The notes beneath the pieces are model-generated. The model saw only the letters and a program-made list of their open reading frames with translations. It ran no database searches and was not told the origin of the DNA. DNA of 32,000 bases from an uncultured Lentisphaeria bacterium. GTDB lineage: Bacteria > Verrucomicrobiota > Lentisphaeria > JABSQK01 > JAJFLO01. The position numbers were made by a program, and so were the translations under genes. The stretch covers positions 660,001 to 692,000 of the forward strand of contig OX638337.1 of NCBI GenBank assembly GCA_951812855.1, given 5' to 3'. Positions 1 to 32,000 of the stretch are shown piece by piece (position 1 is the stretch's first letter; every line of letters starts with the position of its first letter).

Positions 1-2
1 AC

Positions 3-152
3 GCAGGAAACTTGAGTGAGTTCTCATCCTTGACGGGATCCCTTGCGATTGGAAGGACTTCAAAATCCACCGTGGAGCTATTTGACGAAGCTACGAAGAA
101 CTTTCAAGAAGCGGAGTTCGAAGAGAGTCCCAATACCAGTCAGTATTTTTGA
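3..152 (+). CDS. 3' end of an unidentified gene running in from the left edge (partial)
   Basis: Only frame open from the window edge. It reads ...STVELFDEATKNFQEAEFEESPNTSQYF, then TGA at 150-152. It ends convergently 18 bp from the next gene. No family recognised. Confidence 0.25.
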   Translation, partial: AGNLSEFSSLTGSLAIGRTSKSTVELFDEATKNFQEAEFEESPNTSQYF

Positions 153-170
153 AAGGGGTGTCCGCTATTT

Positions 171-533
171 TTATAATAAGGTTACAATGACATTGGTCGT
201 TCTAATTATGACTAATAATTCATTGAGCAGTTTATAAAACCGCGTGTTGCCCAGTTCACCAATTTCACCTGCACCAAATTCATATTCTTTACTAATCGCT
301 GTATTCTCGACAGCAATTGATACAGATGAAAAAACCTTATCCTCCCCTTCATCATATTCCATACCCTGGATATCGAAGGACATATCATAACTTTCCGGTT
401 CTTTTATCTGGTCACAGCCTTCTATGTCAATTGACAGATGGTGATCAGAAAAGGAGTCCATTAACAGTTTTTTCAATTCAGAATAATTAATATCAATTTC
501 TTTTACATCTATAAATGCGGCGATTTTGATCAT
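171..533 (-). CDS. hypothetical small acidic protein (120 aa)
   Basis: Intact ORF in the track, Asp/Glu-rich (e.g. YDMSFDIQGMEYDEGEDK). It lies 37 bp downstream of ilvE on the same strand. No motif recognised. Confidence 0.5.
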   Translation of the reverse strand: MIKIAAFIDVKEIDINYSELKKLLMDSFSDHHLSIDIEGCDQIKEPESYDMSFDIQGMEYDEGEDKVFSSVSIAVENTAISKEYEFGAGEIGELGNTRFYKLLNELLVIIRTTNVIVTLL

Positions 534-570
534 TTTTCCCCAATGGTTTCAAGTGATAAAAAAAGTAATT

Positions 571-1587
571 CTACACGTCGGTTAACCAACCATGATTATC
601 AGGAAGTTCACCAAATTGAACAGCACGGACTTTTTCATACAAGTGTCCTAAAACCGGACCGAATCCAGTTTTCGGACCAACCTCAATAATTCGGTCACCG
701 CGTTCGATTCGATTAACTGGTGTAATGACAACTGCTGTGCCACAGGCCCCAACTTCAACTAAATCCTGTATTTCATCAAATTGAATGGGACGTTCTTCTA
801 TTTTCATTCCTGATTCTTTAGCAAGTGTCATTAATGATTTGTTCGTAATACTCTTCAATATCGAATTTGATTCAGGTGTGATGTAGGTGCCGCATTTCGT
901 AATAGCAATAAAATTTGATGTTCCAAATTCATCGATAAAACGGTTTTCTTTTGCATCCAGATATAAATTGATCGGATAGCCCATTTCCTGTGCGATCTTT
1001 CCGGGTTCCAAACCGGCCGCATAATTCCCGGCAACCTTTACCTGCCCGACACCGTTTGGAGCAGACCTGTCAAAACCGTCAATGACCACTGCACTGACCG
1101 GTTCAATTCCTCCCTTATAATAGTCGCTGACAGGCAGCACAAAAATTATAAAGGTATATTCCCCTGCCGGTTGAACGCCGATACGCGGTCCTGAACCAAA
1201 TAATAACGGTCTGATATATAACGAACCTCCGCTTCCATATGGCGGGACGTACTCAAGATTCTCACGGACAATTCGCCTTACAGCGTTCATGAACATCTCT
1301 TCTGGAATGGCAGGCATCAATATGCGTTTTGCCGTTCTCTCCATACGTCTGGCATTCTCTTCAACACGGAATATTTTTACCTTGCCGTCTTTACAGGTAA
1401 ATGCTTTTAATCCTTCAAAGGCTGCTTGTCCATAATGAAGTGCAGTGGCGGCAATATGTATGTTAAGATACGGATCCTCTTGAAGTTCTCCGCTATCCCA
1501 GCAACCATTTTTCCAGGTATAACATATATGGCTATTCGTATCCATATATGAAAAACCCAGTGATTGCCAATCAATCTCTTTATCCAT
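571..1587 (-). CDS. ilvE: branched-chain amino acid aminotransferase (fold-type IV PLP enzyme)
   Basis: 338-aa ORF whose length and sequence fit long-form BCAT. Matching segments: LHYGQAAFEGLKAF, YIRPLLFGSGPRIGV, VKVAGNYAAG, GTSNFIAI, GACGTAVVITPV. Confidence 0.9.
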   Translation of the reverse strand: MDKEIDWQSLGFSYMDTNSHICYTWKNGCWDSGELQEDPYLNIHIAATALHYGQAAFEGLKAFTCKDGKVKIFRVEENARRMERTAKRILMPAIPEEMFMNAVRRIVRENLEYVPPYGSGGSLYIRPLLFGSGPRIGVQPAGEYTFIIFVLPVSDYYKGGIEPVSAVVIDGFDRSAPNGVGQVKVAGNYAAGLEPGKIAQEMGYPINLYLDAKENRFIDEFGTSNFIAITKCGTYITPESNSILKSITNKSLMTLAKESGMKIEERPIQFDEIQDLVEVGACGTAVVITPVNRIERGDRIIEVGPKTGFGPVLGHLYEKVRAVQFGELPDNHGWLTDV

Positions 1588-1860
1588 AAAACAGTCTCAT
1601 TTTCAATAATTAAATCCAATACCTGAATTAAGCGGCTGGATTCTGTATTCAACGGAACTCTAACGGCCCTGAATCAGGTAATAAATAACTAAAAATCAAT
1701 CCTGGTTTCCAATCAGAATCAAAATTTAAAGCTAATACGGTTTTTGCCTAAAAACAATTCAATCATAAAAAGTTAATATCAGATTGTATACTCAAAATAG
1801 ATCCCGATATTATAGGGGTTTGATATTTCACTCAGCCAAAATAAAATACGCAGGTACTAA

Positions 1861-2406
1861 ATGATTTTCACGATTGCCGGAATTACCTTTGCCGTTCTAA
1901 TTATTTCAGCAGCTTTCAGTGTTTGGAAGATCTTTCCTAAAAATAAAGATTTATGGCGAATTATTCCTCGAGAAAAACGATTCGGCTCAGTGCTGGGGTT
2001 TATCTGCTTAATTTGGTCTGCTTATCATACCTTCCCCATCTTTGAAACAACTGCTCCTCAAGTCAGGCTTATGGTTTTGTCCGCGTTGGTTATTGTCATT
2101 ACTTTTTTATCATTTGATCTAATGGATTTCTTATTTACCCGGGCTTTGGGTGGATTCCTCTTACTGCTTGTTAACTGGTTATTGCATCAGGCGTTCGTTC
2201 ATCACACCGTATTCCGTCCTCTTTTCTCGATGTTGTGTTACATATTCGGAATATCAGGGATAATCATGATTGCCGCACCTTATCACTTCAGGGATTTATT
2301 AGAGAAAATCAGTCATGACTGCCGATGGAGATTATTTACATCAACGGTACTCGGCGTCATTGGCTGTATTGTACTTTTAATTTCAGTATCTCCCTATGTC
2401 AGGTAA
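1861..2406 (+). CDS. hypothetical polytopic membrane protein (181 aa, about 5 hydrophobic segments)
   Basis: Intact ORF with strongly hydrophobic segments. Its 3' end overlaps the rsmG start by 11 nt, suggesting co-transcription. No family recognised. Confidence 0.55.
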   Translation: MIFTIAGITFAVLIISAAFSVWKIFPKNKDLWRIIPREKRFGSVLGFICLIWSAYHTFPIFETTAPQVRLMVLSALVIVITFLSFDLMDFLFTRALGGFLLLLVNWLLHQAFVHHTVFRPLFSMLCYIFGISGIIMIAAPYHFRDLLEKISHDCRWRLFTSTVLGVIGCIVLLISVSPYVR

Positions 2407-3082
2407 AGAAAATCTTGAAAAAGACTACCCGATCCTGAAGGAACTGAGTATTTCCACTCCCCCTCAGCAATGGCAGAATCAAATTCTTCGCTGCCATGAA
2501 TTCCTGTGCCGGGAAAATAAGAAAGTAAATCTGACACGAATAACCTCATTTAATGACTATTTGGTTAAGCATATAATAGACAGTCTGCTTTTAGCTGCTT
2601 ATATGCCTGAGATAACATCAAAAAAATTAAACATTGCCGACGTGGGTTGTGGTGCCGGTTTCCCCGGTGTACCCATGGCTGTTTCCTATCCAAATTTAAC
2701 ATTGACAGAAATTGATTCAGTTAACAAAAAATATTTATTTGTGGAACAACTAATCCGTGAGCTAAAGCTTAAAAACTGTATCTCAACACGAGGCCGGGCC
2801 GGGGAGTTGGCACTTAAAACAGCATTTAAGTATCAATTTGATATTGTCATTGCCAGAGCAGTCACAGATGCTGCAACAATGATGATAGATTGTAATTTTT
2901 TCCTGAGAAGGCCGGATGGAGTCCTGATATTCTATAAAACGCCAAAGAAAATAAAAGAAGAAATCAGTGATGTCAACAAACAGGCTGAGATGTTGAAAAT
3001 GACTGCAACCCTGTCTCCTGAATTTAATTTGCCGCATGATATGGGAAAACGTCAATTTCTGGTTATCAGCCTTAATCGTTGA
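2396..3082 (+). CDS. rsmG: 16S rRNA (guanine527-N7)-methyltransferase RsmG/GidB
   Basis: GidB pattern: NLTRITSFNDYLVKHIIDSL, SAM motif I DVGCGAGFPGVPMAV, then DSVNKKYLF and FDIVIARAV. Confidence 0.85.
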   Translation: MSGKENLEKDYPILKELSISTPPQQWQNQILRCHEFLCRENKKVNLTRITSFNDYLVKHIIDSLLLAAYMPEITSKKLNIADVGCGAGFPGVPMAVSYPNLTLTEIDSVNKKYLFVEQLIRELKLKNCISTRGRAGELALKTAFKYQFDIVIARAVTDAATMMIDCNFFLRRPDGVLIFYKTPKKIKEEISDVNKQAEMLKMTATLSPEFNLPHDMGKRQFLVISLNR

Positions 3083-3093
3083 GATCCAACACT

Positions 3094-3825
3094 ATGGAAC
3101 CTGAGGATACAGATTCAGTACATAAAGAGATAAATTGGCAAATCCCTGCGATTTTGTTTACAATTGTTTTTGTAATCAGTGTGTCTCAAATCGTATATCA
3201 AATTGTTCCTGAAGACGTTTTAACAACCCCCGGCATAACATCAGTCTCAATTAATTTTGCAATGCTGCATGGCGTCTGCCTTCTTACAATATTGTCTACA
3301 ATTTTTATACTCGTACCTCGAGAATTATGGTGGCAAACCCTGAAACTTGACCAGCCCCCTAACCGGTCAATCTTATTCAAAGCACTCGGAACCACTGCAA
3401 TACTTATACCGATTGTTCAGGTGATTTTCGGTATAACTGTTTATTTCATGGTGAAATACGGAATTGAATTAACTGAAAATCCAATCGTCAACTGGATGAA
3501 AACAGCACCGGCAAATGTCATGTGTCTGATTATTTTCGGTGCAGTTGTGATTGCGCCGGCAACTGAAGAAATAATGTTTCGACTGGTCATTTATGAATGT
3601 CTGCTTAAAATTGGAAATTCAACGCTGGCATGTTATTTAACATGCCTGATTTTTGCAGTATTCCATATGATTCCCGAGCAGATTCTGCCACTGTTTATTC
3701 TCGCTGTTGTTCTACAAAAATCACTGCAGAAATCTAAATGTCTGTGGACTGCAATTTTGATTCATGCGTTTTTTAACAGTTTTGCAGTTGTCCTGACGCT
3801 ACTATATCGTTACCATATGACATGA
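3094..3825 (+). CDS. CPBP family intramembrane glutamic endopeptidase (CAAX protease/Abi family)
   Basis: All three CPBP motifs are present: EExxxR (ATEEIMFRL), FxxxH (FAVFH) and HxxxN (HAFFN), within a multi-TM protein. The track ORF starts at a TTG at 3079; I prefer the ATG at 3094 (MEPEDTD...). Confidence 0.8.
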   Translation: MEPEDTDSVHKEINWQIPAILFTIVFVISVSQIVYQIVPEDVLTTPGITSVSINFAMLHGVCLLTILSTIFILVPRELWWQTLKLDQPPNRSILFKALGTTAILIPIVQVIFGITVYFMVKYGIELTENPIVNWMKTAPANVMCLIIFGAVVIAPATEEIMFRLVIYECLLKIGNSTLACYLTCLIFAVFHMIPEQILPLFILAVVLQKSLQKSKCLWTAILIHAFFNSFAVVLTLLYRYHMT

Positions 3826-3847
3826 TATTAATCCGTCTGGCTCTGGT

Positions 3848-4519
3848 CTATATCGAAATAGCCAAGTAAACATCAAAGCCGGGAACAGGCGGCTGGACTT
3901 CTTCCCAGGTCTCTAAAATCCACTCATTATTTTTATCAATCATGACTCGATATTTACCGTCTTTTCCAACAAGTCGGTCATTGTATTGGCGTTCCAGGCC
4001 GGATACACCGACTTCATTTTCTTTTTGGACTGATGTTCGACCGATAATACGCTGAATATCCATTCTCTCAATAAGTTTTTCTCTTTTGAAGTTACTTTTT
4101 ACGTAAAATTGTGGATTTTCCTTCATAATCGGTTCTAATACGACTAACTCGGCAGCGGTAAGATTTGATTTGACTAAAACAATACTGTTTGCAGAAAAAT
4201 CACCTGACATGGACTGGTTTGATTTGATCAGTCTTTGCACCTTTCGAATATCTTCGGCGGCGGTATCTCGTCCTGTATTGACTTTATAATAGAGGGAAAA
4301 TTTTCGAACAGACCGGGCGATGAGTTTTCCATTACGATCGAGCAGTCGTCCGCGCAAAGCAGGTATTGTTCCGGTTTTCCAGGTTTTCCCCTTAAAATAG
4401 TTTACAAAATAATCGGTATCAGCCACAGTTATCTGATAACATCGTAACAAAATGATACCTGTCCAGATAAAAAATAAAATGATAAAAAAATTTATTCGTT
4501 TTTTTGCAAATAAATTCAT
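3848..4519 (-). CDS. membrane-anchored class-B PBP N-terminal (dimerisation/'pedestal') domain protein with no transpeptidase domain
   Basis: N-terminal TM anchor (FFIILFFIWTGIILL). It then aligns with the PBP2/FtsI non-catalytic module: ALRGRLLDRNGKLIA, GVSGLERQYNDRLVGKDG. It ends ...GFDVYLAISI*, where the transpeptidase domain normally starts. No SxxK, SxN or KTG motif. The start overlaps the upstream acyltransferase stop (ATGA). Confidence 0.7.
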   Translation of the reverse strand: MNLFAKKRINFFIILFFIWTGIILLRCYQITVADTDYFVNYFKGKTWKTGTIPALRGRLLDRNGKLIARSVRKFSLYYKVNTGRDTAAEDIRKVQRLIKSNQSMSGDFSANSIVLVKSNLTAAELVVLEPIMKENPQFYVKSNFKREKLIERMDIQRIIGRTSVQKENEVGVSGLERQYNDRLVGKDGKYRVMIDKNNEWILETWEEVQPPVPGFDVYLAISI

Positions 4520-5783
4520 AGCTCACTTTCAGAAGACTCAATACTGCAACCGCGCAACAATTGATACGGATAGATACTCCCGATATTTTGCCACTCATCC
4601 TGCATGTCTTTTGGAACTTCATGAGAAATTTGGTTATGCCAGGATTGAATTCGTTTGAGGGCCTCCTCACTTTTTGCTTTTCGAGAGTTTATTTGAGTCA
4701 ACATTGTATTACTCCCCAATAGAAAAAAAATCGACGTGATAATTACCGCTGAAATAATGGCTCTTACTCTATTTTTTAACAGATTTGCAGATTTACGCTC
4801 AATCCACATGTTAACTGCGTATGAACACCCCAACATTAGTCCCATTATACCCCAGAATACTATATGTTCGTTATATTCATGAAATTTTCTAAACAGAATA
4901 TAACCTATGTTTTGATGGATCAGATACAGCGGGTATGTCAAAATCCCAAGTTTTATCCAATTCAACTTTCGAAAACTACCAAGTTTTCGATCTGCGACCA
5001 TATACATAATCACAAAAAACAACGAGACAATCCCTGCAACAACAAACTCATTGACCCCCATGGCTTTGAGGTTCTCATTAGCAGGCACATCAAAAAATAT
5101 TTCGCAAACTGCGATCACCCAACAACCGCACAATCCAGCCAGTTTCTTAAACGAGCTCCCATCACGCCACAACAGGTAAAATAAAGAACCCGCAATAAAG
5201 TAACACGCATACACATCAATCAAAATAAATCTCACCAATTTCGGAGCCTCCACAAAAGTCATAATGCCAGCAATCACCAACCAACAGTACAGTATATTTT
5301 CGGATCGATGCATTTTCCGTAATGCCAAAACAATACCCACTAAACCATAAAACTTTAATTCGACTTTCAAAGTCCAATACACCCCGTCAATTGAATCAAC
5401 CCCGACAAAACCATGAAGCATAGTCATGTTCACCAAATACTGGAACAGCGTAGCTGAATAATATTCTCCACCGAGGAATAAAATGACCACAAATGTCACC
5501 GTACAACATGCCCAATATGCTGGATACAATCGTGAAACTCTGGAAGCTATAAACTTGCCTAATGACCCACCTTCTACACTCATGAAAATCACGAAGCCAC
5601 TGATCATAAAAAACAGTTCCACTCCAAGGTAGCCATAACACAAAAATGAGGAAAACTGGGTATATGATGGTCCTACCCCCCCCCCCCGTAAGTTTGACTC
5701 CTCACGCAATAGTGAAATAGCACAACTGCCAGAGCAGCAACAAATCTCAACAAGTCAATTTCGTTAACTCTTTCCTTAACCAT
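4516..5783 (-). CDS. acyltransferase family 3 (OafA/OatA-like O-acyltransferase), reading frame interrupted at a G12 tract
   Basis: AGGAG lies 6 nt before the ATG at 5783. That frame gives MVKERVNEIDLLRFVAALAVVLFHYCVRSQTYGGGG, then TAG at 5675-5673. The track ORF 4516-5709 continues in another frame (GVGPSYTQFSSFLCYGYLGVELFFMISGFVIF... with many TM segments). Joined, the two pieces give the full Acyl_transf_3 architecture. One extra G or two fewer G restores a 422-codon ORF. Confidence 0.8.
5676..5687 (-). repeat. homopolymeric G12 tract (C12 on + strand) inside the 5' end of the acyltransferase gene
   Basis: Counted directly: 12 consecutive C at 5676-5687. It sits exactly at the frame break between the two acyltransferase pieces. 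Confidence 0.95.
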
Positions 5784-5828
5784 TTTTCTCTCCTAATTGA
5801 ATAATTCATGGTATTCTCCGATCATATG

Positions 5829-5852
5829 AAGTTATACATAAATGTATAACTT
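5829..5852. promoter_or_regulatory. perfect inverted repeat AAGTTATACAT-AA-ATGTATAACTT, candidate operator in the acyltransferase promoter region
   Basis: 11-bp arms with no mismatch and a 2-bp spacer, 46-69 bp upstream of the ATG at 5783. It overlaps TATAAC/TATGAT -10-like hexamers on the gene strand. Confidence 0.45.
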
Positions 5853-6379
5853 TAATTCAGTAAATCAATATTATTGAGTGTACTCTCAAATAAAAATTAT
5901 GAAATGGCAGTCAATCAGAAGGAATTTGAATGAGCGAAAAAACTGAGGAACCTACGATTTTTATGGACAACAATTCCCCGGGCATTGCATCCGAAGGTTC
6001 GAGTGAACATCATAAAGTTGAAGGCGAAATTCGGGTATGAACCGGATGAATCATTCTGGTAGACAGTAAAGGCAGCAGCAGTCAGGGAAAGCGTCAAAAT
6101 CTGAACTTGCTTAAAGCGAGTAACAAGGTAAGTTATGTGTGAATCTTCTAAGGGTTATTCCGTCTGAAAAACGGAAAAAGACCAGAAAAGACCAAAATTT
6201 AAGGACAATAACAACCAGAAATCACTGCAGGTGGCTGGAAATTTAACCATTGAAGGATAATCTCCAAATGAGATGTTTAGTGCAAACAAAGGTCTCAGCA
6301 TGAAATACAAAGCAGAGATTGATGGTTTAACAGGGCTGCTGCGGAACAAAGATAATTCTTAGAATAATGGGGGAGTAAT

Positions 6380-7090
6380 ATGCATAGAGATAAAAAACTT
6401 GAGTTAATTAAAAATATATTTTTTCGTTCTTCAATCAAAGATTTTTGGTTTCACGTCTTAAAGTCATATGCACAGCCACATTTTGAAGTTTTAGAAATTG
6501 GTTCGGGTTCAGGTGAAGGTAAACAAAACACCGTGTATCCAACTGTCCGAAAAATTGTTGGACTGGATTTGGATGAAAGAGTTCTGAGAAATCCCTTCCT
6601 GGATGAATCTTATAACATGAATGCATATGAAATTGGCACAAAATTGGCTGACACTAAGTTTGACATCATTTATTCTCATATGGTGGCTGAACACATTGAT
6701 GATGGCTTGAGGTTTATTTCAACGCAATTAAACGCCCTAAATGATGGTGGTGTTTTAATACACTCCACAGTCTCTAAATACTATTGGACATGCTTAATCA
6801 ATGATTTAGTACCCGAAAGCGTCAAGCACTGGTTAATTAGAAAATTAGGGAGCGGAAGGGCTGCAGAGGATGTGTTTCCCGCACATTATGAATTGAACTC
6901 AACGCACCAAATAGAAAAAATTTGTAGTAGTTGTAATGCTGAATACAAGATATTGAGACAAGATGAGCCGCCAGGTTATTTACGGCGAAGCATACTCTTA
7001 ATGCTCCTTTATACTCTGTTGCATAAACCGTTACAGTTTTTAATTCCATCTATTCGTCCAACGTTTATCTTTGTAGTTTCCAAAAAATGA
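6380..7090 (+). CDS. class I SAM-dependent methyltransferase
   Basis: GGGGAG lies 5 nt before the ATG. Motif I is VLEIGSGSGEG, followed by an acidic loop VGLDLD, then FDIIYSHMVAEHIDD and GGVLIHST (Methyltransf_11/23-like layout). Substrate unknown. Confidence 0.8.
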   Translation: MHRDKKLELIKNIFFRSSIKDFWFHVLKSYAQPHFEVLEIGSGSGEGKQNTVYPTVRKIVGLDLDERVLRNPFLDESYNMNAYEIGTKLADTKFDIIYSHMVAEHIDDGLRFISTQLNALNDGGVLIHSTVSKYYWTCLINDLVPESVKHWLIRKLGSGRAAEDVFPAHYELNSTHQIEKICSSCNAEYKILRQDEPPGYLRRSILLMLLYTLLHKPLQFLIPSIRPTFIFVVSKK

Positions 7091-7223
7091 CGAATTCGAT
7101 CCTGAAATATTCGGATAGTCTTACTTTAGTTCGCATATCCGATAAGATAACAGAAATGTAGTGTAAACTTACCTTCTTTTCATTAATCAATTTTCTAAAA
7201 GGAATATTCAGCAAATTGAAGCC

Positions 7224-8348
7224 ATGTCATCATCAAAGCAGCAAAATTATACATTAGATCACATTGTTAAATTCGCTGTTATCTCGGGAATTCTCGCTGG
7301 GTTAACCTGGTTATTGGGATATTTAAGTGACGTTTTAATTCCCTTTATCATTGCATTTCTTTTCGCATATTTACTCCATCCAATTGTCTGTTTTGTACAG
7401 AAAAAAATTCCAAATCGTGCACTGGCAATATTTGTCGTTTTATTTGGAGTCCTGGCTCTGGTCATTGGATCGAGTTATATAATCATACCAAAAATCAACC
7501 ATGAAATTTCGCATACTGGAAAACTGCTTAAACGCTTTGTTGAAGATAAAGAATTTGCGGCGAAAGCAACAAAATTTATTCCGCCTAAACTAGTTGAATC
7601 AGTAAAAGAAAGAGTATCAAAGGATAATTTAATTGAACTCATGCAGCAGGAAAAGTTCTGGGTTATTGTCCAGTCAGGATTCAAAAAGGCAGCACCCGGG
7701 GCACTTGATTTATTGTCCGGCACCGCAAGCTTTTTTACGGGAATACTGGGATTATTCATCATGGGTTTATATCTGGTGTTTTTACTGTTAGACTACGAAA
7801 AAGTAAAAAAGGAATGGGAGAGTCTGGTACCCGAGAAACTGCGTGCACCCATTTTTGAGTTTGTTGATGAATTTGATCGTTCAATGAATCGTTATTTCAG
7901 AGCTCAGGCACTGGCTGCCTTCTGCACTGGAATTGTCTTTGCAATCGGATTTACCATCATTGGATTACCAATGGGAATTTTTTTAGGACTGTTTCTGGGG
8001 CTCCTGAACATGGTGCCGTATTTACAAATTGTTGGAATTGTACCGGCGGCGTTGTTGGCCTTTATGAAGTCTCTGGAAACAGGAACGAGTTTCTGGCAGC
8101 TAATGGGATTGATTCTCATTGTGTTTGTAGTTGCACAGATTATACAAGATGTTATTTTAACACCAAAAATTATGGGCGGACTGACAGGATTAAGTCCGGC
8201 AATGATACTGTTATCCATCTCTGTCTGGGGAAAATTGCTTGGATTCCTCGGATTGGTTATCGCAATTCCCATAACCTGTTTAACGTTAGCGTATTATCAC
8301 CGTATATCAGCCTCTCAGAATGACGTAATCAGTGAGTTGGCAGAATAA
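7224..8348 (+). CDS. AI-2E family transporter (PerM/YhhT/UPF0118)
   Basis: 374 aa with about 8 TM segments and the family-typical layout: N-terminal LIPFIIAFLFAYLLHP, a central soluble loop, and a C-terminal half with NMVPYLQ and VAQIIQDVILTPKIMG. Confidence 0.85.
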   Translation: MSSSKQQNYTLDHIVKFAVISGILAGLTWLLGYLSDVLIPFIIAFLFAYLLHPIVCFVQKKIPNRALAIFVVLFGVLALVIGSSYIIIPKINHEISHTGKLLKRFVEDKEFAAKATKFIPPKLVESVKERVSKDNLIELMQQEKFWVIVQSGFKKAAPGALDLLSGTASFFTGILGLFIMGLYLVFLLLDYEKVKKEWESLVPEKLRAPIFEFVDEFDRSMNRYFRAQALAAFCTGIVFAIGFTIIGLPMGIFLGLFLGLLNMVPYLQIVGIVPAALLAFMKSLETGTSFWQLMGLILIVFVVAQIIQDVILTPKIMGGLTGLSPAMILLSISVWGKLLGFLGLVIAIPITCLTLAYYHRISASQNDVISELAE

Positions 8349-8402
8349 CTTATACCAGATAGAAAAACTGGATTTGAACCATAAAATTTTTATGAGGTTT
8401 TT

Positions 8403-9194
8403 ATGGCTGAATACGAAAATCATTTATATGCAATTATTTTCCCGAACCAGGGCCTGATCACATCACAATTAGGTCCCGGAGAATTTGGAAAACATTATGC
8501 AGTTGGAAGTTCTAAACATTTCGACGGGAAAGTTGTCTTTGTTGAAATTGACAAAAATTTGGAAGACGGATTCTTTCCATTAAATGAAATCTGGAAACAC
8601 GTTGTACCCCACGAAGACGGGACACCAAAACGAACAAAATTTGCCGGCAATTATCGAGTCCTCGAAAATATTCCTCTGGATAAATTTAAAGACATGTATC
8701 TGGTTACGGTTGAAGGAAAGACTCTAAAACTCAGTCGATCGAAATACACCATTGACAATGAAAAGGGATTAATCCGGGTTTATCAAATGCTGAATCCAAT
8801 TCAAATGCTGGTTGGAAGTCGACTGGATCAACGGAACTTTGGCGAATATTTTACTCGGGAAAATACGACCAAAGGCTGCCCGACGTTGTGCTACACACAA
8901 GTCAGTCTTGATGTTGCTGAGTTTGAACGAATATACGAAAATGATGAAACCAATTATTTAGTTCTTCCTAATATTCCGAACAATAAGCTGAAGGAATGCA
9001 TTGAGGAAATGAAAATGAATCCAGAAAAAAAGAGTACGACGATTAGTCTGGCCTCTATTTTTCAGGATCTCCATTTTCTAAAATTACGACATGGATTCTG
9101 GATTGCCAGCGGCAATGATCTCATTTTTTATCCGCTTCCCGGTATCAATGAGTTGGAAAACGAATTTTACGACTGGTACCGTTCGACTTTTTAA
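8403..9194 (+). CDS. hypothetical soluble protein (263 aa), no family recognised
   Basis: Intact ORF with GAGG 7 nt upstream of the ATG and coding-like composition. No TM segment, P-loop or metal motif that I can identify. Confidence 0.65.
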   Translation: MAEYENHLYAIIFPNQGLITSQLGPGEFGKHYAVGSSKHFDGKVVFVEIDKNLEDGFFPLNEIWKHVVPHEDGTPKRTKFAGNYRVLENIPLDKFKDMYLVTVEGKTLKLSRSKYTIDNEKGLIRVYQMLNPIQMLVGSRLDQRNFGEYFTRENTTKGCPTLCYTQVSLDVAEFERIYENDETNYLVLPNIPNNKLKECIEEMKMNPEKKSTTISLASIFQDLHFLKLRHGFWIASGNDLIFYPLPGINELENEFYDWYRSTF

Positions 9195-9348
9195 GTATCA
9201 GATCATTAAATTCCGTTTTCCCGGCGTAAGTGTTACTATCTAATTTTTGAATTTCCTCCTGCGGATCATTTGCATTCTATAAATCATAGATTTATGCTTC
9301 TGCTTTTTCTTAAAAAACCGCTTTCTATTTTACGGAGGATTTTTCAAT

Positions 9349-10527
9349 ATGAGCAAAGGTAATCTCGTAGTAGGACAATCCGGCGGCGCCACTGCTGTCA
9401 TTAATCAAACTCTTGTTGGAATTATCCGGCAGGCACAGGCTGAAGAAAAGATCAATCGAATTTTAGGAATGCGATTCGGCATACTTGGATTAATCGAAAA
9501 AAATTTTGTTGATCTTACAGATATGACAGAAGAACAGTTGCTGCAATTAGAACAAACCCCATCAGCAGCACTATGTTCCTGCAGGTACAAATTGCAAGAT
9601 TCAGAAAATGATACCTTACTTGATGCAATCGAAAAAAATGGGATAAATTATTTTACATTGATCGGCGGCAATGATTCTGCAGAGACTGCCTTACACATTT
9701 CAAAACTTGCACAAGCACGCAATATTGATCTTTCCGCTGTTGCACTGCCAAAAACAATCGACAATGATCTCCCTTGTATGGACCACACCCCCGGATATGG
9801 AAGTGTCGCCACATTTATCGGAGCATCAACTCAGGAAGCAGGCCGGGATACTGAAGCAATGCAGCAGGCTGATCCAATAAAAATCATTGAAGTTAAAGGA
9901 CGTAATTCAGGTTGGACAGTTGCCTCATCGGCATTGGGAAAACGAAGTAAATTTGATGCACCTCATTTGATTTATTTTCCAGAACGTCCCTTTGATGAAG
10001 ACACCTTTGTTGAGGATGTCACCAAAGTTTATAAGGACATTGGATATTGTGTTATTGTTATAGCTGAAACCTTAAAAGACAAAACCGGACGATTAGTCGG
10101 TGAACGTAAAGAAGGAATTACCAGGGATCCCTTCGGTCATGCCTATGTAGACAGTGCAGCAGCCTGTTTATGCCGTTTAATTGAAGGTAAATTGGGTGTC
10201 CGTGCACGATATGACAAGCCGGGGACACTGCAAAACAGCTCAATTCGATATATTTCACCCGTGGATCAAGCCGAAGCACAGATGTGTGGAAAAAAGGCTG
10301 TCAGCCTTGCAGCCGGTGGAAAAACAGATGTTATTGTAACATTAGAACGCGAATCAGATAATCCTTACAAATGTACAACCGGTTACGTTCCCATCGAAAA
10401 AATTGCAGGTATCGAAAAATATATGCCTGAAAATTATATCAATGAAGCCGGGAACTTTATCACCCAGGATTATATTGACTATGCAAAACCTTTAATTGGA
10501 AAAATTCCCGAATTTATTCGGCTTTAA
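9349..10527 (+). CDS. pfp: 6-phosphofructokinase family enzyme, probably diphosphate (PPi)-dependent
   Basis: GGAGGA SD. Matching segments are GQSGGATAVIN, GGNDS (Asp where ATP-PFKs have Gly in GGDGS), PKTIDNDL (Lys where E. coli PfkA has Gly) and MDHTPGYGS. Both classical phosphoryl-donor discriminator positions are the PPi type. Confidence 0.8.
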   Translation: MSKGNLVVGQSGGATAVINQTLVGIIRQAQAEEKINRILGMRFGILGLIEKNFVDLTDMTEEQLLQLEQTPSAALCSCRYKLQDSENDTLLDAIEKNGINYFTLIGGNDSAETALHISKLAQARNIDLSAVALPKTIDNDLPCMDHTPGYGSVATFIGASTQEAGRDTEAMQQADPIKIIEVKGRNSGWTVASSALGKRSKFDAPHLIYFPERPFDEDTFVEDVTKVYKDIGYCVIVIAETLKDKTGRLVGERKEGITRDPFGHAYVDSAAACLCRLIEGKLGVRARYDKPGTLQNSSIRYISPVDQAEAQMCGKKAVSLAAGGKTDVIVTLERESDNPYKCTTGYVPIEKIAGIEKYMPENYINEAGNFITQDYIDYAKPLIGKIPEFIRL

Positions 10528-10545
10528 ACACAGGAGATTACATAT

Positions 10546-13188
10546 ATGCCATCCGGATTCACTGATGAATTGGTTGAGATAGAACAACTCGCTGCAGACT
10601 GCCTGAATAATGATTCGGCCGATACAGGAACAGGACCCAATGTGAAATTTCTCGATAACGGCTATGTATTATGCCTGCCGAGAACAAAAGGTGACAGCCG
10701 CTATGTTTATGGTGACGATGGATTTAATTTCTGGATCCATGCCTCTGGATATATGTATGCAAATGAAGGATTGTATTCATTATTCATGCGTCGAAAAGAA
10801 GGTGATGAACCGGTAATATCCTTCTTTGCCGGTCTGCCGAATGAAGACGGCAAAACCTTCACCCGGATATCACTGCTGCCGGTACCAGTCATAGAAGAAT
10901 CTGATGTGTTAATTAAACGCCGTTATACCATTATGAACAATAGTGCGGCCTATTTTTTTACCGAATTCAGTTCAATTAAAAGTGTTGTTCGGATCTCTGT
11001 TGACAAAGCAAATAAAATGATCTTCTCTGTTCATATTGAAAACAAAGGTAATGAAACTGTGTCTATATACACCTCGAGTTACTTCAAACCGTTTTGCAGA
11101 TATGATATTTACGAAAGCGATGAAGACCGTTGGTTCAGCGAAACTATTCTGAATAATTCAGCCGACAATAATGGAGATTTTGCTGCCGGCACCCTGGAGG
11201 TTGCACAAGATGAAGACCGGTTTCATTCGAATACCTACTATGCAGTGTTACGTGGAAAATATACACCGGGGAAAGGGATTCAATTCGTTAATCGGGATAC
11301 AAACACATCACGTCAGAATTTTGTTGGAAACAGCCAACGAAATTTGGGAACGAGCATCGCCTTGAAACGGGGTAAGTTTTCAAAGGACAAATCACTTACA
11401 ACATTTACCGACATCGCAGTATTCAGTGATATAAATTCCTTCAATTTAGCTGAAAACACCGTGTTGCGCTTAGACTACACCTACCAGATTGCACCCGATA
11501 AAGAAACTCGGGATACGGTGGTCAAAACGCCTCTGAATCCCCGGGAAATCGATACAAATATTGCATCAACAACTGACAAAAACAAAACAATGTTGTCCAG
11601 CCTTAATGGAAACATTTCAGGACTGAACAACAGCTTAAATATTAATGAAAAATTTTTCAATGCATTTTTTGATCACTTAAAATACCAGGTATCCGTATGC
11701 GGTCTACTGAAAGGATACATGCAATTAGAACTTCGATCATTAATAGGTATCAGGGATGTTTTTCAGGCACTTGAGGCACTGCAGTATTATCGAACGGACG
11801 AAAGTAGAAATAAAATGATTGAAGCATTGGGTTTTACAATCCCTACCGGTCGATGCGTTCGTCAATATTCACTTCCTCCCGGGGGTTCACAGGCTGGACG
11901 GGCCGATTTACGCCCCTTCATTGACCAGGGAGTATGGGTTATTTCTACAATTCATTCTTATTTACAAAATACCGGTGACAAAGATTTTCTCGAAACTGAG
12001 GTTGGGTATCATGATATTATTGACGAAGGATCTGAAACCATTCTTCCGTCCGATAAGAGAGACAGCGTACTCATGCATATCTTCCGAATCATGGATTATC
12101 TGAATGAGAATCGTGATCACAGCAAAACAAAATTACTGCTTGCCCTTTACGGAGACTGGAATGATGCACTTGACGGTTTAGGCATTGCAAATGATCCAGA
12201 AAAAGATTATGGAACCGGAGTCAGTGTCATGACGACCCTTCAATATTATCAAAACTGCCTGGAAATGATTAAAATTCTAAACTCATTTTATCCGGGGAAG
12301 TATGAAGAAAAAATTAACCAATACCGGGAGACAGCTGATTCCATAGCAGAAAATCTGATAAAGTACGCGGTAATCAGTGATGAAGAGGGGAATAAACGAA
12401 TTGTTCATGGCTGGGGTGATGAACGTTCTTATTTTGTAGGCAGTTTTAATGATCCCGATGGCGTCGCCCGGGATGGTCTGACAAGCTATTCATTTTGGAT
12501 CATTTCAGAAATGTTAGAAAAAACTCCTGAACTGGAACAAACCATTTTAGATGCATTTGAGAGAATGCAGTCAAAATATGGATTAATGACATTTAATCCG
12601 GCATTTCCAAAGGGAACTGAAGGCGTCGGACGTATTCCAAAACTACCCCCGGGAACCGCCGAAAACGGTGCAGCTTACATACATGCAACATTGTTCGCAA
12701 TCTGGGCTTATTTTAAAATGGGCCAACCTCAAAAAGCATGGGATCAGATCGAAAAGATTTTACCATTCACCAATATTCATGACCGCTACACCCACTCCCC
12801 GTATGTTATGCCAAATTCTTATGTATACAATCCTGAAAAAGGACTGGATGGAGAATCAATGAATGATTGGCAGACGGGCAGTTCCAATGTTCTCTTAAAA
12901 ATCATGATCTGGTATGTATTCGGTTACCGCCCGGATTTTGACGGAATCTATATTCAGCCGGCATCCTGGACACCGTTTGAGGAATCAAATTTTTCGACCC
13001 GAAGCAGAGGAAAAGTCATTGAAATAGTCTATAAAAAAGAAAGCACTGCAGATAAAAGAGCCTTCTCCCTAAATGGACAAGATCCAATAACAGGTGACTA
13101 TTCCAGTGCATTGAAAACAAATTACTGTTTTATCCCATATGAAGAATTGAGTGACAAGAATACAATTATGGTTATTGATCCGGGTTAA
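10546..13188 (+). CDS. GH94-like (alpha/alpha)6 glycoside phosphorylase superfamily protein, substrate unknown
   Basis: 880 aa, AGGAG SD, 18 bp after pfp. It has LYGDWNDALDG (the DWND catalytic-Asp motif of cellobiose/chitobiose phosphorylase-type enzymes) and PGTAENGAAYIHAT (the ENGGxYxHA phosphate-binding His motif). The size fits N-terminal beta-sandwich + barrel + C-terminal jelly roll. Confidence 0.65.
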   Translation: MPSGFTDELVEIEQLAADCLNNDSADTGTGPNVKFLDNGYVLCLPRTKGDSRYVYGDDGFNFWIHASGYMYANEGLYSLFMRRKEGDEPVISFFAGLPNEDGKTFTRISLLPVPVIEESDVLIKRRYTIMNNSAAYFFTEFSSIKSVVRISVDKANKMIFSVHIENKGNETVSIYTSSYFKPFCRYDIYESDEDRWFSETILNNSADNNGDFAAGTLEVAQDEDRFHSNTYYAVLRGKYTPGKGIQFVNRDTNTSRQNFVGNSQRNLGTSIALKRGKFSKDKSLTTFTDIAVFSDINSFNLAENTVLRLDYTYQIAPDKETRDTVVKTPLNPREIDTNIASTTDKNKTMLSSLNGNISGLNNSLNINEKFFNAFFDHLKYQVSVCGLLKGYMQLELRSLIGIRDVFQALEALQYYRTDESRNKMIEALGFTIPTGRCVRQYSLPPGGSQAGRADLRPFIDQGVWVISTIHSYLQNTGDKDFLETEVGYHDIIDEGSETILPSDKRDSVLMHIFRIMDYLNENRDHSKTKLLLALYGDWNDALDGLGIANDPEKDYGTGVSVMTTLQYYQNCLEMIKILNSFYPGKYEEKINQYRETADSIAENLIKYAVISDEEGNKRIVHGWGDERSYFVGSFNDPDGVARDGLTSYSFWIISEMLEKTPELEQTILDAFERMQSKYGLMTFNPAFPKGTEGVGRIPKLPPGTAENGAAYIHATLFAIWAYFKMGQPQKAWDQIEKILPFTNIHDRYTHSPYVMPNSYVYNPEKGLDGESMNDWQTGSSNVLLKIMIWYVFGYRPDFDGIYIQPASWTPFEESNFSTRSRGKVIEIVYKKESTADKRAFSLNGQDPITGDYSSALKTNYCFIPYEELSDKNTIMVIDPG

Positions 13189-13286
13189 ATTAAGAATTCC
13201 ACTAATAATTATGCGGTAGAATACGACGAATCTCTGGAGATTTTATCTTTATACACACCTGAATTGAATCTATCAATTTATTTCTT

Positions 13287-13528
13287 ATGAAGAAGAAAAA
13301 ATGCCTTAGCGGAGTTTTACCGAATCCGGGTTTCAGCAGTTATTGGAATTAAATGGAATAACACCAGAATATTCAGAGTTTAAATCACTGTCATCGCAAC
13401 AGACATCAGATCAACTGATTTCCGGTGAACTCGACGCAGCATTCCTTATTACCTCACCAAATGCGAATACATTTAAGAATGTTACCTGTATTGATCAGCA
13501 ACAAAAGACCTGCCTGGAAAATGACTAA
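13287..13528 (+). pseudogene. decayed fragment of a TAXI/NMT1-like periplasmic solute-binding protein
   Basis: Two overlapping short frames. MKKKKCLSGVLPNPGFSSYWN* (13287-13352) and LELNGITPEYSEFKSLSSQQTSDQLISGELDAAFLITSPNANTFKN (13343-13528) together resemble the ...GxxGSGT...LLxxxGI...L..G.lDAaF... core of TAXI-type receptors. Only about 80 residues remain and they are frameshifted. Confidence 0.35.
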
Positions 13529-13600
13529 ACAGAAGGAACTATATCAGGTTATTTAACGACACAGACAACCCCTAGTCCTGCGATAACATAACAAAGATTG

Positions 13601-14566
13601 TTATTTTTCGTACAAAAAACAAGCGGCTTTTTGATGGGTGTTAATCGCTTTTAATACCGGTTTTTCAGCGATGCATTGCACAAACGACAATGGGCAGCGG
13701 TCGCTAAAATGACAGCCTTTAGGGAAATTCAACGGGGACGGGACTTGACCTTCAACTGCATTTAAGCGATCGGTATGTTTTGATAAAGATGGCATTGAAC
13801 TCAGCAAGGCCTTTGTATAGGGATGGGCAGGATTATTAAAAACGTCATTGACAGTACCTTCTTCGACGATATTTGACGCATACATTACAAGTACCCGATC
13901 ACACATTTCCCAAATCACTCCCATATCATGCGTTATTAGTAATAATGAGGTATCGTCATCTGTCATTTCCTCCATTAAATCAAATATCTGGGCCTGTATA
14001 GTTACATCTAAGGCAGTTGTCGGTTCATCTGCAATGATCAGTTTGGGACCTGGCAGTAACGCCATCGCAATCATAACTCGTTGACGCATACCTCCGGAAA
14101 GCTCAAATGGATAGGCATACATTCGTTTTTCCGGATCCGGGATACCAACTTTACTCAGCCATTCTTCACTTATTTTCCATGCATCCTTTTTTGAAATTTC
14201 CTGATGTAAAGTCAACATTTCTACCAATTGTTTCCCCACTCTGTGAAGCGGAGACAGTGCAGTCATGGGTTCCTGGAATATCATACTGATTTCTTCTCCC
14301 CTGATTTTATTTAAGTCATCAAATCCGAGTGACAGGATATCCTGATCTTGAAATAGAATCTCACCATTTTCAATTGTCCCGGCAGGTTCAGGAATTAAAC
14401 GCAATATGCTCATTGCAGTTATTGATTTCCCACAACCGGATTCGCCGACAAGCCCAAGGATTTCTCCTTTTTTAATTTCAAATGAAACATCATTTACAGC
14501 AGCGAGTTCACCTTCGTCTGTATGAAATTTCACCGTTAAGTTTTTTATTTCTAAAAGGTTATCCAT
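13601..14566 (-). CDS. peptide-type ABC transporter ATP-binding protein (OppD/DppD/YejF-like, single NBD)
   Basis: Walker A GESGCGKS, signature LSGGMRQRV, Walker B LIIADEPTTALD, H-loop ITHD. The C-terminal oligopeptide-type extension has HPYTKALL and a Cys cluster CHFSDRCP...C. Confidence 0.9.
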   Translation of the reverse strand: MDNLLEIKNLTVKFHTDEGELAAVNDVSFEIKKGEILGLVGESGCGKSITAMSILRLIPEPAGTIENGEILFQDQDILSLGFDDLNKIRGEEISMIFQEPMTALSPLHRVGKQLVEMLTLHQEISKKDAWKISEEWLSKVGIPDPEKRMYAYPFELSGGMRQRVMIAMALLPGPKLIIADEPTTALDVTIQAQIFDLMEEMTDDDTSLLLITHDMGVIWEMCDRVLVMYASNIVEEGTVNDVFNNPAHPYTKALLSSMPSLSKHTDRLNAVEGQVPSPLNFPKGCHFSDRCPLSFVQCIAEKPVLKAINTHQKAACFLYEK

Positions 14567-14632
14567 TGTTAACTGTCAATTCACAATTAATTTCAAACCC
14601 GACCGTAATGACACGTCGTGATTGATAGAAGA

Positions 14633-16225
14633 TTATCGTATCTTATTAAAATTTCCCGGATCAAAGGCATTGCGAACTCCCTCACCTATAAAAACACCAA
14701 GAAGCATTACAATAAACAATGCCAGAGATGGATAGAGAATCAACCACCATGCCCAACGATAAATTTGTGCCTGTGCCAGCATTTCTCCCCAGCTCGGGGT
14801 CGGCGGAGGCAGCCCAAATCCAAGATAATCAAGGGCCGCTAATGAACCAATCGCACCGACAAGTGAAAACGGCATAAAGGTAATTAACGGCACCAGCGAA
14901 TTTGGCAGAATATGTTTCAGAATTATTTTGATTGTCGGAATTCCCTGACATTGTGCAGCTTCAACAAATGACTGGCCTCGCAGTTTAAGGAATTCGGCTC
15001 TCATATAATAGGAAATTCCAATCCAATTGAAAATTCCGTAAATCAAAAGCAGTAGAATAAAGCTGCGGCCATAAATTGATCCGAGTAAAATCATAATATA
15101 TAAGAAGGGCAATGCACTCCAGATTTCGATAACGCGTTGTGTGATAATATCGATTTTCCCTCCGCAGTACCCTTGTACTGCACCAATGACAACACCAAGT
15201 GACATCGAAAAAAATACCAGTATAAGTCCAAAGGTCATGGATATCCTAAGCCCATATACAATCCGTGCCAGAACATCTCTGCCTGCACTGTCGATTCCTA
15301 ACCAGTGATTTTTAATTGGATTATAGGGCCAGCGAACATCTTTTTTATCAAACTGCACTTTATATTGACCGTCGTTGATATTTATAAAACTTGGATCTAC
15401 GGGATGATTAAATCTGTTTTTTACTATTCCTGAGAGAGCCTGTTTGTCAGACTCTGAGATCTTTTGCCAAAGATTTTCTTTATCACTACTCGTAATCCTA
15501 AGAGATGGGGAAAACGACACGCTGCCGGTGACGTGACCTGCCTGTGATGGAATCTCCCGAAACGTCAGCCGAACAGATTTTGGTGATTTCCGTCGTGCTC
15601 TAAAAGTCGATAATGATAATTCACATTTTACTTTCTTGTTTATCCGGTGTGTTGATATCTCTGAAACAGGATCTGATACCAAATTATTAAATCGATCTTC
15701 TATTGCCTGCTTTAATGGTTCTGTCAATTGCCAGTGAGATATCAGATTAAGATTTCTGACAGAGTCATTTTCAAGGTTGAAGAAAAAACCACAATTTTGT
15801 GATTTCACAATTGTATAATCCGGCAAAATGTTGACTGTGCCAGTCCGCGGCTGCTTAATGAAGTTGACATCAACGACATTTTTAATCTCCAGTGAATCTG
15901 GAGAAATTATTTCATTGGGCCCATACGGGATCGGGGGAAATATCATGAAATTTGACGGATCATCTTTAAACATCGGCAGCATATTAATCGCCTTATAATT
16001 CGGACGGGTAGATTTGCCACTGTCAGTAAATTCAGAATCAGGATAATAGTTATAAACCGGAAAGTAAGATTTATTCTTAAACCGTACGTAAACGGGCTTG
16101 TCATTACATAATAATTCCGAACCTAAACTTAAAATGTACAGAACAATCAAGATCCATAATGACACATACGATCGCTTGATTTTCTTAAATCGGTTAAATC
16201 GTTTTAAAGTAATTGGATTGAACAT
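14633..16225 (-). CDS. yejE: ABC transporter permease, YejE/OppC-like, with a large extra periplasmic insertion
   Basis: The N-terminus SYVSLWILIVLYILSLGSELLCNDKPVYVRF and the core HWLGIDSAGRDVLARIVYG...AAQCQGIP...GEGVRNAFDP match YejE. At 530 aa it is about 190 aa longer than E. coli YejE (341 aa, from memory). Confidence 0.85.
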   Translation of the reverse strand: MFNPITLKRFNRFKKIKRSYVSLWILIVLYILSLGSELLCNDKPVYVRFKNKSYFPVYNYYPDSEFTDSGKSTRPNYKAINMLPMFKDDPSNFMIFPPIPYGPNEIISPDSLEIKNVVDVNFIKQPRTGTVNILPDYTIVKSQNCGFFFNLENDSVRNLNLISHWQLTEPLKQAIEDRFNNLVSDPVSEISTHRINKKVKCELSLSTFRARRKSPKSVRLTFREIPSQAGHVTGSVSFSPSLRITSSDKENLWQKISESDKQALSGIVKNRFNHPVDPSFININDGQYKVQFDKKDVRWPYNPIKNHWLGIDSAGRDVLARIVYGLRISMTFGLILVFFSMSLGVVIGAVQGYCGGKIDIITQRVIEIWSALPFLYIMILLGSIYGRSFILLLLIYGIFNWIGISYYMRAEFLKLRGQSFVEAAQCQGIPTIKIILKHILPNSLVPLITFMPFSLVGAIGSLAALDYLGFGLPPPTPSWGEMLAQAQIYRWAWWLILYPSLALFIVMLLGVFIGEGVRNAFDPGNFNKIR

Positions 16226-16252
16226 AACGAATGGCTAATAAAAAATACGATT

Positions 16253-17287
16253 TCATTTAAAATTTATGCGCGGATCAATTAGGACATAACAAAAATCAGA
16301 AAGAATATTCCCTGCCAGAGTCAGAATTGATGTTAATGATAAAATCCCCATAAATACAGCGTAGTCCCGACCGACCATGGCATCCAGGCTTAACAGCCCC
16401 ATTCCCGGGATTTCAAATACTCTTTCGATGATGACAGATCCGACAAACATGATACTCAGTACACTGCCAAAACCTGTTGCTATAGGAATCATCGCATTAC
16501 GAAGGGCATGTCCCCAGACAGCCAGACTGAAACTTCCTCCTTTGGCAATAACTGTACGGATATAATCTTTACCTATCTCATCAAGTAGAGAATTTTTCAT
16601 TAATAACGTGAGAACAGCGAACTGACCGATCATATAGCATAAAACCGGTAAAAACATATGACTGAAAATGTCTTTGACTTTTCCAAAAAATGAAAGAGTA
16701 TGAAAATTATCAGAATAGAATCCCGCGATTGGAAAGATATCCCAGAATTGATCACTGGTTCCACAGAGAAGCATTTTCAACATCATACCAAATGCAAAAG
16801 CAGGGATTGCATAGCCGGAGAAAACAATTAAACTTGAGGAAAAATCAAATAACCCGCCATTTCGAACTGCCTTTACAATGCCGAGCGGGATACAGATCAA
16901 ATACGTTAAAACAAAGCTTGTAATACCAAATATCAAAGAAATCGGAAAACGTTCCTTTATAAGCTGCCAGGCAGTTTTATTCGGGAATTTATAGGATTCC
17001 ATTGACATGCCGATTCGATCGGTAATCAGCCATTTCCCATAACGTTGATACAGCGGCTTGTCGAAACCAAAATGAACCTTTAATTCTTCCAGATACTCTT
17101 CCGAAACTGTTGATGATACATTCGCTGCACCCGCCTCACCAATACCCATGCCTTTCATTTTCATAACCATTTGCTCCATGGGCCCGCCAGGTACAAACTG
17201 GCACAATGAAAAGCATATAAATGTAATTCCGATAAACGTTGGAAAAACAAGGAGAAGTCGTCGAATAAAATAGGTAAGGCGATCCAT
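16253..17287 (-). CDS. yejB: ABC transporter permease, YejB/OppB-like
   Basis: YFIRRLLLVFPTFIGITFICFSLCQFVPGGP, HFGFDKPLYQRY, LMKNSLLDEIGKDYIRTVIAKG and YVLIDPRINF are collinear with YejB. Confidence 0.9.
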   Translation of the reverse strand: MDRLTYFIRRLLLVFPTFIGITFICFSLCQFVPGGPMEQMVMKMKGMGIGEAGAANVSSTVSEEYLEELKVHFGFDKPLYQRYGKWLITDRIGMSMESYKFPNKTAWQLIKERFPISLIFGITSFVLTYLICIPLGIVKAVRNGGLFDFSSSLIVFSGYAIPAFAFGMMLKMLLCGTSDQFWDIFPIAGFYSDNFHTLSFFGKVKDIFSHMFLPVLCYMIGQFAVLTLLMKNSLLDEIGKDYIRTVIAKGGSFSLAVWGHALRNAMIPIATGFGSVLSIMFVGSVIIERVFEIPGMGLLSLDAMVGRDYAVFMGILSLTSILTLAGNILSDFCYVLIDPRINFK

Positions 17288-17439
17288 TTAATAAAATCCG
17301 AATTCCATTAAGTTATCGACTCTCGTCAGAGTTAAATTTGAGGTTTCGAAATAAAACCAGAACTTCCAAACCTTATTCGAAAATTTAGAGAGATAAAAAC
17401 AGCATATACTGAACATAATAGACAATTCAAAAAAATTAT

Positions 17440-19212
17440 TTATTTATAGTTCGTGTCAAACTGTACTGTAAGAGGTTTAGGGGGCAGGGAAACTTTTTGA
17501 TCCATAGCATCTTCAAGGTCAGCAGCAGAATCTTCATCATACCACCAATAACTGTAAGCTGCTTTCTCTCGACCATATTTATCAAGAACAGTTTGAGGCA
17601 TACCGAATTTATTCCAGTAGAGTAATCTAGTGTAATTGATGTTCCAAAGCAGAACATAGGGATAGGTATGATAAACAATTTTATCGATTTTTTTCGCCAG
17701 CCTGTGTCGTGTTTGAATATCAAAAATTCTTTTTTGCTGATCGATAAATTTGTCAACATCTTCATTCTTGAAACCGGTAACATTATTTCCAGCTTTTCGA
17801 TCAGCCTCCTTTGATGCCCACATTCCTTCGGGGTCTTTATAAAGTGAGGCACCCCACGAAGCCCAGGTCATATCAAAGTTGAATTGATCCATATCTTTCG
17901 ACCAGGCGGCCCAGTCTTTCCGGTTGATCTCCAGTTTGATGCCAACATCTTTCAGGTCTTCGCTATAAATCGATAAAAATTTGTCGACTGACATATCTCG
18001 CGTCAAAAACTTGAATCTAAACGGAATCCCATCCTTCTCGAGTATTCCAGTCTTTGGGTTACCCTGCCAACCCGCTTCTTTTAACAATTGCCTGGCTTTA
18101 TCTTTATCAAATTTTATAAATTCATTGGTACAGGGCACCTCATCAGAATAAAGGTCCTCATAATATGACTTGTGAAGAAAATATTGATCATACATCAATG
18201 TTTTATTCATTTTTTCACGATCCAGTAAATGAGCCATTGCCTGTCTGACTTTTATATTACTAAAAATAGGTTTGCGCATATTCATTGCGAACCCCTGAAA
18301 ACCCACTGGAGAATAATTATAAACTTTTTGTTTTACTATCCAGTTTTTATCAAATTTTTCCCCTTTTGTTTCATTAACCCACAGCCGTGCTGTATAGACC
18401 GGATACAAATCAATTTGTCCTTTCTTAAATGCCTCAAATGCATTCTGACGATCTGCAAAAAACTTAAATGTTAAGGTTTGAAAATTACCCGTTCCCTGAC
18501 TGCGCTTCGCTGCTTTATTCCAATAATTGGATCGACGCACCAGTTTTACATACATTAATTCTCTTACTTCACCAATTTTATAGAGTCCGGATACCACAGG
18601 AAATTCAAAATTTATTTTATTAAAATCCTGTTTCTCAAAACTGTGTTTTGGTAATATTTCCAATGCTCCTATCGCCAATAAATTACTCCAATGAACTTCT
18701 CTTGCAGTGAAACTGATTTGGTGGGAATCTATAATCTTCGGAGAATGAAATTTTTCGAGAGATACTTTATGAACTCCCGTTAGATTCCCGGGATTCATAA
18801 TGGTATCAAATGTCCACTTAATATCGGCAGCAGTAATGGGTGTTCCATCACTCCATTTCGCCTTTTTATTCAGCCAAAATGTGAACACTGATTTGTCATC
18901 TGAGATTGACCACTTCTCAGCAATTAGCGGCTCTTCAACAAGAGTCAAAGGATTCCGGCTGAGCAGAGTATCGTACATGGCCGAAAACAATTCAGCACTG
19001 AAACTGTTGTTGTCCAGATAATAGTTAAAACTTTGAGGATTTTGTCCCGCGAAAATATTAATATTGCCACCGACTTCTGCATCAGAGCCGGCAAGCGGGT
19101 TGAGTTGATCTTTCCAGTCATTTCTCGGGAAAAAATCATCCGGGAAAGATGAAAATAATATTAAATAATAAGCAAAAATCAAGGCTGTAGTTTTCATTAA
19201 ATAAATCTGCAT
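17440..19212 (-). CDS. yejA: ABC transporter substrate-binding protein, family 5 (YejA/OppA-like)
   Basis: 590 aa with an N-terminal signal-like segment (MKTTALIFAYYLILFSS; the true start may be the ATG at 19197). SBP_bac_5-type sequence and YejA-like length. It heads the permease/ATPase operon. Confidence 0.85.
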   Translation of the reverse strand: MQIYLMKTTALIFAYYLILFSSFPDDFFPRNDWKDQLNPLAGSDAEVGGNINIFAGQNPQSFNYYLDNNSFSAELFSAMYDTLLSRNPLTLVEEPLIAEKWSISDDKSVFTFWLNKKAKWSDGTPITAADIKWTFDTIMNPGNLTGVHKVSLEKFHSPKIIDSHQISFTAREVHWSNLLAIGALEILPKHSFEKQDFNKINFEFPVVSGLYKIGEVRELMYVKLVRRSNYWNKAAKRSQGTGNFQTLTFKFFADRQNAFEAFKKGQIDLYPVYTARLWVNETKGEKFDKNWIVKQKVYNYSPVGFQGFAMNMRKPIFSNIKVRQAMAHLLDREKMNKTLMYDQYFLHKSYYEDLYSDEVPCTNEFIKFDKDKARQLLKEAGWQGNPKTGILEKDGIPFRFKFLTRDMSVDKFLSIYSEDLKDVGIKLEINRKDWAAWSKDMDQFNFDMTWASWGASLYKDPEGMWASKEADRKAGNNVTGFKNEDVDKFIDQQKRIFDIQTRHRLAKKIDKIVYHTYPYVLLWNINYTRLLYWNKFGMPQTVLDKYGREKAAYSYWWYDEDSAADLEDAMDQKVSLPPKPLTVQFDTNYK

Positions 19213-19229
19213 AGGGAATTAAAACCAAC

Positions 19230-19264
19230 ATCTACACACACGTGCACTGGTACTGTGTATAGAT
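19230..19264 (-). promoter_or_regulatory. imperfect hairpin/inverted repeat in the yejA leader
   Basis: ATCTACACACA (19230-19240) and TGTGTATAGAT (19254-19264) pair at 10 of 11 positions around a 13-nt loop that itself contains GTGCAC. It lies 18-52 nt upstream of the annotated start. Confidence 0.25.
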
Positions 19265-19817
19265 ATGTCGGCGGAACAAATAAATGTCTGGAATTAATTC
19301 TTCACAGAGAATTAATCACGTCATTATAGTAAATGTAACCGTTAGCTGTTTTGAATCATTAATAAGACAACCGGGTATCCGGCTTACCATCATTATGATT
19401 GTCGACTTCCTGACCGAGATGTAGAGCAACCGTCATCCTGTGCCGGCTACCGAAAAAATGGTGATTGTTGATAGTGAGAAAAGAATAATTATTTAAATAT
19501 AAGCACAAAACTTTAACCTCTCTGGTTTCAAACGGTCTTATAATCCAGTGAATTGCAATTGTCTATTTAGGGTCGTAAACAATTACAAGGTTTTTAATCA
19601 GTGCAAAATTAAATTTGCTCAATATAATAGATTTTATCATTTTCATGTCAAGATGTTATTATAACTGATTTTGGATGCAACAGTCATTTAACTAACTGAA
19701 TAAACCTCGCCAATGTCAGGTCATTATAAAATACTAATCGCCCAGGGCATTAAGTTTAATGACACTTTGATCCGGGAGAATGGCCGCATTCAGCAAGTAT
19801 TGAGTGAAACTAAAAAA

Positions 19818-21611
19818 TCACATTGCTTCCAGGGTTTCAATTCCCAAGACTGACAGACCGTCTTTTAAGACAATTTGTACTCGTTTACATAATTCAAGAC
19901 GCGTAATTTTCAAAGACCCGTTTTTCGCGGACAGGACACTGTGATTTTTGTAAAACCTGTTAAAATTTTTAGTCAGATCAAGTAAGTAATTAGCTAAATA
20001 TGCTGGATCACAGTCCGCTGCTGATTTTTTCAGGACAGCCCCGTATCGTGCACATTGCAGAGCTACAAATTTCTCTTCCTTTGAATCGAGCTTTTCCCAA
20101 TCGATTTTTCTGTTTGAATTATTATTTTCTCTTTCAAATTTTCGTAAGATTGATGCGATGCGTGCATAGGCGTATTGGACATAAGGGCCGGTATCTCCTT
20201 CAAATTTAATTGAGGCTTCGGGATCAAATGTCAGTGTCGTTTTTGCATTCACTTTCAACAACATAAATTTTACGGCACCCATTCCTATCTTTTCAGCCCG
20301 TTCTTCAATATTCTCAGGGATTGAAGAACGGCATCGTTCTGTGGTTGATGCATGTGCTAATTCTGCCATTTCATCGAATAAGTTATCTGCATCAACAACA
20401 GTACCTTCTCTGCTTTTCATTTTTCCGCCCGGCAAATTAACCATCCCATACGGGATGTGCATTAGATTATCCGAACATGTTAACGTCATTTTTTGAAGGA
20501 TGGCAAATAAAACCTTAAAATGATAGATCTGTTCATCACCAACTATCCATAACATTCTGTCAGGTGCATGATCAGAATATTTTTGAAACGTTGTGCCAAT
20601 ATCCTGAGTGATGTAAACGGTGGTACCATCTTTTCGAAGTACAACTTTCTTATCAAGACCAACATCTGTCAGATCAATTTCAACAGCACCATCCGCGGTA
20701 AGGTTGAATATACCATCTTCAAGTCCATCGAGTACGAGTGTTTTTCCCAGTTTATACGTATCACTTTCAAAATAGGTATGATCAAATTGTATACCCATTC
20801 GTTCATACGTTTGATTAAACCCCTCCAGAACCCAACTATTCATCAATTTCCAAAGAGACATCACCTCACGATCCCCCTTCTCCCAGGACACAAGTAATTC
20901 CCGGGCAGCTTTCCCTATTTCAGTATTTAGGAATAATGCCTGATTTGACTGGTCATGCAGTGAGGCGTTTTCTTCTCTTATTTTATCGAGCTGCTTCTGA
21001 AATTCACGCTCAAATTTAACATAAAAATCACCGACAAAGTGATCCCCTTTTTTATCGCTGTCCGATGGTGATTTATTCGCTCCAAACCGTTGGTAAGCAA
21101 GCATTGATTTACAAATATGAATCCCCCGGTCATTGACAAGATTCACTGCAGTTACATCATGTCCGACTCGAGAAAACAATGCACATAATGCTCTGCCCAG
21201 GACATTATTACGAATATGTCCCAGATGCTGCGGTTTATTCGTATTTGGTGCAGAAAATTCAATTAATATTTTTTCCTGATCACTTGCCGGAATTAAGCCA
21301 TCATCAAGAATTGCCTGTTCGACAGCAACCGTATCCCGATATAATGCTTTTGCTGTCAATGTTATATTTACGAAGGCCTTTACACATTCAACGTCTTCTG
21401 TTTCTGAATGGGAATTAAGAAAATCAACAACTTTTTTTGCTAAGTCAACGGGGTTCGATTTGAACTGCCTGGCAAGACGAAAACAGTTTACCGTCAGGTC
21501 CATCCCCTGGTCACGCGGACATAATTCGGGAACAATGTCTATCAGCCCAGGATCTATATTGTATTCTGTTGATAAATTTGATTTCAGATCACTAATGCAT
21601 TTAAAATTCAT
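19818..21611 (-). CDS. argS: arginine--tRNA ligase
   Basis: 597 aa. It has the class I HIGH motif region FSAPNTNKPQHLGHIRNNVLG, a KMSK-like MKSREG, and the DALR anticodon-binding C-terminus ending ...ETLEAM. Confidence 0.95.
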   Translation of the reverse strand: MNFKCISDLKSNLSTEYNIDPGLIDIVPELCPRDQGMDLTVNCFRLARQFKSNPVDLAKKVVDFLNSHSETEDVECVKAFVNITLTAKALYRDTVAVEQAILDDGLIPASDQEKILIEFSAPNTNKPQHLGHIRNNVLGRALCALFSRVGHDVTAVNLVNDRGIHICKSMLAYQRFGANKSPSDSDKKGDHFVGDFYVKFEREFQKQLDKIREENASLHDQSNQALFLNTEIGKAARELLVSWEKGDREVMSLWKLMNSWVLEGFNQTYERMGIQFDHTYFESDTYKLGKTLVLDGLEDGIFNLTADGAVEIDLTDVGLDKKVVLRKDGTTVYITQDIGTTFQKYSDHAPDRMLWIVGDEQIYHFKVLFAILQKMTLTCSDNLMHIPYGMVNLPGGKMKSREGTVVDADNLFDEMAELAHASTTERCRSSIPENIEERAEKIGMGAVKFMLLKVNAKTTLTFDPEASIKFEGDTGPYVQYAYARIASILRKFERENNNSNRKIDWEKLDSKEEKFVALQCARYGAVLKKSAADCDPAYLANYLLDLTKNFNRFYKNHSVLSAKNGSLKITRLELCKRVQIVLKDGLSVLGIETLEAM

Positions 21612-21916
21612 CGTTGTTCCCGCTTTGAATAATTGTTTTCATTGCTTACACTAAAACTTAATCATGGTTTTAAACCTCAAAAAATAAGATATGTTTTCTA
21701 CGCTTCTAATTGAAAACATCTCTAATGAAAATTCCAGGGTATTAAAATGAAGAAAATACCAAGCGGTTCATTTGGTTTAATTAACATACCTGGAAGGATA
21801 AAAGAGTATTCAGCCATATATTATAACTGAGCAAAATTTAAGACAAATAAAATGCATTAATTTCAGAACACTCATTTATCCAGACAACCGCCTGCAAATT
21901 CAGATGGAGGAACTAA

Positions 21917-23944
21917 ATGAATAATGTACCAATAGATAAAATCAGAAATTTTGCAATAGCCGGTCATGCCGGTGCAGGAAAAACATCTCTGTCTGATTTA
22001 ATATTATTTAAATCTGGTAAAGTCTCACGCCTCGGTAAAGTACAAGAGAAAAACAGTGTTTCTGACTATCATCCAGACGAACATGAACGACAAAACAGCA
22101 TTTATGCGACACCGCTTAATTGTCAATGGAATGACCACACATTCTTTTTTATTGATACCCCTGGATACGCAGATTTTTTTGGAGATACTAAAGCGGCACT
22201 AAGTATTGTTGACAGTACATTAGTTGTTATCAATGGAGTTGAGGGAATTGAAATCGGTACCAGCCGAGCCTGGAAAACCTCCCGGGAGAAAAATCAACCA
22301 AGAATGATTTTTATTAATGCTCTGGATAAAGAATATGCAGATTTCGAGAAAATTTTGGAATCTATCCAGAAAAACTATGGAAAAACAGTTTGTATTCCAT
22401 TTACACTTCCAGTCGGCAGAGAATCAAATTTTAAGGATGTCGTCCACGTTCTTCGATCAGATAACATCCCGGATGAGCTCAGGGAAAGTGTAGAAAAATA
22501 TAAAAGTTCATTAATGGATACCGCAGCTGAATCCGATGAGGAATTAATGATGCGCTATCTTGATGGGGAAGAATTATCAGAAGAGGAAATTTCTCATGGG
22601 CTGAGAGATGCGATTTTTAATGGTTCACTTGTCCCGGTATTTTCAGGCAGTGTTGAAAAAGATATTGGTATAAAAGAATTAATGAATGGTATCGTGAATC
22701 TTCTATGCAATCCTTTCACAGCCCAATCAATCCCAATGGATGAAGGAGAAATGGAATTAAAGGAATCAGGTGCCGGCAAAGCATTTGTTTTTAAGACAGT
22801 GGCTGATCCGTTTATTGGTCAATTGTCGTTTTTCAGGGTTTATTCAGGTATTCTTAATGCGGATTCAGATGTTTACAATGTAACAAAGAGTTCGAAGGAA
22901 CGATTAGGCCATTTTCATTTACTGAATGGCAAAGAACAAACGACCATCAAAAATGCCTATCCCGGTTATATCATCGCCGTCGCAAAATTAAAGCATACAA
23001 AAGTCAATGATACCATTTCGACAACCTCGGGCGGCCCGCAGTTTCTACCAATAAAATTTCCAAAACCAAATATGTCGTATGCATGTTATCCCACGAAACG
23101 TGGAGATGAGGATAAAATTATCTCGGGTCTAAATCGACTTGCTGATGAAGATCCAACTGTAAAAGTTGAACGACATCCTGAAACCCGTGAATTCCTTATT
23201 TCCGGAATTGGTGATCAACATTTGAAGATAATAATAAATCGACTCAAATCAGATTTTAAGACGGATATTGACCTGCGAACACCAAAAGTGCCCTATCGCG
23301 AAACGATTACCAAAACTGGAATTGGCAAATATCGACACAAAAAACAGTCTGGAGGACATGGTCAATTTGGAGAGGTCTGGTTACGTGTCGAGCCCCTGCC
23401 AGATGAATATTTTGAATTTGCCAGTGAGGTTGTAGGTGGAAATATTCCTAAAAATTATATCCCTTCTGTGGAGAAAGGAATTAAGGAAGCCATGAAGAAA
23501 GGGGACCTGTCAAATTCAAGAATTATTAATGTTAAAGTAATTGTTTATGATGGAAAATATCATGCAGTGGATTCATCCGATATCGCATTTCAAATTGCAG
23601 GAAGAGGTGCATTCAGGGATGCAATAAAACAGGCCAATCCAAAGATATTAGAGCCTTATATGCACTTGAAAATATTGATTCCAGACCAGTACATGGGAGA
23701 CATAACGGGCGATCTAAATCAAAGACGAGGTCGAATTCAGGGGATGAATATTGAGGAAGGCATGCAACTTGTTGAAGCTGAAGTACCCATGGCAGAAGTT
23801 CATAGTTACGCCTCGCAATTGCGTTCAATTACCCAGGGGAAAGGACGATTTAATATGGCATTTTCTCATTATGAACAAGTACCTGAAAATATTTCAAAAC
23901 AGATCGAAAAAACTGCAGATAAAGAAACCCATGACGATCATTAA
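21917..23944 (+). CDS. elongation factor G paralog (EF-G II / EF-G-2-like)
   Basis: GGAGGA SD. It is collinear with EF-G across domains I-V (DTPGYADF, PKVPYRETI, KKQSGGHGQFG, DGKYHAVDSS). G1 is AGHAGAGKTS rather than AHxDxGKT, as in Thermus EF-G-2. G4 is NALD rather than NKxD. Confidence 0.85.
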   Translation: MNNVPIDKIRNFAIAGHAGAGKTSLSDLILFKSGKVSRLGKVQEKNSVSDYHPDEHERQNSIYATPLNCQWNDHTFFFIDTPGYADFFGDTKAALSIVDSTLVVINGVEGIEIGTSRAWKTSREKNQPRMIFINALDKEYADFEKILESIQKNYGKTVCIPFTLPVGRESNFKDVVHVLRSDNIPDELRESVEKYKSSLMDTAAESDEELMMRYLDGEELSEEEISHGLRDAIFNGSLVPVFSGSVEKDIGIKELMNGIVNLLCNPFTAQSIPMDEGEMELKESGAGKAFVFKTVADPFIGQLSFFRVYSGILNADSDVYNVTKSSKERLGHFHLLNGKEQTTIKNAYPGYIIAVAKLKHTKVNDTISTTSGGPQFLPIKFPKPNMSYACYPTKRGDEDKIISGLNRLADEDPTVKVERHPETREFLISGIGDQHLKIIINRLKSDFKTDIDLRTPKVPYRETITKTGIGKYRHKKQSGGHGQFGEVWLRVEPLPDEYFEFASEVVGGNIPKNYIPSVEKGIKEAMKKGDLSNSRIINVKVIVYDGKYHAVDSSDIAFQIAGRGAFRDAIKQANPKILEPYMHLKILIPDQYMGDITGDLNQRRGRIQGMNIEEGMQLVEAEVPMAEVHSYASQLRSITQGKGRFNMAFSHYEQVPENISKQIEKTADKETHDDH

Positions 23945-24247
23945 GGCTCTGAAGTCAGTTTAATGATCTGACTGGATCGAAATAATATCATTGTGATTTA
24001 CCCTTCATTTTTAATATAAATTTGGATTGAAAAAATAGATTCTTTTTTAAACAGCCAGATCATAATTCTTAAATGGAAATCAACCTTCCCTTCACTATTC
24101 AGTTGGATTTACTGGCGAAGAGACTTAAAATGTGCTTGTCTTTCATATTAACATCCTATAAGCGAACTCCTTAAAGTTGAATTCAATAATTTTTAGATAA
24201 GAAAAAGTAGTGAAAATAAGTCCAATAATCTATGCGTATGTAAAGAC

Positions 24248-24952
24248 ATGAAACACCCCATTACTCACTATCTCTTTCAGGGAATCAGGATCCTTCTTAT
24301 TCCCATAATGCTCTGGGTGATTTTGGGATTAATATTGGCAGGATCAAAACTCACATTTTCAATTGGTTATAACCATTCCCTATACTTGGCAGGGATCGGG
24401 TTTTGTTCAGGATTGGTTATTTTTTCGATTAATTCTTCCCCGTTTATGAGATTGTACGTCGCCGGTCATGAACTAACCCACTGGTTGACAGCAAAAGCAT
24501 TTCGCAGACGAACCGGAAGACTTAGAATCGGCAAAGCAGAAGGCAGTGTAAGTGTACAACGTCCCAATATATGGATTATGCTTGCACCATATTTTTTCCC
24601 GTTTTATACCGTGGTTTGGATTTCTGTTATAAAAATTATTGAAATTTGGTATATAGAAACGGGATTGCTGATTGCATTATACCTGGGGACAGGGTTAACC
24701 TATGCCTATCATATTTTTATGACGATGCTTGCACTGTCAAAAGAACAAACCGATTTAAAAATGTACGGTTATTCATTTTCCATGTGTTTAATCATTTTAA
24801 TAAATTTTTTCATTGTATACTGTGGTTTATCCCTTTTTTCAGATAATGTAGAATACAGTGCTACACTATTAAAAAAAACTTATATTTCTCAATGGAACTT
24901 ACTTACTGAATTATTTTTATGGATACTACAGACGCAGATATACAGGAATTAA
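24248..24952 (+). CDS. hypothetical polytopic membrane protein with HExxH (putative M50B/DUF3267-like zinc metalloprotease)
   Basis: 234 aa with multiple TM segments. It has one HExxH (VAGHELTHW) next to a TM helix and a downstream Asp (EQTDLKMYG). The family call is tentative. Confidence 0.5.
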   Translation: MKHPITHYLFQGIRILLIPIMLWVILGLILAGSKLTFSIGYNHSLYLAGIGFCSGLVIFSINSSPFMRLYVAGHELTHWLTAKAFRRRTGRLRIGKAEGSVSVQRPNIWIMLAPYFFPFYTVVWISVIKIIEIWYIETGLLIALYLGTGLTYAYHIFMTMLALSKEQTDLKMYGYSFSMCLIILINFFIVYCGLSLFSDNVEYSATLLKKTYISQWNLLTELFLWILQTQIYRN

Positions 24953-26340
24953 TTTCAGACAGTTTTGCTGATTTTAAATCATCATTTGAAACGGGGGAAA
25001 AAATCAGAGGAGTGATTTCCTCTATAACCAGAGCCAATATTTTTGTTGATATCAACTCGAAAGGCGAAGGTATTATTGACAAGAATGAATTTATTAAAGA
25101 TGGTAAGCTGTCCATAAAAATCGGTGATGAAATTGACGCATATTTTGCAGGAATAGGAACAAGTAATGAACTGTTGTTAACTGTAAGCCGAAAAATGAAA
25201 CAGGAAGCAAATGATGATTCTATTCAAGAAGCTTTATCAGCCGGGATTCCAATCGAAGGGAAAGTAGTTTCTGAACGTAATGGAGGATTTGAAATAAAAA
25301 TCGGGAACCATTCAGGTTTTTGTCCTTATTCACAAATTGATCTGTTTCCAGACAGCGATAAGTCTGTTTATCTGGGACACCGCCTGTCATTTATGATTCA
25401 GGAATATTCGGGTGACAATTTAGTTGTATCACGACGAAAATGCCTGGAGGCAGAAAAAAGCAGACAATTAGAAGAACACCAAAATTCCTTGAATGAAGGA
25501 GACATTGTTGAAGGAACGGTAACAAATATTCTCGATTTTGGTGCATTTGTTGATATTGGCGGGCTTGACGGGCTTGTTCCAATTCAAGAAATTTCCTGGA
25601 AAAAAGTAAAAAATATCGCGGATGAAATAAAGCCCCAATCCAGAGTAGCGGTCAAAATCCTTAAAATAAACTGGGACGACAATAAAATTCTACTGAGCAT
25701 CAAACAAGCCGGAAAAAATCCCTGGGATGACATTGAAGATAAATTTCATGAAACCAGGCAGTATACCGGCACCGTTACTAATTTAAAGGACTTTGGTGCA
25801 TTCGTAGCAATTGATGATGGGATCGAAGGATTAATTCATATTTCGAAACTTGGGGCTGGCAAACGATTGAAACATGCATCCGAAGTATTAAAAGAGGATG
25901 AGGAAATTCAGGTATATATTGAATCTATAGATTTGGAGAAAAAGCGACTGTCATTTACACTGGAAAATCCCAAACAAGGTCGAACACTCGATGTCGAAGG
26001 TGAAAAGATTACAATAGGCGAAGAAAAACCGGGAATTGTTGAAGGCATAAAACAATATGGCATTTTTGTAAAATTTTCCTCGTCCCGAACCGGCCTGCTG
26101 CATGTAAGTGAAATCCCGTTTGAAGGCCATGTAAACAAAATCAAAAATATGTATGATCGCTTTCCTCCGGGAAGTGATATTCTTGTTATCATCAAAAATA
26201 TTCAGAAAAATAAAATTTCTCTATCCCTGCCCGGATCAAATGATAATAATGACAATGATTACCGTGAATTTCTTGCATCAGAAACAAATCAAAATCAATT
26301 TAACAGTATCAGTGATGCATTTGATGATTTGACTATCTGA
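24919..26340 (+). CDS. S1 RNA-binding repeat protein (ribosomal protein S1-like, five S1 domains)
   Basis: Five OB/S1 repeats, e.g. GDIVEGTVTNILDFGAFVDIGGLDGLVPIQEISW, YTGTVTNLKDFGAFVAIDDGIEGLIHISKL and GIVEGIKQYGIFVKFSSSRTGLLHVSEI. It has an Asn/Asp-rich tail. The start overlaps the previous ORF by 34 nt. Confidence 0.8.
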   Translation: MDTTDADIQELISDSFADFKSSFETGEKIRGVISSITRANIFVDINSKGEGIIDKNEFIKDGKLSIKIGDEIDAYFAGIGTSNELLLTVSRKMKQEANDDSIQEALSAGIPIEGKVVSERNGGFEIKIGNHSGFCPYSQIDLFPDSDKSVYLGHRLSFMIQEYSGDNLVVSRRKCLEAEKSRQLEEHQNSLNEGDIVEGTVTNILDFGAFVDIGGLDGLVPIQEISWKKVKNIADEIKPQSRVAVKILKINWDDNKILLSIKQAGKNPWDDIEDKFHETRQYTGTVTNLKDFGAFVAIDDGIEGLIHISKLGAGKRLKHASEVLKEDEEIQVYIESIDLEKKRLSFTLENPKQGRTLDVEGEKITIGEEKPGIVEGIKQYGIFVKFSSSRTGLLHVSEIPFEGHVNKIKNMYDRFPPGSDILVIIKNIQKNKISLSLPGSNDNNDNDYREFLASETNQNQFNSISDAFDDLTI

Positions 26341-26403
26341 TTACGGCGTAGAAATTTTTCTGCTTATCCGGGATTTTCGTTTAATGTCAACAGAAAACAG
26401 CTG

Positions 26404-26673
26404 TCAAAAGAGTAAGATTACAGGTTGACTTGCATCACTATATTTAGTGATGTCAAAATCTTCTGAAACGTTTCCATGTTTTTTTGCAATTCTTAGACGA
26501 TTAAATAATTCCAAAATACATTCTTCACGGCCAAATTCCTTCCACATTAATACTTCGTCGATCAGGAAAGCCTGAGTTGTACAATAGTAAGAATGAGTGG
26601 AATATTCTTGAGCACAGCAGGATACTCTTTTAGCCTGATGCTCTTTACAGTTTTGGAATAGATAGATCATCAT
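26404..26673 (-). CDS. hypothetical protein (89 aa), possibly the 3' part of a frameshifted ~135-aa gene
   Basis: Track ORF. Its frame stays open upstream to 26742, and a 39-codon ORF (26709-26828, MEEVRKIRIISDFCEIARDMYYLATGLY...) overlaps it out of frame. No family recognised. Confidence 0.35.
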   Translation of the reverse strand: MMIYLFQNCKEHQAKRVSCCAQEYSTHSYYCTTQAFLIDEVLMWKEFGREECILELFNRLRIAKKHGNVSEDFDITKYSDASQPVILLF

Positions 26674-26998
26674 AATGATAAATTTAATCTGACAGTTCGC
26701 AATTTCAGCTAATTTTTTCCAAACCGACCATGTCGTCTTCGGCTATATAAACCCGTTGCAAGATAATACATATCCCGTGCAATTTCACAAAAATCACTGA
26801 TTATCCTTATTTTTCTTACCTCTTCCATAGACCCATTCGCCTTCGTTATTCCCCTTGAAATGCTCTCAATTTAATCTTATTACAAAATTTATCGGTTAAC
26901 AGTTTTACTATTTTAGATTAAATCTCATATTTATCATTATTTGTAAGGGTATGAAAATACAGGAAAAACTTAATTGATAAAATGAAAGGAAAATTCAA

Positions 26999-27505
26999 AT
27001 GTCAAATCCAGTTATAGCAATTCTCATGGGCAGTAAATCAGACTACGAAAAAATTGAATCTGCAGTATCAATATTAAACAATTTTGATATTAACTATACA
27101 GTCCGGGTAATGTCAGCACATCGAACCCCGGACATTGTAACAGAATTTACTAAATCTGCAGCAGAAAACGGGTATAAAATTATTATTGCTGCAGCCGGTT
27201 GTGCTGCACATCTTGCAGGTGTAACAGCTGCTCACACAAATTTACCGGTAATCGGCATTCCCGTTCAGGGAGGTGCATTTCATGGTATGGATGCACTTCT
27301 GTCAACCGTACAAATGCCGGGAGGAGTTCCGGTAGCATCAATGTCTGTCGGTACCGGCGGGGGTAAAAATGCCGCACTGTTCGCGATAAGAATTCTAGCT
27401 CTTTCTGATGCTGAAACTGCAGAGAAACTAAATCGTTTTACAGTTAAACAAAGAGACGCCGTAATTAAGTCAGATGAAGACTTACAAAACAAATTAAATA
27501 AATGA
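26999..27505 (+). CDS. purE: 5-(carboxyamino)imidazole ribonucleotide mutase (class I PurE)
   Basis: VAILMGSKSDYEK, SAHRTPD (class I has Arg here; class II has Lys) and AAAGCAAHLAGVTAAHTNLPVIGIPV. AAGGA SD. Confidence 0.9.
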   Translation: MSNPVIAILMGSKSDYEKIESAVSILNNFDINYTVRVMSAHRTPDIVTEFTKSAAENGYKIIIAAAGCAAHLAGVTAAHTNLPVIGIPVQGGAFHGMDALLSTVQMPGGVPVASMSVGTGGGKNAALFAIRILALSDAETAEKLNRFTVKQRDAVIKSDEDLQNKLNK

Positions 27506-27569
27506 AAAAATATAGACGCAACTCTACCTATAGGCCTCCCTGTTCAGGCAGTATTGTACAAAATTAATA

Positions 27570-28175
27570 ATGCATATTTACGAACTTAATGATTCGTTTA
27601 CAGATCAACTTGTCAACGATATTTCACAACGACTAAGAAACGGGGAGGTTGGTATCATACCAACAGAAACAGTTTTTGGATTAATGTGTCTGTATGACAA
27701 TCATGAAGGACAACAAAAAATATTTGAAATAAAGAATCGGGACAAAGAAAAAAAATTACAAATTTTAATTGCGTCGATCACACAATTGGAGTGGATCAAC
27801 ATCAAACTGAATACGGATCTCCAGCACTTAACAAGTGTCTTCTGGCCGGGTCCATTAACACTTATAATAGAAAATAATCGTTGTGATGAACTCGGAGTCC
27901 GAGTACCAAATCATCGATTTGTACAAGCTATAATTAATACAGTAGAAAAACCCCTGGCAGCAACAAGTGCAAATCTTTCAGGGAATACCCCGTCAGACAG
28001 CTATAATCAAGAATTCAACGATTTAGATAACGAACCAGATTTTATGGTAAAATGTGAATTAGACAGTCATCAAGCGTCAACAATTATCAGATTTCATAAT
28101 AATAAACTGGAATTAATAAGAGAGGGTGCAATCATGTTCGATTCTATATTACAAAAATTTCCAAATCTTTTATAG
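27570..28175 (+). CDS. tsaC: L-threonylcarbamoyladenylate synthase (YrdC/TsaC family)
   Basis: IIPTETVFGLMC, WPGPLTLI, GVRVPNH and LAATSANLSGN; 201 aa, single-domain YrdC type. Confidence 0.85.
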   Translation: MHIYELNDSFTDQLVNDISQRLRNGEVGIIPTETVFGLMCLYDNHEGQQKIFEIKNRDKEKKLQILIASITQLEWINIKLNTDLQHLTSVFWPGPLTLIIENNRCDELGVRVPNHRFVQAIINTVEKPLAATSANLSGNTPSDSYNQEFNDLDNEPDFMVKCELDSHQASTIIRFHNNKLELIREGAIMFDSILQKFPNLL

Positions 28176-28267
28176 AAATATACGACGTTTCTTTCAACTC
28201 TATATTAACAAAAGAAACATGTATAAATATTGATATCGCAAACAAAATAAAATAGACATATTACGCA

Positions 28268-29542
28268 ATGTTCAGCCCTCAGGATTCAATAACTGCTTTA
28301 GAAATTGGAACAGCTTCAATAAAAGTCTTAATGGGTAAACCAAAAGAAGATGGATCGATAGCAATCATCGGATATGACGAAATTACGACTCTAAACAGAG
28401 TCATAAAAGGTGATGTAATCAATGTTCCTGCCGTTGCTGAATTATTGGGCCAGGTCCTCAATAACGTTGAAGCGGTATCAAGAGAAAAAATTCGTAAATT
28501 ATATGTTGCTGTAACCGGAAGTCATATAAAATCTATAAATGTCATTGGCAGTGTCCCCATTACCTCTCCAGATAGAATTATTACAAACAACGACATTGTA
28601 GAAGCTACCCGAAATGCCAGAGAATATAACCTTCCTTTAGCACAAAAAGATATTCATACCTATCAACGAACCTATATTATCGATGACACCCTGCGAGTAA
28701 GTAATCCAGAAGGTATGGCAGGAAATAAACTTACTGCCGATATTCATGTTATATATGGGAATTATAATAAAATTCAGACGATTTGCAGCATTATACATAA
28801 TGTTTTAGGCGCACCTGCGGATGATATTGCGTTTACCGGAATCGCTGATTTTTATGGACTGCCTGTTAATAACGATCATGCCAAAGGAACACTGGTCATT
28901 GATATTGGTGCAGGTGTAACAGAATATGTTGTTTTTTACAATGATGGATGTATGCATTCCGGTCAAATCACGGTAGGTTGTGAACATATAGCAAATGATC
29001 TGTCGATTGGATTGAGGATTCCGATCGATCACTGCAGAGAACTTTTAAAGCAATTAAAACAACAGGGTCTATCACTTATAGATGATCCAGACTCTGAAAG
29101 AGATATAGAAGTTCAAATGTCATTACAGCCTGCAAGAGTTTTTAAGGAATCAATTCCAAAACAAATTATCACACTGCGTTTAAATGAATTGTTTAAACTC
29201 ATAAAAGACGAATTGTCAACGTCATTCATCGATGAAGACCTGGATATGACTAAACTGCTGGGTGCCGGTATTATTTTATGTGGAGGAGGAGCACTTATTC
29301 CTGATATAAAGGTTTTAGCAAAATCAATTTTTAATTTTCCGGTAGAAATTGGATACCCACTCAATGTCAGCGGCGTCGGCAAAGAGATTAATTCACCTAA
29401 ATATATTACTCCCGTTGGATTACTTTATCTCGGACACCGGTTAGACTTATTGGAAAAGGAATCGACACCTACCTTTCGTCAAACAGTCAATGTTGAATTA
29501 AATAAACTCAAAAATTTAACACTGAAAGCATTTCGTTTTTGA
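28268..29542 (+). CDS. ftsA: cell division protein FtsA
   Basis: Actin-fold FtsA pattern: ALEIGTASIKVLMG, LVIDIGAGVTEYVVF and GIILCGGGALIPDI. The C-terminal amphipathic tail is LNKLKNLTLKAFRF. It is immediately upstream of ftsZ. Confidence 0.9.
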   Translation: MFSPQDSITALEIGTASIKVLMGKPKEDGSIAIIGYDEITTLNRVIKGDVINVPAVAELLGQVLNNVEAVSREKIRKLYVAVTGSHIKSINVIGSVPITSPDRIITNNDIVEATRNAREYNLPLAQKDIHTYQRTYIIDDTLRVSNPEGMAGNKLTADIHVIYGNYNKIQTICSIIHNVLGAPADDIAFTGIADFYGLPVNNDHAKGTLVIDIGAGVTEYVVFYNDGCMHSGQITVGCEHIANDLSIGLRIPIDHCRELLKQLKQQGLSLIDDPDSERDIEVQMSLQPARVFKESIPKQIITLRLNELFKLIKDELSTSFIDEDLDMTKLLGAGIILCGGGALIPDIKVLAKSIFNFPVEIGYPLNVSGVGKEINSPKYITPVGLLYLGHRLDLLEKESTPTFRQTVNVELNKLKNLTLKAFRF

Positions 29543-29613
29543 TTCTAATGTATTCAGGTCATCCCTGTTTTTCAGGATTTCCTGTAACTGCATCGGCCCG
29601 ATAAAGGTAAGCT

Positions 29614-30801
29614 ATGGAAGAAGATAAAATTCAATCCGCTATTATTGCAATTGGCGGAAGCGGAGGAAAGATACTTGGTAATATTGCTGAATCAGATGAA
29701 CTGAGGGACATTAAATTGATTCATGTCGACACAGATGAACACGATTTAATAGATAACAAAAATGTTCATAGTTTATTATTAAAAAATGATTGGACAGACA
29801 ATCAAGGCTGTGGCGGAAATGCAGTTACCGGTGAAAATGCTGCAGGTGAAAATATTGACTTAATTAAAGATCAAATCGAAAATATTAATTCACTTTTTGT
29901 AATCTCAGCTTTAGGACGGGGAACGGGCTCCGGGGCCGCAGTTCGCATCTCCAGATTAATAAAGGAAACAAAACTCCGTTCACTCTTTTTTGTAACCCTG
30001 CCGTTTTCGTTCGAAGGGAAAGAACAACAACAAACAGCAAATAATTCTTTGAGAAAGCTTCGGAAATCAACAGATATAGTCATTCCAATTCCCAACGAAT
30101 TAATATTCGACAATTGTCCAGAAGACAAGAAGGCACTTGATGCATTTGATACCGCAAATTCTATTCTGGCTCATTGTATCATTGGTATGTCAGAGTTGAT
30201 CCGCTTTCGAGGAATAATTCCAATTGATTATAGCAGCATTAAACAGGCTTTTAAAAATAAGGACGCGATCTGCTCATTTGGTATAGGCCGGGCAAATGGT
30301 GAAAATAAAATTACAGAAGCAGTCGATGACTTGCTAAAATCACCGATGCTTGGATATCCTGATTTTGTAAATAATGCTGATGTTGTCATCAGCTCTCTGA
30401 TTGCAGGCCAGGATCTCAATATTGGTGATATGAAAAAATGTCTCGAAATTCTTAACTCAAAATTAAATACATCAGTAAAAACAATTATCGGAGCAAATAC
30501 ATTCGCAAATTCGAATGAAAACATTAAAATTTATATGTTATCGGTCCAATATCAAAAAACGAGTTTCAATGATAATTCATCAATTGTTAAAGCTGTAAAA
30601 TATTCGTCAGATCCAAAAAAAAATCGGCGACGAAAAAGGAATGAGCAGTTATCCAACGAGCAAATGGCATTACCATTTATAGATGAAGGACTTTCATTAG
30701 GAATTTTTGCTGAAGTCAATGCTACAATTCACCATGATCAAAATCTTGATATACCAACATTTCAACGACATGGAATCAGTATTATGTTGGACAAAAAATA
30801 A
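29614..30801 (+). CDS. ftsZ: cell division GTPase FtsZ, highly divergent
   Basis: Collinear with E. coli FtsZ: IAIGGSGGKI (GGGGGN box), HVDTDEHDL (NTDAQAL), SALGRGTGSGAA (GGGTGTGAA), LPFSFEGKEQ (KPFNFEGKKR), IPIPNE (IPND), GIIPIDYSSIK (T7 loop NVDFADV). A basic linker and the C-terminal peptide LDIPTFQRH (DIPAFLRK) follow. Confidence 0.8.
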   Translation: MEEDKIQSAIIAIGGSGGKILGNIAESDELRDIKLIHVDTDEHDLIDNKNVHSLLLKNDWTDNQGCGGNAVTGENAAGENIDLIKDQIENINSLFVISALGRGTGSGAAVRISRLIKETKLRSLFFVTLPFSFEGKEQQQTANNSLRKLRKSTDIVIPIPNELIFDNCPEDKKALDAFDTANSILAHCIIGMSELIRFRGIIPIDYSSIKQAFKNKDAICSFGIGRANGENKITEAVDDLLKSPMLGYPDFVNNADVVISSLIAGQDLNIGDMKKCLEILNSKLNTSVKTIIGANTFANSNENIKIYMLSVQYQKTSFNDNSSIVKAVKYSSDPKKNRRRKRNEQLSNEQMALPFIDEGLSLGIFAEVNATIHHDQNLDIPTFQRHGISIMLDKK

Positions 30802-30909
30802 AAACAATTTGTAAATTTAGTGTCAGTTAGTTGCACCTAAAAATCTTGGCTGTCCAGCGAGGCATCAAACTAAATATTCGAATGAACAAAACACAACAAA
30901 AATATAGAA

Positions 30910-32000
30910 ATGAAAAAAACTGCATTAATTTCTGGAATAACAGGTCAGGATGGCTCGTTTTTAGCTGAATTACTTTTAGAAAAAGATTATCAGGTTCATG
31001 GTATTATAAGACGTTCATCATCCTTCAATACCGAAAGAATAGATCATTTATATCATGACATCCATGCTAAGGGTGAACTCCTGTTCTTACATTATGGTGA
31101 CTTGTCGGATTCATCCAGTTTGCGCAATTTAATCATGCACACAAAACCGGATGAAGTCTATAATTTAGGCGCACAATCCCACGTAAAAGTATCCTTCGAA
31201 CAACCTGAATACACCGCAGATATTTCAGGACTTGGAACCCTGAGAATTCTAGATGCAGTTCGTGATGGGCAAGAGGATTTGGGTAAAAAAATTCGCTTTT
31301 ATCAGGCATCATCATCTGAAATGTTCGGAAAGGTTCAAGAGGTACCTCAAACAGAGAAAACACCCTTTTACCCACGTTCCCCTTACGGGTGTGCCAAGGT
31401 ATACGGATTCTGGCAGACAGTAAACTATAGAGAAGCCTATAATATGCATTGCAGCAACGGGATACTGTTCAATCATGAATCTGAACGGCGCGGCGAAACA
31501 TTTGTAACTCGAAAGATAACACGGGCTGCAACCCGGATTATATTTGGATTACAGGAAAAATTATACCTCGGGAATTTAGATGCAAAACGCGATTGGGGTT
31601 ATGCACTTGACTACGTCAAAGCAATGTGGTCGATCTTACAGCAAGACCAACCGGATGACTATGTCATTGCAACCAATGAAACCCACAGTGTTCGCAGTTT
31701 CGTTGAACTTGTTTTCCAGCATCTTGGTATTGAGATTGAATGGCAGGGAAGCGGGATGGACGAAATTGGTGTTGTAAAATCAATTTCAAAAACCAAAGAA
31801 AATGCACCTTACAGCCTAAAAATCGGCGATTACATTGTGGCAATTAACGAACGCTATTTTAGACCCTCCGAAGTTGAAACATTGCTTGGGGATCCGAAGA
31901 AAGCAAAGGAAAAGTTAGGGTGGAAACCAGAAGTTGATATTAAAAAACTGGCAGAAATCATGACTGATCACGATTACGAATTAGCTGATAATGAGCACCG
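30910..32000 (+). CDS. gmd: GDP-mannose 4,6-dehydratase (3' end beyond window)
   Basis: Absent from the ORF track because no stop occurs before the edge. My own translation from the ATG at 30910 gives [48 protein letters not shown]..., [20 protein letters not shown] (YxxxK) and [17 protein letters not shown]. It is open to position 32000. Confidence 0.9.

Follow-up and report, generated by a model that had tools for sequence, protein, structure and literature searches.

A transpeptidase-less FtsI/PBP2 homologue conserved in Lentisphaerae-type bacteria and its possible role as a SEDS partner

A 223-aa protein with a membrane anchor and the pedestal of a penicillin-binding protein of class B (a bPBP), lacking any transpeptidase domain, is encoded in the 32,000-nucleotide stretch of DNA from an uncultured Lentisphaeria bacterium that was analyzed here as a whole (the window). 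Comparison with its homologues indicates that pedestal-only proteins of this kind form a large, conserved and coherent clade with its own operon structure in Lentisphaerae-type bacteria. Bacteria build their walls chiefly with SEDS-bPBP pairs, which are also what beta-lactams target; current models give the bPBP two tasks, the cross-linking of peptides and, through its pedestal, the allosteric activation of the SEDS polymerase. We lean towards the view that the pedestal protein is a non-catalytic SEDS and divisome partner (FtsW type), descended from the ftsI gene of the dcw cluster, and that cross-linking is done elsewhere.

The pedestal gene and its product

The pedestal gene lies on the minus strand, with its ATG at 4519 and its stop codon at 3848–3850. 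The features of the window that bear on its interpretation are as follows.

3079–3825 (+): CPBP (Rce1-like) intramembrane protease gene, convergent (PF02517, 57.6 bits)
3848–4519 (-): gene for the pedestal-only protein, a transpeptidase-less FtsI/PBP2 homologue (ORF list, PF03717, TIGR03423, AF2, Foldseek)
3851–3883 (-): junction motif PGFDVYLAISI, with the stop codon directly after it (aligns to T. thermophilus PBP2)
3917–4366 (-): pedestal (PBP_dimer) domain, residues 52–201 (Pfam match; four motifs of the bPBP N-module kept)
4424–4495 (-): N-terminal transmembrane (TM) helix, about residues 9–32, INFFIILFFIWTGIILLRCYQITV (hydrophobicity and AF2 helix)
4516–4809 (-): homologue of an about 90-aa bitopic protein, in the FtsL position (tblastn with the L001 protein; alignment A6)
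4810–5783 (-): Acyl_transf_3 gene, in place of the mraZ of relatives (PF01757, 76.9 bits)
28268–29542 (+): ftsA (PF14450 FtsA, PF02491 SHS2_FTSA)
29614–30801 (+): ftsZ (PF00091, 100.4 bits; PF12327 FtsZ_C, 37 bits)

A sequence-only reading of this DNA had described the product as a stand-alone, TM-anchored bPBP pedestal without a transpeptidase domain, and Pfam, NCBIfam, a sequence search of the PDB and a structure model of high confidence all agree with that description. Every motif on which the reading had relied was located in the 223-aa product, namely ALRGRLLDRNGKLIA at residues 54–68, GVSGLERQYNDRLVGKDG at residues 171–188 and the C-terminal PGFDVYLAISI at residues 213–223, after which the protein ends. 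In the PDB sequence search, this C-terminus was aligned to residues about 207–215 of T. thermophilus PBP2, which read PGQDVVLTL. The transpeptidase domain of bPBPs begins directly after the junction motif; in the window protein, seven residues lead from the junction Asp to the C-terminus. The single TM anchor is apparent in the sequence, which is hydrophobic over residues about 9–32, and in the AF2 model, which has a helix over residues 3–33.

Profile searches, which the sequence-only reading had proposed as a check, gave the expected division between the two domains. PF03717 (PBP_dimer) was matched with 58.8 bits (cut-off 24.4 bits; E 1.2e-15), residues 52–201 covering profile positions 2–176 of 180, and, judged by this match, homology to the bPBP pedestal is well beyond chance. 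PF00905, the transpeptidase profile, had no match in the protein, and the SxxK, SxN and KTG motifs are absent from it. The NCBIfam model TIGR03423 (pbp2_mrdA) was matched by residues 8–222 through its N-terminal module only (positions 2–234 of 593), the extent to which class-B PBP models match proteins of this type in general (positions about 2–234); equivalog level is not reached, TIGR03423 giving 76.3 bits where 455 are required and spoVD 48.9 where 688 are required.

A catalytic domain encoded downstream or in another frame, which the reading had discounted, was likewise rejected. There is no room for it, because only 22 bp (3826–3847) separate the pedestal-gene stop from the end of the convergent CPBP ORF. 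Furthermore, when a bPBP entry of 428 aa with both domains (P0179, whose transpeptidase part covers profile positions 2–172 of 299) was used as the tblastn query, its residues up to 244 were matched in the window and in 12 of 13 related loci, L007 giving no match, and nothing was found past residue 244. Together with Pfam calls, this search detected no transpeptidase sequence in the window or in the 13 related loci (up to ±10 kb).

The AF2 model computed from an alignment of 74 sequences (pLDDT 94.7, pTM 0.77) was used in place of a first model from 5 sequences, which had a pLDDT of 57 and weak Foldseek scores. With the 74-sequence model, the top Foldseek matches were all bPBPs, the best being the PBP2 chain of the T. 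thermophilus RodA-PBP2 complex (6pl5_B, E 2e-13); the FtsI chain of P. aeruginosa FtsWIQBL (8bh1_B, E 1.2e-12) and Y. pestis PBP2 (TM-score 0.65 normalized to the query, rmsd 3.3 Å over 198 columns) were also matched.

Family conservation and gene order

A profile search returned 2200 matches at E ≤ 1e-3 and 264 at E ≤ 1e-10. The family comprises at least 150 clusters (50% identity); the best 150 matches, nearly all of 200–260 aa (range 131–291), align end to end. The relatives that bear names are assigned to Victivallaceae, Lentisphaerae, Kiritimatiellaeota and "Verrucomicrobia". A scan of genome contigs gave one related locus only, in the OFTM167 MAG, and no relative was among the matches when metagenome loci were scanned with a pattern from alignment A4. 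One of the loci compared below, L010, is a 133,525-bp contig that is near-identical to a 135,452-bp contig carrying P0158.

In 74 members with 22–74% identity to the window protein, PF03717 was present in all and PF00905 in none, as in the window protein itself, and TIGR03423 was the best sequence-profile match for 73 of the 74. The four motifs of the bPBP N-module (scored as RGxIxDRNG; R...G; GxxGxExxxxxxLxGxxG; GxDVxL) are retained and invariant or nearly so, the invariant residues being R56, R146, G160, E176, L183, G185 and G214. Past the PGxDV junction motif, the proteins end after a median of 14 residues, cleanly and with no conserved docking tail. Within the TM region, R8 and W19 each reach a conservation of at least 90% among the 74 members and in both clades, a pattern that fits a conserved intramembrane partner. 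The pedestal gene has a dN/dS of about 0.08–0.12, indicating purifying selection, and its syntenic orthologues all have 223–236 aa. The comparisons that the sequence-only reading had suggested as checks came out in favor of a maintained short protein: even relatives with only 22% identity have the same short length and the same end point, selection is purifying, and no full-length bPBP occupies the syntenic position among the relatives' loci examined.

Seven related loci (L001, L003, L004, L007, L008, L009 and L011) share the order mraZ, a gene for a 90–100-aa bitopic protein, and the pedestal gene, in which the stop of one gene overlaps the start of the next; in L008 and L011, ftsW follows directly and completes the series mraZ-bitopic-pedestal-ftsW. 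The rsmH and mur genes are absent from this cluster in the relatives. By gene order, the pedestal gene would hold the FtsI position in a dcw cluster that has been broken up, and would not be a spare copy. In the window itself, an acyltransferase gene stands where the relatives have mraZ; it is broken by a frameshift in a G12 tract (5676–5687), and similarity between the window and L001 and L004 starts only at about 4797. A search for mraZ in the window gave only a sub-significant, relic-like match at about 5979–6071 (-) (E 0.2–0.7), which we did not accept.

Immediately upstream of the pedestal gene, positions 4785–4540 match the 90-aa bitopic protein of L001 with 62% identity (tblastn, E 1.6e-33). 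This homologue continues the acyltransferase ORF in frame at its 3' end and possibly has its own start, ATG 4809; its stop overlaps the start codon of the pedestal gene (ATGA, 4516–4519), a detail absent from the sequence-only reading, and the pedestal gene thus belongs to an operon. Pfam, NCBIfam and PDB-profile searches with the bitopic protein were all empty, so an identification as FtsL by sequence is unsupported; because similarity to FtsL was not detectable in these searches, it is by position and topology that the protein may be called FtsL-like. On the other side, the convergent CPBP gene is a conserved neighbor in the window's clade, being found also in L001, L003, L004 and L007. The genes ftsA and ftsZ stand alone, 24 kb from the pedestal gene, in what is a fragmented dcw cluster, and their presence indicates that an FtsZ-type divisome is retained in the source organism. 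Searches of the window for tRNAs and Rfam elements were empty, and promoter and terminator scans of it gave chance-level results only.

A SEDS gene (PF01098) lies immediately downstream of the pedestal gene in all five loci of the more distant subfamilies (L008, L010, L011, L012 and L013), and in three of these the two genes overlap by 4 bp. The encoded SEDS proteins have retained the SYGGS motif and the Asp that corresponds to D297 of E. coli FtsW (H/Y-S/N-D), residues whose roles have been described (PMC8765783), and they score slightly better as FtsW (244.7 bits) than as RodA (228.7 bits). No second bPBP gene was seen beside the linked SEDS genes in the five loci. No SEDS gene was found anywhere in the available sequence of the six loci of the window's clade (the window, L001, L003, L004, L007 and L009); these six belong to a 33-leaf clade apart from the FtsW-adjacent members in a rough NJ tree. 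When a profile of the neighboring FtsW was searched, none of the best 120 matches listed lay on a contig of the length of the window's.

Relation to known bPBPs

With FtsI (PBP3) of the FtsW-FtsI septal synthase (P. aeruginosa FtsWIQBL, 8BH1), the window protein shares the single N-terminal TM helix and the motifs of the pedestal N-module and, in the relatives' loci, a gene position between ftsW on one side and mraZ with a small bitopic protein on the other; it differs in lacking the transpeptidase domain, and the family's cluster differs in lacking rsmH and mur genes. PBP2 (MrdA), from the elongasome synthase RodA-PBP2 (T. thermophilus 6PL5; E. coli 8TJ3), is the best match by profile and by Foldseek; however, the family context is the head of the dcw cluster (mraZ) and not mreBCD-mrdAB, the catalytic domain is absent, and the linked SEDS proteins are slightly more FtsW-like.

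In the RodA-PBP2 complex, RodA is activated through contact of the pedestal with ECL4 (PMC8765783), and the polymerase activity of FtsW, in the available part of a study that also tested the need for the bPBP TM domain, requires its bPBP (bioRxiv 10.1101/358663). More broadly, bPBPs have essential protein roles beyond catalysis; S. aureus PBP1 is both an enzyme and a division regulator, and cells without the protein differ in phenotype from cells in which only its transpeptidase activity is lost (PMC9426605). The window protein, as proposed here, would resemble PBP1 in having a bPBP role beyond transpeptidase activity, whereas PBP1-type proteins are full-length with the transpeptidase fold still present, and the transpeptidase activity of PBP1 is essential; in the window's family, the domain is lost and the short form is fixed across the lineage.

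A 2025 InterPro survey of morphogenetic peptidoglycan synthases counted 2572 proteins with PF03717 and without PF00905 in many phyla, including the PVC group (PMC12516126). This class has the same domain architecture as the window protein and, in the accessible portion of the survey, is listed without families, contexts or functions. The same portion describes a pedestal-GTase fusion adjoining a transpeptidase-only gene in Bosea lupini and a pedestal-only gene adjoining a transpeptidase-only gene in Waddlia (PMC12516126), whereas the window's family has no such transpeptidase-only neighbor in the loci examined. Our literature search found no described transpeptidase-less FtsI in PVC bacteria, the InterPro count in PMC12516126 being the only relevant item. 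The pedestal-only architecture is already catalogued; the Lentisphaerae-type family itself is so far unstudied.

Proposed role, alternatives and implications

If the pedestal protein is a non-catalytic SEDS partner, its ancestor would have been a class-B PBP, the ftsI of the dcw cluster, which lost its transpeptidase domain long ago, and the remaining protein of 220–250 aa, TM helix plus pedestal, would have been maintained since. The TM helix would pack against the SEDS membrane domain, and the pedestal would touch extracellular loop 4 of SEDS and thereby license or activate the polymerization of glycan strands. Signals from the divisome would reach the pedestal from the adjacent bitopic protein in the FtsL position and, further upstream, from FtsA and FtsZ. 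Peptides would be cross-linked by a different enzyme, such as another bPBP, a class-A PBP, an orphan transpeptidase or an L,D-transpeptidase; alternatively, cross-linking may be lowered at that site. We infer binding to SEDS and its activation; since the pedestal gene has no adjoining SEDS gene in the clade of the window, a SEDS partner encoded by the window's genome is likewise inferred.

With its complete pedestal and TM helix, the protein should be able to take the place of a bPBP on SEDS, and it could then be a negative regulator or decoy that competes with a full-length bPBP for SEDS or for activators of the FtsQLB or MreC type and so damps or times wall synthesis. The pedestal gene, however, appears to take the place of ftsI at the head of the dcw cluster, no second bPBP gene is seen beside the SEDS genes of the five loci, and the translational coupling to SEDS there is the pattern of a stoichiometric cognate partner and not of a conditionally expressed inhibitor. 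We consider a decoy improbable, and a cognate SEDS partner appears better supported because the pedestal gene is co-operonic with SEDS in all five distant-subfamily loci; should full-length bPBPs be encoded in the genomes as well, regulation or competition would be as plausible as cognate activation. The sequence-only reading had offered a scaffold, decoy or regulator of SEDS in place of an enzyme: that reading is supported at its core, and of its options the decoy has fared less well. We give little credence to a split bPBP, in which a transpeptidase half encoded elsewhere would dock non-covalently onto the pedestal and rebuild a normal FtsI. Orphan transpeptidase-only proteins and split or rearranged architectures do occur in the accessible portion of the 2025 survey (PMC12516126), but the published split halves adjoin each other, which is never the case in the loci examined here; the window and the 13 related loci (up to ±10 kb) contain no transpeptidase sequence, and the clean end of the family past the junction motif leaves no conserved tail for docking.

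That SEDS adjacency is missing from all six loci of the window's clade is what would be expected if this clade, with reduced genomes, had lost SEDS and the pedestal had become a polymerase-independent divisome scaffold linking the bitopic protein, FtsA/FtsZ and the envelope. The fragmented dcw cluster with its distant ftsA and ftsZ points the same way, as do the source contig of 1.95 Mb, which implies a small genome if the contig is the whole chromosome, and the nature of the relatives, a MAG with the isolate code OFTM (which may indicate a coral source) and highly fragmented assemblies. On the other hand, an absent adjacency does not equal absence from the genome, and the TM Trp and all pedestal motifs are common to the FtsW-linked clade and are kept under strong purifying selection; such a scaffold thus seems to us a doubtful explanation. 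A functionless deletion relic or pseudogene, which the sequence-only reading had raised as its alternative, is effectively refuted. Although the protein corresponds to the N-terminal 40% of an enzyme that normally has two domains and the frameshifted upstream gene betrays some decay at the locus, the same architecture and end point recur in at least 150 clusters (50% identity), dN/dS is about 0.1, operon structure is conserved, the predicted fold is confident, and no syntenic full-length bPBP was found; a recent truncation is ruled out by the family-wide architecture and the dN/dS.

The favored reading, that of a non-catalytic SEDS partner, has a more radical form that we regard as rather unlikely: an FtsZ-dividing lineage of the Lentisphaerae/Kiritimatiellae type may have a SEDS partner without a transpeptidase and build its septal wall without a dedicated divisome D,D-transpeptidase, the cross-links coming from a non-bPBP enzyme or being largely absent. 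If this were true, septal synthesis would be intrinsically insensitive to FtsI-targeting beta-lactams, and the family would be nature's proof that a TM helix and a pedestal are the minimal SEDS-activating unit. The family might also bear on beta-lactam tolerance in the group, for which Kiritimatiella glycovorans, tolerating at least 100 mg/l of penicillins and sensitive to D-cycloserine (PMC5148204), is a parallel only.

The finding also matters for annotation, because the proteins of the family are currently labelled "hypothetical" or "FtsI/penicillin-binding protein 2" in their sources. The family would raise the question of which enzyme cross-links septal peptidoglycan in these bacteria, and it would offer a minimal system for studies of SEDS activation. 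Since the family has retained its membrane anchor, its pedestal and an operon connection with the polymerase, a lineage-wide loss of the cross-linking half would amount to a natural separation-of-function experiment.

A class-B PBP pedestal module ending before the transpeptidase domain

The pedestal gene and its convergent neighbour lie as follows in the ORF listing.

3848..4519 (-), pedestal ORF, 223 aa
3079..3825 (+), convergent Rce1-like/CPBP protease ORF, ending 22 bp from the pedestal stop, as the sequence-only reading had stated

Positions 2-176 of the 180 in PF03717 (PBP_dimer, the pedestal) matched the protein (E 1.2e-15, 58.8 bits), and Pfam returned no match to PF00905 (transpeptidase) in it. 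Residues 8-222 aligned with positions 2-234 of the 593 of TIGR03423 (PBP2; NCBIfam); this alignment is confined to the N-terminal module and, with 76 bits, falls far short of the equivalog cut-off (455). The protein contains every motif quoted for a stand-alone pedestal: ALRGRLLDRNGKLIA (residues 54-68), GVSGLERQYNDRLVGKDG (residues 171-188) and, directly before the stop, C-terminal PGFDVYLAISI. A phmmer search of the PDB returned bPBPs only and aligned PGFDVYLAI with PGQDVVLTL of Thermus thermophilus PBP2, near residue 215, at the start of that enzyme's transpeptidase domain. When P0179, a bPBP entry containing both domains, was used as a tblastn query against the window and 13 related loci, only its first 244 residues were matched in the window and 12 of the 13 loci, and L007 gave no match at all, which bears out the claim that no catalytic domain is hidden here. 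The sequence similarity to class-B PBPs has solid statistical support, and the protein is a bPBP derivative; by definition it is no bPBP, the transpeptidase domain having been tested for and found absent.

An AlphaFold2 model from five sequences was unconvincing (pLDDT 57); that from a 74-sequence alignment was confident (pLDDT 94.7, pTM 0.77, every segment at 50 or above) and consists of a long N-terminal helix (residues 3-33, the TM anchor) followed by a mixed alpha/beta pedestal. Foldseek against the PDB gave bPBPs throughout the 50 matches listed, including the following.

Foldseek matches of the 74-sequence model
6pl5_B, T. thermophilus PBP2 in the RodA-PBP2 complex: E 2e-13
8bh1_B, Pseudomonas aeruginosa FtsI in the FtsWIQBL divisome core: E 1.2e-12
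Yersinia pestis PBP2: query-normalised TM-score 0.65, rmsd 3.3 A, 198 columns

The residues invariant or nearly so across the family (R56, G57, A68, W69, R146, G160, G171, G174, E176, L183, G185, G188, G214 and D216) are the classical N-module motifs. Also conserved family-wide are the juxtamembrane R8 and W19, a Trp inside the TM helix; because this Trp is kept in a single-pass helix among proteins with 22-74% identity to the window protein, its conservation suggests an intramembrane partner that is itself conserved.

A word-indexed search found four homologues (73, 67, 42 and 35% identity) of 223-230 aa, each covering the whole query and ending in PVPGFDVY plus 3-5 residues. When 1.84 billion representative proteins were searched with a profile, 2200 matched at E<=1e-3, of which 264 reached E<=1e-10 and 75 reached E<=1e-30; the best 150 of the 2200 are 131-291 aa long, mostly 220-250, and all match end-to-end. 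In a sample of 174 collected members, limited to 195-300 aa, the median length was 234 aa and the median tail past the junction motif 14 residues. Among 74 diverse members, a domain scan found PF03717 in all and PF00905 in none, and the bPBP models of NCBIfam matched N-terminally only. The nearest two-domain protein scored 73 bits, family members 96 or more. In codon-level comparisons, dN/dS was 0.088 for the window against L001, 0.078 against L004, and 0.11-0.12 for L001 against L004, the least saturated pair (dS about 1.1-1.2). Because of this family-wide architecture and these ratios, the truncated form is old and under purifying selection; orthologues are thus equally short and constrained, and the deletion relic that the sequence-only reading had offered as its alternative is rejected.

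Members carry the labels 'hypothetical protein' or 'cell division protein FtsI/penicillin-binding protein 2'. P0172 comes from a Victivallaceae bacterium, and relatives of the linked FtsW come from Lentisphaerae bacterium GWF2_44_16, GWF2_49_21, Lentisphaeria and Kiritimatiellaeota; these few organism names place the family in the Lentisphaerae/Kiritimatiellae/'Verrucomicrobia' part of the PVC group.

Gene order in relatives and linkage to SEDS genes

In the closest relatives of the window, mraZ is followed by a gene for a 90-aa bitopic protein and then by the pedestal gene, with overlapping stops and starts; 3' of the pedestal gene lies the convergent CPBP-gidB-181-aa block, as in the window. 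In the distant subfamilies, a SEDS gene (PF01098) lies directly downstream of the pedestal gene. A SEDS neighbour was observed at all 5 loci from the distant subfamilies and at none of the 6 from the window's clade, and a rough NJ tree separated these two contexts into a clade of 78 leaves and one of 33, respectively.

Gene order at loci carrying related pedestal genes
L001/L006 ('MAG: Verrucomicrobia bacterium OFTM167'): mraZ, bitopic, pedestal
L004/L005, L007: mraZ, bitopic, pedestal
L003 (35% identity): mraZ, bitopic, pedestal; small gene split by a frameshift; contig name suggests about 2x coverage
L009: mraZ, 94-aa protein, pedestal
L008: mraZ, small ORFs, pedestal, FtsW
L011: mraZ, 81-aa ORF, 101-aa ORF, pedestal, FtsW
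L010, L012, L013: pedestal, FtsW, with 4-bp overlaps

The linked SEDS proteins score slightly better as FtsW (244.7 bits) than as RodA (228.7 bits). They retain, in an LPL-x-[H/Y]-[S/N]-D-S motif, the Asp matching D297 of Escherichia coli FtsW, the putative catalytic residue (PMC8765783), and also SYGGS. The small bitopic proteins form one family, with a TM helix, a further helix and then E-x-P and P-x-x-L-L motifs; they had no match among Pfam, NCBIfam and PDB profiles and are candidate FtsL-like proteins by position and topology only.

Several other genes adjoin these modules. In Victivallaceae-type loci, a conserved 220-246-aa protein (L012, 9217-9957 (+); L013, 9298-9960 (+)) lies directly upstream of the pedestal-FtsW pair; it has an apparent N-terminal signal peptide, judged by eye, no significant NCBIfam match and no Pfam match on record, and could be a further component of the module. 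FtsW-linked loci with mraZ carry extra small ORFs between mraZ and the bitopic protein: one in L011 (9040-9285 (+)) has two Cys pairs, CSWC and CRQC, and is zinc-ribbon-like, and two lie in L008 (725-916 and 1297-1452 (+)), where a 51-aa ORF has a precomputed PF13597 (NRDD) match. In L010, genes on either side of the pair (7245-9926 and 11810-14179 (+)) encode two Ser/Thr kinases, the second of them with a dCache sensor domain, and a protein with a faint HATPase_c match, a hint that phosphorylation may control the module there.

The rearranged locus in the window

The pedestal start overlaps the stop of the upstream ORF (ATGA, 4516-4519), and the gene therefore lies in an operon. Similarity to L001 and L004 begins only at about 4797; upstream, in the place of the relatives' mraZ, is an Acyl_transf_3 gene (PF01757), an insertion relative to both loci. 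The ORF at 4516-5709 (-) carries, joined in frame to the 3' end of this acyltransferase gene, the homologue of the bitopic protein (E 1.6e-33 and 62% identity with that of L001; possible own start ATG 4809), which relatives encode as a separate gene. mraZ itself is gone, save for a sub-significant match at about 5979-6071 (-), hit weakly by the MraZ of four relatives (tblastn E 0.2-0.7; from residue 38 to between 50 and 69), which may be a decayed remnant and alone is not significant. The acyltransferase gene (4810-5783; apparent start ATG 5783, AGGAG 8 nt upstream, apparent N-terminal sequence MVKERVNEIDLLRFVAALAVVLFHY) is disrupted by a frameshift at a tract of 12 G on the minus strand (C12 on the plus strand; 5676-5687). 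TAG is met directly after the tract, and 13 or 10 G would read into ORF 4516..5709; the frameshift may stem from a sequencing error in the homopolymer, mark a pseudogene or act as a phase-variable switch.

The division genes of the window are as follows.

28268..29542 (+), FtsA
29614..30801 (+), FtsZ

The organism therefore has an FtsZ-type divisome. This pair is preceded by purE (26999-27505) and a Sua5/YrdC-family gene (27570-28175), not by ftsQ, ddl or mur, and the ftsI-derived pedestal gene lies 24 kb away on the opposite strand. No mur, ftsQ or ftsW gene was found in the 32-kb window; the dcw cluster of this organism is scattered. ORFs without a Pfam match above threshold lie at 8403-9194 (+), 24248-24952 (+), 1861-2406 (+) and 171-533 (-); the last two, a 181-aa membrane protein and a 120-aa ORF, are syntenic in L001, and the former also in L004 (181 aa) and apparently in L007 (185 aa).

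A non-catalytic role for the pedestal protein

FtsW requires its cognate bPBP for polymerase activity, and the need for the bPBP TM domain was tested in the same study (bioRxiv 10.1101/358663); SEDS activation passes through contact between the bPBP pedestal and extracellular loop 4 of the SEDS protein (summarised in PMC8765783), and essential protein roles of bPBPs beyond catalysis have been described (PMC9426605). Exactly the TM helix and pedestal are kept here, in the ftsI slot, and in many relatives translational coupling links the gene to a SEDS gene that is catalytically intact; we therefore somewhat favour the view that the protein is a non-catalytic SEDS partner and activator, the partner in the window's clade being putative. 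It would be integrated with the divisome via the neighbouring bitopic protein, and peptide cross-linking would be performed by another enzyme or reduced. As an interpretation, scaffold or regulator rather than enzyme was essentially right.

A competing or negative regulator is unlikely, being disfavoured by the cognate-like operon structure. A split bPBP, whose transpeptidase is encoded separately, seems quite unlikely: the worked examples in PMC12516126 have an adjoining transpeptidase-only gene, whereas none lies near any of the loci analysed here. A polymerase-independent divisome scaffold, proposed for the window's clade, where SEDS adjacency is lacking, is likewise improbable, and a pseudogene is scarcely credible.

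A count of the bare architecture, 'pedestal without transpeptidase', already exists: InterPro yielded 2572 such proteins across many phyla, the PVC group among them, in an account that, where it treats this category, leaves families, contexts and functions undefined (PMC12516126). In the literature, we found no description, for Lentisphaerae-type bacteria, of an FtsI family that lacks the transpeptidase and is linked to FtsW. Wall data from this part of the PVC group offer circumstantial context: Kiritimatiella glycovorans contains peptidoglycan, is D-cycloserine-sensitive and tolerates ampicillin, carbenicillin and penicillin G up to at least 100 mg/l, and ornithine was reported in Victivallis and Oligosphaera hydrolysates (PMC5148204). 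In the pedestal family, nature has parted the regulatory half of bPBPs from the catalytic half, and this separated form is fixed throughout a lineage that retains FtsZ-based division.

Follow-up and report, generated by a model that had tools for sequence, protein, structure and literature searches.

What is a run of 12 G doing inside an acyltransferase-3 (AT3) gene that it splits in two? The window, that is, the whole stretch of 32,000 nt that was analysed, comes from a ~1.95-Mb, 38%-GC Lentisphaerota bacterium whose nearest relatives were found in host-associated and sponge metagenomes. Read on the minus strand from the ATG at 5783, the gene has 32 codons, then four GGG (5687-5676) and then TAG, and a second frame is open from 5709 to a stop at 4518-4516. 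The original prediction, that a G12 run followed by TAG splits a gene with the start AGGAG-N6-ATG and leaves it OFF as assembled, was confirmed when the coordinates and frames were re-read. The parts of the split gene are as follows.

5790 to 5794, minus strand: SD sequence AGGAG, 6 nt 5' of the ATG (5783), by direct reading
5673 to 5783, minus strand: N-terminal ORF fragment of 36 codons plus TAG, AT3 TM helix 1 with R13-X10-H24 inside, from sequence, Pfam and alignment
5676 to 5687, minus strand: the poly-G tract itself, G12 as read along the gene and C12 on the plus strand, by direct reading
5673 to 5675, minus strand: zero-frame stop TAG, which abuts the run in the G12 allele as well as in the G18 allele, by direct reading
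4789 to 5676, minus strand: AT3 body with RXXR (R82, R85), read in frame -1 as counted from the start codon and spanning residues 37 to ~332 once the protein is repaired with G13, from sequence, Pfam and alignment

The best reading, in our view, is slipped-strand ON/OFF switching of the AT3 gene, like that of Neisseria pglI, and we give it a probability of roughly one half. Slipped-strand mispairing in replication would alter the number of G. Lengths of 3n+1 (10, 13, 16, 19) would join TM helix 1, which carries R-X10-H, to the AT3 body and yield an active acyltransferase; at 3n lengths (12 and 18, the alleles seen), translation would end at the TAG right after the run, and 3n+2 lengths would give a nonsense product of 128-130 aa. 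The population would switch the acylation of some envelope glycan ON and OFF in a heritable and reversible manner, and the frame state would also change the output of two downstream products, orf90 and PBP-dimer. In silico, the gene is in frame at G10 (421 aa), G13 (422 aa) and G16 (423 aa), the first two being the lengths for which a single restored ORF had been foreseen. The stop directly follows the run at G9 and G12 (both computed) and at G18 (direct reading), and by the same rule at G15; G11 and G14, as 3n+2 lengths, lead to a wrong-frame product of 128-129 aa. A promoter scan of the minus strand returned one weak site, 5848-5821, not above shuffle expectation.

The tract is a true hypermutable simple-sequence repeat and a good candidate for an on/off switch. 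It lies 96 nt inside the ORF, is uninterrupted and is long enough to slip. That such a run is out of character for AT-rich DNA was borne out, as it is the sole G/C run of at least 7 nt in the 32-kb window (38% GC), where ~1e-4 runs of 12 would be expected by chance according to our own arithmetic, and no other G/C run of at least 8 nt was found in ~50 kb of the genome and 21 kb of relatives. The run encodes glycines in the loop between TM helices 1 and 2, where a Gly run is absent from all 19 aligned homologues, and it does so with 4-6 consecutive GGG, the rarest Gly codon here (14.6%). Because all codons are GGG and the homologues lack the run, the tract is maintained on the DNA level and not on the protein level, and protein-level selection for poly-Gly was rejected on the same grounds. 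Inheritance of the tract with the AT3 family was likewise rejected, since a G/C run of at least 8 nt was present in the AT3 gene at none of 30 homologous loci, GC-rich ones included. In the AF2 model, residues 33-39 form a low-confidence loop between helices H7-31 and H42-70, and additional glycines should be tolerated in this unconserved, low-pLDDT TM1-TM2 loop.

Judged by its residues and profile match, the AT3 catalytic domain is intact apart from the tract. The G13-repaired 422-aa protein matched PF01757 end to end, with 100.3 bits (cut-off 31) and E=1.5e-28, residues 7-325 aligning to profile positions 2-325 of 326. The claim that the first residues are an AT3 N-terminus with the conserved His also held, as the 36-aa fragment alone aligned to profile positions 2-30 (E=1e-4, under the curated cut-off) and contains R13-X10-H24. 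Researchers have found that R-X10-H in TM helix 1 is an essential AT3 motif, and RXXR in TM helix 3 is a further motif of the family (PMC9833829). Here R13-X10-H24 lies upstream of the tract and R82-V-S-R85 downstream, all in invariant columns of the homologue alignment, and the domain retains 72 of 77 homologue-invariant residues, the five changes being conservative. The AF2 model is all-helical (pLDDT 82.4, pTM 0.78); a Foldseek search of it against the PDB gave no match at E<=0.001, the top entry by probability being human HGSNAT 8vlv_A (probability 0.96, TM 0.39, E 0.28). The proposed role as a surface-glycan O-acetyltransferase was not supported, as the neighbourhood contains no glycan-synthesis genes and the protein could be placed in no NCBIfam subfamily. 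By tblastn, the relatives contain neither an AT3 orthologue nor a remnant, and the orf90 part alone gives matches; upstream of the fusion, neither DNA comparison nor tblastx shows any similarity to them. Since the nearest relatives lack an orthologue and have mraZ at the AT3 position, we regard the AT3 as accessory.

Strain-to-strain variation of the tract could be followed in one close relative, the sister haplotype ptg000035c, which belongs to the same ENA assembly (ERZ18545485) as the window strain and is ~99.5% identical to it. Its tract is G18, where the window strain has G12; the two genomes measure 1.94-1.95 Mb. Over the 25.6 kb compared, 104 substitutions and 4 indels separate the two, which corresponds to 0.004 substitutions per site and a divergence of 0.4-0.5%, and the 6-nt tract difference is both the largest indel and the only one in coding DNA. 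The other three indels are 1-2 nt long and intergenic (17364, 24042 and 24097), and the A8 and A9 runs and all coding homopolymers are otherwise equal. With G12/G18 as the sole indel in coding DNA over these 25.6 kb, the tract itself is hypermutable, and generic homopolymer noise is not the explanation. If the steps are +/-1, at least 6 events would have taken place at the tract, and its hypermutability would be at least ~1000-fold. The AT3 gene carries 2 substitutions in 1.27 kb between the haplotypes, and neither has further stops or frameshifts. One base that tells them apart, close to the tract, is 5671, on the gene strand A in the window strain and G in ptg000035c.

With G12 and G18, two alleles are available. 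No in-frame (ON) or other-length allele turned up in a protein collection of 5.8 billion clusters and 15 billion proteins or in JGI metagenomes, though with data this sparse the result is absence of evidence. When 10 predicted products for G9-G21 were looked up by exact match, the G12 fragment alone was found; the scan of JGI metagenomes with a DNA pattern across the tract gave 0 matches, and a scan with a protein pattern from the orf90 alignment gave one already known contig only. The AT3 homologue search showed nothing between 50% and 100% identity. The predicted phase-variation switch is therefore upheld as far as tract length varies in an otherwise intact ORF, but not as to an ON allele in the searched databases. 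Given that G12 and G18 are out of frame in the same way and that no ON allele was found, reversibility and ON/OFF use are inferences, as are ON cells, adaptive use, the substrate and polar effects on downstream genes.

The 3' end of the gene turned out to be more complex than assumed. The rest of the enzyme had been taken to extend to 4516, but the AT3 body reaches only to 4789; from codon ~333 on, the sequence (4788-4516) is that of another gene, which is fused to it, and the next gene overlaps the end of the fusion.

4516 to 4788, minus strand: orf90 module, the last 91 codons, TM helix plus ~60 aa, with stop TGA at 4518-4516, from comparison with relatives
3848 to 4519, minus strand: PBP_dimer-only gene, 223 aa (FtsI/PBP2 N-terminal module), with 73% and 67% identity to its conserved counterparts in relatives

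The orf90 module is 59-63% identical to a stand-alone 90-aa bitopic protein of relatives, which has a basic N-terminal tail and a TM helix. At the loci L038, L040 and L041 of relatives, its gene is flanked by mraZ and the PBP_dimer gene and overlaps both. The 90-aa protein matched no Pfam family at E<=10 and no FtsL model; as the gene position fits and a Pfam match is lacking, we call it the FtsL-position protein and not FtsL. In the window strain, which has no mraZ within the window, orf90 is fused in frame to the AT3, its own ATG has become GCA and its SD is lost. The in-frame ATGs nearby are at 4809, without an SD, and at 4704, 3' of the orf90 TM helix; an anchored orf90 product would therefore be hard to make unless the AT3 body is translated. 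Thus, orf90, which is conserved and without a start of its own, should need the body frame for its translation. The ATG of the PBP-dimer gene overlaps the TGA of the fusion (ATGA). From this arrangement, the AT3-orf90 fusion is predicted to head a stub dcw cluster and to be translationally coupled to the PBP-dimer gene, and given the in-frame fusion and the start overlap, the frame state is expected to alter the amounts of the orf90 and PBP-dimer products.

Several known systems resemble parts of this arrangement. In Neisseria pglI, an AT3-SGNH gene, the genic phase-variable tract is G(9-15) (PMC5953494). Like pglI (NMB1836, the pilin-glycan O-acetyltransferase), the present gene belongs to the AT3 family and has an uninterrupted poly-G within the ORF whose length sets the frame, with G12 and G18 here against G9-15 there. 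However, pglI is AT3-SGNH with a known glycan and the pgl pathway, whereas the C-terminal partner here is a 90-aa bitopic protein of division-cluster position; Neisseria, of the Pseudomonadota, has dozens of tracts with documented ON and OFF alleles, whereas the Lentisphaerota genome studied here has one tract in ~50 kb and OFF alleles only. The AT3 gene oafA of H. influenzae, which encodes the LOS O-acetylase, is also phase variable by an intra-ORF change in repeat number and was first seen frameshifted in the reference genome (PMC9558356), but its repeat is a tetranucleotide, it has no fusion and there is proof of what it does (heptose III O-acetylation, serum resistance). In layout, both by sequence and in the AF2 model, AT3-orf90 is similar to the AT3-SGNH proteins (OafA, OafB, OatA), which consist of a 10-TM AT3, an extra TM helix and a periplasmic module (PMC9833829); unlike theirs, the module added here is no SGNH domain (no Pfam match) but a homologue of the protein that relatives make separately, from a gene placed between mraZ and an FtsI-like gene. 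Homopolymer tracts at 5' ends are reversible inactivators whose reversion is ~1000 times the point-mutation rate, and the poly-A tract of L. monocytogenes inlA likewise lies near the 5' end and leads to a very short product (PMC2831843); that tract is poly-A/T of ~7-8 nt, whereas here it is G/C of 12-18 nt in an AT-rich genome.

If the switching were confirmed, no repeat-mediated contingency locus would have been described from Lentisphaerota before this one, as far as the literature searched shows. As close relatives come from a sponge metagenome, variable envelope acylation might then matter in that symbiosis, for instance in the evasion of phages or of host recognition. Since a stub dcw cluster begins with the AT3-orf90 fusion, a change of frame may also touch division and envelope proteins, and to our knowledge classical contingency loci have no such effect. 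Nevertheless, five observations speak against switching: the two alleles, the only ones available, are both OFF and in the same phase; an OFF consensus in both haplotypes fits poorly with a conserved orf90 without its own start; the tract is the single one of contingency type in ~50 kb, whereas classical phase-variable organisms have many; an ordinary frameshift pseudogene, a HinfI-like gene, adjoins the window; and the tract lengths come from what appear to be HiFi assemblies, in which long homopolymers are often off by +/-1.

Among the rivals of the switching reading, the one that survives best is recent pseudogenization, although we consider it rather unlikely. Here, a horizontally acquired AT3 would have been inactivated by the homopolymer frameshift in a shrinking genome, the tract would drift neutrally, and only the orf90 module and the PBP-dimer gene would still matter, being expressed from internal starts. 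Both alleles are indeed out of frame, the public gene calls are all truncated (355-363 aa), and the AT3 is an accessory gene that is absent from the nearest relatives, which have mraZ in its place. The HinfI-like gene just outside the window was broken in the same strain by a 1-nt deletion not in a homopolymer, which indicates that gene decay is under way in this genome, and IS (rve) genes, which lie nearby, would fit as well. The in-frame ATGs at 4809 and 4704 could supply the internal starts, but an anchored orf90 product is hard to make from the first, which has no SD, or from the second, which comes after the TM helix. The AT3 itself shows no decay, with 72 of 77 invariant residues and no extra stops in ~300 codons of AT-rich sequence, and no other base interrupts the tract in either allele, even though the background is AT-rich; the haplotype divergence of 0.4-0.5% is, however, too small for the absence of decay to decide either way. 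An old pseudogene is unlikely in view of the same 72 of 77 retained residues.

Another alternative, which we think unlikely, starts from the puzzle that the two alleles share an out-of-frame phase and yet the conserved fused domain needs translation. The 3n tract would then be the normal state, and full-length AT3-orf90 would arise by a -1 ribosomal slip on G GGG GGG, with the slow-to-decode TAG in the A site, and/or by RNA-polymerase slippage (+1 G); drift of the tract by steps of 3 may leave the outcome unchanged. The heptamer G GGG GGG is present in the zero frame and the body is exactly in the -1 frame; each heptamer of the run permits perfect re-pairing, and a further element lies upstream.

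5698 to 5703, minus strand: SD-like GAGGAG inside the ORF, 10 nt 5' of where the run begins, with AGG and AGT codons, by direct reading

AGG is the rarest Arg codon (27 of 363 Arg codons), and 26.5 kb of coding DNA contain 12 copies of AGGAG, the chance of finding it in a 7-nt window being ~0.3%, but the motif was spotted after the fact. In E. coli dnaX, an SD-like stimulator lies ~10 nt 5' of the -1 site. That G12 and G18 share the phase in which TAG abuts the run would fit recoding, though with two alleles this is weak evidence (chance of a shared phase, 1/3). Likewise, a conserved orf90 without its own start means that the body frame must somehow be translated. Precedents are at hand, as HSV thymidine kinase is rescued by a low level of frameshifting on its G7 run, runs of at least 9 give heterogeneity in transcript length, and some dnaX genes have a zero-frame stop directly after the shift site (PMC5009743). 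Like dnaX -1 PRF, HSV TK and slippage runs, the present site combines a slippery run, an abutting zero-frame stop, an SD-like motif ~10 nt 5' and a needed -1-frame product. Unlike dnaX-type sites, it has no 3' stem-loop, since the 101 nt downstream of the run fold no better than shuffles (MFE -19.4 kcal/mol, z=0.18), and the run is far longer than needed: 7 nt would suffice, and 12-18 nt are a liability on the DNA level. Moreover, no orthologue with the same arrangement is there to show conservation. We speculate further, and regard it as quite doubtful, that a 3n tract, out of frame as it is, represents the functional state of a recoding throttle and not of a binary switch: through the fusion, orf90 would have become dependent on translation of the acquired AT3, and slippage on the 12-18-nt G run, with the SD-like stimulator upstream and the stop at the end of the run, would set the expression of AT3-orf90 and, by coupling, of PBP-dimer, the tract length tuning the rate. 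Such a throttle would act on an envelope/division operon of a sponge-associated Lentisphaerota lineage.

The remaining rival, which we hold to be very unlikely, is an error in the consensus length: the tract would be real and strain-variable, but the HiFi consensus would be off by 1-2, the true alleles (e.g. 13 and 19) would be in frame and the gene would be intact. The assemblies appear to be PacBio HiFi, as the contig names (ptg000035c, atg001435l) are of hifiasm style, and exact lengths of 12-18-nt homopolymers do not appear fully trustworthy, since PacBio CCS miscalls long homopolymers even at top quality and worse with length, +/-1 errors in them being common in HiFi/CCS data (PMC11878640). 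A difference of 6 nt, a multiple of 3, is also what selection for an open frame would lead one to expect, but the shared phase also arises by chance in 1/3 of cases, and an error of equal size would be needed in two tracts of different length. G12 is found both in the window contig and in the hifiasm alternate contig, though probably from the same reads, and no other coding homopolymer (A8, A9, T6-T8) differs between the assemblies in 25.6 kb. Generic homopolymer or assembly noise is rejected, since the haplotypes agree at A8, A9 and all other coding homopolymers. Whatever the function of the tract, the deposited gene calls for the locus, three of three, are truncated at internal Met codons to the 355-363 aa mentioned above, so that the public calls stand without the catalytic helix and without the fusion.

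Reading the strand and frames confirmed the original prediction that a G12 run splits an acyltransferase-3 (AT3; Acyl_transf_3, PF01757) gene at 5676-5687 and leaves it OFF (out of frame) as assembled, since the run reads directly into TAG. The 5' end of the gene is laid out as follows:

5794-5790, minus strand: Shine-Dalgarno sequence AGGAG, 6 nt before the ATG
5783, minus strand: AT3 start codon ATG, with 32 codons before the G run
5687-5676, minus strand: poly-G tract (GGG x4), then TAG at 5675-5673

A second frame on the minus strand is open from 5709 to a stop at 4518-4516 (397 codons), and G13 or G10 reopens the gene as had been proposed: in silico, G13 gives a 422-aa ORF, G10 one of 421 aa and G16 one of 423 aa. 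Tract lengths of 3n end at the TAG (computed for G9 and G12, and read from the sequence itself for G18), and those of 3n+2 yield a wrong-frame product of 128-129 aa. The run is indeed out of character for this AT-rich DNA, being the only G/C run of at least 7 nt in the window (38% GC), where the longest A/T runs are 9 nt and GGG is the rarest Gly codon (14.6%). Among the window's 1-kb bins, GC skew (-0.30) and AT skew (+0.23) are both most pronounced at 5001-6000, the bin that coincides with the G- and T-rich AT3 coding strand.

The protein repaired with one added G matches nearly the whole PF01757 model, as anticipated (100.3 bits, E=1.5e-28, profile positions 2-325 of 326), and the 36-aa fragment by itself matches the first 30 profile positions. 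Researchers have described R-X10-H and RxxR as the two essential AT3 motifs (PMC9833829). In an alignment with 19 homologues of 43-50% identity (BLASTP; Lysobacter, Marilutibacter, Pseudomonas, Verrucomicrobiales and others), R13-X10-H24 lies upstream of the tract in the 36-aa fragment, which is thus the predicted Acyl_transf_3 start with its conserved His, and R82-x-x-R85 lies downstream in the AT3 body. A product started downstream of the tract would therefore be without the catalytic helix; all three public gene calls begin at internal Met60 or Met68. The homologue-invariant columns are kept at 72 of 77 positions, and the other five carry conservative changes. AlphaFold, given this alignment, yields a confident model (pLDDT 82.4, pTM 0.78). 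Confidence is low in two places only, the extreme C-terminus and residues 33-39; the latter are the tract-encoded Gly run, in the loop that connects helices 7-31 and 42-70. None of the 19 homologues has a Gly run at this position (consensus R-G-Y-A-A-D-x-x-S-x-M-P-Y-P), a G10 allele would equal them in loop length, and no G/C run of at least 8 nt occurs in the AT3 gene at any of the 30 homologous loci taken from reference genomes. These absences and the rarity of GGG indicate a lineage-specific feature at the DNA level, placed in a tolerant loop. The gene is a mild compositional outlier (GC3 of 41% vs 33.5 +/- 4% for other genes), consistent with past acquisition.

The cut-down AT3 protein is found on three contigs, namely one of 1,947,381 bp (NCBI/ENA), ptg000035c (1,941,460 bp) and atg001435l (47 kb), the latter two belonging to ENA analysis ERZ18545485. 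Their hifiasm-style names (primary circular, alternate linear) point to PacBio HiFi as the probable data type. Three alternate contigs (atg001435l, atg002803l and atg001122l) match the window at 100% identity, and the circular primary contig matches it at 99.5-99.6%; therefore, two close strains coexist in one sample. The proposed comparison of tract length in close relatives gave G12 in the window and G18 in ptg000035c, the sister haplotype, with flanks identical save a synonymous GGA-to-GGG change at 5671. This is the sole indel, beside 50 substitutions, across window 1-10577. The block 17001-32000 holds 54 substitutions and three indels of 1-2 nt, all intergenic: 17364 (TT/T), 24042 (T6/T8, between an EF-G-like gene and the next ORF) and 24097 (TT/TTT). 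Among the 108 haplotype differences in the compared blocks, the tract is both the sole coding indel and the largest indel. If single-unit steps are assumed, at least 6 events occurred at the tract vs 0.004 substitutions per ordinary site, which shows that the tract is hypermutable. Generic homopolymer noise is ruled out, because the only coding indel lies at the tract and the A8 and A9 runs are the same in both haplotypes.

The best-supported reading, to which we give a probability of about 0.5, is that the AT3 enzyme is phase-variable by slipped-strand mispairing, which would change the tract length and switch the AT3 frame, as in classical phase variation. The G(9-15) tract of Neisseria pglI has the same design (PMC5953494), and repeat-switched Haemophilus oafA (PMC9558356) and 5' homopolymer inactivation in general (PMC2831843) are related. 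Of the predicted switch, the hypermutable tract (G12/G18) stands, but the searched databases contained no ON (in-frame) allele. Both 12 and 18 are multiples of three, and both alleles stop at the TAG adjoining the run; the full-length product is absent from 5.8 billion protein clusters, exact look-ups of the G9, G15, G18, G21 and 3n+2 products returned the G12 fragment alone, and two JGI metagenome scans gave no additional alleles. ON alleles and reversibility therefore stay putative: the evidence for hypermutability is good, and actual switching is what we infer. The OFF state is probably leaky, because some slippage by RNA polymerase and ribosomes is to be expected on 12-18 G's whichever reading holds. 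Poly-G switching of an AT3 acyltransferase is an already known kind of system, and none of the papers listed by our literature search dealt with repeat-mediated phase variation in this phylum or the likely sponge-type lineage. What is new is the phylum and likely host-associated (sponge-type) lineage, the fusion heading a stub division cluster, and the single out-of-frame phase shared by G12 and G18.

This fusion corrects the original prediction, which let the enzyme run to 4516: the last 91 codons are a fused orf90, a 90-aa bitopic protein that stands alone in relatives. The two features concerned are:

4516-4788, minus strand: fused orf90 module, with counterparts at 5732-6004 in L038 and 1207-1479 in L040 (compared loci)
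3848-4519, minus strand: PBP-dimer gene (223 aa), a TM helix and PBP dimerisation (pedestal) domain without transpeptidase

The last 93 residues of the repaired ORF are 59-63% identical to the stand-alone protein. The PBP-dimer-only protein has orthologues at 73%, 67%, 42% and 35% identity in the neighbour search, and is therefore a real conserved gene product, an FtsI/PBP2 N-terminal module and not a remnant. In the relatives with the neighbouring genes (GCA_021772675.1, GCA_012271395.1 and GCA_011087705.1), mraZ, the 90-aa gene and the PBP-dimer gene each overlap their successor and together form the head of a stub dcw cluster; AT3 sequence is absent from the relatives examined at this locus, and mraZ from the whole 32-kb window. 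DNA homology begins exactly at orf90 codon 1, where the relatives read AAGGAGA-N5-ATG-AAT and the window ...CGTAAATCT-GCA-AAT, so the 3' end of AT3 has taken the place, in frame, of the orf90 Shine-Dalgarno sequence and ATG (now GCA). Downstream synteny is kept (PBP-dimer, CPBP protease, rsmG, orf181, BCAT, orf120); on the upstream side of the junction, the window shows no similarity whatever to the relatives. The break spans ~4790-6379 vs 3183-5750 in L038; the relatives hold mraZ where the window holds AT3 and a 600-nt intergenic region, and L038 has an additional 2-kb stretch upstream of mraZ without credible ORFs.

In the fusion, AT3 (10 TM) is followed by the orf90 TM helix and ~60 periplasmic residues, a topology that appears to be that of AT3-SGNH proteins (PMC9833829). 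As orf90 has no Pfam match, we term it an FtsL-position protein, not FtsL. The only body-frame ATGs near the junction are 4809 (without a Shine-Dalgarno sequence) and 4704 (GGGGAG-N7, but past the TM helix), and the fusion TGA overlaps the PBP-dimer ATG (ATGA). Hence a shift of frame in the tract should alter the supply of membrane-anchored orf90 besides the acyltransferase, and should affect the PBP-dimer protein via coupling or polarity. At 28268-30801 (plus strand), 23 kb from the stub cluster at the mraZ position, lie ftsA and a divergent ftsZ; division genes are therefore dispersed in this genome.

It is unlikely that AT3 is an acquired, accessory gene that has recently become a pseudogene: both alleles are OFF and, in the same strain, a HinfI-like gene just beyond the window carries an ordinary 1-nt frameshift, but the catalytic domain is intact and orf90 depends on the ORF. 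We also consider it unlikely that the tract is a recoding site at which slippage on the G run reaches the needed -1 frame from 3n alleles. Both alleles are in the one phase with a zero-frame stop abutting the run and -1 as the needed frame, G GGG GGG permits perfect re-pairing, the conserved orf90 module depends on the body frame, and precedents are documented both for compensatory frameshifting at G runs and for heterogeneous transcripts from long runs (PMC5009743). Moreover, GAGGAG at 5703-5698 (minus strand), 10 nt upstream of the run, uses the rarest Arg codon (AGG, 27 of 363), AGGAG is found only 12 times in 26.5 kb of coding DNA, and the spacing of the GAGGAG recalls the 5' stimulator of dnaX. 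However, no 3' structure follows the run (z=0.18), the run exceeds the needed length, and the shared phase has a 1-in-3 chance. The AGG of GAGGAG, inside the coding region, encodes invariant Arg28. A HiFi consensus miscount of tracts truly in frame, plausible from known CCS homopolymer errors (PMC11878640), is less likely still, as it requires an equal offset in two tracts of unequal length and the other coding homopolymers agree.

The window ArgRS is 54-58% identical to proteins named Lentisphaerae, Lentisphaeria or Victivallales, with two relatives at 77% and 74%. GCA_011087705.1 (JAAHTH...) is the metagenome of Mycale hentscheli, a marine sponge (PMC7196800), and where the nearest relatives occur suggests a sponge- or host-associated clade; these relatives lie on short contigs of large assemblies (JAAHTH010028165.1 and WLWI01018177.1). 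Just beyond window position 1, ptg000035c has an intact HinfI-like restriction endonuclease gene (PF09520; 264 aa). In the window haplotype, loss of 1 nt outside any homopolymer (GGGATAG to GGGA-AG; L032 ~11020-11025 vs L031 ~11000) splits this gene into 58 + 211 aa. Downstream of the window end, just past an epimerase gene, the two haplotypes carry different transposase fragments (HTH_Tnp_1, rve; L036 15709-15966 vs L037 11844-12819), which suggests IS activity or decay.
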